From Halarcobacter sp. (GTDB lineage Bacteria; Campylobacterota; Campylobacteria; Campylobacterales; Arcobacteraceae): DNA of 64,000 bases. Numbering within the stretch: the first letter of the stretch is position 1; each line of letters begins with the position of its first letter. Of the stretch, positions 1 through 64,000 are shown one piece after another. The stretch spans positions 1,472,001 through 1,536,000 of the forward strand of contig CP182352.1 in assembly GCA_048571215.1 (NCBI GenBank), written 5' to 3'. Under the pieces are notes generated by a model. The model was not told where the DNA came from and searched no databases. It saw only the letters and a list, made by a program, of their open reading frames with translations. A program made the position numbers and the translations under genes.

Positions 1-241
1 AACAAGTGACTAAACTGTCTGAAGCGTAAAGAAACGTGACTAACTCACGTTTTAGCAAGTTTTTAGGCACTCAAAAGGGATAAGTAATAAGCGAGGGTAG
101 TTTCACCTTCGAAACCTGAGGGATGATTTTTTTGCTACTTTTTTTTTCACAAAAAAAAGTCGAGAAAGTTAAGACGTACAGTAGAAATTTAACTACACTC
201 AAATATTTTGATAATAGTTTTAATTGTATACACCCCCTTGT

Positions 242-494
242 AGAGCAAAGCTCTCCGCTTTCTCACTTTTTAGTTGTAAAAAGTAAGACAAAAAGCAACC
301 AGACGCTTGTTGAAGCTAAAGTTCCCTCCAGCTTTCTAATTATTTTGTCTGTACCAGAATTTAGTCACTTCGTTCCAGCATCTGACCTGCGGAACGCCTT
401 CCTAAAAGGTACATTCAGTACCTTTTATCCACTTGAACGGTCCTCGGTCTTCTCCGAAAATAATTAGAAAACTTCCGGCTTCAACAAAGTCTGG
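242..494. repeat. Branched palindromic intergenic element (REP/MITE-like or structured RNA)
   Basis: Nested inverted repeats: 299-316/478-494, perfect 14-bp 333-346/457-470, 371-380/388-396, perfect 10-bp 403-412/418-427; AGAGCAAAGCTCT hairpin at 242-254. Confidence 0.6.
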
Positions 495-703
495 ACTAAA
501 TACCCTAGCCTCAAACTTTTAGAATGCTTTTTAAGTATTACACCAATTCGAATAAAATGGTATAAAAAATGTAAAGGTCCTTATCCTACCTTCCCGCATT
601 TGAGAAGCCAAGTGTTTATTTATTGTTTCGGAGAAGTTTTATAACTGTTTGAACATTAAAAACACAACTAACATATGTTTTTTCACAGAGAATGCAAATA
701 TAA

Positions 704-730
704 GTCTTACTTTTTTCAATAAAAAAGTGA
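704..730. repeat. ACTTTTT-N-AAAAAGT hairpin, inverted relative of 262-289; related copy at 138-160
   Basis: gtcttacttttttcaataaaaaagtga nearly matches the reverse complement of ctcactttttagttgtaaaaagtaagac. Confidence 0.55.
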
Positions 731-918
731 ATATTCCAAACTTATTTCTCATAACATTATAATTTACTTAAAAGATATATCTTTCTATAATATTTTTTAT
801 ACCAATATCTTATTTAAAAGCTTTATTGATTGTGCTATACAATCAGGCTATTTAAGTAATAAATTAATATAATCTATGTTTAATAAATAGTTAGTTCAAA
901 GAAAGGAACAGCAATACT

Positions 919-1536
919 ATGAATGATGTATATACACAACTAATTACAGTTTTTATGGGCTTTTTTGCCATTATGAACCCTATTGCTAATACAGCAGCAT
1001 TTTCAGGTTTAGTTGGTGATAAAAGTAAATTAGAACAAAGAAAAATTGCCACTAAGGCACTTATAATTACTTTTTTTATAATTCTAGCTTTCTCTATTCT
1101 TGGGAAAGCTATTTTTCACTTATTTGGGATTACTATAGATGCACTTAGGATAACTGGTGGAATTCTAGTATTTATTGTTGGGTATCATATGCTTAATGGG
1201 CATGGCTCTAAACTACATTCTGCAGAGGATGAGTACGAATCTGATTTAGCAGTATCACCTTTAGCTGTTCCACTTCTTGCTGGTCCTGGGACTATTGCAA
1301 CAGCAATGAATTACTCTGCATCTGGTGGGATGGTTGGAATACTAACTACCGTATCTGTATTTGCAGTTTTATGCTTTATAACATTTTTTTGTTTTATTTA
1401 TAGTTCAAATATTTTGTCAGTTATAGGTAAAAGTGGACTTAGTATAGTTACTCGACTGATGGGATTAATTCTTGCTGTTATCGGTACACAAATGATTATT
1501 GTTGGGATAATGACTCTCATCAATAAAATAAGTTAA
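919..1536 (+). CDS. MarC/NAAT family integral membrane protein
   Basis: FAIMNP and PLAVPLLAGPG motifs, RLMGLIL near the C-terminus, about 6 TM segments; AAGGA RBS. Confidence 0.9.
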   Translation: MNDVYTQLITVFMGFFAIMNPIANTAAFSGLVGDKSKLEQRKIATKALIITFFIILAFSILGKAIFHLFGITIDALRITGGILVFIVGYHMLNGHGSKLHSAEDEYESDLAVSPLAVPLLAGPGTIATAMNYSASGGMVGILTTVSVFAVLCFITFFCFIYSSNILSVIGKSGLSIVTRLMGLILAVIGTQMIIVGIMTLINKIS

Positions 1537-1581
1537 CAAGGTGCTGCACGAAAACCAATTATCGTGATCACGACGTTATGC
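1531..1581 (+). mobile_element. attC-like integron recombination site (short, 51 bp)
   Basis: AGTTAAC-5nt-GCTGCACG...CGTGATC-5nt-GTTATGC. The left core overlaps the MarC stop codon, the L boxes pair with one extra-helical G and one mismatch, and the RBS of the next gene follows directly. Confidence 0.55.
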
Positions 1582-1594
1582 TACAAGGAAAAAA

Positions 1595-2215
1595 TTGAAA
1601 TATCTGTTAGTTTTTATAATCATAATTTTTCTAGTATTATTTTTAAGTAGTGCAGTATTACTTGATACACCTTGGTTTTCTGATAATTTATTAAAATTTA
1701 GAAGTGAAAATAATTTTCCTATTTTTATTGTATTACAAAATATAAAATTCTTTACTTTTTTATTTTTAACAACTATTGTTATATCATATATCCATTATTC
1801 TAGAAAGGTATATGGAAATAGTATTAGAAAAAATGTGATGTTTTATATGGGTATATTTTTTGGAATCAGTATTGTTTTAAATTTGTTGCAAACTTATTAT
1901 TCAATAGTTTCGTCAGAAGAAATATTGAAAGAAATAAGATATTCATCAAATTCATATTTAAAAGGTAAATTAACAATTTCAGACGCAAGGGAAATATATG
2001 CCAAGAATAATATTTTAATTGACTATTATGATTATAATAATACAATTCAAAAATTTAAACCAACTAAACAAGATATAGAATATCAAGAAACTGTACAGTG
2101 GCTTCTATTTAAAAAGAATATAATACCACTAAAAGTAGTATTCTCATTTTTTATATTTATTACTATATTTAGTTTTGGGAATTATATTGCTAATAAAAAG
2201 AATGACAAATCTTAG
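1595..2215 (+). CDS. Hypothetical membrane protein (about 4 TM), cassette-like
   Basis: TTG start after AAGGA RBS, hydrophobic segments, very AT-rich, no recognisable family. Confidence 0.65.
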   Translation: MKYLLVFIIIIFLVLFLSSAVLLDTPWFSDNLLKFRSENNFPIFIVLQNIKFFTFLFLTTIVISYIHYSRKVYGNSIRKNVMFYMGIFFGISIVLNLLQTYYSIVSSEEILKEIRYSSNSYLKGKLTISDAREIYAKNNILIDYYDYNNTIQKFKPTKQDIEYQETVQWLLFKKNIIPLKVVFSFFIFITIFSFGNYIANKKNDKS

Positions 2216-2279
2216 AAGTGAACGTTACCCACCTTCAAAAAAAGAAGATGGGCTTCATTTATTTCAAAAACCGTTTCAA
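2200..2279 (+). mobile_element. Degenerate attC-like site or terminator hairpin
   Basis: GAATGAC...CCCACCTTC/GAAGATGGG stem...CCGTTTC. GAATGAC matches the reverse complement of GTTATGC (1575) at 5/7 positions. Confidence 0.35.
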
Positions 2280-2283
2280 AAAA

Positions 2284-4062
2284 CTATTTTTTCTTAATAG
2301 CCTTCGCATTAGGCAAGTCAGTAATACTTCCGTGGAATATCTCTGCACACATACCTACAGATTCATGTAGTGTTGGGTGTGCGTGAATTGTAAGTCCTAT
2401 ATCTTCTGCATCACAATCCATCTCTAGAGCTAGTGAGATTTCTCCTAGAAGTTCACCTGCATTGTCTCCTACTATAGCTCCACCTATTAGTTGGTGTGTA
2501 TCTTTATCAAAAATAAGTTTTGTCATACCAGAGCCTGCAACATCTGCTGCTAATGCACGTCCAGATGCACTCCATGGGAAAGATGAAACTTCGTAGTTGA
2601 TACCAGCTTCTTTAGCTTCTATTTCACTCATACCAGCAGTTGCAATTTCTGGGAAGGTATATGCGATACCTGGGATTTGTTTTGGTTCAAAGAATACTTT
2701 ATGTCCTGCTATAACCTCTGCTGCTACATGACCTTCATGTACAGCTTTGTGTGCTAACATAGGTCCACCTATGATATCACCTATTGCATAGATATTAGAA
2801 ACCTTTGTTTTCATTTGATTATCAACTTTGATAAAACCTTTATCATCAACTTCTACACCTGTATTTTCTAAACCTATTTTTAGTCCATTTGGTGATCTAC
2901 CCATAGCTACTAATACAGCATCATATGTTTTTGGTTCAGGGGCATTATCACCTTTGAACTCTACATAGATACCATCTTCTTTTGGGATGATTGCTTGTGT
3001 TTGAGTTTTAAACATAAAGTTAAATCTTTTTTCATTTGCTTTTGTATAAACTTTTACAATATCCTTATCAGTTCCTGTCATAACTTGAGGCCCTCTTATT
3101 ACAACATCAACTTCTGAACCTAACTTTTGGTAAACAGTACCCATCTCAAGTCCAATGATACCACCACCCATGATAAGCATTTTTTTAGGAACTTCTTTTA
3201 CCTCTAAGGCATTTGTAGAGTCCCAGATTCTTGGATCATCATGTGGGATAAATGACATTTTAGAGCTTTGAGATCCTGCTGCAATAATACAATTATCAAA
3301 TTTAACAACTGTTTTACCATCATCTTTTGTATGTTCAACTACAACTGAATTTTCATCAATAAAGCTTGCACTACCTTGTATAACAGTTACTTTTCTCATC
3401 TTAGCCATAGCTGTTAAACCATCAGTAAGTTTTTTTACAACTGCACTTTTATAAGCTGCTACTCCTGGTAAGTCAATCTCAGGTTTTGTAAATTTAATTC
3501 CAGCATGTTCTATATGTTCAGCTTCTTCAATCACTTTTGCAACATGAAGTAAGGCTTTTGATGGGATACATCCAACATTTAGACAAACACCACCTAAAGT
3601 ATCATGTCTTTCAACTAAAACTGTATCTAAACCCAAATCAGCACATCTAAAAGCAGCTGAATATCCACCAGGTCCAGCACCAATAACCAATACTTGACCT
3701 TTTACCTCTTTTGCTCCACTTACATCTGTTGGTGTAGCACTTTGTTTTTGCTCTTGTTTTGGTGTTGAATCTTTTGGTTTCTCTTCTGTTTTTTCTTCAG
3801 CAGGAGCAACTGAAGCTTCATCTTCAACTTCAACCTTAGCTATCAAATCACCAGAGTTTACCTTCTCCCCTACTTTTACAAGTATCTCTTTAATCACACC
3901 ACTGTGAGTTGAAGGTACATCCATAGAGGCTTTTTCAGTCTCTAAGGTAATAAGCCCTTCCTCTTCCTCTACAGTGTCTCCAACGCTAACCATTACATCA
4001 ATTAAATCAACATCTTTATCTGCACCTAAATCAGGAATAAATATATCTACAACTTTACCCAT
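2284..4062 (-). CDS. lpdA: Dihydrolipoamide dehydrogenase (E3) with N-terminal lipoyl domain
   Basis: GAGPGG FAD motif, CLNVGC redox disulfide, HAHPTLHE motif; N-terminal ETEKASMDVP lipoyl-lysine motif. Confidence 0.96.
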   Translation of the reverse strand: MGKVVDIFIPDLGADKDVDLIDVMVSVGDTVEEEEGLITLETEKASMDVPSTHSGVIKEILVKVGEKVNSGDLIAKVEVEDEASVAPAEEKTEEKPKDSTPKQEQKQSATPTDVSGAKEVKGQVLVIGAGPGGYSAAFRCADLGLDTVLVERHDTLGGVCLNVGCIPSKALLHVAKVIEEAEHIEHAGIKFTKPEIDLPGVAAYKSAVVKKLTDGLTAMAKMRKVTVIQGSASFIDENSVVVEHTKDDGKTVVKFDNCIIAAGSQSSKMSFIPHDDPRIWDSTNALEVKEVPKKMLIMGGGIIGLEMGTVYQKLGSEVDVVIRGPQVMTGTDKDIVKVYTKANEKRFNFMFKTQTQAIIPKEDGIYVEFKGDNAPEPKTYDAVLVAMGRSPNGLKIGLENTGVEVDDKGFIKVDNQMKTKVSNIYAIGDIIGGPMLAHKAVHEGHVAAEVIAGHKVFFEPKQIPGIAYTFPEIATAGMSEIEAKEAGINYEVSSFPWSASGRALAADVAGSGMTKLIFDKDTHQLIGGAIVGDNAGELLGEISLALEMDCDAEDIGLTIHAHPTLHESVGMCAEIFHGSITDLPNAKAIKKK

Positions 4063-4072
4063 ACCTTTCTCC

Positions 4073-5800
4073 TTACAGACTTAATAGTCTAATATCACTT
4101 AAAAGTTGTGATAATGTAGTTGTAAATCTAGCACCGTCAGCACCGTCAATAACTTTATGATCATAAGATAATGATAATGGCAATGTCAATCTTGGTACAA
4201 AGTTTTCTCCATTCCATACAGGTTTCATTTCAGATTTAGATAATCCTAAAATTGCAACTTCAGGAGCATTGATAATTGGAGTGAAATATGTTCCTCCAAT
4301 TCCACCTAAACTTGAAATAGTAAAACAAGCACCTTGCATATCAGGAGCTTTTAGTTTACCTTCTCTTGCTTTTTGTGAAAGATCAGCTAACTCTAAAGCT
4401 ATATCTTTAAAACCTTTTTTATCTGCATCTTTTATAACTGGAACCACTAAACCATTTGGTGTATCAACTGCAACACCAATATGGAAATATTTTTTCATAA
4501 TTAATGATTGTCCATCAGGGCTTAATGAAGCGTTAAATTTAGGATGGATAGCAAGTGCTTTTGCAACTGCTTTTACCACAAATACTAGTGGAGAAAGTTT
4601 AAATCCATCTGCAATAGCATTTTGTGATTTTCTAAACTCTTCCATTTCAGTAATATCAGCTTCATCAAATTGTGTTACGTGAGGCATTGATACCCAGTTT
4701 CTATGTAATGATGGTCCAGAGATTTTTTGAATTCTACTTAATTCAACCTCTTCAATCTCACCAAATTGTGAGAAATCTATCTCTTTAAGTTCAGGGAAAG
4801 CAAAACCTAGACCAGTTCCACCAGCTGCAACTGCAGGTTTGTTTAACTGTTCTTTTACATAAGCTTTAATATCATCTTTAAGGATTCTACCTTTTCTACC
4901 GCTTCCTTTTACAAAACCTAAATCTACTCCAAATTCACGTGCAAGTCTTCTTACACTTGGACTTGCATAGATTTTTTTAGATTTTTCTGCAAGTACAGTT
5001 GTACTTTCTGTTGTAACATTTGCAGCTGCCGCTTGGACAGTTTTAGGTGCTTTTTCCTCTTTTTTCTCTTCAACTGGTGCAGTTTTTGCTGGAGTTGGAA
5101 CTTTATTTTCCATAACAACAGTTTTAACCATTTTTGCAATCAAGTCACCACTATTTACCTTTGTTCCAGCTTCAACAAATAGTTCTAAAATTTCACCTGC
5201 AAATGGTGCTGGTACATCCATAGATGCTTTTTCTGTTTCAAGAGTGATTAAGCCCTCATCAAACTCAACTGTATCACCAACTGATACCATAACATCTATC
5301 AAATCTACATCTTTATCAGCACCTAAATCTGGAACAAACACCTCTTCAATTACTGAACAAATTGTTTGTTCATTTACAAATTGACAAGAGATTTCAGCAT
5401 TTGATGCTGAAGCAGCTTGAAGTTCTGCTTCTGCTTCTTTTAAGCCCATAGATGATGAAGTATCAGTTGATGGTTCAGCTTTAGAAACTTGTTCTTCAGA
5501 TTTTTCTTCTTTCTTATCTTCAGTTTCTTCTTTTGCTTCCTCTTTTAATGAACTATCATCTTCCACTTCAATTCTTGCAATTAAATCACCCGAATTTACC
5601 TTGTCCCCTACTTTTACTAAAATCTCTTTTACAACACCTGCATGGGTAGTTGGAACATCCATTGACGCTTTTTCTGTTTCTAAAGTAATTAGTCCATCTT
5701 CAACTTCAACAGTATCTCCAACACTAACCATAACATCTATTAAATCAACATCAGTATCGGCTCCTAAATCTGGAATAAAAATATCTTGAATTGTACTCAT
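4073..5800 (-). CDS. aceF: Pyruvate dehydrogenase E2, dihydrolipoamide acetyltransferase (two lipoyl domains)
   Basis: Two EKASMDVP motifs, ASPSVRRLAR subunit-binding domain, DHKVIDGADG catalytic motif. Confidence 0.95.
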   Translation of the reverse strand: MSTIQDIFIPDLGADTDVDLIDVMVSVGDTVEVEDGLITLETEKASMDVPTTHAGVVKEILVKVGDKVNSGDLIARIEVEDDSSLKEEAKEETEDKKEEKSEEQVSKAEPSTDTSSSMGLKEAEAELQAASASNAEISCQFVNEQTICSVIEEVFVPDLGADKDVDLIDVMVSVGDTVEFDEGLITLETEKASMDVPAPFAGEILELFVEAGTKVNSGDLIAKMVKTVVMENKVPTPAKTAPVEEKKEEKAPKTVQAAAANVTTESTTVLAEKSKKIYASPSVRRLAREFGVDLGFVKGSGRKGRILKDDIKAYVKEQLNKPAVAAGGTGLGFAFPELKEIDFSQFGEIEEVELSRIQKISGPSLHRNWVSMPHVTQFDEADITEMEEFRKSQNAIADGFKLSPLVFVVKAVAKALAIHPKFNASLSPDGQSLIMKKYFHIGVAVDTPNGLVVPVIKDADKKGFKDIALELADLSQKAREGKLKAPDMQGACFTISSLGGIGGTYFTPIINAPEVAILGLSKSEMKPVWNGENFVPRLTLPLSLSYDHKVIDGADGARFTTTLSQLLSDIRLLSL

Positions 5801-5810
5801 CTTTTACTCC

Positions 5811-8483
5811 TTAGGCTTTTAGTGGATTGATTTTTGTTGAATCAATATGATGTTTTTCCATAGCTTCAGCTAAAACTTTTTTATCTAATTTACCTTTTTT
5901 AACCAATTGTGATAAAGTTGTAAATACAATAAAGTCTGAATCAACTTCAAAGAAAGATCTTAAGTTTGCTCTTGAATCAGATCTACCAAAACCATCAGTA
6001 CCAAGTGCTTTAAATGAACCTTTTATGAAAGGTGCAATTTGCTCAGAGTAAGTTTTAATATAATCTGTTGCAGATACTATAATATTCTCTTCATCACTTC
6101 CTAATACTTGATCAACATAAGGTGTTTTATCTTCTAAATCGATATGTAAAAGATTATTTCTTTCAACATCTTGTGCTTCTCTTGCTAACTCATTATATGA
6201 AGTTACTGAATAAACTTCTGAAGATATTCCATAATCTTCTGCTAAAATTGAAGCTGCTTTTCTAACTTGTTCTAAGATTGAACCAGAACCAAGTAATTTA
6301 ACTTTATGATTCTCTTTTGCTTCAAGTGTATCTAATTTGTAAATACCTTTTATAATTCCTTCAACAGCACCTTCTGGCATTGCAGGTTGTTTGTAGTTTT
6401 CATTTAATGTAGTGATATAATAAAATACATTTTCTTGATTTTCACCATACATTCTTTCAATACCATTTTGAACTATAACTGCAACTTCATAACCATATGT
6501 TGGGTCATAAGTAACGCAGTTTGGAATTGTATTTGCTATAACATGTGAATGTCCATCTTCATGTTGTAAACCTTCACCATTAAGTGTAGTTCTACCAGAA
6601 GTACCACCAACTAGGAAACCTCTTGCCATTTGGTCACCTGCTGCCCAACACATATCACCTGTTCTTTGGAATCCAAACATTGAATAAAATACATAGAAAG
6701 GAATCATTGGACAATCATTGATTGAGTAAGAAGTTGCAGCTGCAACCCAAGAACCCATAGCACCAAGTTCATTAATACCCTCTTGTAAAACTTGTCCTTT
6801 TTTATCCTCTTTATAATATGCTACTTGGTCTCTATCTTGAGGAATATATTTTTGCCCCTCTGATGAGTAGATACCAACTTGTCTAAACATACCCTCCATA
6901 CCAAATGTTCTTGCTTCATCAGGAACAATTGGAACAATTCTTTTTCCAATTTTTTTATCTTTTACTAAAACATTTAAAACTCTTACAAATGCCATTGTTG
7001 TAGAAATCTCTCTATCTCCACTACCATTTGTTACTGCATCAAAAGCGCTTAATGCTGGTATCTCTAATTTTTCACTAAATTTTTGTCTTCTTTGAGGAAC
7101 AGAACCACCTAAATCAGCTCTTCTTTCCATCATATATTTGTACTCTTCAGAATCTTCTGCTGGTCTATAATAAGGGAATTTTTCAATATCTTCATCAGAA
7201 ATTGGGATACTAAATCTATCTCTAAATTGTCTAAGTGAAGCTAAATCAACTTTTTTAACACCATGAGCGATATTCATACCTTCAGCAGCTGCACCCATTC
7301 CATAACCTTTAACAGTCTTAGCTAAAATAACTGTTGGTTTATCTTTAGTCTCTTTTGCTTTTTTAAATGCAGAATAAACTTTTATAGGATCATGTCCACC
7401 TCTATTTAATCTCCAAATATCATCATCACTCATATTTTCAACTAATTTTGCAGTTTCTGGATACTTATTAAAGAAGTTTTCTCTTGTATAAGCTCCACCT
7501 TTTTGTTTAAAGTTTTGATATTCACCATCAACTGTTTCTTCCATTAGTTGAAGTAGTTTTCCTGATTTATCTTTTCTTAATAACTCATCCCATAATCTTC
7601 CCCAAATAACCTTTGTAACTTCCCAACCGTTACCTCTAAAGTTACCTTCAAGTTCTTGGATAATTTTTCCATTACCTCTAACTGGTCCATCTAGTCTTTG
7701 TAGGTTACAGTTGATAACAAATACTAAATTATCTAAACCTTCTCGTCCTGCTAGTCCTATTGCTCCTAAAGATTCTGGCTCATCACACTCACCATCTCCC
7801 ATAAAACAATAAACTGTTTGATTGCTACAATCTTTAATTCCTCTATCTGTTAAATATTTTAAAAATCTTGCTTGATAAATTGCTTGTATTGGTCCAAGTC
7901 CCATAGATACTGTTGGGAATTGCCAATAATCAGGCATAAGTTTTGGGTGTGGATAAGATGACAATCCATTCCCTTTTGATTCTTGTCTAAAGTTATCCAT
8001 TTGATCTTCTGATATTCTACCTTCAACAAAACTTCTAGCGTAGATACCAGGAGAGATATGTCCTTGGAAAAATACTAAATCTCCCCCATCTTTATCATTT
8101 GGAGCTTTAAAGAAGTGATTAAAACCTACATCATATAAAGTTGCTGATGATTGAAATGATGAGATATGTCCACCAAGTTCTAGACCTTTTTTAGATGCTC
8201 TTTGCACCATAATTTGAGCATTCCATCTAACTATAGATTTAATTCTTCTTTCGATATCTCTATTACCTGGCATTGCAGGTTGTTGTTCTACTGGAATTGT
8301 ATTTACATAAGCAGTAGTTGCATTATAAGGTAAGTATGCACCGTTTCTTCTTGCTTTATCAATTAACTTCTCTAACAAATAGTGAGCTCTTTGCGCTCCC
8401 TCTTCTTCTATAACAGCTTCTAAAGCCTCCATCCACTCTTGAGTTTCTGCTGGGTCAATATCATTTAAGTTTAAATGAGACAT
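5811..8483 (-). CDS. aceE: Pyruvate dehydrogenase E1, homodimeric type
   Basis: DIDPAETQEW N-terminus, GDGECDE TPP-binding motif, GEGLQHEDG; 890 aa. Confidence 0.97.
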   Translation of the reverse strand: MSHLNLNDIDPAETQEWMEALEAVIEEEGAQRAHYLLEKLIDKARRNGAYLPYNATTAYVNTIPVEQQPAMPGNRDIERRIKSIVRWNAQIMVQRASKKGLELGGHISSFQSSATLYDVGFNHFFKAPNDKDGGDLVFFQGHISPGIYARSFVEGRISEDQMDNFRQESKGNGLSSYPHPKLMPDYWQFPTVSMGLGPIQAIYQARFLKYLTDRGIKDCSNQTVYCFMGDGECDEPESLGAIGLAGREGLDNLVFVINCNLQRLDGPVRGNGKIIQELEGNFRGNGWEVTKVIWGRLWDELLRKDKSGKLLQLMEETVDGEYQNFKQKGGAYTRENFFNKYPETAKLVENMSDDDIWRLNRGGHDPIKVYSAFKKAKETKDKPTVILAKTVKGYGMGAAAEGMNIAHGVKKVDLASLRQFRDRFSIPISDEDIEKFPYYRPAEDSEEYKYMMERRADLGGSVPQRRQKFSEKLEIPALSAFDAVTNGSGDREISTTMAFVRVLNVLVKDKKIGKRIVPIVPDEARTFGMEGMFRQVGIYSSEGQKYIPQDRDQVAYYKEDKKGQVLQEGINELGAMGSWVAAATSYSINDCPMIPFYVFYSMFGFQRTGDMCWAAGDQMARGFLVGGTSGRTTLNGEGLQHEDGHSHVIANTIPNCVTYDPTYGYEVAVIVQNGIERMYGENQENVFYYITTLNENYKQPAMPEGAVEGIIKGIYKLDTLEAKENHKVKLLGSGSILEQVRKAASILAEDYGISSEVYSVTSYNELAREAQDVERNNLLHIDLEDKTPYVDQVLGSDEENIIVSATDYIKTYSEQIAPFIKGSFKALGTDGFGRSDSRANLRSFFEVDSDFIVFTTLSQLVKKGKLDKKVLAEAMEKHHIDSTKINPLKA

Positions 8484-8818
8484 TTATTATTCCTTGTAAA
8501 TATTTTTATCATTTTTACTAATTTGAAAGCCCTATTTAAAGGAGCATATGTCAATTATGTAAAAATTATGTAGCTATCCGAACGACTCTATCGAATTCTG
8601 GGCATATGATACTTTAAATCAATTTAAAATATTTTAAATTAAAAAATTAATTTTTTAACTTAAGCTTATTGTTTTAAAAATCATTTATAATGCACAAATA
8701 TAATCAAAAACTTCAACTTTTTAAGTTTTTTATAAGATTAATAGTAACATATTAAGATGAATTTATTATGATATTTTTATGTTAGTTTTAGTATTTATTT
8801 AAATTATCAGGGAGTAAA

Positions 8819-9559
8819 ATGTTAGAGTCAAAAAGTATCTTTAGAGTTATAATTACAACAAAAAAATCTGCAAAAGAAAATATGGCTATTGATGAAGCTT
8901 TATTAACATCTTTTGAAGAAGATGATTTGCCTATATTAAGACTCTATACATGGGAAGATTCCTTCACTATTGGGATTTCTCAAAATTTTGACAATTATGA
9001 TTTTACAAAAGAGTTTAATGGAAATTATGCAAAAAGAGTGACAGGTGGTGGTGTACTTTTTCATGGTCATGATTTATCATATTCACTTATAATTCCAACA
9101 AAAATTTTAAAAGACTTAAGTATTAAACAAAGCTATGAAAAGATATGTACTTTTATACTAAATTTTTATAAAAACTTAGGGTTAAATTGTACTTATGCAA
9201 AAGATGATGAGTCGATTAAGTTATCTAAAAATGAATATTGCCAAGTTGGTTTTGAAGCGTATGACATTTTGGCAAATTGTACAAAAATTGGTGGCAATGC
9301 TCAAAGAAGAACAAAAAAAGCAGTATTTCAGCATGGTTCAATTCCTGTGAAATGTACAAAAATTGAAAAACTTAAATCAGAGGTTGGTTCAAGTTTGGAA
9401 GATTTGGATATTTTTATAACTTTTGAAGAAGCAACACAAAAGCTAATTGAATCTTTTGAAAAAACTTTTAATGTTGAAGTAAAAAACTCCTCTTTAAGTA
9501 AAAAAGAGGAAGAAAAAATGAATTTATTATTAAAGGACAAATATGACTATGTCAACTAA
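8819..9559 (+). CDS. Lipoate-protein ligase / octanoyltransferase family protein (catalytic domain only)
   Basis: NMAIDEALL, RLYTW, RVTGGGVLFH, KIGGNAQ, QHGSI motifs; adjacent to lipA. Confidence 0.88.
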   Translation: MLESKSIFRVIITTKKSAKENMAIDEALLTSFEEDDLPILRLYTWEDSFTIGISQNFDNYDFTKEFNGNYAKRVTGGGVLFHGHDLSYSLIIPTKILKDLSIKQSYEKICTFILNFYKNLGLNCTYAKDDESIKLSKNEYCQVGFEAYDILANCTKIGGNAQRRTKKAVFQHGSIPVKCTKIEKLKSEVGSSLEDLDIFITFEEATQKLIESFEKTFNVEVKNSSLSKKEEEKMNLLLKDKYDYVN

Positions 9560-10424
9560 ACCACAATTTAAAAAACCAGAGTGGTTAAGAAAAAAACTAG
9601 TTCCAACTGCACAAAAAGAGATGGAACAACTTTTAGGAGATCATAAACTTCATACAATCTGTCAAGAAGCAAAATGTCCAAATATAAGTGAATGTTTTGC
9701 AAAGAAAAATGCAACTTTTTTAATTCTTGGAAATATCTGTACTAGAAGATGTACTTATTGTAATGTACATACAGGAAAACCTACAGAAGTTGATTTAGAT
9801 GAGATTGAAGGAGTTACAACTTCAGTTATTAGACTTGGACTTAAATTTGTTGTTATTACAAGTCCTGCAAGGGATGATTTAGCAGATGGTGGAGCAAAAC
9901 AATTCTACAGAGTTACAAAAAATATTTTAGAAAAATCACCTGGAACTCAAGTTGAGATTTTAATTCCTGATTTCAAAGCAGATGAAGAAGCTTTAAAAAC
10001 AGTTGTAAACAGTGGTGCTGAGATTATTGGACACAATGTTGAAACTGTACCTTCACTATACCATATCAGAAGAAATGCTTCATATAAAAGAAGTTTAGAG
10101 GTTTTACAAAAACTAAAAGAGATAGGTGGAGATAAGATTAAAACAAAATCAGCTTTAATGGTTGGACTTGGAGAAACCGAAGAGGAAATGGTTCAAGTAT
10201 TTAAAGACTTAGTTGCTGTTGGTTGTAAATTTTTAAGTATAGGACAATACCTAGCTCCATCAGGTGAATATGAAAAAGTAAAAGAGTATGTAAAACCTGA
10301 ACAATTTGAAAGATATAAAAAACTTGCACTTGACTTAGGATTTGAGTTTGTACACGCTACTCCATATGCTAGAAGTTCTTATTTAGCTCATGAATACTTA
10401 GGTCATAAAGAAGCTACTAAATAG
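9543..10424 (+). CDS. lipA: Lipoyl synthase
   Basis: CQEAKCPNISEC and CTRRCTYC cluster motifs, ARSSY motif; start may be 9549. Confidence 0.96.
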   Translation: MTMSTKPQFKKPEWLRKKLVPTAQKEMEQLLGDHKLHTICQEAKCPNISECFAKKNATFLILGNICTRRCTYCNVHTGKPTEVDLDEIEGVTTSVIRLGLKFVVITSPARDDLADGGAKQFYRVTKNILEKSPGTQVEILIPDFKADEEALKTVVNSGAEIIGHNVETVPSLYHIRRNASYKRSLEVLQKLKEIGGDKIKTKSALMVGLGETEEEMVQVFKDLVAVGCKFLSIGQYLAPSGEYEKVKEYVKPEQFERYKKLALDLGFEFVHATPYARSSYLAHEYLGHKEATK

Positions 10425-10444
10425 AGGAGTCTTCAACTCCTCTA
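10422..10444. terminator. Bidirectional terminator-like hairpin between lipA and the IclR gene
   Basis: TAGAGGAGT-cttca-ACTCCTCTA perfect 9-bp stem between convergent genes. Confidence 0.7.
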
Positions 10445-10459
10445 AAAATTTAAAAATCT

Positions 10460-11188
10460 TTACATATATCCATTTACTAGTTTAAATATCTCTTGCCCAT
10501 ATTTATGTAAAACCTCCTCTTGAAGTCTTACAGATAGTCCAGAAATACCAACTGCTCCTACAAATCTATTTTGTTTATTGAAATATGGAACAGCTAAAGA
10601 TTTTAGTCCAAACTCATGTTCTTCACTCCCTATTGCATACCCTCTTTCCTTAACTAATTCTATCTCTTTTAAAAGTTTTGTTTTACTTGTGATTGTATTA
10701 CTTGTAAACTTTTTAAGTTCTAGGTTTTCAAAATCTACATTTTTACTAAATGCTAATAATATTTTTCCAAAACCATTTGTATGCAAAGGAGCATGTAGTC
10801 CTATAGAATCTCTTGTTTTTAATACTCTCTTTGATTTATCCACTTGATTTATATATAAAACAGAGTTATTATCAAATATTCCTATATATGCACACTCATT
10901 TGTTAAATAAAAAATCTCATCCAATAAGGCTTTTGTTTTTTCAACAATTTTTTGTATATCATCTTTTTGAACTATTTTTTTCATCAAATCACTAAGAACT
11001 ATCTCTTTACTATTATCCTTGTATTCAATAAAATCTTCATATATAAGTGTTGAAATAAGTCTTGACATTGTACTTTTATCTATCTCTAATCTATGACATA
11101 AAGTGTTTGCAGTCATAGGTTTTGTAGATATCATAACCTCTTTTAAAACTTGTAAACCTTTACTTAAGGATTTATTTTGATTTTGCAC
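10460..11188 (-). CDS. IclR family transcriptional regulator
   Basis: N-terminal HTH (KSTMSRLISTL); effector domain with PLHTNGFGKILLA and RGYA..EEHE motifs; GTG start. Confidence 0.92.
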   Translation of the reverse strand: MQNQNKSLSKGLQVLKEVMISTKPMTANTLCHRLEIDKSTMSRLISTLIYEDFIEYKDNSKEIVLSDLMKKIVQKDDIQKIVEKTKALLDEIFYLTNECAYIGIFDNNSVLYINQVDKSKRVLKTRDSIGLHAPLHTNGFGKILLAFSKNVDFENLELKKFTSNTITSKTKLLKEIELVKERGYAIGSEEHEFGLKSLAVPYFNKQNRFVGAVGISGLSVRLQEEVLHKYGQEIFKLVNGYM

Positions 11189-11289
11189 TTTTTAAAACTC
11201 TTTTTTTATTAAATTTGTTGAAATTATAGTCATATTCTACAAAAACTATACAATTTATCAAATTAAATAGGTTTTTTGTAAATTTTTTA

Positions 11290-11335
11290 TTTTATATGAT
11301 GAGATTATACAATAAATTTTTCTCACTATGTGAAA
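11290..11335. promoter_or_regulatory. Candidate IclR operators (two related 15-bp sites)
   Basis: Near-palindrome TCTCACTATGTGAAA (11321-11335) and an 11/15 match on the other strand (11290-11304) in the divergent intergenic region. Confidence 0.4.
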
Positions 11336-11522
11336 CTATCATATTCTCATTTTTATAAAGCCCTATTTTATGGTCTTCTTAGCCTTTATAAATTTAAACT
11401 TAAAAACAATTATCATATAAAAAAAATAGCTTCAGCTTATTTTTTATATGGATTAATTCTCCCATCAGAAAAATATATCTGAAATAAAATTTATTAAATA
11501 TAAAACAAAAAAGGTAATTATC

Positions 11523-12656
11523 ATGACTTCATCTTTCGTAGATTTATCAAAATTAACAGCAAATGATGATTTGAAACCAGTACTTGGTGGTAAATGGCCA
11601 GGTATACAAATTTATTATCCGCCAATTAAGTTCAATCCATTAGATGGAACATATGAAACTATGGAGCAAGCTAAGTATAGATTACAAAAACATGCCTATA
11701 AAACAAAAGCTCATACTGTTTTATTTGACCTTGAAGATGGTTGTAGAATGAAGGAGATGTCTAGAAAACTTCTTATTGAGGAATTACCAAAATTTCCCGA
11801 AAGAGATTTTCAAATAGCAATTAGGATTAATCCTTTTAGAACAGAAGAGTATGAACAAGATTTAAAAATGTTAAAACAAGTACACAAATATATTGATGCA
11901 ATTGTTTTAGCAAAAGCTGGGGAAGTTTATGGGGATGCTGAAATTAGAGACTTATCATCTTGGTTGGTTTCTATTGGTAGTAATTTACAAATTCAACCAA
12001 TTATTGAGCATCCAAAATCTTTACAAATTGCAGATAAACTAATGAGTCACTCAACAGTACAACATGTTGTATTTGGTATCCATGACTTTTCAAAAGCTAT
12101 GGCATATAAAATTACACCTGAGGGATGGATTGATGAATTGGAAACTTTCTTTAATATTCTTACTATGGAAGCAAGAATTAAAGGTAAAGGGGTTATTGGT
12201 GGAGTTGAAGTATTACTAACACCAAATTCATTACCAGATTCTTGTGTTGAGAAAAAAGATATTAGAAGATGGTTGGACTTACATGGAGATGATGCATCAA
12301 GACATGTATATGCCCATGCACAAAGAGAATATGCAATGGGACTTACTGGTAAACAAGTAATTACTCCAAACCATATAAATGTTTGTAAAGTTGCCTTTAC
12401 GCCAAGTCCAAATGAGATTAAAAGAGATATAAATATATTAAAAGCTGCAATTGAAACTGATGCTTTATTAAGTGGTGCTATTAGATATGAAGGTGAGATG
12501 TTAGACCCACCGATGTTTGGTAAATCTTTACAAAATATCTTAAGAGCAGGTGCTTTAAATAGTTTAAGTAAAGAAGATTATGAGTTTGCAGTAAAAGTAT
12601 TAAACAAAATGCCTTTACATACATTTAAAGAAAACTGGCCTTATGGTCAAATATAA
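11523..12656 (+). CDS. CitE/malyl-CoA lyase superfamily protein (HpcH/HpaI aldolase/citrate lyase family)
   Basis: FDLEDG, IRIN, IIEHP, FGIHDF, GKQVITP and GEMLDPP motifs. Confidence 0.82.
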   Translation: MTSSFVDLSKLTANDDLKPVLGGKWPGIQIYYPPIKFNPLDGTYETMEQAKYRLQKHAYKTKAHTVLFDLEDGCRMKEMSRKLLIEELPKFPERDFQIAIRINPFRTEEYEQDLKMLKQVHKYIDAIVLAKAGEVYGDAEIRDLSSWLVSIGSNLQIQPIIEHPKSLQIADKLMSHSTVQHVVFGIHDFSKAMAYKITPEGWIDELETFFNILTMEARIKGKGVIGGVEVLLTPNSLPDSCVEKKDIRRWLDLHGDDASRHVYAHAQREYAMGLTGKQVITPNHINVCKVAFTPSPNEIKRDINILKAAIETDALLSGAIRYEGEMLDPPMFGKSLQNILRAGALNSLSKEDYEFAVKVLNKMPLHTFKENWPYGQI

Positions 12657-12673
12657 TTGGGGAGTTATTAATT

Positions 12674-15193
12674 ATGAGTTCAAATTTAAAAATTGAAGTA
12701 CCAGAATTTCTAAATATTGGTGTAGCTTGTACATCAAGTCATTTAGGTACATCTAAAGAGAATAGCACAGCTATGATAATTGAAGATGACAAACTTGGTA
12801 CTGATGAAATTACATATAAAGATTTAGCAACTAAATCAGACCAAGTTTGTAACTTCCTTATAAGTATTGGAATCAAACCAAGAGATAGGGTTTTAGTTTG
12901 TTTAAAAAACTCTTTAGCTTACCCTATTTCATTTTTTGGAAGTATCAAAGCTGGGATTACAGCAGTTCCAACCTCTACACTTTTAAGTGGTTCAGAAGTT
13001 AAATATTTAGCTGAGGATTCACAAGCAAGTGCTATAGTATTATCAGCTTCTATGTATGAGAATTTAGTTCCATATTTAGAAAATGTAGATAATCTAAAAA
13101 CAATTATAGTTGCTGCAATTGACAGTGTAGAAAACCTTAAAAAACCAAAGGGTATAAATGTATATGCATTAAATGATATTTTGGCAAATGCAGATACAAC
13201 ACCTAATCATTATAATTCAAAAGCTGGTGAACCTGCATATTTGGTATATACATCTGGAACTACTGGTTATCCAAAAGGAGTTTTACACTCTCATAGATCA
13301 CTAATAGGTAGAACTCCTGCGACTGAGTATTGGTTTAACTTTAAAGAAAATGATAGAATCATGCATTCTGGGAAGTTTAACTGGACATATGTTTTAGGTT
13401 CTGCACTTATGGATCCATTATTTAATGGTCACACAGTAATCGCTTATGAGGGGGCAAATGATGCTTCAACATGGATTAACTTAATAAAAAAACATAAGTG
13501 TACTATCTTTATTGGAGTACCTACAATCTATAGACAAATCATCCAAAAAACAGATTTTACAATAGATGATTGTCCAAGTTTAAGATACTGCATGAGTGCT
13601 GGAGAACATTTATCAGATGAGATGATTGGTTTATGGAAAGAAAGATTCAACCAAGATATTTTTGAAGCAATTGGGATGAGTGAATGTTCTTATTATATTT
13701 CCCACTCAATCAATAATCCAATCAGACCAGGAAGTGCAGGATTTGTTCAACCAGGTCATACTGTAAAACTTTTAGACCCTAATACTTTACAAGAAGTAGG
13801 TGTTGAAGAGGAAGGTATGATATGTATAGGTATGGATGATCCAGGACTATTTTTAGAGTATTGGCAGTTAGAAGAGGAAACAACAAAAGCAAAACATGAT
13901 GGATACTTCTTTACAGGGGATTATGCTAAAAAAGATAAAGATGGTTATATCTGGTTTATTGGTAGAAAAGATGATATTATCAACACTTTTGGATTTAGAG
14001 TTTCGCCACATGAGATTGAAAGAGTTGTTAAAACCCATGAAGATATTGCAGATTGTGTTGCCTTTGGTTTAGAAATAGAAAAAGATAAAACTATAGTAGC
14101 AATTGCTGTTATAGGTCATGAAAAATTAAGTCAAGAGAAACAAGATGAAATCTTAGCATTTTCACAAGCTAATTTAGCAAAATATAAAGCACCAAAGACA
14201 ATTTTTGCTTTAGATGATTATCCTAGAACAAAAAACGGGAAAGTTTTAAGAAAACAACTTGTAAAACAATTACATGAACAATACCATGCAAAACAAAGTG
14301 GTGAAGAGATTATTGAGTATAAAGCTAGAAGATCAATGTTATTTGTTCCTTCATACAATAAAAGATATGTGCAAAAAGCAAAAAATATACTTGCCGATAC
14401 TGTTGTGTTTGATTTAGAAGCGATTTTACAAGAGCAAAAAGAGATAGCAAGAGGTGTTATAAAAGAGGTATTTAAAGAAAATAACTCTAAGTTTGGAGAA
14501 AGTGAAAGAGTTTTAAGAGTTAACTTTATTGAAAGTGATGATTTCAATAAAGATATACAACTAGCTTCAGAACTTGAACTAGATGGTATTTTATTTTCAC
14601 AAATCGAAACAGTAGAACAAATTTTGGAAGCTGAAAGAGTTATCAATGAGTTAAACCCAAATCTAACTATGATGGTTATGATTGAGACCCCTTTAGCTAT
14701 TTTGAATTCACCTGATATTTGTTCATCATCTAAAAAACTTGAGGTTGTAGTTGTTGGTTCAAATAACTTAGCAAATAGGCTTCAAATTGATATAAAAAGA
14801 GGTTCAAAAGCGATGTTTAATTACCTTGCTCGTATTGCCCTATCTGCAAAAGCATATGGTAAAACTGTTATTGATGGACCACACTATGATGTACATGATG
14901 AGTTTGCTTGTGAAGATTCGACAAAAGATGCTTTTAACTTAGGATTTGATGGTAAAGCCTTAATCCATCCAGTACAAGTTGAATATATCAATGATATCTT
15001 TACTCCAAAACAAAAAGAGGTTCAAGAGTATGAAGAGATGATTTCTAAATATGAAGATGCAATAAAAGATGGTAAAGAGGTTATTTTATATAAAGACAAA
15101 CTTGTTGATAAATGTAGAATTGTTTGGGCTAAAAAGATGATAACTCTTTATGAAACATATAAGTCTTTAGGTCAAAACCTATTTAATAAATAA
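12674..15193 (+). CDS. AMP-forming acyl-CoA ligase fused to a C-terminal CitE-like domain
   Basis: YTSGTTGYPKG, GMSE, TGD, GRKDD and PRTKNGK adenylation motifs; from ~14327 RRSMLFVP, RVLRVN, MIETP, GFDGKALIHP. Confidence 0.88.
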   Translation: MSSNLKIEVPEFLNIGVACTSSHLGTSKENSTAMIIEDDKLGTDEITYKDLATKSDQVCNFLISIGIKPRDRVLVCLKNSLAYPISFFGSIKAGITAVPTSTLLSGSEVKYLAEDSQASAIVLSASMYENLVPYLENVDNLKTIIVAAIDSVENLKKPKGINVYALNDILANADTTPNHYNSKAGEPAYLVYTSGTTGYPKGVLHSHRSLIGRTPATEYWFNFKENDRIMHSGKFNWTYVLGSALMDPLFNGHTVIAYEGANDASTWINLIKKHKCTIFIGVPTIYRQIIQKTDFTIDDCPSLRYCMSAGEHLSDEMIGLWKERFNQDIFEAIGMSECSYYISHSINNPIRPGSAGFVQPGHTVKLLDPNTLQEVGVEEEGMICIGMDDPGLFLEYWQLEEETTKAKHDGYFFTGDYAKKDKDGYIWFIGRKDDIINTFGFRVSPHEIERVVKTHEDIADCVAFGLEIEKDKTIVAIAVIGHEKLSQEKQDEILAFSQANLAKYKAPKTIFALDDYPRTKNGKVLRKQLVKQLHEQYHAKQSGEEIIEYKARRSMLFVPSYNKRYVQKAKNILADTVVFDLEAILQEQKEIARGVIKEVFKENNSKFGESERVLRVNFIESDDFNKDIQLASELELDGILFSQIETVEQILEAERVINELNPNLTMMVMIETPLAILNSPDICSSSKKLEVVVVGSNNLANRLQIDIKRGSKAMFNYLARIALSAKAYGKTVIDGPHYDVHDEFACEDSTKDAFNLGFDGKALIHPVQVEYINDIFTPKQKEVQEYEEMISKYEDAIKDGKEVILYKDKLVDKCRIVWAKKMITLYETYKSLGQNLFNK

Positions 15194-15202
15194 GGAAGAA
15201 AA

Positions 15203-16273
15203 ATGTCTACAATAAATACAAAGATAAATATGGGGAATTTTTTTGAAGACTTTTCAATGGGTCAAAAAATAATCCACCCTCTTCCTAGAACTATTAGTAA
15301 TGGAGATGTATCTTTATATATTGCCTTTACTGGTTCTAGATTTGCCCTACACTCTTCTGATGTGATAGCAAATCAACTAGGATATACTCAAAGACCAATA
15401 GATGATGTTTTGATGTTTCATCTAACTTTTGGGAAATCAGTACAAGATATCTCTTTAAATGCTATTGCAAATTTAGGATATGCGGAGATTAGTTTTCCAA
15501 ACCCTGTTTTTGTAGGTGATACAGTTTCTATGACTTCAACAGTTATAGGGCTAAAAGAGAATTCAAATGGAAAAAGTGGAGTTGTTTATGTACACTCTAT
15601 TGGAACCAACCAAGATAATAAAGAGGTATTAAACTTCAAAAGATGGGTTATGGTTCATAAAAAGGATAAAGAGACTTTAACCGGTATCAAAGAGATTCCT
15701 CAATTTAAAGAAGCAACACCTATAGTTGAAGATATTAATATCCCAACTATAACAACAGTAGATACAGATGCAACTGGCGGTGAGTATTTCTTTGAGGATT
15801 ATGAAACAGGGGAAAGATTAAACCATCCAGAGGGTATTACAATTGATGACAGTGACCATACACTAGCAACAAAGTTATACCAAAACAATGCAAAGGTACA
15901 TTTTAATGACCATATGATGAAATCAACTCCAATGGGTCAAAGACTTATGTATGGAGGGATTATAATCTCAATGGCTAGAGCTATTTCATTTAATGGCTTA
16001 CAAAATGCCCAATGGATCTATGCAATAAATAGTGGAGTACATGCAAATCCAAGCTATGCAGGAGATACTATCTACGCATATACAGAAGTTATAGATACTA
16101 TTGATTTAAAAAGAGATGATATTGGTTTATTAAGACTAAGAACAGTTGCAATTAAAAACCAAAAAAGTGATGAGATAAGTTCACCAAAAGGTGAAGATGG
16201 TAAGTACTTAAAAAATGTAGTACTTGATTTAGATTACACAGTTGTAATCCCAAAAAGAAATACAAAAAAATAA
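15203..16273 (+). CDS. mch: Double-MaoC hydratase, mesaconyl-C1-CoA hydratase (beta-methylmalyl-CoA dehydratase) like
   Basis: GNFFEDF, FHLTFGKSVQDISLNAIANLGYAE, VIGLKENSNGKSGVVYV, RWVMV recall Mch of the ethylmalonyl-CoA pathway and 3-HP bicycle; second FFEDY domain. Confidence 0.8.
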   Translation: MSTINTKINMGNFFEDFSMGQKIIHPLPRTISNGDVSLYIAFTGSRFALHSSDVIANQLGYTQRPIDDVLMFHLTFGKSVQDISLNAIANLGYAEISFPNPVFVGDTVSMTSTVIGLKENSNGKSGVVYVHSIGTNQDNKEVLNFKRWVMVHKKDKETLTGIKEIPQFKEATPIVEDINIPTITTVDTDATGGEYFFEDYETGERLNHPEGITIDDSDHTLATKLYQNNAKVHFNDHMMKSTPMGQRLMYGGIIISMARAISFNGLQNAQWIYAINSGVHANPSYAGDTIYAYTEVIDTIDLKRDDIGLLRLRTVAIKNQKSDEISSPKGEDGKYLKNVVLDLDYTVVIPKRNTKK

Positions 16274-16393
16274 CTAATTTAAGATAAGAGGTAAACACTG
16301 CCTCCTTTAGGTTTTCTCGAAAAGAGTTTAACAACAAGCTACTTTTAGCAATTTTTTATAAATTGCGTTAAAAAGTAGATAAAGAATATAAAA

Positions 16394-16416
16394 GGTTCCC
16401 CTTCAAATGGGGAACC
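16394..16416 (+). promoter_or_regulatory. GC-rich stem-loop just upstream of the RBS of the fourth cluster gene
   Basis: GGTTCCCC-ttcaaat-GGGGAACC perfect 8-bp stem, 6 nt before AAGGAG. Confidence 0.55.
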
Positions 16417-16434
16417 AATTTTAAGGAGAAAAAA

Positions 16435-17418
16435 ATGACACACCCAAACAAAGCACTATTTGAATCAGGAAAATCTTTACCGATTATTCCAACTTGTGAA
16501 CACTTTGCAGGAAGCGAAAAGCTAATCCTAAAAGGTTTTGAGATGCAAAAAAAATTAGGACCAGTATTTGATATTACTTGTGACTGTGAAGATGGAGCAG
16601 AAACTGGTAAAGAGGTTGAGCATGCTGAAATGATTGTAAGAGTTGTAAACTCTGAAGCAAATCCATATGGGATGGCAGGAACTAGAATCCATGACTTCTC
16701 TCATCCAGATTGGAGACAAGATGTTGATATACTTGTACCTGGTGCTGGAGAAAAGCTAGCATATATTACACTACCTAAATCTACTTCTTATGAAGAAGCA
16801 AAAACTCAAATTGAATATATTCAAGAGGTAGCAAAAAAAGCTGGTATAAAAAGAGAGATTCCTATTCATATCTTAATTGAAACCCATGGTGCATTACAAG
16901 ATGTAGAAAAAACTGCAACATTACCTTGGCTTCAAGTATTAGATTTTGGTTTAATGGACTTTGTATCGGGATATCAAGGGGCGATTCCTGCAATTAACAT
17001 GAGAAGTCCTGGTCAATTTGATCATAGATTAATAGCAGCTGCAAAAGCAAAAGTTTGTCAAGCAGCTATCCAAAACCATGTTATACCTTGTCACAATGTA
17101 ACTTTAGATTTAAAAAACCCATACCAAACATATAAAGATGCTGAACGAGCAAGAAATGAGTTTGGATTTATGAGAATGTGGTCAATTTATCCAACCCAAG
17201 TTCAAGCAATAGTTGATGCTATGAAACCAGACTTTACAGAGTTAGAAGCTGCACAAAATATTTTAATAGCAGCACAAGATGCTGAGTGGGGACCTATTCA
17301 ATATGATGGTGAATTACACGATAGAGCAACATATAGATACTTTTGGGAATTAGTTCAAAGAGCTAAATACTCAGGAGCAAAACTTCAAGATATAGTTGAA
17401 GAAAGATTTTTTGCTTAA
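16435..17418 (+). CDS. CitE-like CoA ester lyase (HpcH/HpaI aldolase/citrate lyase family)
   Basis: CDCEDGA, TRIHD, LIETHGA, FGLMDF, WSIYP, GELHDRA motifs. Confidence 0.85.
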   Translation: MTHPNKALFESGKSLPIIPTCEHFAGSEKLILKGFEMQKKLGPVFDITCDCEDGAETGKEVEHAEMIVRVVNSEANPYGMAGTRIHDFSHPDWRQDVDILVPGAGEKLAYITLPKSTSYEEAKTQIEYIQEVAKKAGIKREIPIHILIETHGALQDVEKTATLPWLQVLDFGLMDFVSGYQGAIPAINMRSPGQFDHRLIAAAKAKVCQAAIQNHVIPCHNVTLDLKNPYQTYKDAERARNEFGFMRMWSIYPTQVQAIVDAMKPDFTELEAAQNILIAAQDAEWGPIQYDGELHDRATYRYFWELVQRAKYSGAKLQDIVEERFFA

Positions 17419-17442
17419 TTTAGATTTTTAAGGAAAAATTAT

Positions 17443-17468
17443 AGATAAGAAGTTTATACTTCTTATCT
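17443..17468 (+). terminator. Hairpin after the lyase cluster (no U-tract on + strand)
   Basis: AGATAAGAAGT-ttat-ACTTCTTATCT perfect 11-bp stem. Confidence 0.55.
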
Positions 17469-17493
17469 CAAAAATAAATAAAAAGGAAAAAAG

Positions 17494-17583
17494 ATGATCA
17501 AGTACAATCAAATCATGCTTGCAGATAAGAAACAACTCGTCATGGTCGCCAACCATAGTGAGAAAAGTTTATACCCCAGGTAG
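17494..17583 (+). CDS. Candidate 29-aa small ORF / leader peptide MIKYNQIMLADKKQLVMVANHSEKSLYPR
   Basis: AAGGA RBS upstream, ATG 17494, TAG 17581-17583; absent from the ORF track. Confidence 0.45.
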   Translation: MIKYNQIMLADKKQLVMVANHSEKSLYPR

Positions 17584-17705
17584 AGTTTTTTAGACAATAT
17601 AATTTAACTACCCAATAAACTTCCACAAAAAATTCTCACTTAAAACCCAATTACCCAAAAAATAAAAAAACAATTGTCATTAATTTTAAATTTAAGGACA
17701 AGATA

Positions 17706-18548
17706 ATGAATAGATATAATATTAACCAAGAAGAGTTAAAGGATTATTTAGGGTTTGGTGTTGCAGGTAATTTTGCGAATCACTTAGGTGAAGCTGGAGA
17801 AGCAGATGAATTCTCTGTAATTGAAACAAAAGAAAAAGATGCACCAAAAGGATTATTCCCCTTTTATATACCAAATCATGACACCTTTTTAGGTCAATAC
17901 CCTATTTCAACGGACAAAATAAATCATAATGATATTGAACATTTGCAAGTTGAAGCAGAAGTTGCATTAATATGTGATTTTGAGTATAAAGGTGAAAAAT
18001 TAATAGATATAAAACCAAAATATTTTGGTGCTTTTAATGACTGTTCAAATAGAATCCAAGATGGAAATAAACTAAGTACAAAGAAAAACTGGGGAGAATC
18101 ATCAAAGGGGATATCACCAGATTTTATAAAAATAGATAGTTTTGAAGAAGATGGTATCTTAAGTCAATTTCATATAGCATCTTTTATTAGAAGAGATGGT
18201 ATCTTAAGAGATTATGGAACTGTAAGTGCTGTTAAATCATACTCTTATTTTTTTAAAGAGTTAAAAGATTGGATGATAGAAAAATTTAATACCCAAGAGG
18301 ATATGGGACCATTAGAAGAGTTACCACCTTTTATGAAAAATATAAAAGAGCACAAAGGTTTGTTAATAGCAGCAGGTGCAACAGCATATACAGAGTTTGG
18401 TAAAACAAACTATTTAAAAAAAGGAGATGAGATATTTGTATATGTTTATAATGCTCATTTTCACTCTTTTGATGATATTATGAATGATATGTCTGGTATG
18501 GATTTACACTTATCTCAATGTAGTAAATTACATCAAATAGTTGAGTAA
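17706..18548 (+). CDS. DUF5718-type protein with fumarylacetoacetate-hydrolase-like motifs
   Basis: GVAGNFANH, QVEAEVAL, FNDCSNR, KKNW resemble FAH superfamily GxNYxxH / ExE / NDxSxR / K motifs. Confidence 0.7.
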   Translation: MNRYNINQEELKDYLGFGVAGNFANHLGEAGEADEFSVIETKEKDAPKGLFPFYIPNHDTFLGQYPISTDKINHNDIEHLQVEAEVALICDFEYKGEKLIDIKPKYFGAFNDCSNRIQDGNKLSTKKNWGESSKGISPDFIKIDSFEEDGILSQFHIASFIRRDGILRDYGTVSAVKSYSYFFKELKDWMIEKFNTQEDMGPLEELPPFMKNIKEHKGLLIAAGATAYTEFGKTNYLKKGDEIFVYVYNAHFHSFDDIMNDMSGMDLHLSQCSKLHQIVE

Positions 18549-18693
18549 GAACTTTTTAGTTCTTACTTAAACTTGCCTACTAATAAATACTAAAATCTTA
18601 ATATTATCTCTATTATTTAAAACATATAAGAAATTATAATTTGTAATCATTTTATGATAAAATATAATATTGAGGAAAATTAAGGAGTGTCTT

Positions 18694-21099
18694 ATGGAAA
18701 AATCAAAAAACAATAGTTTTGGAAATAAACTGCTAATAAGAATACTAGGTGCTACTACTATAGTATTTATTATTACTATTTTCTTTATCTCAAAATATTC
18801 TTATGAAACAGCAGAGTCTGGTGCAGAAACATATGTAAAAGAGATGGCAAGTAACTACGCCTCACAAATAAAAGGAGATATTGATCTTTCTATATCAATT
18901 GTTAAGACACTTAAATCTGAATTTCAAGAAGCTATAAATCATAATAAAAAGCTTGATGAAAAAGAAACTATCGCAATGTTAAAATCTGTATTAAGAGACA
19001 ATGACCAACTTTTAGGTTTATGGTGGTCACTAAAAAACCCTAGTCTCTTATATGATTTAAAATCTAATGAAAACAATCTTCCAGATAATTGGTATGCAAA
19101 AAGTGGTGAGTTTTCTCCTTATGTAACAAGGGGTAAAGATGGTATTATTGTTCAAAAAGGTTCTGATTATAATGAAGAAAATAGTTGGATAAAAGGTCCT
19201 AAGGAAGCTGGCAAAGAGTTTATTACTAAACCCTATGTTTTTTCTATTGCTGGAATTGAGACACTTATGACAACTGTTGCCATCCCACTTTATAAAGATG
19301 GTGAATATGTAGGAGTTATTGGGGCGGAAATAGCTCTTGATACCTTTTCTAAATTAGCAAAATCAATAAAAGTATATGATAATGGATATGCTTTTATTGT
19401 TGATAGCTATGATGTTATTTTAGGTCATCCTAAAGAAAATTTTGTAGCAAAGAATTTACTTGAAATTACAAAAAATGATAGTGACTATAAAACTGCACTT
19501 GATAGTATTTCTAAAAATAAAGATTATCTTTTTACAAAAAAGTCAATTGAAAATAATTTAGAATCTTTATACTATGCAAAACCATTTACTATAAAAGGTG
19601 CTGATGTAAATTGGGCAATTTTTGTTAATGCTCCAATTGAAGAATATCTTTCTTTAGCAATCTTTGTAAGAAATTTCTCTATTGTAGCTGCGTTTCTTGG
19701 AATCTTTATAATTGGTGTAATAATTTTTTTAAGTGTAAAAGAATTAAAATCAAATCTAAATCTGATCACTAATGGTTTAAAATCTTTTTTCCAATACTTA
19801 AATAAAGAATCAAATACTACAGAACAGATTCAATTAGTTTCAAATGATGAGTTTGGACAAATGGCAAAAAATATCAATAATAATATTGTAAAAATCTCAA
19901 AAAGCATAAATGAAGACAATCTGCTAATTGAAGATGTAAAAAGAATTGTTAATCAAGTTAGTAGTGGTTACTTAGAAAATAGAATCGAAAAAGACACTTC
20001 TACAGACTCATTAAATGAATTGAAAAACCTATTAAATAATATGCTTAACAACTTAGAGTCTTTAGTTGGTAAAGATATCAATAAAATAAGTGAAGTTCTT
20101 AGCAGGTACACAAAAAGAGATTTCAAAGCTAAACTTGATAAAGATACGTCTGGTAAAATTGGTTCAGAATTAATTGAGATGAATAAAATGATGACTCAAA
20201 TGCTTCAAGATAGCCAAAGGGATGGAAACAACCTGCAAAAAAGTTCAAATGAATTAACTCAAAATGTTGGAACATTAAGTAAAAATGCAACTTCACAAGC
20301 TGCATCATTAGAAGAAACTGCTGCATCAATTGATGAGATTACAGGTAATATTCAACAAACAAGTGTAAAAGCACAAGAGATGTTAAGCATTTCAAATGAG
20401 ACTAAAGAGTCTGCACAAACTGGTAAAAACTTAGCAAATGATACAGTTCAAGCTATGGATGAGATAAATGAAACAGTTATTAATATTAATGAAGCTATTT
20501 CAGTAATCGACCAAATTGCATTCCAAACAAATATTCTATCACTTAATGCAGCAGTTGAAGCTGCAACTGCAGGTGAAGCTGGAAAAGGGTTTGCAGTTGT
20601 TGCACAAGAGGTTAGAAACCTTGCAAGTAGAAGTGCAGAAGCAGCAAAAGAGATTAAAGACTTAGTTGAAAATGCAACTACAAGAGCAAATAATGGTAAA
20701 GTGATTAGTACTAAGATGATTGAAGGTTTTAGTTCACTTGAAGAGAAAATCTCAAGCACAAATAATCTAATTGATGATGTATCAAATGCTGCAAAAGAAC
20801 AAAATTTGGGTATGACTCAAATTGCAGATGCAATGAATCAATTAGATAAGTTTACTCAAGAAAATGCTGCTATAGCTGACCAAACAAATGATATTGCAAA
20901 AGTAACAAATAATATTGCTATTGAAGTTGTTAAAAATGTTGATAGAAATGATTTTGATGGTAAAAACCTACAAATTGATATATCAAATCAGAAAAAAGAA
21001 AAAACAACTCACTTAAATGAGAATAAAAAAGTTAAAGCACCAACTAAAACAATATATTCTCAAAAGAAAGAAGAAAAAGATGAATGGGAAAGCTTTTAG
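18694..21099 (+). CDS. Methyl-accepting chemotaxis protein with dCache sensor
   Basis: Two TM segments, ITKPY Cache motif, [17 protein letters not shown] hairpin tip, C-terminal EWESF pentapeptide; AAGGAG RBS favours ATG at 18694 over TTG at 18670. Confidence 0.93.
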
Positions 21100-21106
21100 A
21101 AGTTGA

Positions 21107-21138
21107 TATAAGAGATTTTAAATATAAAATCTCTTATA
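21107..21138. terminator. Bidirectional terminator-like hairpin
   Basis: TATAAGAGATTTTA/TAAAATCTCTTATA 14-bp stem between convergent genes. Confidence 0.65.
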
Positions 21139-21781
21139 CCTCCATATAAAAATCTTTTATATATTTTGTTTCACCTAAAAATACCAAAGAATCATCTTTT
21201 TTTATTTTATATGAACTATCGATATCAAATATCCAATTACCTTCTGTTTTGTAGGAAACTATTTTTAAATTTTTATGTTCTGCTTCAATAGTTGATATAT
21301 TTTTAGAAATAAAATTATCATTTGCAATAAGTTTAACTATTCTAATACTATTACTTATATCAATCTCCTCTATTGTTACATTATCTATTAGTTTCTTTAC
21401 AAGCATCCTTCCAGCTATTTTTTCAGGAGAAATAACTTTATAGGCTCCTATTTTTGATAAAATATCTCCATGGGTATCTGTAATTGCTTTAGCAATAATT
21501 CTTTTGTTGTTTAAATCTTTTAAAGCCATAACAGTTAGAATACTAGCTTCTATATTTTCACCAATACTTACAATAACTGTATTTAGATTGTATATCCCAA
21601 CCTCCTCTAAAGCTTGTTTATTTGTACTATCTATAACATAAGAATTATCTATATATTCACTTGTTTCCTGAACTTTTTTTTCATCATTGTCAACAGCTAT
21701 TACTGTAACATTAAGTTTAGCAATACATTTTGCGATATAAGAACCAAACTTTCCTAAACCTATCACTGCTATTGTTTTCAT
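21134..21781 (-). CDS. ktrA: Ktr/Trk potassium uptake RCK subunit
   Basis: VIGLGKFG Rossmann motif, VSIGENIEASIL, KIGAYKVISPE. Confidence 0.88.
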   Translation of the reverse strand: MKTIAVIGLGKFGSYIAKCIAKLNVTVIAVDNDEKKVQETSEYIDNSYVIDSTNKQALEEVGIYNLNTVIVSIGENIEASILTVMALKDLNNKRIIAKAITDTHGDILSKIGAYKVISPEKIAGRMLVKKLIDNVTIEEIDISNSIRIVKLIANDNFISKNISTIEAEHKNLKIVSYKTEGNWIFDIDSSYKIKKDDSLVFLGETKYIKDFYMEV

Positions 21782-23103
21782 ATGATTATCCTTCCAACTG
21801 GGTATTTAAAATGTCTTGTTTTTGCTTTTCCTATTAAAACTAAACCAAAGGCAAAAACCCCTAACCTTCCTGCTAGCATCAATACTATAATAATACTTTT
21901 CCCTAGGGTATCAAATTGTTGGGAAAAACTTAAAATATCTCCATTTCCTGTAGAAACTCCAACTGTACCAAATGCCGATGCAACCTCAAATAAAATTCTT
22001 AGAAATGGTAACTCTTGGGTTTCTACCAATATTAAAACTGCAAAAAGTACAAAAAATGAGGAAGATATAATTATTGCTAATGCTTTATTTATAACTTTTT
22101 GTTCAATTGTTCTTTTAAAAATACTTGGTTGTTGATTACTCTCTTTTAAAATATAAATTACTGTAATAACCAAAATAGCAACAGTAGTTATTTTTATTCC
22201 ACCGGCTGTACTTCCTTGCCCTGCTCCTGTCATCATAAAAATAGTTGAAAAAAACAAAGATGAATCTTTTAAACCACTAAGGTCTATACTATTAAAGCCA
22301 CTAGTTCTAAAGTTTATTGATAAAAAAAATGCATTTAATATTTTTTTATATATATTTAGTTCCCCAAAAGTTTTAGGATTGTCCCATTCAATTGATAAAA
22401 ATAGAATCATTCCTGCTATTATTAAAATAAAAGTTCCATATATCATAATTCGTGTATGGATTGTAAAGCGTTTAGAGAACATCCTATTTTCATAAATCTC
22501 AATCAGCACAAAATATCCCAAACCTCCACTTATTACAAGAACTGAAATTGTAATTAAAGAGATAGCATCCCCTTGAAAGCCTATAAGACTATCTTTAAAC
22601 AAAGAAAACCCTGCATTGTTAAAAGCACTAATACTATGAAAGATACCAAACCACAAAGCTTGAAAAAACTCATGTTTCTCCATAAATTGTATTGTTAAAA
22701 TAATAGAACCAACTAGTTCTATAAAAAGAACAACAATAAAAATCTTTTTCAAAAAACTTGCCACATGAAGATTTGGTAAATCTAAAGATTGTTTTATAGC
22801 TTTTTTCTCATCAAGATTTAGTTTATGTCTAATAAATAAAAAAAAGATAATAACTAAAGACATATACCCAATCCCACCTATTTGAATAAGTAGTAATATA
22901 ATAAATTCACCAAAAAAAGTGAAATTTTCAGAGGTGCTAGTAACAATCAATCCAGTTACACAAGTTGCACTAGCAGCTGTAAAAATTGCATCTATAAATT
23001 TCAAGTCACCAATATGACAAATTGGCAAAGCTAATATAATACCCCCAAAGAATATTATAAGAACATAACCTAAAAATATAGATCTTACATATTTATATTC
23101 CAT
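21778..23103 (-). CDS. ktrB: Ktr/TrkH potassium uptake membrane subunit
   Basis: Pore loops SATCVTGL, SAFNNAGF, RTSGF, SAFGTVG; GSTAGGIK. Confidence 0.9.
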   Translation of the reverse strand: MEYKYVRSIFLGYVLIIFFGGIILALPICHIGDLKFIDAIFTAASATCVTGLIVTSTSENFTFFGEFIILLLIQIGGIGYMSLVIIFFLFIRHKLNLDEKKAIKQSLDLPNLHVASFLKKIFIVVLFIELVGSIILTIQFMEKHEFFQALWFGIFHSISAFNNAGFSLFKDSLIGFQGDAISLITISVLVISGGLGYFVLIEIYENRMFSKRFTIHTRIMIYGTFILIIAGMILFLSIEWDNPKTFGELNIYKKILNAFFLSINFRTSGFNSIDLSGLKDSSLFFSTIFMMTGAGQGSTAGGIKITTVAILVITVIYILKESNQQPSIFKRTIEQKVINKALAIIISSSFFVLFAVLILVETQELPFLRILFEVASAFGTVGVSTGNGDILSFSQQFDTLGKSIIIVLMLAGRLGVFAFGLVLIGKAKTRHFKYPVGRIII

Positions 23104-23114
23104 TGATTATCTTA

Positions 23115-23804
23115 TTATTCTTGATTGCAAGAGAATCTATATCCAATACCTGATTCGGTTTTTATGTAAGTTGGTCTTGTACTATTTAATTCTATTTTTT
23201 TCCTTAATACATTCACATAAGTTCTTAGATATTGCATCTCATTTTGATAACCAACACCCCAAACCTCTTCTAAAATCTGTCTATGGGTTAATGTTTTATT
23301 AGCATTTATTATAAAGTATTTTAAAAGTTCGTACTCTATAGGGGTTAATTTAAGCTTTTCACCTCTAAGTTTTATATCTCTAGCTAAAATATCCAACTCT
23401 AACTCATTGCATTCAAACTTATTTTCAACCACATCTGCGGTGATATTTCTTCTTAGATTCGCTCTTATTCTTGCTAATAATTCATTTACTGAAAATGGTT
23501 TAGTGATATAATCATCTGCACCTACATCTAAAGCTGCTACAATCTCGTCTTCATCATGTCTTGCTGTTAAAACAATAATTGGTATTTTAGATATCTCTCG
23601 TATCTCTTTTATAAAATCTTTTCCATCCCCATCAGGTAAACCTAAATCAACTATTAAAAGATTAGGGTTATGACTTAAATACATCATCAAAGCATTTTTT
23701 TTGCTCTCACTTGAGATATAGTTAAAATCATACTCCTTAAAAGTGATTTCTAATAATTTCTTAACTGAAGCATCATCTTCAATTATATGTATTAAATGTT
23801 TCAT
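23115..23804 (-). CDS. KdpE-like OmpR family response regulator
   Basis: DLGLPDGDG receiver, GADDYITKPF, LTHRQIL..VWG, YLRTYV, TESGIGY. Confidence 0.9.
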   Translation of the reverse strand: MKHLIHIIEDDASVKKLLEITFKEYDFNYISSESKKNALMMYLSHNPNLLIVDLGLPDGDGKDFIKEIREISKIPIIVLTARHDEDEIVAALDVGADDYITKPFSVNELLARIRANLRRNITADVVENKFECNELELDILARDIKLRGEKLKLTPIEYELLKYFIINANKTLTHRQILEEVWGVGYQNEMQYLRTYVNVLRKKIELNSTRPTYIKTESGIGYRFSCNQE

Positions 23805-24832
23805 ATTAGTTTTGCTCTTTTCAATATTGGTAGTTCTATCTCTATTAATATTCCATTATTTTGAGAAACTGCTTTTATCTCACCACTATGAAGTTTTACT
23901 ATACTTTTACAAATGGCCAAACCTATCCCACTGCCTGAAATATCATTTGTATCCTCAAACCTATAAAATTTATCAAATATATTTTTTAATTTGTTTTTAT
24001 TTATAAACTCTGCTTCATTAAAAATTTTGATTATTATTGAATTTGTTAGACTTAATATATCTAAATATATTTTTGTATTTTGTTTAGAATATTTAAAAGC
24101 ATTATCAAGAAGATTAATCATTAGTTGAGTTAAAAGGGTATTATCTCCCCAAAAAAGGCTAAGTTCATCTATATTTATTACTAGATTTTCATCGGTTTGT
24201 ATTTGGGGAAACTCATCTAAAGCAACACCTAAAATATCTTCAAAATCACACCATTGTTGCTTTAAATCAATTTCACCACTTGATAACCTAGTACTATCTA
24301 AAAGGTTTGTAATAAGCCTTTTCATTCTTAAAGAGGCATAATTAATATCTTCAAGGAGGCTATCTTTGCTTTTTTCATCTAATTTATTATTTGATAAGAT
24401 AAGATTGATACTGCCATGAATAGTAGATAAAGGAGTTCTAAGGTCATGGGAAATTATATGCAATAAACTTTCTCTAAGCTCATTTTGCTTTGTTTGGGTA
24501 CTAAGGTTTTTAGCTTGTACAGTAATAATCCACCCTACAATACCAAAAATAAAAAAACTCCATATGTAGAGCTCATTGTGAACTGAAAAGCTGTATAATG
24601 GAGGGATATATAAAAAGTTTAAAAATATCACGCTTAGAAAAGTCATAAAAAATGTAGCTTTTAGTTTACCATGTATCGCAACAACAACAACAGGTATAAT
24701 GTGTATTAGCGAAATATTTATAATATCTAAATGCTCTCTAAAAATATGACTTATTACTGTAATAACTACTAATATACCAAAGGCTTTAAGCAGATAATTA
24801 TACTTTCTATATTTAGTCAAAAAACTTTTCAT
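23801..24832 (-). CDS. Short KdpD-like sensor histidine kinase (DUF4118 TM domain + HisKA + HATPase)
   Basis: Four TM segments with NFLYIPPLYSF, ISHDLRTPL, NLLDNAFKYS, GSGIGL; no N-terminal KdpD/USP or GAF domain. Confidence 0.88.
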   Translation of the reverse strand: MKSFLTKYRKYNYLLKAFGILVVITVISHIFREHLDIINISLIHIIPVVVVAIHGKLKATFFMTFLSVIFLNFLYIPPLYSFSVHNELYIWSFFIFGIVGWIITVQAKNLSTQTKQNELRESLLHIISHDLRTPLSTIHGSINLILSNNKLDEKSKDSLLEDINYASLRMKRLITNLLDSTRLSSGEIDLKQQWCDFEDILGVALDEFPQIQTDENLVINIDELSLFWGDNTLLTQLMINLLDNAFKYSKQNTKIYLDILSLTNSIIIKIFNEAEFINKNKLKNIFDKFYRFEDTNDISGSGIGLAICKSIVKLHSGEIKAVSQNNGILIEIELPILKRAKLI

Positions 24833-24833
24833 C

Positions 24834-24914
24834 TTATGCTTTAATTAATCTGATCACTAGAAAAAGTGTTAAAATAGATAATACAGCAAACATGCTTAGG
24901 TTTAAAATTGACAT
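24834..24914 (-). CDS. 26-aa single-TM peptide MSILNLSMFAVLSILTLFLVIRLIKA
   Basis: AAGGA RBS 6 nt before ATG; the TAA is separated from the kinase ATG by 1 nt; absent from the ORF track. Confidence 0.6.
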   Translation of the reverse strand: MSILNLSMFAVLSILTLFLVIRLIKA

Positions 24915-24944
24915 ATATTTTCCTTAGTATCAATCTCTAGATAT

Positions 24945-25008
24945 ATTATATGCAATATTATGTAAAGAGAGAATCAAAATTTTACAAATAAAATAAAGAT
25001 TTTATAAA
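24945..25008 (-). promoter_or_regulatory. Candidate promoter with KdpE-type direct repeats
   Basis: Minus strand TTTATA-AAATC-TTTATT (25008-24992), TTTACA-TAATA-TTGCAT (24966-24950) and TATAAT (24950-24945). Confidence 0.4.
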
Positions 25009-25040
25009 GATAGAACTAAATTTTAAATTTAACATTAAAA

Positions 25041-25220
25041 TTAATTCTTATTATTTTTTGGAAATATCATATTAACAAAAAGATAGATTAGTATAGGCAT
25101 TAGCACAAATAATACTAATAATATAGTTGTATTTAAATCATTTTGTATAGCAAAAAATAAAATAAAAGCGTAGATAAGAGTTAAAATTAGCTTTAGTTTT
25201 TTGTTAAATCGAGAATTCAT
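25041..25220 (-). CDS. 59-aa two-TM hypothetical protein (MNSRFNKKLKLILTLIYAF...FPKNNKN)
   Basis: GAGGTG RBS, 60-codon open frame, two hydrophobic helices with basic ends; absent from the ORF track. Confidence 0.6.
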   Translation of the reverse strand: MNSRFNKKLKLILTLIYAFILFFAIQNDLNTTILLVLFVLMPILIYLFVNMIFPKNNKN

Positions 25221-25266
25221 AAATCACCTCTAAATCCATCATAGCTTGTAAGAGGTTAATACACTC

Positions 25267-25830
25267 TTACAAATCTATCATAGCCTTAAAGAAAGCTCCA
25301 CTTCTACCTATATTTTCCACATGAACATGAAATTTTGCATCTAGTCTTCCATCTTCTATATATTGTTTTTTTACTTCTAGAATGATTGGAGTAGTTTTTC
25401 CAGGTATATCAACTACTTGATAAAACTCACAAAACATTGCTGTTTGTGTTGAAGCTATCATTGGTGGATAATCCTCTAATGGTCTTTGAACCTCTATTTC
25501 ATACTTTTCAACTTCACTCTCTTCTTTATCCAGCATATTTGCACAAAGTTTTACCTCTTCAACATTTGATTGATTTACAAAACAGATTGTTGCTTTTTTA
25601 TTTTTTAATATATTATGTAAACTATCTTTTGGAACTCCTGGCTCTTTTTGTCCTATTGATACTATAAGTGTTGCTGGATTGCTTGAAAGGGGTATAAAAT
25701 ATGAAAATGGTGCAGCATTTATTACTCCATTATCTTCTGTTACTATCCAGGCTATTGGTCTTGGTACAACTGTATCAGACATAATTTTATATCTATTTAA
25801 ATCCTCAACATCTTTATAATCTATAATCAT
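25267..25830 (-). CDS. Flavin reductase-like (split barrel FMN-binding) family protein
   Basis: VVPRPIAWIVT, NAAPFSYF, KDSLHNI motifs. Confidence 0.88.
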   Translation of the reverse strand: MIIDYKDVEDLNRYKIMSDTVVPRPIAWIVTEDNGVINAAPFSYFIPLSSNPATLIVSIGQKEPGVPKDSLHNILKNKKATICFVNQSNVEEVKLCANMLDKEESEVEKYEIEVQRPLEDYPPMIASTQTAMFCEFYQVVDIPGKTTPIILEVKKQYIEDGRLDAKFHVHVENIGRSGAFFKAMIDL

Positions 25831-25966
25831 CTAATTCTCCAATGTTTTTGTATTGATATGATATAAAAAAGCTTTTATAAATAGCTTAAAATTGTGCATA
25901 TAGGTATATTTTATAATTTTAATCACAATTTGATATAATCAATGGAAAAAAATTTAAAGGTGTTTT

Positions 25967-27259
25967 GTGAATAATAATATTATAGAAATTTTTAAACAAA
26001 TTACCGCTATACCTAGATGTAGTGGAAACCATCAAGCATTTATAAAATATATAATAAAATTTGCTTTAGAAACAGATTTTGAATGTACAGTTGATAAATA
26101 TAAAAATATTTTATGTAAAAAAAACAATAAAAAAGCAAATTTATGTTTACAAAGTCATTATGATATTGTATGTTTAAGTGAAAACTGTATCCCACAAATT
26201 ATAGAAAGTGATGGTTTTTTAAGTGCAAAAGAATCAACACTAGGTGCAGATAATGGAATTGGTTGTGCATATATGCTTGATTTGATGAGCAAAGGATATG
26301 AACTTGAATATCTATTTACAAGTGATGAGGAGATTGGTTTAATTGGTGCAAACAATTTAAATTTGGAATTAGACTCAAAATATATGTTAAACCTTGATAG
26401 TGAAAGTGAAGGTGAGATATGTATTGGCTGTGCAGGTGGAGTTGATGTTTTTGCAAAAAATAGCTCTAAAACAATAATTGCAAATGATGAAAATTATCAA
26501 CTTTATGAAGTATCAATTTCCAATTTAGCAGGTGGTCATAGTGGAGTTGATATTGATAAAAATATCCCAAATGCAATTAAACTAATTGGACAAACTATTA
26601 AAGAAAGTGATGCCTTATTGTTAGATATAAATGGGGGAGAAAGAATAAACTCAATCCCAGTTAATGTAAAAGCGATAATCGCCTCTAAGAGTGTACCCTT
26701 AAAATCCCATGAAAATATTTGTATAAATGAAATAGATACTAAAAGTGAACATTTTAATATTTGGAATAGTGATATTACCAATTTCATTTATACATTTGCA
26801 AATGGCGTTAGAGCATATGATAAAAAGCTAAATGTGGTTTTAGATTCAATAAATTTAGCAAAAATTCATACCACACAAGACTCAATTGAGATTGAATTAA
26901 GTGCCAGATCTATGTCAAATGAGGGCTTAAATAGTATCAAAAAAGAGACAGTTGTTTTATTAGAATCTTTTGGTTTTGAAGTAAGAACATCAGGAAAATA
27001 TCCAGCATGGAAACCAGATATAAATGAGTTTACACAAGAGGTTCTAAAAATTTATAAAAAATATGATGATAATGCTTCCCTTGAAGCTATTCATGCAGGT
27101 TTAGAATGTGCCATATTTAAACAAAATTATCCAAATATAAAAATAGCATCAATAGGACCTAATATCTTTAATCCCCACTCTAAAGCCGAAAGGGTTGAAC
27201 TAAAATCAATTGAAAACCTTTCAAAAATAGTTTTAGAGATAGTAAATAGCTTTAAATAA
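25967..27259 (+). CDS. pepD: M20 aminoacyl-histidine dipeptidase-like peptidase
   Basis: QSHYDIV, TLGADNGIG, DEEIGLIGA, NLDSE, GGHSG, IHAGLEC, HS motifs. Confidence 0.85.
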   Translation: MNNNIIEIFKQITAIPRCSGNHQAFIKYIIKFALETDFECTVDKYKNILCKKNNKKANLCLQSHYDIVCLSENCIPQIIESDGFLSAKESTLGADNGIGCAYMLDLMSKGYELEYLFTSDEEIGLIGANNLNLELDSKYMLNLDSESEGEICIGCAGGVDVFAKNSSKTIIANDENYQLYEVSISNLAGGHSGVDIDKNIPNAIKLIGQTIKESDALLLDINGGERINSIPVNVKAIIASKSVPLKSHENICINEIDTKSEHFNIWNSDITNFIYTFANGVRAYDKKLNVVLDSINLAKIHTTQDSIEIELSARSMSNEGLNSIKKETVVLLESFGFEVRTSGKYPAWKPDINEFTQEVLKIYKKYDDNASLEAIHAGLECAIFKQNYPNIKIASIGPNIFNPHSKAERVELKSIENLSKIVLEIVNSFK

Positions 27260-27261
27260 CC

Positions 27262-28347
27262 ATGACTAGCTTTGAAATTTCAAAAGAATGGAACTATCAT
27301 AACCTAGAGAAGAAAATAAAAGATTTTGATAACTTTTATAAAAAAAATTTAAACTCAAAGGAGCAATTAGTATTTGACTTTACAAGTTTAGATGAGATTG
27401 ACTCCTCAGGGATTATACTTATAATAAAATACTTAACACTCTTTTCAAAAAAAAATATAGATGTTAAACTAAAAAACATCTCTACAAAACATAATAAAAT
27501 GTTGGAATTATATAAAGCAAACTATACCCACAAAGACGAGATTATAGAGTATAAACCCAATATACTAGAATCTTTAGGTAAAGAGGCCTTAGATAGTAAA
27601 ACCTCCCTTAAAAACTTTTTTTATTTTTTAGGACGAGTTTTTATCTATTCACTTTACCTTTTAGCTCACCCATCTAAGATACGATTTAAAGCTATCACAA
27701 ACCAAATAGAAATAGCTGCTATACATATTCTACCTATTATAGCTTTGGCTCTTTTTTTGGTAGGTTTTGTTACAGCATACCAAGGTGCTGAACAGCTAAA
27801 TAAGTTTGGGGCAGCTATTATTGTTGTAGAGATGTCAACCATGTCTATGTTTAGAGAGATTGCTCCATTTTTAGCAGCAGTCATAGTAGCAGGAAGAAGT
27901 GCTTCATCTTTTACAGCTCAAATTGGAACTATGAAAATAACAGAAGAGATAAGTGCTATGAAAACTATGGGTTTAGATGTTGATATATTTTTGATTATTC
28001 CAAGAATCATTGCTCTTATAATTGTTATGCCCCTTTTAGTGTTTTTTGCCGATATGGCATCCCTACTTGGAGAGATGATTATTGTAAAGATACACCTAGG
28101 TATCTCTTATACACAATTTATCCATAGAATTTATGAGTATGTAGAAATAAGACATATTATGCTTGGAATACTAAAAGCCCCTTTATTTGGTATACTAATT
28201 GCAATAATTGGATGCTATAGAGGTTTACAAGTTAGAAGTGGGACAGATATAGGTAAATATACTACAAAAGCTGTCGTAGACTCGATTTTTTGGCTTATTA
28301 TAATAAATGCCTTAATCTCACTTTTATCTATACAGTTAGGATTTTAA
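27262..28347 (+). CDS. MlaE-family ABC permease with N-terminal STAS domain
   Basis: IDSSG STAS motif; REIAP, AGRSASSFTAQIGTMKITEEI. Confidence 0.9.
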   Translation: MTSFEISKEWNYHNLEKKIKDFDNFYKKNLNSKEQLVFDFTSLDEIDSSGIILIIKYLTLFSKKNIDVKLKNISTKHNKMLELYKANYTHKDEIIEYKPNILESLGKEALDSKTSLKNFFYFLGRVFIYSLYLLAHPSKIRFKAITNQIEIAAIHILPIIALALFLVGFVTAYQGAEQLNKFGAAIIVVEMSTMSMFREIAPFLAAVIVAGRSASSFTAQIGTMKITEEISAMKTMGLDVDIFLIIPRIIALIIVMPLLVFFADMASLLGEMIIVKIHLGISYTQFIHRIYEYVEIRHIMLGILKAPLFGILIAIIGCYRGLQVRSGTDIGKYTTKAVVDSIFWLIIINALISLLSIQLGF

Positions 28348-28348
28348 G

Positions 28349-29092
28349 ATGGTAAAAGTAAAAAACTTATCAACTTCATTTGATGAAAAAGTTGTACACA
28401 ATAATATCTCTTTAGAGATATACAAAGGGGAAATCTTTGGTATCTTAGGGGGAAGTGGAAGTGGTAAAACCACCCTGCTTCGTCAAATGATTTTATTGGA
28501 TGAAATTCAAAGTGGAGATATAGAGATATTAGGACAAAATATCAAAACAATGAGACAAAAACAAAGAGATTATTTGAAAAAAAACTGGGGTATTCTTTTT
28601 CAATTTGGAGCACTATTCTCTTCACTTAATGTTATTGAAAATATTGGTATAATGTTAAAAGAGAATACAAAACTTCCAAAAGATTTGATAAATGATATAG
28701 CCTATACAAAACTTAAAATGGTAGGTCTTGATTCTAGTGTTGGAAAACTTAATCCAGAAGAATTAAGTGGAGGTATGAAAAAAAGAGTTGCACTTGCACG
28801 AAGTTTAGCCCTTGACCCCCAAATACTTTTTTTAGATGAACCAACTTCAGGACTAGATCCTGCTAGTGCTAAAGCTTTTGATAAACTAATTGTTGAACTA
28901 AGGGATATGTTAAATCTAACTGTTGTTGTAATTACCCATGAGTTAAATACTATAAAAGATGTATTAAATAGGTTTTGTATTATATCAGATGGAAAGCTTG
29001 TATTAACAGGTACTTACGAAGATGCAATAAATGCAAATAATGTTAAAATAGATAAGTTTTTAAAACTACAAAGGGATAAGTTTGGAAAATAA
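28349..29092 (+). CDS. MlaF-family ABC ATPase
   Basis: GGSGSGKT, FQFGALF, LSGGMKKR, LDEPTSGLDP. Confidence 0.92.
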   Translation: MVKVKNLSTSFDEKVVHNNISLEIYKGEIFGILGGSGSGKTTLLRQMILLDEIQSGDIEILGQNIKTMRQKQRDYLKKNWGILFQFGALFSSLNVIENIGIMLKENTKLPKDLINDIAYTKLKMVGLDSSVGKLNPEELSGGMKKRVALARSLALDPQILFLDEPTSGLDPASAKAFDKLIVELRDMLNLTVVVITHELNTIKDVLNRFCIISDGKLVLTGTYEDAINANNVKIDKFLKLQRDKFGK

Positions 29093-30008
29093 AGCAAGAT
29101 ATACTTTAGTTGGACTTTTTTTAGTTATATTTACTGTAGCTATGGCTATATTTATTTTATGGCTTGCACGATATGATATAAAAGAGATAGAAGCAAAAGA
29201 GTATAGAGTCTATAGTAAAGTTTCAGTTGCAGGACTAAATGAAAATTCAATTGTGCAATACAAAGGTTTAAATATTGGAACAATTGATAAAATAGGTATT
29301 AACCCAAATAATTTAGAACAAGTAGAGATTATACTAAAAATTACAAAACCTGAAATTATAAAAACTGATAGTTTTGCTACTATTCAATCCCAAGGAGTAA
29401 CAGGAAATAAATATATAGAGATAGATGGGGGAACACAAAATGCCCAAGCTCTACAAAAAACTATTGATAAAGAGTATGCAATAATTCCATTAAAAAAATC
29501 ATTCCTTGATAAACTTACAAATAGTGCTGATAATATAAGTTCACAAATTGAAACTGTTTTAAAAAGATTTGATAATTTATTAGATAAAGAAAACTTAGGA
29601 AATATAAAAGAGTCTTTAAAGAATTTAAACAATAGTTCTGAGGATTTCAATAAAACTGTAATAAAAGTAAATACCCTTATAGATAAATCTATCACTAAAA
29701 CAGTTGAAAATGTTAATAATATGTCTAAATCAATTGATAAAGTTGTTAAAGAAGATGTTTCTAAAACATTAAATAATATTGATACTTTAAGTGTTGAAAT
29801 AAAACAAATAGTAAATGAAGATGTAAAAGAGCTACTAAAAGATTTAAAAACTACTGCAAAATCTTCACAAGATATTGATAGAGTTTTAAATTCACTAGAA
29901 AATACTTTGGATAAAATTGATAGTACCGTTGAAAATTTTAATCAAAATGGTGGTGATATGATATTTAAAACCAGAGAAGTAAACTATGGTCCAGGGGAGA
30001 AAAAGTGA
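29082..30008 (+). CDS. MlaD/MCE-domain protein with helical tail
   Basis: N-terminal TM, VAGLNENSIVQYKGLNIG, QGVTG MCE motifs, coiled-coil tail. Confidence 0.9.
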   Translation: MENKARYTLVGLFLVIFTVAMAIFILWLARYDIKEIEAKEYRVYSKVSVAGLNENSIVQYKGLNIGTIDKIGINPNNLEQVEIILKITKPEIIKTDSFATIQSQGVTGNKYIEIDGGTQNAQALQKTIDKEYAIIPLKKSFLDKLTNSADNISSQIETVLKRFDNLLDKENLGNIKESLKNLNNSSEDFNKTVIKVNTLIDKSITKTVENVNNMSKSIDKVVKEDVSKTLNNIDTLSVEIKQIVNEDVKELLKDLKTTAKSSQDIDRVLNSLENTLDKIDSTVENFNQNGGDMIFKTREVNYGPGEKK

Positions 30009-30595
30009 AAAAATTAGCAATAAGTTTAGTTTTAACAATACTATTTTTTAGTGGATGTATAAGTATTACAAAAGAGTTACCAGCTTTTAGTACTTATTCT
30101 TTAAATATAAATGATAAAAAAGTTAGTAATAAATTTTATGATATCTCAATAAAAATAAATGAACCAAAAGCTATAAATAGTTTAAATAGTAAAGCAATAA
30201 TGTATTCAAAAGACTCAACTTCTCTAGAAAGTTATGCTTTAAGTAGATGGAGTGATAGACCTTCAAAACTTATTCAAGAAAATATAGCAAAATTTTTAAC
30301 AAAACAAAACTCATATAAACTTATCTCAACTTCTAATATAAAAGTTCTTAGTGATTATGTGATAAATAGTGAGATACAAGAATTTAAACATCAATTTGTA
30401 GGAAATAAATCTTTTGCAGTTTTTTCTATTAGAGTGTATCTAATCAATGAGAAAACAAATAGTGTAGTTTTTAAAAACTTCTCATATAAAAAATTACTAA
30501 AAGAAAACAATGCAAAAAACTTTGTAGATACAATGAATTATTTAGTATCAGTTTTTGCTATAGATTTAAATAAATATATACAATCTAAAGTTTAA
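30005..30595 (+). CDS. PqiC / ABC transport auxiliary lipoprotein
   Basis: Lipobox FSGC, RWSDRP motif; last gene of an MCE operon. Confidence 0.82.
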   Translation: MKKLAISLVLTILFFSGCISITKELPAFSTYSLNINDKKVSNKFYDISIKINEPKAINSLNSKAIMYSKDSTSLESYALSRWSDRPSKLIQENIAKFLTKQNSYKLISTSNIKVLSDYVINSEIQEFKHQFVGNKSFAVFSIRVYLINEKTNSVVFKNFSYKKLLKENNAKNFVDTMNYLVSVFAIDLNKYIQSKV

Positions 30596-30600
30596 AAAAT

Positions 30601-30621
30601 CCCATTTGAATTTCAAATGGG
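30601..30621 (+). terminator. Hairpin after the MCE operon
   Basis: CCCATTTGAA-T-TTCAAATGGG inverted repeat. Confidence 0.55.
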
Positions 30622-30728
30622 CATAACTGTAACTTCAAACTTCTAATCATAAATTTATTAACTATTTTATCTTTTTAATAATCTTTTCTTAGTTATAATT
30701 TAACCAAATTTTAACAAAAGGTTTTAAT

Positions 30729-32219
30729 ATGGCTAAAATTACAGAACAAGATATTATTGATAGTATAGCTGATGCATGTCAGTTTATTTCATTTTACCAC
30801 CCAGAAGATTTCGTAAAAGGGATGGTAGAAGCTTATGAAAATGAAAAAAGTGAATCTGCAAAAAATGCGATTGGACAAATATTAATCAACTCAAAAATGT
30901 GTGCAATGGGTCACAGACCATTATGTCAAGATACAGGAAGTGTAAATATTTTTGTAAAAGTTGGACTAAATGCAAACTTAGATATTAAAAAAGAATTAGT
31001 AGATTTATTAAATGAAGGTGTAGCTAAAGGATATACAGATCCAGATAACACATTAAGATATTCTGTTGTTTCAGATCCAGCAGGGGCTAGAACAAATACA
31101 AAAAACAATACACCAGCTGTTATTCATGTAACAGTAGATAACTCAGATGAGTTAGATATTACAGTTGCAGCAAAAGGTGGAGGAAGTGAAAATAAATCTA
31201 AATTTGCTGTATTAAATCCAAGTGACAGTGTATATGACTGGGTTATGGAAAATGTTAGACAAATGGGTGCAGGATGGTGTCCTCCAGGAATACTGGGTAT
31301 TGGTATTGGTGGAAATCCAGAAAAAGCTATGCTTTTAGCAAAAGAGTCTTTAATGGGTCATGTTGATATCCATGAACTTCAAGCAAGAGGACCACAAAAT
31401 GCTTTAGAAGAGCTAAGACTTAAACTATATGAAGATATCAATAAAATTGGTATTGGAGCACAAGGGCTTGGTGGTTTAACTACAGTTGTTGATGTTAAAA
31501 TCTTAGATTATCCATGTCATGCGGCATCACTTCCTGTTGCTATGATTCCAAACTGTGCTGCTACTAGACATATTCACTTTAAATTAAAAGGTGATGGACC
31601 AGCAAAATTTGATAAACCAGATTTAGACCTTTGGCCAGATATTGAACTTCCAATGGATACAATCAAAAAAGTAAATATTGAAGATTTAACAAAAGAGAAC
31701 CTATCTCAATTTAAATCGGGTGATACTTTATTATTATCAGGAAAAATTTTAACAGCAAGGGATGCAGCTCATAAAAAAATCGTTGAGTATAAAAATGCTG
31801 GTAAACCACTTCCAAATGGAGTTGATTTAAAAGATAGATTTATCTACTACGTTGGACCAGTTGATCCAGTAAGAGATGAAAAAGTAGGACCTGCTGGACC
31901 AACTACATCTACAAGAATGGATAAATTTACAAAAGATATGATGGAAATAGGTATTATGGGTATGATTGGTAAAGCTGAAAGAAAGCAACCAACTATTGAT
32001 TTAATCAAAGAGTATAAATCAATGTACCTAATTGCAACTGGTGGTGCTGCTTATTTAATTTCACAATCTATTAAAGATGCAAAAGTATTGGCATTTGAAG
32101 AGATGGGGATGGAAGCTATTTATGAGTTTGAAGTGAAAGATATGCCTGTAACTGTTGCAGTTGATACAGAAGGTACTTCTATTCATACAACAGGTCCTGC
32201 AAAATGGAGAACTATCTAA
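30729..32219 (+). CDS. Class I (Fe-S) fumarate hydratase
   Basis: PLCQDTG, KGGGSEN, GWCPP, NCAATRH, ARDAAH, GPTTSTRM motifs. Confidence 0.93.
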   Translation: MAKITEQDIIDSIADACQFISFYHPEDFVKGMVEAYENEKSESAKNAIGQILINSKMCAMGHRPLCQDTGSVNIFVKVGLNANLDIKKELVDLLNEGVAKGYTDPDNTLRYSVVSDPAGARTNTKNNTPAVIHVTVDNSDELDITVAAKGGGSENKSKFAVLNPSDSVYDWVMENVRQMGAGWCPPGILGIGIGGNPEKAMLLAKESLMGHVDIHELQARGPQNALEELRLKLYEDINKIGIGAQGLGGLTTVVDVKILDYPCHAASLPVAMIPNCAATRHIHFKLKGDGPAKFDKPDLDLWPDIELPMDTIKKVNIEDLTKENLSQFKSGDTLLLSGKILTARDAAHKKIVEYKNAGKPLPNGVDLKDRFIYYVGPVDPVRDEKVGPAGPTTSTRMDKFTKDMMEIGIMGMIGKAERKQPTIDLIKEYKSMYLIATGGAAYLISQSIKDAKVLAFEEMGMEAIYEFEVKDMPVTVAVDTEGTSIHTTGPAKWRTI

Positions 32220-32227
32220 TTTAAATA

Positions 32228-32256
32228 AAACAAAGGAGTAAATCCTTTGTTTTTTA
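32228..32256 (+). terminator. Intrinsic terminator after class I fumarase
   Basis: AAACAAAGGA-gtaaa-TCCTTTGTTT followed by a T run. Confidence 0.7.
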
Positions 32257-32373
32257 TAAACTTTTCCCCTTAACTTTAAATCTATCCTATTTTTAAAATT
32301 TTTTGATGTATGTTATACTTATTAGATAATAAGCTTCCTTTTTAAATAGGAATCACTTTAAAGGATAACTCTC

Positions 32374-33768
32374 ATGGATACAAGAATTGAAAAAGATACT
32401 ATGGGTGAAGTTGAAGTTGCAAATGACAAATACTGGGGTGCCCAAACCCAAAGAAGTTTACAAAACTTCCCTATTGGGGAAGAGAAAATGCCAAAAGAGA
32501 TAATTGAAGCCTTTGCATATTTAAAAAAGGCTTGTGCACTTGCAAACAATCAGCTTGGATACTTAGATGATATAAAAACAAAAGCTATATCACAAGCTTG
32601 TGATGAGATTGTATTAAAAAAACTTGATGATAATTTTCCTTTAGTTGTTTGGCAAACAGGTTCTGGAACCCAATCAAATATGAATCTAAATGAAGTTATT
32701 GCAAATAAAGCTACTGAAATTTTAGGGAAAGATTTTAGACTTGAAAAACTAATCCATCCAAATGATGATGTAAACAAATCCCAAAGTTCCAATGACACCT
32801 ACCCTACTGCCATGAAAATCGCCTTTGTACTTACAATACAAAAAAACCTAATCCCTTCAATAACTAAATTAAAATATACCCTTGAAGAAAAAAGTGTAAA
32901 GTTTAGTGAAATAGTAAAAATTGGAAGAACTCACCTGCAAGATGCAACTCCCTTAACACTTGGTCAAGAGATATCAGGATATGTTGAGATGTTAAATAAG
33001 GCTTTGATGCAAATAGAAGATTGTATGAAATACTTATGTGAACTAGCTATTGGGGGAACTGCTGTTGGTACAGGAATCAACTGCCATAAAGATTTTTCAA
33101 ATCTTGTGTGTGATACTTTAAATAATCTAACAAATACAAAATATAGTTTTATCTCCCATCCAAATAAATTTCATGCACTAACATCACATGATGCAGAAGT
33201 TATGTTAAGTGGTGTTTTAAACGCCCTAGCCTCAAATCTAATGAAGATAGCAAACGATATTAGATGGCTCGCATCAGGTCCAAGATGTGGCATAGGTGAA
33301 CTAAATATTCCTGAAAATGAACCTGGAAGTTCTATAATGCCAGGAAAAGTAAATCCAACACAAAGTGAAGCTATGACAATGGTTGCCGTACAAGTTATGG
33401 GAAACCACACAACAATTTCAGTTGCTGCTAGTCAAGGAAATTTTGAACTAAATGTATTTAAACCTGTGATTGCTTACAATATCTTACAATCTATTAAACT
33501 GCTAAGTGATACTATGCTTGCATTTAATGACAACTGTGCTGTTGGTATTGAGCCAAATATGAAAAATATAGAAAAATATCTTAATGATTCTTTGATGTTA
33601 GTAACTGCTCTAAACCCATATATAGGTTATGAAAAAGCTGCACTTATAGCAAAAACAGCCCACAAAAATGGAACTAGCTTAAAACAAGAAGCTATAAACT
33701 TAGGATTCTTAACTAAAGAGGAGTTTGAAAGATATATAAATCCCAAAGATATGACATATCCTAAATAA
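32374..33768 (+). CDS. fumC: Class II fumarate hydratase
   Basis: [40 protein letters not shown]. Confidence 0.96.
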
Positions 33769-33782
33769 CATAAACTTAATAT

Positions 33783-33815
33783 TTGACAAAGTTTGACAAT
33801 ATGTTTTGATATATT
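33783..33815 (+). promoter_or_regulatory. Promoter: TTGACAAAGTTTGACAA direct repeat + 10 nt + TATATT
   Basis: Identical 17-mer with the same spacing to a -10-like hexamer also at 51987-51955 on the minus strand. Confidence 0.7.
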
Positions 33816-33849
33816 ACAACCTAAATATATAATATAGGAGTAATATATT

Positions 33850-34461
33850 ATGCAAAACTTATCAATTTTGATAATTGACTTAGAAAATAACCTAAATAAA
33901 AGAGTTGAAAATATACTTAAAACAAATTTTAATAATATATTTTTTGTGAATAATGAAGATAATGTATTAAAAACATATAATCTTCATTATCCAGATATTA
34001 TATTTACAGATTTAAATCCTAATAATTATTTCAATTCTAATTTAATTACAAAAATAAAAGAAAACTGTAGTACTATAGTTATACTACCTGAATTTAAAAC
34101 CTTAGAGCATCTTTTAGAAACAATAAAAAATCATTTACTTAATTACACAATAAACAGATCTCAGATACAAAATAATACTATAATTCAATTGACTAGTGAA
34201 TATAAATGGAACAAACAAGAGAAAATTCTATTTTATTATAATAAAATTGTAAACTTAACATACTATGAAACACTTTTATTAGATAAACTAATTTCGACAC
34301 CTAACTACTGTGTTTCATATGAAGATATAGATTATCATGTATATTCAAATAATGAATTTAGTAAAAATTCATTAAGCTCATTGATTAAAAGATTAAGAAA
34401 AAAAATACCAAGCATATTGATTAAATCGTGTTATAGACAAGGATATAAGATAGTTATATAA
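33850..34461 (+). CDS. OmpR-type winged-helix regulator with degenerate receiver domain
   Basis: C-terminal wHTH (LTYYETLLL...SLIKRLRKKIP...GY). The receiver keeps IFTD but lacks the Thr/Ser and Lys-Pro motifs. Confidence 0.8.
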   Translation: MQNLSILIIDLENNLNKRVENILKTNFNNIFFVNNEDNVLKTYNLHYPDIIFTDLNPNNYFNSNLITKIKENCSTIVILPEFKTLEHLLETIKNHLLNYTINRSQIQNNTIIQLTSEYKWNKQEKILFYYNKIVNLTYYETLLLDKLISTPNYCVSYEDIDYHVYSNNEFSKNSLSSLIKRLRKKIPSILIKSCYRQGYKIVI

Positions 34462-34488
34462 AATCTAGTATTATTTTATACTAGATTT
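34461..34488. terminator. Bidirectional terminator-like hairpin between regulator and TpsA
   Basis: AAATCTAGTAT...ATACTAGATTT inverted repeat between convergent stops. Confidence 0.6.
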
Positions 34489-37400
34489 TATATGCTAATT
34501 TTTTTCTTCTTTTTATCTTCCTGCTTTTTAATTTCTTGATTAACTCCTGAATCTGTATTTTTTCTTGGAGTGTTGTTGCTTGTACCTGAAGGAGTTACAA
34601 ACAATACTGGTTGTTGAGTAGGAGTTGTTAAAGGCAATGTTTGAGGTGAAGTTGCAATTGGATTATTTATAGTAGTAGTTGTTGTCCCTATAACTGATTT
34701 GATATTTGTTGAAGTATCTTTTTTCAAGTTATTTATATTTATCCCTGTGATATAGATTCCATTTGAAGCTTTTGTTGTTAGGAAACCTTCCTTTAAAGAT
34801 ACATCTATTTGTTGAGATGAACTACCAATTGAACCAGTCAATGCCACTAAAGAGATATCCCCTGTGCTTGAAGATAAATTAGCTCCTGAATAATCTTCAA
34901 CTTTTAAAATATTTCCATTTAATGATTCTAAATCAATATTATTAACTGCATTGATAGAATTAATTACTAAATCATCACTAGCAACTATCTTTACATTGTC
35001 AGCTGACATTTTACTTTCTTGGGTTAATTTTCCTAAAGAATTTATTGTAATATTTTTTTGTGCATCGATATTAAAATTACTTATAGAAGCTAAATTTGTT
35101 ATATTTACTGAATCTTTTGTTTTTGCAATTAGCTTAAAACTATTAACAATTGCATTAATATCTCCACTTAAAGTTGATAAACTTACTGTATCACCAGCTT
35201 TTAATACCCCACTATTTTGAACAATTCCATAATATGACTCAAAATCTATATTCCTAGCACTTATATCTCCATTTTGTTCTATATCTGAAGATGCCCTAAC
35301 AACAAAATCCCCTAATAAACTATTACTGTTCAATACTGCTCTATCTGTTGTTAAGTAAATTGAACCATTAGTAGATGAGATAGAATCCTCATTTTGATTA
35401 AAATCTTTTACTTTTAAATTTATATTATTTTCTGCTTGTAGGTTATTTGTACTAGAAGCTTGGTTATTTGTAATATCAATTGAGCCTTGAGATGTAGCAA
35501 CTACATTTGAAGCATTTACATTTGCAACTATATCTAATCCTGCTTCCATATTTAAGTTTGTTGAGTTAACTTCTTTTGCATCTATTGTTAAAGCTTTTAA
35601 GTTTACATCTTGTGCTTTTACACCATTTAGGTTTAATCCCAAATCTGATTCTAAATAAGCCCTATTTTTTGCTTGTGCTTTTATTCTTGCACTATTAGCT
35701 TTAAAGTAATTTGATGATGTTCCTATATCTGCATTTGACGAAACCAATTCTAAAGAGTTTGATCCATTTGTTACAGAGTTTATTTGTGTTATATCATTTA
35801 CTGCTTTTAACACTACATCTTTTGCAATTATATCTCCTGTTTGTAATATTGTTCCATTTGATTGTATTACTAATCTATCTTTTGCTTTCATTGATTTTAT
35901 TGATGCATTATCTACATTTATATCTATTGAACCATTTGTTGCTTCCATAGTTGCATTTACTAATTCTTTTCCTACATACTTAATATCATTTACTGCTTGT
36001 AGGTTATTTGTACTAGAAGCTTGGTTATTTGTAATATCAATTGAGCCTTGAGATGTAGCAACTACATTTGAAGCATTTACATTTGCAACTATATCTAATC
36101 CTGCTTCCATATTTAAGTTTGTTGAGTTAACTTCTTTTGCATCTATTGTTAAAGCTTTTAAGTTTACATCTTGTGCTTTTACACCATTTAGGTTTAATCC
36201 CAAATCTGATTCTAAATAAGCCCTATTTTTTGCTTGTGCTTTTATTCTTGCACTATTAGCTTTAAAGTAATTTGATGATGTTCCTATATCTGCATTTGAC
36301 GAAACCAATTCTAAAGAGTTTGATCCATTTGTTACAGAGTTTATTTGTGTTATATCATTTACTGCTTTTAACACTACATCTTTTGCAATTATATCTCCTG
36401 TTTGTAATATTGTTCCATTTGATTGTATTACTAATCTATCTTTTGCTTTCATTGATTTTATTGATGCATTATCTACATTTATATCTATTGAACCATTTGT
36501 TGCTTCCATAGTTGCATTTACTAATTCTTTTCCTACATACTTAATATCATTTACTGCTGTTAAATCAACTTGACTTGATAGGGCATTATTATTTATATCT
36601 AAATTTATTTTTGAATTTGCAATAAGCTTTGGAGTATCTACCCTTGCAATAATATCTCCATTAACTGCATATAAACTTACTGTATCACCAGCTTTTAATA
36701 CCCCACTATTTTGAACAATTCCATAATATGACTCAAAATCTATATTCCTAGCACTTATATCTCCATTTTGTTCTATATCTGAAGATGCCCTAACAACAAA
36801 ATCCCCTAATAAACTATTACTGTTCAATACTGCTCTATCTGTTGTTAAGTAAATTGAACCATTAGTAGATGAGATAGAATCCTCATTTTGATTAAAATCT
36901 TTTACTTTTAAATTTATATTATTTTCTGCTTGTAGGTTATTTGTACTAGAAGCTTGGTTATTTGTAATATCAATTGAGCCTTGAGATGTAGCAACTACAT
37001 TTGAAGCATTTACATTTGCAACTATATCTAATCCTGCTTCCATATTTAAGTTTGTTGAGTTAACTTCTTTTGCATCTATTGTTAAAGCTTTTAAGTTTAC
37101 ATCTTGTGCTTTTACACCATTTAGGTTTAATCCCAAATCTGATTCTAAATAAGCCCTATTTTTTGCTTGTGCTTTTATTCTTGCACTATTAGCTTTAAAG
37201 TAATTTGATGATGTTCCTATATCTGCATTTGACGAAACCAATTCTAAAGAGTTTGATCCATTTGTTACAGAGTTTATTTGTGTTATATCATTTACTGCTT
37301 TTAACACTACATCTTTTGCAATTATATCTCCTGTTTGTAATATTGTTCCATTTGATTGTATTACTAATCTATCTTTTGCTTTCATTGATTTTATTGATGC

Positions 37401-40400
37401 ATTATCTACATTTATATCTATTGAACCATTTGTTGCTTCCATAGTTGCATTTACTAATTCTTTTCCTACATACTTAATATCATTTACTGCTTGTAGGTTA
37501 TTTGTACTAGAAGCTTGGTTATTTGTAATATCAATTGAGCCTTGAGATGTAGCAACTACATTTGAAGCATTTACATTTGCAACTATATCTAATCCTGCTT
37601 CCATATTTAAGTTTGTTGAGTTAACTTCTTTTGCATCTATTGTTAAAGCTTTTAAGTTTACATCTTGTGCTTTTACACCATTTAGGTTTAATCCCAAATC
37701 TGATTCTAAATAAGCCCTATTTTTTGCTTGTGCTTTTATTCTTGCACTATTAGCTTTAAAGTAATTTGATGATGTTCCTATATCTGCATTTGACGAAACC
37801 AATTCTAAAGAGTTTGATCCATTTGTTACAGAGTTTATTTGTGTTATATCATTTACTGCTTTTAACACTACATCTTTTGCAATTATATCTCCTGTTTGTA
37901 ATATTGTTCCATTTGATTGTATTACTAATCTATCTTTTGCTTTCATTGATTTTATTGATGCATTATCTACATTTATATCTATTGAACCATTTGTTGCTTC
38001 CATAGTTGCATTTACTAATTCTTTTCCTACATACTTAATATCATTTACTGCTGTTAAATCAACTTGACTTGATAGGGCATTATTATTTATATCTAAATTT
38101 ATTTTTGAATTTGCAATAAGCTTTGGAGTATCTACCCTTGCAATAATATCTCCATTAACTGCATATAAACTTACTGTATCACCAGCTTTTAATACCCCAC
38201 TATTTTGAACAATTCCATAATATGACTCAAAATCTATATTCCTAGCACTTATATCTCCATTTTGTTCTATATCTGAAGATGCCCTAACAACAAAATCCCC
38301 TAATAAACTATTACTGTTCAATACTGCTCTATCTGTTGTTAAGTAAATTGAACCATTAGTAGATGAGATAGAATCCTCATTTTGATTAAAATCTTTTACT
38401 TTTAAATTTATATTATTTTCTGCTTGTAGGTTATTTGTACTAGAAGCTTGGTTATTTGTAATATCAATTGAGCCTTGAGATGTAGCAACTACATTTGAAG
38501 CATTTACATTTGCAACTATATCTAATCCTGCTTCCATATTTAAGTTTGTTGAGTTAACTTCTTTTGCATCTATTGTTAAAGCTTTTAAGTTTACATCTTG
38601 TGCTTTTACACCATTTAGGTTTAATCCCAAATCTGATTCTAAATAAGCCCTATTTTTTGCTTGTGCTTTTATTCTTGCACTATTAGCTTTAAAGTAATTT
38701 GATGATGTTCCTATATCTGCATTTGACGAAACCAATTCTAAAGAGTTTGATCCATTTGTTACAGAGTTTATTTGTGTTATATCATTTACTGCTTTTAACA
38801 CTACATCTTTTGCAATTATATCTCCTGTTTGTAATATTGTTCCATTTGATTGTATTACTAATCTATCTTTTGCTTTCATTGATTTTATTGATGCATTATC
38901 TACATTTATATCTATTGAACCATTTGTTGCTTCCATAGTTGCATTTACTAATTCTTTTCCTACATACTTAATATCATTTACTGCTGTTAAATCAACTTGA
39001 CTTGATAGGGCATTATTATCTAAATATGATGAACCATTTGTTGCTTTTGCACTAAAAATATTTGCATTTACTTTAAAATAGTTAGATGAAGAACCAATAT
39101 TTCCATTTGTAGAAACTAATTCAGTAGAATTTGAAGCATCAATTATTGAATTTGTTTGTATCATTTCATTAGCTTTTAACACTACATCTTTTGCAGTTAT
39201 ATCTCCTGTTTGAGATATTGTTCCATTTGCTTGTATATATAATTTCTCTTTTGCATCTACTGTTTTTAATACTGCGTTATCTACTGTTAAACTTATTGAG
39301 CCACTACCTGATTTTATATTATTACTTTGCACAAAATCTTTACCTATATATGTCATATCATTTTTAGAATATAAGGTATTCTGACTTGATTTAGCACTAT
39401 TATTTAAACTTATTGAACCAAGACTAGAACTAGCATCTACATTTTTACTATTTATATTAGCAGTAAAGTCATTTGTTGAACGTACTAAAAGATTCTGAGC
39501 ACTTAGGTTAGTTGCATCAATAGATGATGCTTGTAAACTTACATTGTCACCAATAATACTAGATATTGAAAAACCAACTGGATTAGAAAAAGAATATTCA
39601 GATAGATAGATATCTTTACCAATTGCTGAAATATCTTTTGTAGCATCAATAACTATTGAACCCCCACTATTTGATCCTATATTACCATTTGATGCAATTA
39701 AATTAATATTACCACTTTTAATCATTGAACCATTTGATTCAATACCAGCTGTACTTAAAATATTTAAGGTACCATTTCCATTATCAATATTTTTTGTTAA
39801 ATTAGTTTTTACATTTTGAGTATTTGTAATATTAATAATTCCATTGTTTTGACCAAGTTTATTAAATTCAATATTTTGATTTCCTGTTAAATAACCATTT
39901 AATAAATCAATATCTTGTCCATCTAAGGTAAAACTAGCATTATTTTTACTATTTGTTATAGAACCTAAAGATAAATCTCTTAGAGTATTATTTTGTATAT
40001 CTATAGTTGGTGTTCCATCAAATAAAGAGATAGTTCCACTTCCTAGTAAACTACCATCATCAAAACTAATAGAAAAGTGCCCACCTGAAGTAGAAATATC
40101 TTTTAATTGTATCTTATCTGCTGTAGCACTTTCAACATATGAATTACCAGCTAAAGTATTTTCAGATAATTGTATATATTTTGCTTGAGCTCCACTTGTA
40201 ATTGTTGCATTGTCAAAATAAACATCAATCTTATTATCTACACTTATATCAATATCTCCAAAAGCACTTAAATTCTTTATACTATTTCTTGTAGGTATAT
40301 TCCCCACTCCTATATAATTTCCTTGTGCATCAAACACTGTATACTTTCTTGTGTCATACATATCAAGAAATAAATCTTCTTTTGATTCCATACTCAATAT

Positions 40401-43400
40401 ATTTATATTTGCAGTTGTATTCGCATCATAATTGTCAGTTGTAATCCCTTTAATACCAATTATTGATTTACCTCCACTATATGTTCTTACAGTTGGTGTA
40501 ATAATTCCATCAATATACATATTTAAATACCATACATCAATATCACCATTATATGCATCTAATTCATAATTAGTTGCTAAAGGTACACCAAAAGTATTGT
40601 GTTGATAAATACTTCCATAATCATTTGTCACTTTAAGCAATCCACCAGCGACTGAAATATCACCAAAGTGTACATCAGAATATCCATGATTTTCTACGAT
40701 AAAAGATGGTTTTATATTATCTACTATTGAATTATTAATAGTATAACTTGGCTGACTATTATCAATTGTTGTTATATCTACAGTAGGTTGGTTTGTACTT
40801 ACATCTAAATTAAAATTATCAATAGCTAAATTATAATCAGAATTATTAACAATCTTAACCTCTGGATATAAATTTCCCATAAAATTAACTGGCGAACCAA
40901 TTGTTATATTTTGAGCTTTTAAAATTGGAGCATTAATTGTAAATATATTACTACCCTCATAATTTAAACCTGATAATCTAATATATCCACTACTATCAGG
41001 TATATATGAGGCTTGAGTAGATTGACCATTTGTATCAAATATGATTGTTTTTGGAGTTGTTAGTAGATTTATTGCACCATTTAAACTAATAAATTCATTA
41101 TCGGTATATGGATTATAATCACCATTATAATACCCTATACATACACCATTTAAACAATTTTTTTCATTTTCATTACTTTGTAGAGTTGAAGATACATTAG
41201 TTTTATCATTATTAACATTAATACTTCTTCCAGAAATAGTTGAAGAATTACTCGTCATAATATACTGGGTATCTTTTACATGATTTACACCAAAACTCCA
41301 GCTACCATCAACTACTACCATAGTTCCTCCAACATTTGCTTTACTAACTGCTCTTTCAGAATTGATTAGTGTAGTCATGTTAAGATTGTTTTCAGCTGTT
41401 AATTCAGTATTATCAGCATATACAGTATTATAAATTTTAGATATTAAATATGATTCAGCAGTTCGTGGTCCCCCTGCACTGTTCATATAGCTATAATTAT
41501 TAGAATATAAATCAATATAATTAATAAGTGACTTTGTATTAATGTTTAATGCATCTATTTTTGCACCGTAAAGATAAATATTATTATCCATATTCGCAGA
41601 AAGCTCAGTTTTTACTTTATTACTTCCCACTACTGATAAATCTACATTTGAACTATTGTCTGCATTTACTTTAAACTGACCTGATATTGATAATATATTT
41701 ACATCTCCATTTAATGCTTTTAATTCAAGTGTAGGTGTAGTTGAATCGTCAGTTAGGATAATATTTGAAAGATCTGTTACATCAATATTTGTAGTATATG
41801 TTGGAAATGCAGCTAGTGCTATAGTAACGTCACCATCCTCTACAGTATTAATTGAAAGAACTCTATTTGTTCTTATATCAATGTTACCACTATTTGAAGT
41901 TAATTTTGAACCATTACCAATCCTATTTACTAAAGTTCCATTAACCACTTCATTAATATTAACTATTCCTCCTGCAGCAACTCCTATTAGTGCCCCATTT
42001 GCAGTTAGTGCATGTGCAATATCATTTTCTGATTTTATATTTAAATCTTTTTCAGTAGTTATTATTGAATTTTTACCTACTTTTGTATTATTGTCATAAT
42101 TTAAATTATTATCAATATATGAACCTCCTAATCCTATAGCACCACCAGCTGCTACTTGTGTATCAACGACAGAATAAGATCTAAAAAAAGAATTTAAATC
42201 TAACTTATTAGCTTGAATAATTGTATCATCATCAATAGATGCAGTTGTAGTAAAGTTTAAATTAGAAACAGATACACTTCCACCTGCACCAATTAAAGCA
42301 CCACCTGCCGTTCCACCAACTTTTGTATAATTTCTTGCTATATTATTAGCTAACACTTTTACATTACCATTGTTTGCATAAACGTTTGCATTTTTTTCAA
42401 TTGTTGCTGAAACTTTTTGAGTAGGTGTAGTTGTACTAAAAGCATCATCTACTGATAAACTGTTAGTTTTATTATCAAGAGCAGTTTGAGTAATAGTTGA
42501 ATGACCATGAGAACCTAGATTATTCCCAACAGATGAAGAAGTAAGATTATTATTAGCCTGTGATAATACAGTTTCTCCACTATTTGAAGGACTCATTGCA
42601 CTTTGTGCATTTGAAGATAATGCAGAATTAATATTTAGTATAGATACAGCACCTGCAACTCCACCTATAAAACCTCCCGAATAAGCACTAATTTGATTAC
42701 TAATAAACTTATCAGAATCAGCTGATACAGTTACACCTTTTTTAGCATAAACTTCACTATTTTCTCCAAGTGTTGCTTCAACATTATTTTTAATTGTATT
42801 TAGCTCTATTGATGCACCTACACCTGCACCAGCACCAAAAGCTGCTGTACCTATATTATCAGTAATAGAAATAGCACTTTTACTATCAATCAAAAATGTA
42901 GAATTGTCACTGTTACTAGATTTATTTACAGTCATTGTTTCAGTGCTATCATTTGTAGTATCTAACAAAGTATATGCTTTTGAATCTATATCTAAATAGT
43001 TTACTACTACAGTTCCTGCAAGACCTGCATATAAACCTAATGCACCTGTCATTCCTGTTTGGTCTAAAGTTGTATTAGTATTAGATTTGATTGACATATC
43101 TCTTTTTGCTTTCAAATCACTATTTTTTACATATGCACTATTTTTATTTGTAATTGTGTTTACTAAAACTGTACCCCCTGCTCCAACAGAACCAGCAGCA
43201 GCGGTACCTAACCATTGTACAATATTTGCAGTTTCATTTGCATCTACTATCAAATCTTTATCACTAACTACATTAGAGTTATCTATATATGCTTTATTTT
43301 TATTATTTATATATGTAACTTGTACATTACCAGCTACACCTGCAGTAAGACCCGCTGCACCTGCTACAATATTATTTTCAATATTTTCATTAGCTATACT

Positions 43401-46400
43401 TTTAACAGAAGTTGAACCATTTTGAGAGGCTAAACTACTATCTTTTATGTATGCTTCTTTTGTATTTTCTATTAATGTTCTATTTGCTGATGCACCCGCA
43501 GCACCACCAAGACTTAAACCAACTGCTCCTGCATTTGTAGTAAGAGTATCTGTATTTACTGTTTTTACATTTACATTACTTGTATCTGATGAAGATAAAC
43601 CTTGATTGATAGAACTTGAATCAATATAACTTTTTAAGCTATTATCTAAATTATTTACTGCTATACTTGCAGCAATAGCACCTGTACCTGCAGCTGCTAA
43701 ATTTAAAGAACCTATATCAATATCATTTGTATTTGTCGCACTAACATCAATGCCACCATTTCCTATATATGCTTTTGCATCTACATCACTACCTTTTATG
43801 TAAGATTCTATTATTTCATCGATAGTATTAACTGCAACTGTACCACTAGCTGCAGCAGTCCCTGCAATAGTTAAGGTTATTGATAATGAACTTAAAGTAT
43901 TGTCACTATTTGCACTAATAGATAATGGGGAATTTGATATAAAGCTAGCACTATTATTAATATAAGATTTTGTTTCATCAACAAGCCTATTAATTAAAAC
44001 TGCTCCTGAAACAGCAACAGTTCCTGCACCTGCACCACTAACTGATAAAGATGTAAATCTTTTTGTATTTTGTGCATCTATTATTGATGTACCAGATGCA
44101 TTTACATCTATATTTTTTACTATTGCTAATACTTTAGTATCTGAATCATTTTCTAAATAAGCACCACCAATTGCTCCTGTTCCAGATGCAGCTAAGCTAC
44201 CAGACTTTGTATCTATAGTATTTTCTTGATTAGTTTTAACTTCAAGGTTATTTGTATTTATTTTAAGATTACTATTACCATTTTGGATAAAAGCTTGTGT
44301 TGTTCCTTGAAAATAGTTTTTATTTATATTCACAGCAGCTGAAACTTTTCCAGAAAATCCTGCTCCTATGGCAAAACTTTCTAAATTATTTTTATTAGTT
44401 GCATTTACTTTTAAATTGCCATTACCATTTAAATACTTGGTATTAATATCACTCCCTGAAATATAAGCTTCTACAAAAGCATAATCTGATGATGTATCAT
44501 TTGTACCAATATTATTTTGTAAGTAAGATAATCCTACTCCAGCTGTTTTACTTGCAGATATAGCACCAGCATATGTTTTTATAGTATTATCACTAGTAGC
44601 AGTAACCTCCATATTTCCAAATGTATTAATATCACTATTTACAACATATGATTTTGCAGTTCCTTGAATATTATTTATTCCTAGATTTCCAGATATTGCC
44701 ACTTCACCACCAACTGCCCCTGCTGTGATAACTTCAAAAATATCTCTTTTATTTAATGAGTCAATTATTAATAAATCTGCAATATCTAAATTTGTATTAT
44801 CAACATATGATTTAACATTGTTTTTTAGATAGTTTGATACAACAGAAGCACCAACACCTGCTCCACCAGAACCTAAAGTTATCCCTCCACTACCAACAAT
44901 AACATCTATATCTGATGCTTCATTAGATTTTATTCTTACACTTCCAGCACTTAACCTTGAATTATTTGAATCTGTTCCAGATATATATGATTTAACATCA
45001 CTTTCAATACTGTTCAATACTATTGTAATAGCAGCAGACATACCACCTTTTGCAGCAGATACTGCAGCAGCTATTGTTTGAATTGTTGGATTTGAATTTG
45101 CAATAATTCTAGCAGCAGAACTAATATTAATTTTAGAATCCTTTACACTACTTTCAATAGTATTAACTATATGGTTCTTTACAAAAGATGCACCTATCCC
45201 TGAACCTTTAGTTGCAGAAAGTGCCCCAGCAATTATTCCTATATATGAAGTATCATCACTCTTTATATCTAAAGTATAAGATGTAATATCAGAATTTGAA
45301 TCAATTGAAGAAATCACACTACTATCAATATCACTCCATGCTACTGAACCTGCAATACTTAGTCCAGAGCTTCTCGATGCACTACCACTTGCAGCTATTG
45401 CTTTTATTGTGTTTGTATTAGTACTTGATAAAGATGTCATATTTACTTTAACTGTAGAATTACTTATCTTAGATGAAGTTGTACTATCAATGAGATTTTT
45501 ACTAAATGCTCCAGCAAAACCTAAAGATGACTTATTTGAGAGATTCAATGCAGCTGAACCTGAAAGAGCAGATATAGTTGTATTATTCTTCGACAACATA
45601 CTTAATTCTGTATTTAAATTTGTAAAATTACTATTACTAATTTCAGTTTTTGCACTATCTGTTATTGTATTTAAAGCAGCATCACCTGAAACACCAATAC
45701 CAAAACTTCCTGCACTTTTTGATGAGGCTACATCTTCTGGTTTACTTGTAGTAGTTGAAGCAGTTTCTACAGCATTAGATGCTGGACTATCTGTACCACT
45801 TACAGTTCCAGCAACAGATATATCTAATATCTCTCCAATATTAGAAGCAAATATATCACTTTTTGCACCATGTAAAATTATATTACTTCTTTTATTTACA
45901 ATATTATTTGTATTTACATCAGCTACTATACCAGCAAAAGTATCTCTTGAAATATTATTTATTGAAGCTGAAAGACCTATACCAGATCCACCTGATAATA
46001 CAGCTGAGCCTGTTACATTATAAGTTTTTGTATCATCTATTGCATTTATTAGTAAGTTTCTTTCTGTAGTATCAATTATATCCTTATTAGTTCCACTAAA
46101 AACTTCTACATCACTTCCAATAATTTTAGCTTGTGTAGTATTATTGTTTGTCAAAAATGAAAAACTTCCTGATATTCCTAACTCTTTAGTATTTGCACCA
46201 GATGCTGCTATAGATATATTTCTTTGAATATTTTTTGCTACTACAGATAAAGCATCAGCATTTAAAGTTGTATTCTTTTCAATAATAGCTTCAACATCAT
46301 TTGTATAATTAACTGCTAATAAAGCTCCACCAAAACCTTTATCTGCACTCGCTCCTAATAATTTCAATCCAACTATTCCTGATGTATTTAACATCTGTTG

Positions 46401-49400
46401 AATATTGTTTTCAGCTTTTATATTAACATTTTGAACCCCAGTTGTTGAAGCACTTAAATTTTCATTTACTTTTGCACCCTCTTCTATTCTTGCCTTTACA
46501 ATATTTCCCATAGTAAAAAAGTTTACTGAACCAGAGATAGATACTTCTTGAGCTCCACCATTTGATTGAGCCCAAGTTGTTGCAAGTTTTTTTTGTACAC
46601 CAAAATTAGTATTTATACTTTTATTAAATGAACTTAAAAACTCAGCTAAAGAATTAAAATTTAAATATGCAGAATCATATTTCATCTCATTTAAAGCAGT
46701 AATATCAATATTTCCATTACTATTAACAATACTATTTTTTCCAATTGATGCATCTACAATATTATCAATTTCAGTTATCATAACTGCACCACCAATTGAA
46801 TAATCATATGATACTGGTTTTCCATCTTTGCCAACACCATTATCTATTGTTGAGATAGCTGAACTTTTTATTCCCTTTTTCCCAGTCGTATTATTTGCAA
46901 AAAAATTATTCTGAGCATTTATAGTTATATCACTAGCTATATCAACTTTATTATTATCAGATTCCAAAGTTGTTGATTTATCAGATATTTTTGCAGTTAC
47001 AGTTGATTTATGTCTTGAATAACCAACAGCTGCACTTGCTCCCAAATTTGTACTAGAGCCCACATCAATGCTATTTTGTTTCGTATCCAAATAATTTGTT
47101 GCAACTGCTTTTATCGCAAAATCAATTTGCCCTTTACCACTTGTATCAAATTGTTTCATTAAATCTTTTACTCTTGACACTTGTTCTGCTGAAACAAAAT
47201 CAGGTAAAGAAGTAGAACCTACTCCAGATTTTGCAATTGTTTCAAGAAGTTCATTATTTGCTTGTGCATTTACTGAGAGATTATTTGATTTAAGTTTTCC
47301 ACCTGCAATAGCTTGAGTTTCTAAATTTGACTGATTTAATGCCAAGGCTGCACTTAATTGACCATTTTTATCAGCAGTTCCAGTTGCTGATGATTTTATA
47401 TTTCTTGTACTTTTTGCATCAATATTTATTGCTTGATTACTTTTTAATTCAGCACCATTATTTACTATTGCATTTGATTTAATATCACTTGTAATATAAG
47501 AGATAACCATATTTGGTGTACTAAGTCCTACAGTTTGGCCCGTTTTAGAGCTTACATCTGATAAATTTTTCAAATATGCATCACTTGTAATTGTCATATC
47601 TTGATTACTGTTAATTGTAACTCCATCATTTATTGTTGTTTCGGCATGACTTATACCATCACTAGCTCCAATAGCAAAACCAAAAAATATCTTAGAAAAA
47701 TCAATACTAGTTGAAGAAATACTCTCTAAAGTAATATTATTACCTTCAAGAATTGAACCATTATTTATTTCTATAGAAGCATCATTATTTGCATATGCAT
47801 AAGTAACAGGTGTTAATGAGTTAAGTATGGTATCTCCAATATTTAAAGCTGTATTCGTAAATTTATTTTCTGTATCTATATCAAACACTCCTGAAGATGT
47901 AGCAGAAGATGTGATTGTAATATTTCCTGTCGTATTATCTTTTTGGGCTTGATTATAACTTTTTATTGTTGCATTATTTATTGTGATATTTGCTATGTTT
48001 GTAATAGGTAAAACACTACTATTATTAATTATTGCTTCAAGTAAAATATCCCCTGAAGCATATCCATTATCAGCATAACTTAAAATTTTTGCGTTTGTTC
48101 CTATACTGATTTTTGGTGCACGCAATATAATATTCCCAGAATCTCCTATTGAACTTGCAGTTTCAGCGGTAGTTGGATCTGAACTACCTGTATTTCTTGA
48201 TGAGATAATTACTCCATCACCGACAGTTAAAGTTTCTGTAGCTTCTTGTAATATTTGTGTTCCATTTGAAAAAACATTTGCCAATAGTGAGATATTTTTG
48301 GGATCAATATAAAAAAGTCCATTTTCTCCGTTATAAGCATTTAGAGTAATATTACCACCGTTTAATATAACATCATTTTTAGCACTAAGTTCAGCAAATC
48401 CACCATTACCCTTTAAAAGTCCACCTGTTGCCATAAAAATTACATTTTTATCAGAGTATGCCAGATTTTCTGCAAAAATGTCTATATTTCCACCATCTCC
48501 GATATTGGCTGCATTTGTTTGAAGTTTAGAGTTACCTAGTAAAAATATATTATTTGCTGCTTTTATCTCAATATCACCTGCATTTTGACTTAATGTAGCG
48601 TTTGTATTTATCTCTCCCGTATTAAGTACTGTTCCATTTAATCCAGTAATTTTAACACTATCACCTTCATCTTTCACTGTTACTAGTTCATCTATTTTAT
48701 CTGTATTTATAATATTATCAATAACATTATTAGCTTGTTGTTTTGACATTATTATTGGTTCATCACTATTTGAAACCTCTTTATACTCATATTGTATTAA
48801 ACCTTGTGGATCAAATTGTATAGTAAACTTTTCTGTTGCACCCAATGATACTTTCCCAGCTTTTGCAATAATCTTTCCTTCATTGCTTACCATTGGCGAA
48901 CTTAATACAACAAAGCCTTGAGGAGAAACTTCAATAGTACCTTTATTTACTATTGTTCCTAAATTTACATCAGTTTGATCAAAAATATAATTTTCATTTA
49001 AAAAATCTTCATTTGAGATATCTAAAGTTGTAGCTAAAAAGCTATTTGCATTAATAGATGAGTTTTCTCCAAAAAATATACCTGCAGGATTTACTAAAAA
49101 AACCCTACCATTTGCTTGCAGTTTACCCAAAATTGAAGATGGATTATTTTGTATAACCCTATTTAATACTACCGAATTTGAGTTTGGTTGTATAAACTTA
49201 ACTAACTCATTTACTCCAATATTAAAGGTGTTATAATTAATAATAGCATTATTTGAAGCAGCTATATTCATATTATTTTGTGTTTGTGAAATAGATACAT
49301 TACCAGCAACAGTATTTGCTCCTGTTGGTAATGCACTTAAATTAACTGGTAACAATATCAACTGAACAGATACTGCACTTACTGAAATCTTTTGAAGAAA

Positions 49401-49418
49401 ATTATTTTTTATAAACAT
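34488..49418 (-). CDS. Giant two-partner-secretion exoprotein (TpsA; filamentous haemagglutinin / LktA-like adhesin), about 4976 aa
   Basis: Signal peptide, TPS domain (NPSSILG, VFLVNPAGI), beta-helix-like repeats, long Gly/Ala/Ser-rich region. ATG at 49418 overlaps the TpsB stop (TAATG), preferred to the track start at 49424. Confidence 0.9.
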   Translation of the reverse strand: MFIKNNFLQKISVSAVSVQLILLPVNLSALPTGANTVAGNVSISQTQNNMNIAASNNAIINYNTFNIGVNELVKFIQPNSNSVVLNRVIQNNPSSILGKLQANGRVFLVNPAGIFFGENSSINANSFLATTLDISNEDFLNENYIFDQTDVNLGTIVNKGTIEVSPQGFVVLSSPMVSNEGKIIAKAGKVSLGATEKFTIQFDPQGLIQYEYKEVSNSDEPIIMSKQQANNVIDNIINTDKIDELVTVKDEGDSVKITGLNGTVLNTGEINTNATLSQNAGDIEIKAANNIFLLGNSKLQTNAANIGDGGNIDIFAENLAYSDKNVIFMATGGLLKGNGGFAELSAKNDVILNGGNITLNAYNGENGLFYIDPKNISLLANVFSNGTQILQEATETLTVGDGVIISSRNTGSSDPTTAETASSIGDSGNIILRAPKISIGTNAKILSYADNGYASGDILLEAIINNSSVLPITNIANITINNATIKSYNQAQKDNTTGNITITSSATSSGVFDIDTENKFTNTALNIGDTILNSLTPVTYAYANNDASIEINNGSILEGNNITLESISSTSIDFSKIFFGFAIGASDGISHAETTINDGVTINSNQDMTITSDAYLKNLSDVSSKTGQTVGLSTPNMVISYITSDIKSNAIVNNGAELKSNQAINIDAKSTRNIKSSATGTADKNGQLSAALALNQSNLETQAIAGGKLKSNNLSVNAQANNELLETIAKSGVGSTSLPDFVSAEQVSRVKDLMKQFDTSGKGQIDFAIKAVATNYLDTKQNSIDVGSSTNLGASAAVGYSRHKSTVTAKISDKSTTLESDNNKVDIASDITINAQNNFFANNTTGKKGIKSSAISTIDNGVGKDGKPVSYDYSIGGAVMITEIDNIVDASIGKNSIVNSNGNIDITALNEMKYDSAYLNFNSLAEFLSSFNKSINTNFGVQKKLATTWAQSNGGAQEVSISGSVNFFTMGNIVKARIEEGAKVNENLSASTTGVQNVNIKAENNIQQMLNTSGIVGLKLLGASADKGFGGALLAVNYTNDVEAIIEKNTTLNADALSVVAKNIQRNISIAASGANTKELGISGSFSFLTNNNTTQAKIIGSDVEVFSGTNKDIIDTTERNLLINAIDDTKTYNVTGSAVLSGGSGIGLSASINNISRDTFAGIVADVNTNNIVNKRSNIILHGAKSDIFASNIGEILDISVAGTVSGTDSPASNAVETASTTTSKPEDVASSKSAGSFGIGVSGDAALNTITDSAKTEISNSNFTNLNTELSMLSKNNTTISALSGSAALNLSNKSSLGFAGAFSKNLIDSTTSSKISNSTVKVNMTSLSSTNTNTIKAIAASGSASRSSGLSIAGSVAWSDIDSSVISSIDSNSDITSYTLDIKSDDTSYIGIIAGALSATKGSGIGASFVKNHIVNTIESSVKDSKINISSAARIIANSNPTIQTIAAAVSAAKGGMSAAITIVLNSIESDVKSYISGTDSNNSRLSAGSVRIKSNEASDIDVIVGSGGITLGSGGAGVGASVVSNYLKNNVKSYVDNTNLDIADLLIIDSLNKRDIFEVITAGAVGGEVAISGNLGINNIQGTAKSYVVNSDINTFGNMEVTATSDNTIKTYAGAISASKTAGVGLSYLQNNIGTNDTSSDYAFVEAYISGSDINTKYLNGNGNLKVNATNKNNLESFAIGAGFSGKVSAAVNINKNYFQGTTQAFIQNGNSNLKINTNNLEVKTNQENTIDTKSGSLAASGTGAIGGAYLENDSDTKVLAIVKNIDVNASGTSIIDAQNTKRFTSLSVSGAGAGTVAVSGAVLINRLVDETKSYINNSASFISNSPLSISANSDNTLSSLSITLTIAGTAAASGTVAVNTIDEIIESYIKGSDVDAKAYIGNGGIDVSATNTNDIDIGSLNLAAAGTGAIAASIAVNNLDNSLKSYIDSSSINQGLSSSDTSNVNVKTVNTDTLTTNAGAVGLSLGGAAGASANRTLIENTKEAYIKDSSLASQNGSTSVKSIANENIENNIVAGAAGLTAGVAGNVQVTYINNKNKAYIDNSNVVSDKDLIVDANETANIVQWLGTAAAGSVGAGGTVLVNTITNKNSAYVKNSDLKAKRDMSIKSNTNTTLDQTGMTGALGLYAGLAGTVVVNYLDIDSKAYTLLDTTNDSTETMTVNKSSNSDNSTFLIDSKSAISITDNIGTAAFGAGAGVGASIELNTIKNNVEATLGENSEVYAKKGVTVSADSDKFISNQISAYSGGFIGGVAGAVSILNINSALSSNAQSAMSPSNSGETVLSQANNNLTSSSVGNNLGSHGHSTITQTALDNKTNSLSVDDAFSTTTPTQKVSATIEKNANVYANNGNVKVLANNIARNYTKVGGTAGGALIGAGGSVSVSNLNFTTTASIDDDTIIQANKLDLNSFFRSYSVVDTQVAAGGAIGLGGSYIDNNLNYDNNTKVGKNSIITTEKDLNIKSENDIAHALTANGALIGVAAGGIVNINEVVNGTLVNRIGNGSKLTSNSGNIDIRTNRVLSINTVEDGDVTIALAAFPTYTTNIDVTDLSNIILTDDSTTPTLELKALNGDVNILSISGQFKVNADNSSNVDLSVVGSNKVKTELSANMDNNIYLYGAKIDALNINTKSLINYIDLYSNNYSYMNSAGGPRTAESYLISKIYNTVYADNTELTAENNLNMTTLINSERAVSKANVGGTMVVVDGSWSFGVNHVKDTQYIMTSNSSTISGRSINVNNDKTNVSSTLQSNENEKNCLNGVCIGYYNGDYNPYTDNEFISLNGAINLLTTPKTIIFDTNGQSTQASYIPDSSGYIRLSGLNYEGSNIFTINAPILKAQNITIGSPVNFMGNLYPEVKIVNNSDYNLAIDNFNLDVSTNQPTVDITTIDNSQPSYTINNSIVDNIKPSFIVENHGYSDVHFGDISVAGGLLKVTNDYGSIYQHNTFGVPLATNYELDAYNGDIDVWYLNMYIDGIITPTVRTYSGGKSIIGIKGITTDNYDANTTANINILSMESKEDLFLDMYDTRKYTVFDAQGNYIGVGNIPTRNSIKNLSAFGDIDISVDNKIDVYFDNATITSGAQAKYIQLSENTLAGNSYVESATADKIQLKDISTSGGHFSISFDDGSLLGSGTISLFDGTPTIDIQNNTLRDLSLGSITNSKNNASFTLDGQDIDLLNGYLTGNQNIEFNKLGQNNGIINITNTQNVKTNLTKNIDNGNGTLNILSTAGIESNGSMIKSGNINLIASNGNIGSNSGGSIVIDATKDISAIGKDIYLSEYSFSNPVGFSISSIIGDNVSLQASSIDATNLSAQNLLVRSTNDFTANINSKNVDASSSLGSISLNNSAKSSQNTLYSKNDMTYIGKDFVQSNNIKSGSGSISLTVDNAVLKTVDAKEKLYIQANGTISQTGDITAKDVVLKANEMIQTNSIIDASNSTELVSTNGNIGSSSNYFKVNANIFSAKATNGSSYLDNNALSSQVDLTAVNDIKYVGKELVNATMEATNGSIDINVDNASIKSMKAKDRLVIQSNGTILQTGDIIAKDVVLKAVNDITQINSVTNGSNSLELVSSNADIGTSSNYFKANSARIKAQAKNRAYLESDLGLNLNGVKAQDVNLKALTIDAKEVNSTNLNMEAGLDIVANVNASNVVATSQGSIDITNNQASSTNNLQAENNINLKVKDFNQNEDSISSTNGSIYLTTDRAVLNSNSLLGDFVVRASSDIEQNGDISARNIDFESYYGIVQNSGVLKAGDTVSLYAVNGDIIARVDTPKLIANSKINLDINNNALSSQVDLTAVNDIKYVGKELVNATMEATNGSIDINVDNASIKSMKAKDRLVIQSNGTILQTGDIIAKDVVLKAVNDITQINSVTNGSNSLELVSSNADIGTSSNYFKANSARIKAQAKNRAYLESDLGLNLNGVKAQDVNLKALTIDAKEVNSTNLNMEAGLDIVANVNASNVVATSQGSIDITNNQASSTNNLQAVNDIKYVGKELVNATMEATNGSIDINVDNASIKSMKAKDRLVIQSNGTILQTGDIIAKDVVLKAVNDITQINSVTNGSNSLELVSSNADIGTSSNYFKANSARIKAQAKNRAYLESDLGLNLNGVKAQDVNLKALTIDAKEVNSTNLNMEAGLDIVANVNASNVVATSQGSIDITNNQASSTNNLQAENNINLKVKDFNQNEDSISSTNGSIYLTTDRAVLNSNSLLGDFVVRASSDIEQNGDISARNIDFESYYGIVQNSGVLKAGDTVSLYAVNGDIIARVDTPKLIANSKINLDINNNALSSQVDLTAVNDIKYVGKELVNATMEATNGSIDINVDNASIKSMKAKDRLVIQSNGTILQTGDIIAKDVVLKAVNDITQINSVTNGSNSLELVSSNADIGTSSNYFKANSARIKAQAKNRAYLESDLGLNLNGVKAQDVNLKALTIDAKEVNSTNLNMEAGLDIVANVNASNVVATSQGSIDITNNQASSTNNLQAVNDIKYVGKELVNATMEATNGSIDINVDNASIKSMKAKDRLVIQSNGTILQTGDIIAKDVVLKAVNDITQINSVTNGSNSLELVSSNADIGTSSNYFKANSARIKAQAKNRAYLESDLGLNLNGVKAQDVNLKALTIDAKEVNSTNLNMEAGLDIVANVNASNVVATSQGSIDITNNQASSTNNLQAENNINLKVKDFNQNEDSISSTNGSIYLTTDRAVLNSNSLLGDFVVRASSDIEQNGDISARNIDFESYYGIVQNSGVLKAGDTVSLSTLSGDINAIVNSFKLIAKTKDSVNITNLASISNFNIDAQKNITINSLGKLTQESKMSADNVKIVASDDLVINSINAVNNIDLESLNGNILKVEDYSGANLSSSTGDISLVALTGSIGSSSQQIDVSLKEGFLTTKASNGIYITGININNLKKDTSTNIKSVIGTTTTTINNPIATSPQTLPLTTPTQQPVLFVTPSGTSNNTPRKNTDSGVNQEIKKQEDKKKKKISI
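35177..39019 (-). repeat. Higher-order tandem array in TpsA: A(561 bp)-B(372 bp)-A-A-B-A-A-B(partial)
   Basis: Identical shadow ORFs at 35711, 36272, 37205, 37766, 38699 (spacing 561/933/561/933); 1494-bp super-period. Confidence 0.92.
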
Positions 49419-51298
49419 TACCAAACCTTAGAATTTAATACTACATAAAGATTAGTTTTATCTTTAGTTCCACTATCTGATGAATTTAAAGGAAAGCCAA
49501 TCGTTGTTTTAAGAAAAGTATCTTTAAAAACTTCTGCAATAACTTCAAAACCTGTTCCTAACAAATAAGAATATCTATCATCCCCAACAACTGGCTTATT
49601 TATATAAATTCTTCCATAATCTAAAAATAAACCAAGCTTTAAACGTTCATCAACATAATCTATATCTGTTTGAGGTAAAATAAAATACTCTAAAGAGGTA
49701 TCAAAACCTGTATCACCAACAAATTTTGAGGAAGCATAACCCCTAACACTATTTAAACCACCCAAAGAGTAAACTTCAGAAAGTGGCAATCTATCCTTTG
49801 AAAACTGAGTGTTAAGTCTAAATGATAATTCACCAAATAAATTTATCTTTTTTTGATACATAAGAGTTGAATTTAATTTAATATAACTACTAGCTTGGTT
49901 TGTTCTTGATTGTGTCGAAGTAGCCTCTGACAAACTTCCCTTTGATATATTAATATTAGTATATAAAGTACTAAATACACCATTTTCCTGTGTATTAAAA
50001 CCAGCACTAAAGACCTTTAATCTATCTAATGAAGAGAGTGCATTAAAAAGGTAACTTTTTGTTTTTTTGTATTGATAATCAAATCTTAAATTCATACTTT
50101 CAGATATGGTTCTTTTTAATGGATGAGAAAATCCAAGAGTATAGATTTTTGTTTCACCCTCTATACCTAAGTTTGCAAAATCAGAACCGCTTACTATATA
50201 GTTTGAAGATAAAGCAGTAAAATGTAATTTTGTATGTTTGTTATTTATAGGTAAAGAATAATCAAAATTTTCAAGTTCCATTCCTGAAGGATTTATACTT
50301 CTCATAATATTTAAACTTGATAAATCACCATCAATAATACTATTTCCATAAATCAAATCTGCACGAACTCTATTTCTTGAAATCGCCTTTGAACCTAAAT
50401 TATCATAGGAAAGATTTGCACTAAAAGGTAATTCATCTTTTACTTTTAAAACCACATCTGTAGAAGCAGGAGCTGAACCTTTTTTCATATATGATTTAAC
50501 TTCTAAATTTGAATATTCATTTAAAAGAAGTATTGATTCTACAAGCTTATTATAATTTAAATTATCTCCATTTTTTTTATCAAAAGATTTTTTAATAAAA
50601 TCGCTACTATAGTATTTATTCCCCTCAACTGTAATATTTCCATATTTACCTTGAACTAATAGAATCTTTAAAATCTCATTAGATAGATCTTGCTTAGGTA
50701 TTAATACCTTTATAAAAAGTCTATTTTTTTCTTTTAAATACTTTTCAATTACCTCTTTGATTTTATTTAACTCATTAATACTATAATATTTTTTAGTAAA
50801 TAGATTTACAATCCTTAATAATTCACCTCTTAAATCATTTGGTAAATTTATAATCTCTATATGTTTAATAAAATATTTACCTTTATTTGTCACTTTTCTT
50901 TTATTTGTTTTTTTAGATGATAAGCTCATCTTAGATGGTTTGTTTTTTAACTCTTTGAGTTTTTTCTTTGTTTCTAGACTATTATTTTTATGTTCCTTAT
51001 TAATTAAAGAGTTATATTTGTCTATATCATGAATCTTTACAAAGGGATAATTAACCCACCCTTCAATTGTTTTAAACCAAGGATAAGTACTAGATTTATT
51101 TAAATCAATATCTATAATATCTTTTTGTTTAACATATCTCTTTTTTTTAACTTTTATTACTTTACTATCTACACTCTTATCTTCATATATATTATTATTT
51201 AATTTAAATAGATTGATTCTATTTTCTTTTGCATACAAATTTAGTGCGAAAAATATTGTAAATAGTATTGACAGGTTTTTTTTATTTAAAAGTTTCAT
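49418..51298 (-). CDS. TpsB (ShlB/FhaC/HecB) outer-membrane transporter with N-terminal extension
   Basis: POTRA motifs (IPKQD, GNKYYS), DNLGSK, GGLNSVRGY loop-6 motif, terminal aromatic W. Confidence 0.92.
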   Translation of the reverse strand: MKLLNKKNLSILFTIFFALNLYAKENRINLFKLNNNIYEDKSVDSKVIKVKKKRYVKQKDIIDIDLNKSSTYPWFKTIEGWVNYPFVKIHDIDKYNSLINKEHKNNSLETKKKLKELKNKPSKMSLSSKKTNKRKVTNKGKYFIKHIEIINLPNDLRGELLRIVNLFTKKYYSINELNKIKEVIEKYLKEKNRLFIKVLIPKQDLSNEILKILLVQGKYGNITVEGNKYYSSDFIKKSFDKKNGDNLNYNKLVESILLLNEYSNLEVKSYMKKGSAPASTDVVLKVKDELPFSANLSYDNLGSKAISRNRVRADLIYGNSIIDGDLSSLNIMRSINPSGMELENFDYSLPINNKHTKLHFTALSSNYIVSGSDFANLGIEGETKIYTLGFSHPLKRTISESMNLRFDYQYKKTKSYLFNALSSLDRLKVFSAGFNTQENGVFSTLYTNINISKGSLSEATSTQSRTNQASSYIKLNSTLMYQKKINLFGELSFRLNTQFSKDRLPLSEVYSLGGLNSVRGYASSKFVGDTGFDTSLEYFILPQTDIDYVDERLKLGLFLDYGRIYINKPVVGDDRYSYLLGTGFEVIAEVFKDTFLKTTIGFPLNSSDSGTKDKTNLYVVLNSKVW

Positions 51299-51927
51299 TA
51301 TTTTCTAGTCAATACTGCTCTAATTGATTTTTTCTCATCTTTTTTTAACTTCACTGGTTTAAATTCATATGTATTGTAACCATCTTTTTCAACTCTAATA
51401 TTATGCATTACACTAGCAGTTATAGGTATATATTTATTTGAACTTTTTCCAATAAATTTTCCATCTACATATACTTTATCATTAGAAACATTACTTCTTA
51501 TTTGCAAATACCCTAAAGTTTTATTCTGATCAATCTTTTTTTGTATAAGTTTTAAAGTTTTTATTGCTTCTTTGTTTTTTTGTTTTGCAGCTAATTGATA
51601 ATAAAAAATTGCAAGTTTTAAATTCTTTTCAACTCCAACACCTTTTAAATAAGCATTTCCCATAGTATTTTGAGCTACATCATAACCATCATTAGCACTT
51701 AATGTATAAAAAGAGATTGCTTTTTTTACATCTTTTTTCACACCTAAACCTAACTCATACATATAACCTAGATTAAATTTTGCAACCATTCCCTCTTGAG
51801 CAATTTTCAAAAAAATCTCTTGAGCTTTTTTATAATCTTTTTTATCAAAAGCTTTTTTACCATCTTCTATATTTGCATTGGCTATTGATATAAATATAAC
51901 CATAAAAGCAAGTAGTAGTTTTTTCAT
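51298..51927 (-). CDS. Exported SEL1-like repeat protein with C-terminal PEGA-like domain
   Basis: Signal peptide, AKFNLGYMYELGLGV and AQNTMGNAYLKGVGV repeats, IRSNVSNDKVYVDG...IRVEKDGY. Confidence 0.85.
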   Translation of the reverse strand: MKKLLLAFMVIFISIANANIEDGKKAFDKKDYKKAQEIFLKIAQEGMVAKFNLGYMYELGLGVKKDVKKAISFYTLSANDGYDVAQNTMGNAYLKGVGVEKNLKLAIFYYQLAAKQKNKEAIKTLKLIQKKIDQNKTLGYLQIRSNVSNDKVYVDGKFIGKSSNKYIPITASVMHNIRVEKDGYNTYEFKPVKLKKDEKKSIRAVLTRK

Positions 51928-51954
51928 ATGTTCTCTCCTAATTTCAACTTAACA

Positions 51955-51987
51955 ATTGTATAAAAAAAGTTTGTCAAACTTTGTCAA
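51955..51987 (-). promoter_or_regulatory. TPS operon promoter: TTGACAAAGTTTGACAA + 10 nt + TACAAT
   Basis: + strand TTGTCAAACTTTGTCAA at 51971-51987; exact match to the motif at 33783-33799. Confidence 0.7.
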
Positions 51988-52310
51988 TTTGAAAGTTTCA
52001 AATAAATTTAATATAAGGATAGAAAAATATTGATAAATTATTTGCTACTGTAATATATAATAAAAATATATATTTAAAAGCTAGCATTGAACTTTAATTC
52101 ATTGAATCAGTAAATAGATTATATATAATATATAAAAAATCTATTTTATCTTTTAACACAAATAAAGAATATTAAATATTAATATATGTGTAAAAATGCA
52201 ACAAACAATTCCTATTTTACAATTATAAATAAAATTGATAAAACTATAAGTTTAATATTTCTTTAATTGAGGTAAGTTTTTAATTAAAAAGTAAAAAAAT
52301 TAGGAAGAAT

Positions 52311-54092
52311 ATGCGATTTATTTTTTTAATACTCCTTTATATGATAAATTTATCTGCAAATAGTATTTCAATAATTGAATCAAAATATTTTTTAGATAAA
52401 CAACACTCTTATACAACTGAAAATATTTATAAAAATAAAAATAAATTTACCCCTTATAATTATGAAAATGCAACTTTTGGTTTTAAAAAAGACACCATAT
52501 GGTTGTATTTTAAAGTTAAAAATAATACAAATATAAAACAAGAAAATTTAATAGAATTTTTATATAGACTTCACGACTATATCTATATAATGGAGTATAA
52601 AGATGGTCAAGTTATTGACCAATATTTAACAGGAGACTTAACAAAACATAATACTAGAAAAATAGATTCTAATGACTTACTTATTCCATACACATTAGAT
52701 AAAAATGAAACAAAAGAGTTTATCTTTAAAATAAATTCTGACAGTAACTTAAGTATTGGTCTAAATTTTTTATCAAAAAAACAATACTATGAAAACTCAA
52801 AACAAAATAGCATAGCTCTTGCTCTTTATTATGGAGCAACCTTAATTATGCTGTTTTATAACCTGTTCCTTTTTATAATGATAAAAGAAAAAGTATATTT
52901 ATATTATGTTCTTTTTCACTTAACTTTTGCCCTTGCACTATTAACATCAAATGGTATATCATTTACTTTATTTTGGCCTAATTTCCCACAGATAAACTCT
53001 TTTTTTATGCCTTTAATTTTTTCTTTAACAAATATATTTTCTGTATTATTTGCTATAGATTTCTTAGAAATAAAAAAATATAGTAAAAAAATACTCTATT
53101 ATTTATACTTTATTTTACTTATCCATATTATACTTTTACTTAATATTTTTATTGAAGGCTATTCTATTCTTGAAACAATGCTTAGTTTTTCTTTAATATC
53201 GGTGTTTTCATTATTTTTTATTGCTATTTATACCCTTATTAAATACAAAACTATTTCATCAAAGTTTTTTGTTATAGCTTGGAGTTTTTTATTATTTGGT
53301 TCTATCATAGAAGAATTACAAGGTCTGGGTATTATAAAAATGGGACCAATTTTATCTTATTCATCTCAAATTGGTGCATTCTTTGAGCTAACTTTATTAT
53401 CTTTTGCATTAGCATACAAATATAATATTGTATTCAACAAACTTCAAAAAACAGAATCAAACCTAAGAGTTTTAAATGCAAATTTGCAAGAAAAAGTTGA
53501 TGAAAAAACTAAAGATTTAAAATTATTAATAAAAGAGATGCACCATAGAGTAAAGAACAATTTTCAATTTATTCTTACTTTCCTTTGGGCCCAAAAAAAC
53601 TCCACTAAAGATGAAAACTCTTTAAAGGCAATAAATCAAACTACACAAAGAATCTATGCTATTTCATCTTTACATGAATTACTTAACATATCTACTACCA
53701 TCTCAATAGATATTAAATCATATATTGAAAATATGCTAAATTCATTTGTAGAACAAGATAAAAATATCACTTACGAAAAAAATATTGACAATATTACTCT
53801 TGATTATGATAAAACAGTTTCAATTGGACTTATTTTAAATGAACTAATTACAAATAGTAATAAGTATGCTTTTAAAGATATTAGTAATCCAACAATTAAA
53901 ATATTATTTTATAAAAAAAATGATATTTATATATTAGATTATTGTGACAATGGAATAGGTTTTGATAAGAAAATATTAAATAATAGTTTAGGCTTGGGTT
54001 TTGAGCTAATCTATGGTTTAGCAAAGAAGATTCATGCTGAAGTAAATTTAGATACCAAAAAAGGTACAAGATTTGAAATAAAATTTAAGTAA
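52311..54092 (+). CDS. 7TM-DISM sensor histidine kinase (DISMED2 + 7TM + HisKA_2 + HATPase)
   Basis: FGFKKDTIWL periplasmic domain, FYNLFLF...YLYYV 7TM signature, EMHHRVKNNFQ, NELITNSNKYAF, DNGIG. Confidence 0.9.
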   Translation: MRFIFLILLYMINLSANSISIIESKYFLDKQHSYTTENIYKNKNKFTPYNYENATFGFKKDTIWLYFKVKNNTNIKQENLIEFLYRLHDYIYIMEYKDGQVIDQYLTGDLTKHNTRKIDSNDLLIPYTLDKNETKEFIFKINSDSNLSIGLNFLSKKQYYENSKQNSIALALYYGATLIMLFYNLFLFIMIKEKVYLYYVLFHLTFALALLTSNGISFTLFWPNFPQINSFFMPLIFSLTNIFSVLFAIDFLEIKKYSKKILYYLYFILLIHIILLLNIFIEGYSILETMLSFSLISVFSLFFIAIYTLIKYKTISSKFFVIAWSFLLFGSIIEELQGLGIIKMGPILSYSSQIGAFFELTLLSFALAYKYNIVFNKLQKTESNLRVLNANLQEKVDEKTKDLKLLIKEMHHRVKNNFQFILTFLWAQKNSTKDENSLKAINQTTQRIYAISSLHELLNISTTISIDIKSYIENMLNSFVEQDKNITYEKNIDNITLDYDKTVSIGLILNELITNSNKYAFKDISNPTIKILFYKKNDIYILDYCDNGIGFDKKILNNSLGLGFELIYGLAKKIHAEVNLDTKKGTRFEIKFK

Positions 54093-54100
54093 GGTGAGTT

Positions 54101-54793
54101 ATGGATAAAAAACTAAATGTTTTGATAGTGGAAGATGAACCATTAATCTCTATTTTCATAAAAAAAATAGTGATAAACATGGGAGCAAATATTATAGATA
54201 TTTGTGATAATTGTGATGATGCAATACAAGTTCTTAAAAATGAAAAACCAGACCTAATATTTATGGATATAAATTTAAATGGTCCAATAGATGGAATAAA
54301 TATAATTAGAAGTATAAATTTTTCCTATTCACCAACTATATATTTTGTAAGTGCTTATGGAGATAAAGATACAATAGAAGATGCTCTTTCTACAAACCCA
54401 TATAACTATTTAATAAAACCTATAAAAGAAGAGGATATCGAAATAGCTGTTACTCTAGCAAAAAAGAGATTTCTATACTCTTCTAAAAGTAAGGCTCAAA
54501 GTAACAATCAGTTTTTCAAATTTGATAATGAATATAAATGGGATAAGATAAATAATACTTTATTATACAAAGATGAGAAAGTTGATTTAACTAACTATGA
54601 AACATTACTTCTAAAATTACTTATAAAAAATCCTAATAAAACAGTCACTTATGAGGAAATTCACTATTATGTGTATGAAGATTCTGAATATAGTTTAAAT
54701 GCAATCTTCTCATTAATAAAAAGAATAAGAAAAAAAATTCCAAAAGATTTTATAAAAGCATCATATAAAAAAGGCTACAAACTTGGAATTTAA
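54101..54793 (+). CDS. Response regulator (receiver + OmpR-type wHTH)
   Basis: VEDE, FMDINL, VSAY, YLIKP intact receiver; wHTH closely similar to that of 33850-34461. Confidence 0.92.
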   Translation: MDKKLNVLIVEDEPLISIFIKKIVINMGANIIDICDNCDDAIQVLKNEKPDLIFMDINLNGPIDGINIIRSINFSYSPTIYFVSAYGDKDTIEDALSTNPYNYLIKPIKEEDIEIAVTLAKKRFLYSSKSKAQSNNQFFKFDNEYKWDKINNTLLYKDEKVDLTNYETLLLKLLIKNPNKTVTYEEIHYYVYEDSEYSLNAIFSLIKRIRKKIPKDFIKASYKKGYKLGI

Positions 54794-56141
54794 TAAATAT
54801 TTAAACAAAAATAAACTTAACTTGAAAATAACCACAACAAAAAAGTATTTGTCTACTATATTATATATAGGGTTTTTATTTAATCTAAATGCTGATGATA
54901 AATTTTCTATTTATCCAAAAATTGATTTATTTATTAATTACGAATCACAAAACCTTGACTATAGTCCATTAGGACAGGTGGTAAATGGCATTCAAAAAAA
55001 CAATTTTTCAAACTCAATTATTGGCGCTGAGATTGGATTTGATATCAATTATAATAATTTTGATCTAGTTATTCAAGGAAGCGGTATCTCAAGTTTGAAT
55101 AATCTGTCAAACAATAATCTAAAAATAGACTCTACTTATTTTGACAATAACAACAAAGATTTTTTTTATCTTTCAAACTTATATCTACAAAAAAATATAG
55201 ACAATTTTAACTTTAAACTTGGAAGACAAGAATATAATAATCAATTAGTAAATAGAAATAAAAAAATTATATCAAATCAATATGAAGGTATCTATTTTGA
55301 TTATGAAAAAGATAATTTTAAAATTGATTCAATGTATTTTAAAAAAGTTGCAGCATCAAGCATATCAAATGTAGTTCCATTTAATCATGATTATGGAGTA
55401 TTAGGATATGGAAAAGGTTATAATATTGGAAAATTTGTCTCTGTTTCAAAATATATTTCAAATAAAGAATACAATACTAATGGTGCACTTATCACTAATT
55501 TAACATATGGAAATGAACGCAATAATATAAATATACAAAACCTCTATGCAGATGATTTTTTCAATACTACAAATCTAAACCTAACACTTTCTAAAGAGTT
55601 TAATGATTTAGTTTTAAGTTCAAAACTTGGATTTATAAAACAAGTTGACGTAGGTGAAAACTATCTAGCAAAAGATTATGGCAATAAAAAGATTGATGGT
55701 AAAATGTATCAAGGTAGTTTAAATTTTGAATATAAAAATTTCTTTGGATCATATACTCATGTTAAAACACCTTATAATACAAATGCTGTATTAAATGGAA
55801 CTCTTATATCCCCTTTTTCTAACAAATTAAGTTGGATTTATGGTCCACAAACTTCACACTCATTTATCGCAGATACAGTTTCAAATCAATTTATACTTGG
55901 TACTGGATTAATGGTTTTTGATATACCATCTCTTCTAATGATTGCAAAAATAGATTATGAAATAGACAAAAATAATATTAATTCAGGACTTACTCTTCAT
56001 ACTAGAGAAAACTACTTATATTTTGAATCTTATATTTCAGATTCTTTAACCTATACAATTCAATATTCTGATGCTAAAAATATAGATTTATTAACAAAAA
56101 GAAATAAAAATTTAAGAACATTCATAAACTATAAATTTTGA
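54783..56141 (+). CDS. Outer-membrane beta-barrel porin (OprD-like)
   Basis: Signal peptide ending LNA, KLGRQ motif, alternating beta strands, terminal NYKF; start may be TTG at 54822. Confidence 0.72.
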   Translation: MEFNKYLNKNKLNLKITTTKKYLSTILYIGFLFNLNADDKFSIYPKIDLFINYESQNLDYSPLGQVVNGIQKNNFSNSIIGAEIGFDINYNNFDLVIQGSGISSLNNLSNNNLKIDSTYFDNNNKDFFYLSNLYLQKNIDNFNFKLGRQEYNNQLVNRNKKIISNQYEGIYFDYEKDNFKIDSMYFKKVAASSISNVVPFNHDYGVLGYGKGYNIGKFVSVSKYISNKEYNTNGALITNLTYGNERNNINIQNLYADDFFNTTNLNLTLSKEFNDLVLSSKLGFIKQVDVGENYLAKDYGNKKIDGKMYQGSLNFEYKNFFGSYTHVKTPYNTNAVLNGTLISPFSNKLSWIYGPQTSHSFIADTVSNQFILGTGLMVFDIPSLLMIAKIDYEIDKNNINSGLTLHTRENYLYFESYISDSLTYTIQYSDAKNIDLLTKRNKNLRTFINYKF

Positions 56142-56266
56142 TAAGTCTAAGTTAATAATAAACTAACAGTTACAAAGACTTAGTATATTTTCCATAATCA
56201 TATTAAAAAATATACTAAGCTTAAGATAAATCTTATTCGATTTTTAGTTCTTGAATTTTCACACTA

Positions 56267-56737
56267 TTATAAAAACACATATTTATGTTTTGCTTTTACT
56301 TTTTTGTGACAAGCAGGTTTATCATTATTACAAGCTCCATGATCATGATTATGTTCATGACTTTTACAAGAAGAACTATCTTTTTTATCTTCATGCTCTT
56401 TAATTATGTTTAATAATTCTTCATTAGATAACTCTTTTAAACTATTATTATCAAAAGCTTCAATAAGTGCACTTGTAGTTATTCTACCCTCACCAGCATA
56501 TAAAACTTTCATATTAGTTTGGGTAACTTTATTAAAAGGTTTAGAACCCATCTCTTGTATAACAATTTTTTCTACACCCTTTTGTAAAAACCAACTAATT
56601 AGTTGAGAACCCTTTTCGTATGGATTTTTTTCAACCTTTAACTCTTTACCATCATAAAAAGCAAAATATTTTGCTTTTCCAAATAAAGGTGAAATTGCTG
56701 CATCCTCTTTATTTGTTTTTAGTGGAAATGTAATCAT
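56267..56737 (-). CDS. NifB/NifX-family metal-cluster-binding protein with His/Cys-rich tail
   Basis: ISPLFGKAKYFAFYD, ..NP, EMGSKPF pattern; tail SCKSHEHNHDHGAC. Confidence 0.8.
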   Translation of the reverse strand: MITFPLKTNKEDAAISPLFGKAKYFAFYDGKELKVEKNPYEKGSQLISWFLQKGVEKIVIQEMGSKPFNKVTQTNMKVLYAGEGRITTSALIEAFDNNSLKELSNEELLNIIKEHEDKKDSSSCKSHEHNHDHGACNNDKPACHKKVKAKHKYVFL

Positions 56738-56886
56738 CTTTTTTCCTTATTTTTATTATTTAACTAATTTAGCATATCTTATTATTTGATTTAGTTATAA
56801 TAAATTCATAAGTATTTATTATTTTAGAATTATACATCTTTATTGTTAAGTAAATATTAATTTAAATATAAGTGTATCTTATATAA

Positions 56887-59847
56887 CTACATTTTTCTTG
56901 TTAATTTTGTATTTACAACAGCAATATCATTTAAAGAACTAAAGATTTTACCAGTAGCATATTCTATCTCTTGAGCTACATCTTTTAGCTTATTATTATC
57001 TACTTTTTTACTATTTAAATCCATATATTCTTGTATTTTGTTATGTACGTGTTCATGTCTTTCTTTAAGAAGTTTCCATTCTGGAAAACTAACAAACTCT
57101 CGCTTTTTATTTTCACATAACTCAATCCACTTGCCAAGATTACACAATTTATAATCAGTTACAGTACATTGTTCAAAACTTCCTAATTTACTAAAATGTT
57201 TTTTCTTGAAATTAATATGATCATTTTTATATTTAGATATCTCTTGAATCAAATCCACATCATCCACCATAAGATAATATTTTTCATTTATTTGTGCTTT
57301 TTGTGTAATTCCAATCAATCTAGTTGAGAGTTTAGCAACCTCTTTTGAAAGTGAATCTATATTTGAAGAGGTTTGTGCATTTTTTTGTGTCATTCTATCT
57401 AAAGAAACAATAGCTTCATTTATTTGTATCATTCCATGCTCTTGCTCTTTTATTGCAGTTGACACATTATCTATTATATTTTTTGTATCAATTATTTTTG
57501 AAGATAAATCCTCATAACCTTTTATCATATTTGTTGCAATCAACTTACCTTCATTTGATTTGGAAGTAGCATCTCCAACAAGTTTTTTTATACTATTTGC
57601 TGCATCAGCTGAACGATTTGCCAAGTTTCTAACCTCTTGAGCAACTACAGCAAAACCTTTCCCAGCCTCCCCTGCAGTTGCAGCCTCAACAGCTGCATTA
57701 AGTGATAATATATTTGTTTGAAAGGCAATTTGATCAATCACAGAAATAGCTTCACTAATTGCAGTGACCTTATCATTTATCTGCTCCATAGATTCCACTG
57801 TTTGTTGGGCTTCTTTATTTCCTGTTTTGGCACTAGCATTTAAGCCATCTGCGATATTTAACATCTTTGATACATCATCAGAACTTGATTTCATATTATT
57901 TGTTATTTGTTCTATAGAGGCTGCTGTTTCTTCTAAAGATGTAGCTTGTTCATTTGAACTATTTGATAAGGCTTGAGAAGATGTTGTTAAGATATCAGTA
58001 TTTGATTCTAACTCTTTTCCAGCATTCGTAATCATTGCAATTAGCTGAGAAATAGATTGTCCTAATAAAGTTGAGCCAGCAGACAAACTTCCAAAATCTC
58101 CATACAATCCAATTTTCTCCTCAGCAGTTAACCTAAAATTGTATTTACCTACAGCATAATTATCTAATACTTTATTTATATTATCAACTTTTTGTTTTGT
58201 CTGTATAATCATTTTATTTATAATCTCTCTTAATGACTCAACTTCATGTGTTGCTGCTTTTTGATTGATACTATATTCTAAAAATCCATTTGATACTTTT
58301 TCAACAACATCTGTAATCTCAGCAACAACTTTTTTATCTTGTTCAATAAAGCTTTTTACTTTTTTCATTTTTTGATTCATATGTTGATTCATTTGTGCAA
58401 ATTCATCACTTCCAATAACTTCTATCTCTTTGTAATCCTCTTTTTCCCTAATAACATATTCAAATGAATATTCTAGCCCCTCTTTAAATAAAGCCAATGA
58501 TGAAACTATTTTCTTAGTAATAATACTACTTACAATAAATAAAAGAGCTATAATTAACAATACAATTAAAGAAGTTATAATAAAACTACTATTTAAATCA
58601 TTAGTTTTATTGTTTATATATTGTTTTATCCCATTTGAAAATTTTTGTTCATAATCTTTAAAAAATACTATTCTATTAGTAGATACTTCAAACCATCTGT
58701 TATAATTAGCTCCGTAAATATTGTCGTTCAAATTTTTTATAGCTTTTATAGCTTCACTACTATCAACAGACGTAGCAAGTTCAATCTTTTCAATTGAATC
58801 TTTATTTGCTTTCATATCCATAATATCAACCGCATTTCCCATATACTCATCAAAAATATTTTTTATTTTTTTAACAAATTTTTTTTCCTCTTTTGTAATC
58901 CCTTTCATTCTTCTATATTTATTTAATTCTCTTGTAATACTTGAATGGTACCTTTGGATTTTATTTACCATTTTATCATCAGATTTTAAAATGTACTCAT
59001 TGTAACGATGTATTAAACCCCCAAATCCTGCTAGACTAATCACCTTTGATATAATCTCATTTTTTTTGGCTTTATCAATTAATATTTTACGAAATCTTTC
59101 TACTTCAAAACAATCTTGACAATTTTTTAATTGTTTTTCAAAACTTTTCAACTCATTTTCATCTAAAATTTTTTTAAATAGATTTAAGTGGGTTTCTTGT
59201 GTTGCAATACTAGCACCAAATTTTGAATAATCATCATATGATAAAATACCTTTTTCAAAAACACTTCTTAATAACCTTCTCTCTATTGAAGAAGCTTCCA
59301 CTACATCAACTATACTTTGATATGCTTGAATTTTTTTTGATAATACCCCATCATTACTATAAGTTAATAGATCATCTAAAAAAAATAGTAACTTATTATC
59401 TAATTGCAAATAAAAATCTAAAATTTCATTATCACTTAAAGAGATTTGGTCTATTTTTTCCCTTATATTTTTCAAGTTTTTAAAATCTTTTTTTATATTT
59501 TCAATTTTTTTTGTAACATCTTTTGAATATGAATTTGAATCAAACCCCAATAAAAACTTCTGTATTTTCTTTATATTTTCATTAGTTATATCTCTATTTT
59601 TTGTTAGTTCATTTGTATTTAATTTACCATAGCTATCAACAAAAAGTAAGCTATACTCCCTCTCATCTTGTAGTGAATTTAAAAGTTTTGTAGATAACAA
59701 TGAGAGTTCCAAATAGTTTTTTGTTATCTCTATAGATCTTTTCTCTTCTAGTTTTTTAATCAAGGTTTCCCCTGAAAAAAACAAAATTGCTAAAATTGGT
59801 AAAGCTAAAATAATAATAATTTTATTTTTTAGTGATAGCTTATGCAT
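56887..59847 (-). CDS. Methyl-accepting chemotaxis protein with NIT-like sensor and C-terminal CZB domain
   Basis: LQDER and ERR NIT-type motifs, [18 protein letters not shown]-terminal HINFK..CNLGKW..HEHVH. Confidence 0.9.
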   Translation of the reverse strand: MHKLSLKNKIIIILALPILAILFFSGETLIKKLEEKRSIEITKNYLELSLLSTKLLNSLQDEREYSLLFVDSYGKLNTNELTKNRDITNENIKKIQKFLLGFDSNSYSKDVTKKIENIKKDFKNLKNIREKIDQISLSDNEILDFYLQLDNKLLFFLDDLLTYSNDGVLSKKIQAYQSIVDVVEASSIERRLLRSVFEKGILSYDDYSKFGASIATQETHLNLFKKILDENELKSFEKQLKNCQDCFEVERFRKILIDKAKKNEIISKVISLAGFGGLIHRYNEYILKSDDKMVNKIQRYHSSITRELNKYRRMKGITKEEKKFVKKIKNIFDEYMGNAVDIMDMKANKDSIEKIELATSVDSSEAIKAIKNLNDNIYGANYNRWFEVSTNRIVFFKDYEQKFSNGIKQYINNKTNDLNSSFIITSLIVLLIIALLFIVSSIITKKIVSSLALFKEGLEYSFEYVIREKEDYKEIEVIGSDEFAQMNQHMNQKMKKVKSFIEQDKKVVAEITDVVEKVSNGFLEYSINQKAATHEVESLREIINKMIIQTKQKVDNINKVLDNYAVGKYNFRLTAEEKIGLYGDFGSLSAGSTLLGQSISQLIAMITNAGKELESNTDILTTSSQALSNSSNEQATSLEETAASIEQITNNMKSSSDDVSKMLNIADGLNASAKTGNKEAQQTVESMEQINDKVTAISEAISVIDQIAFQTNILSLNAAVEAATAGEAGKGFAVVAQEVRNLANRSADAANSIKKLVGDATSKSNEGKLIATNMIKGYEDLSSKIIDTKNIIDNVSTAIKEQEHGMIQINEAIVSLDRMTQKNAQTSSNIDSLSKEVAKLSTRLIGITQKAQINEKYYLMVDDVDLIQEISKYKNDHINFKKKHFSKLGSFEQCTVTDYKLCNLGKWIELCENKKREFVSFPEWKLLKERHEHVHNKIQEYMDLNSKKVDNNKLKDVAQEIEYATGKIFSSLNDIAVVNTKLTRKM

Positions 59848-59939
59848 TTGTCCTCCAAATATATTATACTGGGAGAAACAGTAACATACTAATATTACAC
59901 AATGATTACAAGTTATATAAAATAATTATTACAAATAAG

Positions 59940-60695
59940 CTAAAATAGTGTTTTTATTGAATTTAAAAGAGATATACTGTTTGCTAAATAACTTTTTCCA
60001 AATAGATTATAGTGATTTAAAAAGTGGTAAAGATTATAAATATTTTTTTTCTTTTCATACTCATAACTCAAAGGATACTCTTGATTATAGGCAGAATAAA
60101 ACTCTTTATTAAAGCCACCAAACATCTCACTCATAGCAATATCAACTTCTCTATCACCATAATAAACAGCAGGGTCAATCAAAAATATCTCATCTTTACT
60201 AAAAAGTACATTTCCACTCCACAAATCTCCATGAACTAAAGATGGATGTTTTGTAGTGGCATTTAAAAACTTAATTAAATATGGTTTAATATTTATCAAA
60301 CTTTCTAGAAACTCTTCTTTTATAGGTTTCTCTTTTATAAGATTTATTTGAAAAAGTAGTCTATAGTTATAAAAAAACTCACCCCAGTTTTCACTTAATA
60401 TATTTTTTTGTTTTGATAAACCAATATAATTATCTTCATCAAAACCAAAACTATTTTGTTTTATTTTATGGAGTTTTGCTAAGATTATACCTAGCTGTTT
60501 TTGTTGATTATTTGAACTAAAACTTTGATTTACCTTTTCCATTTTTATGAAACTTTTATCATAAGTTATTATCTTTGGAGTTCTTATAATAGTGTTTTCA
60601 AGTTTATTTAGATTTTCTTGAATAAGTTTTAAACCCTTTATCTCTTTTAGTAAAGAATCATTATCTAGTGGATTTTCTTTTATAAAAATAGACAT
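59940..60695 (-). CDS. Fructosamine kinase family protein
   Basis: FGFDEDNYIG, PSLVHGDLWSGN, IDPAVYYGDREVDIAM, YHFLNHYNLFG. Confidence 0.9.
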   Translation of the reverse strand: MSIFIKENPLDNDSLLKEIKGLKLIQENLNKLENTIIRTPKIITYDKSFIKMEKVNQSFSSNNQQKQLGIILAKLHKIKQNSFGFDEDNYIGLSKQKNILSENWGEFFYNYRLLFQINLIKEKPIKEEFLESLINIKPYLIKFLNATTKHPSLVHGDLWSGNVLFSKDEIFLIDPAVYYGDREVDIAMSEMFGGFNKEFYSAYNQEYPLSYEYEKKKNIYNLYHFLNHYNLFGKSYLANSISLLNSIKTLF

Positions 60696-60697
60696 AG

Positions 60698-61045
60698 CTA
60701 TTTTAATCTATTTTTGGCAAGCTCTATATCACATTGATATTTATATATCATGTAATCAAACATAGAAGTACCTCTATTTTTATTAAAAAATGAGTACATT
60801 TCTAAAAGTCTATAAGACATTCTAAAAAAAGCAGTAAACGGGATAAAATATGTTGCAATTGTTTCATATTTTCTATAAGGATAATATTTGTCAAACTCAT
60901 TTTTTAAACTAGTAAGAACTCTATTTTCATCATGTAATTGCTCTTTTGTTTTTGTAGACATGGTCTTTAAAGCTAATAAAAAATTCAAAAAAAACATCAC
61001 TAAATTTAAATTCCAACCTATTATAAATATCTCTTCGTAACTCAT
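60698..61045 (-). CDS. Hypothetical membrane-associated protein
   Basis: GGAGG RBS, hydrophobic N-terminus, 2-nt gap to the kinase gene. Confidence 0.7.
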   Translation of the reverse strand: MSYEEIFIIGWNLNLVMFFLNFLLALKTMSTKTKEQLHDENRVLTSLKNEFDKYYPYRKYETIATYFIPFTAFFRMSYRLLEMYSFFNKNRGTSMFDYMIYKYQCDIELAKNRLK

Positions 61046-61106
61046 ATACCCTCCAAATAAAATATTATAGCAAATTTAAGTATAATATTTTTTTTAAAGG
61101 ACAAAA

Positions 61107-61805
61107 ATGAAACTACTTGAAGAGAATATTACACAAACTATAGATGAAATTTATCTATTAGAAACTTTAAACTTAGACAATAAAACAATCTTAGAACTTG
61201 GCTGCGGTGGTGCAGCTATGACAAAAAAAATTGCAAACAACGGTCAAAATAGAAAAATAATAGCTTGTGAAGTTGATGAGATACAACATAAAAAAAACCT
61301 AAAACTAAATATAAAAAATATAAAATTTGAAGATTATCCAGCAGAAGATATAAAGCTTGAAGATAATTCAATCGATATGGTTTTAATGTTTAAATCTTTT
61401 CATCATATCCCTGAAGAAAATATGACAAAAGCCTTAGCTGAAATCAAAAGAGTTTTAAAACCAAATGGATTGGCATATATTAGTGAACCTCTTTATCAAG
61501 GGGAACAAAATGCTTTAATATCTATTTTTCATGAAGAAAAACATGAAAGAGAAGTAGCTTTTGAACATATTAAAAAAGCAGTAGATAATGAGATGTTTAA
61601 ACTCTTTAAAGAAGTTTTTTTTCAAACACCAATTACATATGAAAATTTTGATGATTTTAAAACTAAACAGATGGATGTAACACATCTTGATAATGTTTAT
61701 TCAAAACAATTAGTTCAAAAAGTAAAAGAGAAATATGAGAGTTACTCAAAGGGTAAACATACATTTTTAAAACCATTTAGAGTTGATATATTACAAAAGG
61801 TATAA
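61107..61805 (+). CDS. Class I SAM-dependent methyltransferase
   Basis: ILELGCGGA motif I, SFHHI, RVLKPNG. Confidence 0.88.
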   Translation: MKLLEENITQTIDEIYLLETLNLDNKTILELGCGGAAMTKKIANNGQNRKIIACEVDEIQHKKNLKLNIKNIKFEDYPAEDIKLEDNSIDMVLMFKSFHHIPEENMTKALAEIKRVLKPNGLAYISEPLYQGEQNALISIFHEEKHEREVAFEHIKKAVDNEMFKLFKEVFFQTPITYENFDDFKTKQMDVTHLDNVYSKQLVQKVKEKYESYSKGKHTFLKPFRVDILQKV

Positions 61806-63769
<1,964 letters not shown>

Positions 63770-63950
63770 TACAATTGAATAAAAAATATACTATTTGTTA
63801 TAAATATACTCATCTACAAATAGGCTCTTTTTTATAAAAATGTTACCATTTTATATACTTTTTATATATTATAAGCCAATTTAATAAATTAACTTAATTT
63901 TTTCTATTAATTATTTTATAATAAATCCTATAAATAAATAAAAGGGAAGA

Positions 63951-64000
63951 ATGACAATGAGTAATGAAATACAAAGGGAAAAGTCACTAACTATGACAAT
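63951..64000 (+). CDS. 5' fragment of a gene running off the window (MTMSNEIQREKSLTMT...), possibly acyl-CoA thioesterase
   Basis: AAGGGA RBS and an open frame to the window end; the product guess rests on 16 residues only. Confidence 0.35.
   Translation, partial: MTMSNEIQREKSLTMT

What the first reader, a model, noticed from the sequence alone, without database searches (positions are those of the whole stretch)
10460..17418. IclR-linked Mch + three CitE-fold genes + CoA ligase: candidate undescribed C5-dicarboxylate / glyoxylate pathway
Seen: a regulator divergent from four co-oriented genes encoding three different CitE-superfamily domains, an AMP-forming CoA ligase and an Mch-like hydratase. 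Known: Mch and malyl-/beta-methylmalyl-CoA lyase interconvert mesaconyl-C1-CoA with propionyl-CoA + glyoxylate in the ethylmalonyl-CoA pathway, the 3-hydroxypropionate bicycle and the methylaspartate cycle. None of the usual partners (ccr, ecm, mcd, mct, meh, CoA transferase) lies in this window, and an ATP-dependent ligase is not a standard member of those modules. Inference: a stand-alone route that either activates mesaconate/methylmalate and cleaves it (glyoxylate then fixed via malyl-CoA), or condenses propionyl-CoA with glyoxylate. It sits directly beside the acetyl-CoA-producing PDH locus.
Basis: partly seen in the sequence, partly recalled or inferred. Interest (0 to 1): 0.78.

Follow-up and report, generated by a model that had tools for sequence, protein, structure and literature searches.

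The report
Candidate citramalate-cycle genes for acetate use
This conserved gene cluster, noticed in Arcobacter in 2007 but apparently never tested, probably lets bacteria that lack the usual glyoxylate shunt build cell material from acetate by way of five-carbon acids, and so offers genes for a pathway that was proposed decades ago and never proven.

Summary
The scan found it before in other genomes. Best reading (0.55): a ligase-driven citramalate cycle. Support: 0 of 21 carrier genomes have isocitrate lyase or Ccr, and 21 of 21 have a propionyl-CoA sink. In one gammaproteobacterial order the marker (7 of 151) never overlaps ICL (78 of 151). 23 of 25 Arcobacteraceae without pyruvate synthase carry it. 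Two sub-modules recur (CitE-A/ligase/fumarase; CitE-B/Mch/CitE-D), in operons with prpBCD or beside acsA. The fused CitE-B lacks its Mg-binding Asp (0 of 87), so it may be dead. A palindromic operator tracks IclR. Against: no enzyme assayed, this genome has two pyruvate synthases, and one A. butzleri strain reportedly does not grow on acetate.

The parts
10460..11188 (-). IclR-family regulator, probably the local regulator of the operon
   Evidence: PF09339 + PF01614; below the cut-off of every named IclR equivalog; present in 63 of 110 loci
11321..11336 (.). Imperfect palindrome TCTCAC-TAT-GTGAAAC, candidate IclR operator (inferred)
   Evidence: Conserved in 59 distinct IclR-A intergenic regions. 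Best PWM site in the genome (33.8 vs next 18.7). Score >=20 in 34 of 38 IclR-bearing loci and <=14 in 37 of 37 IclR-less loci; the matrix was trained on IclR loci, so only the IclR-less half is a free test. One match in the window against 0.05 expected.
11447..11457 (+). Second conserved upstream box (TATGGATTAAT), possible promoter element; function unknown
   Evidence: Its 10-mers occur in 40 of 59 intergenic regions
11523..12656 (+). CitE-A (= AB1917): distinct CitE-superfamily enzyme with the full catalytic set D69/E71/D72, R101, E162, D188, D328; proposed citramalate-forming entry enzyme (inferred)
   Evidence: Residues invariant in 160-166 of 166 rows; own clade; TIM-barrel fold at 16-20% identity to MCL/CLYBL/Ccl; travels with the ligase and fumarase
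12674..14293 (+). AMP-forming acyl-CoA ligase domain (N-terminal part of the AB1918 orthologue); proposed mesaconate-CoA ligase (inferred)
   Evidence: PF00501/PF13193; below cut-off for all 25 listed NCBIfam ligases; nearest solved relatives E ~1e-52 to 1e-55 with other substrates
14318..15193 (+). CitE-B domain fused to the ligase; intact fold but Mg-ligand Asp replaced (N698 here, mostly Lys elsewhere) and one acid of the DxED motif lost: probable pseudo-enzyme in Campylobacterota
   Evidence: Mg-Asp in 0 of 87 fusion-type rows and 9 of 12 stand-alone rows; those nine have Glu at the lid position. Alignment to 5UGR and 5VXC fixes the position. Model pLDDT 90, TM 0.84 to MCL/CLYBL.
15203..16273 (+). 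Mesaconyl-C1-CoA hydratase-type enzyme (Mch; = AB1919)
   Evidence: PF19315; 4E3E E 3e-110, 8HGN E 3e-103
16435..17418 (+). CitE-D (= AB1920), orthologue-level match to uncharacterised 3QQW/3R4I; full catalytic set; proposed methylmalyl-CoA lyase and/or malate-forming enzyme (inferred)
   Evidence: 3QQW E 2e-139; residues invariant in 93 of 93 rows; directly after Mch in 104 of 112 loci; with Mch + CoA transferase on a Sphingobium plasmid
17706..18548 (+). DUF5718 protein, conserved downstream neighbour in Arcobacteraceae; role unknown, may not belong to the pathway
   Evidence: PF18985; 80 of 110 loci; not seen in the gamma/betaproteobacterial loci L102-104, L109, L115 or L142-243
30729..32219 (+). 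Class I (Fe-S) fumarase (= AB1921 orthologue), proposed mesaconase; detached from the operon here and next to fumC (32374-33768)
   Evidence: Only PF05681 gene in the genome; NCBIfam; within two genes after CitE-D in 31 of 97 related loci and downstream of CitE-A in 25 of 28 metagenome loci

Best explanation
The operon encodes the core of an isocitrate-lyase-independent route that turns acetyl-CoA into C4 acids: a citramalate cycle driven by an ATP ligase. (1) A CitE enzyme, most likely A, condenses acetyl-CoA with pyruvate and hydrolyses the thioester to (S)-citramalate; the hydrolysis pulls an otherwise unfavourable condensation. (2) Class I fumarase dehydrates it to mesaconate. (3) The AMP-forming ligase re-activates it to mesaconyl-C1-CoA, which explains why a ligase is needed. 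(4) Mch hydrates it to beta-methylmalyl-CoA. (5) A CitE lyase, most likely D, splits this to glyoxylate + propionyl-CoA. (6) Glyoxylate + acetyl-CoA give malate (D, or B where B is intact). (7) Propionyl-CoA returns to pyruvate through the methylcitrate cycle (prpB-prpC-acnD-prpF at C1:114-121 kb), or through methylmalonyl-CoA mutase in some Chromatiales. Net: 2 acetyl-CoA + ATP -> malate + AMP + PPi + QH2 + NADH. Shown: genes, folds, catalytic residues, linkage and distribution. Known for the families: steps 2, 4, 5 and 7. Inferred: every substrate assignment, the direction, and which CitE does which step.
For: Gene content. 0 of 21 carrier genomes from two phyla have ICL of either type or Ccr above cut-off. 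21 of 21 have a propionyl-CoA sink: a PrpB-type gene in 14 and full-length mutase in 8, one genome having both. All 30 Mch-positive genomes among 61 relatives have a PrpB-like gene and none has ICL. Exclusion. In the order of G061, A is in 7 of 151 and ICL in 78 of 151 with no overlap (Fisher p 0.005, overstated because kin are not independent). In the family, 23 of 25 genomes without pyruvate synthase carry A against 72 of 105 with it; in genus g12 the 2 carriers are exactly the 2 of 18 without it. Linkage. Gammaproteobacterial loci place B-Mch-D in one run with prpB-prpC-prpD, divergent from GntR, malic enzyme, (sdh), A, ligase, (fumA) (L231, L234, L204, L207, L209). In 80 metagenome loci the ligase follows A in 39 of 49, fumA lies downstream in 25 of 28 and acetate-CoA ligase is divergently adjacent in 36 of 46 with enough flank (related taxa). 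Literature. Class I but not class II fumarases convert (S)-citramalate and mesaconate (PMC4682846, passages). [quoted passage not shown] In OM43 an adjacent HpcH/ligase pair rises about tenfold in the treatment that raises the prp genes (PMC5120137, section 11 and table rows; orthology inferred from names and order only). A. butzleri hDNRA1 needs acetate for biomass carbon (PMC12286921, passages and section 17).
Against: No activity, mutant or flux data exist in what I could search. This genome has two pyruvate:ferredoxin oxidoreductases and SucC, so it does not need the route when oxygen is low, and 72 of 95 family carriers also have PFOR. Miller et al. state that RM4018 does not grow on acetate ('data not shown') and propose the opposite use. 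At class level the exclusion is not significant (0 of 6 against 112 of 394, p 0.19). A and D carry His187 and Met174 where malyl-CoA lyases have the Ala thought to admit propionyl-CoA (PMC3832036), so the step-5 enzyme is unsettled; CLYBL has Glu there yet was crystallised with propionyl-CoA, so the rule is not absolute. Citramalyl-CoA formation is unfavourable unless hydrolysed and thioesterase activity cannot be read from sequence. Class I fumarases need anoxic handling for full activity, which weakens the idea of an aerobic replacement for PFOR. Here the fumarase is 13 kb away and no operator was found at prp or fumA. 10 of 49 metagenome loci lack the ligase next to A. Two PFOR-negative genomes lack A. 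Obligate methylotrophs keep the cluster, so growth on acetate cannot be its only use.
Confidence: 0.55

Rival explanations
1. Catabolism of an external C5 acid (mesaconate, citramalate, methylmalate). The ligase activates it, Mch and a lyase give propionyl-CoA + glyoxylate, and the methylcitrate cycle and a malate synthase reaction finish the job. Same back half as the best reading, with no synthesis from acetyl-CoA.
For: Explains the ligase, Mch, fumarase, the prp link and the need for a propionyl-CoA sink equally well. A CoA transferase-Mch-D unit without A sits among catabolic genes on a Sphingobium plasmid. A dCache chemoreceptor is a frequent neighbour (39 of 110 loci).
Against: No conserved transporter among the common neighbours. 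Carriage by 95 of 130 family genomes, including 36 of 36 in one genus, is high for a rare substrate. It does not predict exclusion with ICL or PFOR, adjacency to acsA, or a dedicated third enzyme (A) tied to ligase and fumarase. The genome has glutamate mutase genes but no methylaspartate ammonia-lyase hit, so glutamate is not an evident source.
Confidence: 0.2
2. Glyoxylate-consuming direction (Miller 2007; the reader's second option). Glyoxylate + propionyl-CoA -> methylmalyl-CoA -> mesaconyl-CoA -> mesaconate -> citramalate -> citramalyl-CoA -> pyruvate + acetyl-CoA, with the ligase activating citramalate or malate.
For: Lyases and Mch are reversible and citramalyl-CoA cleavage is the favoured direction; resembles the second half of the 3-HP bicycle; fits the reported lack of growth of RM4018 on acetate.
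Against: It would compete with the methylcitrate cycle for propionyl-CoA, yet the two share a gene run in several genomes. It needs steady sources of both glyoxylate and propionyl-CoA. This genome handles allantoin-derived glyoxylate with a separate malate synthase G.
Confidence: 0.1
3. Mainly an oxidative cycle or carbon-overflow route. The same reactions plus malic enzyme and PDH burn acetyl-CoA to CO2 without 2-oxoglutarate dehydrogenase or succinyl-CoA synthetase.
For: Malic enzyme lies inside the cluster in methylotroph-type loci; OM43 and other Methylophilaceae lack 2-oxoglutarate dehydrogenase (PMC5120137, PMC4109929). SucC was not found in 5 carriers among 61 relatives (G026, G027, G028, G030, G034) nor reported in RM4018.
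Against: This genome and most of its genus have SucC and an oxoglutarate oxidoreductase; malic enzyme is unlinked here. It is a use of the same chemistry, not a different pathway.
Confidence: 0.08
4. Metabolite repair or detoxification: the enzymes clear side products such as malyl-CoA, mesaconate or citramalate, as CLYBL does.
For: D occurs alone in the Burkholderia TCA operon (L243); CLYBL is a malyl-CoA repair thioesterase (bioRxiv 10.1101/2024.09.25.614871, passages).
Against: Five linked genes, an ATP-consuming step, a dedicated regulator and exclusion with ICL are more than repair needs. It may hold for D alone.
Confidence: 0.07

Closest known systems
Arcobacter (Aliarcobacter) butzleri RM4018 cluster ab1917-ab1921 (Miller et al. 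2007, PMC2147049; section 9 read)
   Same: Same genes and order: CitE, ligase-CitE fusion, hydratase, CitE, class I fumarase. Same enzyme list proposed by homology, including mesaconyl-CoA synthetase. Match made from the paper's description and from Aliarcobacter loci, not from the RM4018 sequence itself.
   Different: Here IclR and an operator sit upstream and the fumarase is detached. Miller proposed flux towards acetyl-CoA + pyruvate and reported no assay of these enzymes; the degenerate CitE domain and the distribution outside Arcobacter were not noted in that section.
Methylophilaceae 'methylcitric acid cycle' gene cluster (PMC4109929, PMC3728764, PMC5120137; passages and one section)
   Same: Three citrate-lyase-like genes, MaoC hydratase, an acyl-CoA ligase called prpE and fumarase clustered with prpBCD; role stated as unknown.
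   Different: There ligase and B are separate genes, the regulator is GntR, and prp, sdh and malic enzyme are in the cluster; the papers read it as propionate oxidation.
Citramalate cycle (Ivanovsky, Krasilnikova and Berg 1997, seen through PMC8307300 and PMC4682846)
   Same: Same proposed sequence citramalate -> mesaconate -> mesaconyl-CoA -> methylmalyl-CoA -> glyoxylate + propionyl-CoA; mutase-bearing carriers would close it the same way.
   Different: Proposed for Rhodospirillum rubrum and 'still needs to be proven'; drawn with a CoA transferase and closed by propionyl-CoA carboxylation. Here an ATP ligase and, in Campylobacterota, the methylcitrate cycle take those places.
Methylaspartate cycle and ethylmalonyl-CoA pathway
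   Same: Share Mch, methylmalyl-CoA cleavage and malate formation from glyoxylate.
   Different: They reach mesaconyl-CoA from glutamate (mutase + ammonia-lyase + CoA transferase) or crotonyl-CoA (Ccr, Ecm, Mcd); those entry enzymes were not found here.

Membership tests
CitE superfamily, active enzyme (A and D) | TIM barrel with Arg, two Mg ligands (Glu, Asp), DxED acids and lid Asp (PMC3832036) | tested here: met
   All invariant: 160-166 of 166 rows for A, 93 of 93 for D; fold
CitE superfamily, active enzyme (fused B) | Mg-ligand Asp and water-binding Glu-Asp pair | tested here: not met
   Asp in 0 of 87 fusion-type rows; motif reads DLEA
Malyl-/beta-methylmalyl-CoA lyase (Mcl1, MCL-C) | Clusters with MCL sequences; Ala before the Mg-Asp | tested here: not met
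   Only weak matches to 4L9Y/5UGR/4L7Z (E 1e-6 to 1e-11 for A and D); His and Met at that position; far below the NF041626 cut-off
Malyl-CoA thioesterase (Mcl2) for B | Glu instead of Asp in the lid (PMC3832036) | tested here: inconclusive
   Glu in 9 of 12 stand-alone B, Asp in 87 of 87 fusion-type B; no Mcl2 sequence was available for a tree; closer likeness to Mcl2 is recalled only
Itaconate degradation (Ict-Ich-Ccl / RipABC) | CoA transferase, Ich and Ccl above family cut-offs | tested here: not met
   NF038241 and NF038242 far below cut-off; no family III CoA transferase; family I transferases not searched
Mesaconyl-C1-CoA hydratase | Double hot-dog MC_hydratase, close to characterised Mch | tested here: met
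   PF19315 above cut-off; 4E3E and 8HGN over full length
Ethylmalonyl-CoA pathway | Ccr and ethylmalonyl-CoA mutase in the genome | tested here: not met
   TIGR01751 76 bits against cut-off 378; no PF01642; Mcd not searched
3-hydroxypropionate bicycle | Mct (family III transferase), Meh, malonyl-CoA reductase | tested here: not met
   No PF02515; no mutase; Meh and Mcr not searched
Methylaspartate cycle | Glutamate mutase plus methylaspartate ammonia-lyase plus mesaconate CoA transferase | tested here: not met
   Mutase genes present at C1:1361879-1364859; no tblastn hit to E. coli Mal at E<=1e-3 while GlmE hit at 6e-85; no family III transferase
Citramalate cycle | No ICL or Ccr; mesaconase, Mch, lyase and a propionyl-CoA-to-pyruvate route encoded | tested here: met
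Citramalate cycle | Measured citramalate synthase and mesaconate-activating activities and flux from acetate | not testable with these tools
   Needs enzyme assays and 13C tracing

The most novel reading that the evidence does not exclude
The module is the genetic basis of a real, widespread acetyl-CoA assimilation route distinct from the glyoxylate, ethylmalonyl-CoA and methylaspartate cycles: a citramalate-methylcitrate cycle with a new (S)-citramalate synthase of the CitE fold and a mesaconate-CoA ligase. It would be used by Arcobacteraceae, Sulfurospirillum, some Chromatiales and Burkholderiales, and, with malic enzyme, would give Methylophilaceae a way to oxidise acetyl-CoA without 2-oxoglutarate dehydrogenase.
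Probability: 0.4. Interest if true: 0.85.

Novelty: new variant of a known kind. Interest (0 to 1): 0.56.

Why it matters
If right, it supplies genes and tractable hosts for the citramalate cycle, proposed in 1997 and described as unproven. It would explain how ICL- and Ccr-negative Arcobacteraceae build biomass from acetate, especially those without pyruvate synthase. It would also account for the highly expressed but unexplained methylcitrate cluster of Methylotenera and OM43. It predicts two activities I found no report of in the searched library (a CitE-fold (S)-citramalate synthase and a mesaconate-CoA ligase), both of use for C5-dicarboxylate engineering, and gives a marker gene (CitE-A) for metabolic reconstruction. 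The cluster itself is not new, and five earlier notes of this scan concern it.

Tried and rejected
Complex prediction of A with B: no answer (score 0.02), used neither for nor against. RNA contigs: a run from a close strain (X1) covers the operon and one contig bridges Mch and D, but it also covers 29 of 30 bins, so it shows neither expression level nor one transcript; the second run's small share was not used. 'Broken TCA cycle bypass' for this genome: rejected, SucC is present. Malate synthase G as partner: it lies in an allantoin/urease cluster and is treated as unrelated. Methylaspartate route: rejected for lack of Mal. Shared regulon with prp or fumA: no operator found. PDH adjacency as evidence: limited to 25 of 110 loci. 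Sigma-70 promoter scan: fewer sites than shuffles. Fold and Atlas searches placed A and B in the CitE fold without a close characterised relative. DUF5718: no solved relative, only a low-score FAH-hydrolase lead. The tree is a quick tree without characterised reference sequences; it shows only that A, B and D are separate clades and that fused B has a long branch. A has no match in plasmids. The first ORF clustering of GC-rich loci was confused by shadow ORFs and was replaced by tblastn. The Arcobacter peruensis paper was not held. The one supplement file of PMC12286921 gave no hits; supplements of the other papers were not opened and may hold expression data for these genes.


Full report
Observation. 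The five ORFs and their domains are as described. I call the CitE domains A (11523-12656), B (C-terminal part of the ligase fusion) and D (16435-17418). The hydratase is a close relative of solved Mch. D is close to two uncharacterised structures, 3QQW and 3R4I. A and B have only distant solved relatives. The genome is 3.61 Mb, one contig, 100% complete; the nearest named relatives are Arcobacteraceae.

Prior description. Section 9 of the A. butzleri RM4018 genome paper (PMC2147049) describes ab1917-ab1921 as two CitE proteins, a ligase-CitE fusion, a hydratase and a class I fumarase. It proposes a route between glyoxylate + propionyl-CoA and pyruvate + acetyl-CoA and reports no assay of these enzymes. 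A lead from earlier scan notes pointed to Methylophilaceae. [quoted passage not shown] Ten searches of the library returned no biochemical study of these genes; most subscription journals are not covered.

Distribution and gene order. A has at least 564 relatives among GTDB species genomes. It is in 95 of 130 family genomes; Mch was found in 30 of 37 family genomes and 0 of 24 single representatives of other families of the order, although Sulfurospirillum loci carry the operon. The four-gene order is intact in 98 of 109 loci, with some genomes counted twice. Class I fumarase follows D within two genes in 31 of 97 loci; here it is 13 kb downstream, beside fumC. Outside Campylobacterota the module is rarer: 6 of 400 genomes of a class sample and 7 of 151 of one order. 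There the ligase and B are mostly separate genes and two sub-modules appear. A-ligase-fumA: ligase after A in 39 of 49, fumA downstream in 25 of 28, acsA divergent in 36 of 46 metagenome loci with enough flank, out of 80 loci of mostly related taxa. B-Mch-D: B directly before Mch in 113 of 114 loci and D directly after in 104 of 112. In L231, L234, L204, L207 and L209, B-Mch-D runs into the prp genes, and the divergent strand carries GntR, malic enzyme, sdh in some, A, ligase and fumA in some.

Genome context. This genome has no isocitrate lyase; the only PF00463 match is PrpB. It has no Ccr above cut-off, no methylmalonyl-CoA mutase and no family III CoA transferase. It has prpB-prpC-acnD-prpF (PrpC scores below its equivalog cut-off but sits in the operon), malate synthase G in an allantoin cluster, two pyruvate synthases, SucC and malic enzyme. 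Glutamate mutase genes are present, but no methylaspartate ammonia-lyase was found. Over 21 carriers (9 Campylobacterota, 12 Gammaproteobacteria; completeness of the latter not shown by the tool): ICL 0, Pseudomonas-type ICL 0, Ccr 0 above cut-off, and a propionyl-CoA sink in all 21. Five Chromatiales carriers have only a below-cut-off PrpB-like gene and are counted by their mutase. In the order sample the 7 carriers avoid the 78 ICL genomes; in the class sample 6 avoid 112, which is not significant. In the family, 23 of 25 genomes without a pyruvate synthase match at E<=1e-64 carry A; five were rechecked without the threshold and showed only oxoglutarate-oxidoreductase-level or faint matches. 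Kinship inflates all these tests; 17 of the 23 are one genus.

Catalytic anatomy. PMC3832036 (passages) names the conserved residues. A and D keep all of them in every row. B does not: the Mg-binding Asp is absent from all 87 fusion-type rows and from 3 of 12 stand-alone rows, and the other 9 have Asp plus a lid Glu, the mark the paper gives for malyl-CoA thioesterases. B is also the least conserved part among Campylobacterota loci (mean 70% identity to the window against 80-90% for the others), yet its fold is intact. I read fused B as a probable pseudo-enzyme descended from a thioesterase-like protein. A different metal-binding scheme, with the frequent Lys in place of the metal, is not excluded. 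A and D have bulky residues (His, Met) where MCLs have Ala, which argues against propionyl-CoA binding and leaves the cleavage step unassigned. D still looks the best candidate: it pairs with Mch without A or B on a Sphingobium plasmid, and CLYBL breaks the Ala rule.

Regulation. A palindrome at 11321-11336 is conserved between IclR and A, is the best site in the genome, and is missing upstream of A in all 37 loci without IclR. This supports the IclR link. No site was found at prp or fumA.

Mechanism. The parts fit the citramalate cycle as summarised in PMC8307300, with an ATP ligase in place of a CoA transferase and the methylcitrate cycle in place of propionyl-CoA carboxylation. The reactions sum to 2 acetyl-CoA + ATP -> malate, the glyoxylate-cycle result at the cost of two phosphoanhydride bonds. 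Hydrolysis at the citramalate step would pull an unfavourable condensation and make re-activation by a ligase necessary. Class I fumarases have mesaconase activity. Published physiology is mixed: RM4018 is said not to grow on acetate, while A. butzleri hDNRA1 depends on acetate for biomass carbon (I did not check its genome). In OM43 an adjacent HpcH/ligase pair rises with the prp genes (orthology inferred). All substrate assignments remain inference.

Verdict. A real, conserved, previously noted but untested central-metabolic module. Best reading 0.55; external C5 catabolism 0.2; the rest lower. Interest 0.56: not a new cluster, but it makes an old open question directly testable.

Noticed in passing
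G000:C1:947730 (L250:2731), upstream of L250:2791-3390: Second good match to the symmetric operator (22.6 against 24.0 for the main site; next 17.8), upstream of a DJ-1/PfpI-family gene. Could tie glyoxal/methylglyoxal handling to this IclR; conservation not checked.
   Followed up: partly
window 16394-16416: GC-rich 8-bp hairpin just upstream of the ribosome-binding site of CitE-D, in the 161-bp gap after Mch; possible mRNA-stabilising or attenuating element.
   Followed up: no
window 2284-10424: PDH locus with aceE, aceF and a third gene starting with a lipoyl domain, plus divergent lipoate ligase and lipoyl synthase genes.
   Followed up: no
window 34488-51298 (-): 4978-aa exoprotein with no Pfam family above cut-off next to a ShlB/FhaC-type transporter: a two-partner secretion system, probably an adhesin.
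   Followed up: partly
G000:C1:1361879-1366448 (L255): Glutamate mutase S, E and L genes followed by an AMP-forming ligase, with no methylaspartate ammonia-lyase found in the genome; purpose unclear.
   Followed up: partly
G000:C1:3082253-3091151 (L252): Allantoinase PuuE, allantoicase, ureidoglycolate lyase, malate synthase G and urease-like genes in one cluster.
   Followed up: partly
G025, G031, G032, G036: The four family genomes lacking both Mch and PrpB show 450-475-aa secondary matches to the SucC model like ATP-citrate lyase subunits, suggesting rTCA autotrophs; no Mch-positive genome shows such a match. Not confirmed with a dedicated model.
   Followed up: partly
L244 (G553:C1:1046000-1065000); also G549, G577: In mutase-bearing carriers a below-cut-off PrpB-like gene lies 3-4 kb from methylmalonyl-CoA mutase; in L244 beside carboxylase-like and acyl-CoA ligase genes. 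It may be an oxaloacetate decarboxylase, which the citramalate cycle scheme needs.
   Followed up: partly
L243 (Burkholderia arboris record): CitE-D orthologue alone inside the acn-prpD-GntR-sdh-citrate synthase gene cluster, without A, B or Mch.
   Followed up: partly
window 18670-21099; L152:12977-13741: A dCache chemoreceptor is near the operon in 39 of 110 loci; a TIGR00645 membrane protein lies between ligase and fumA in many betaproteobacterial-type loci. Either might sense or move a pathway acid.
   Followed up: no
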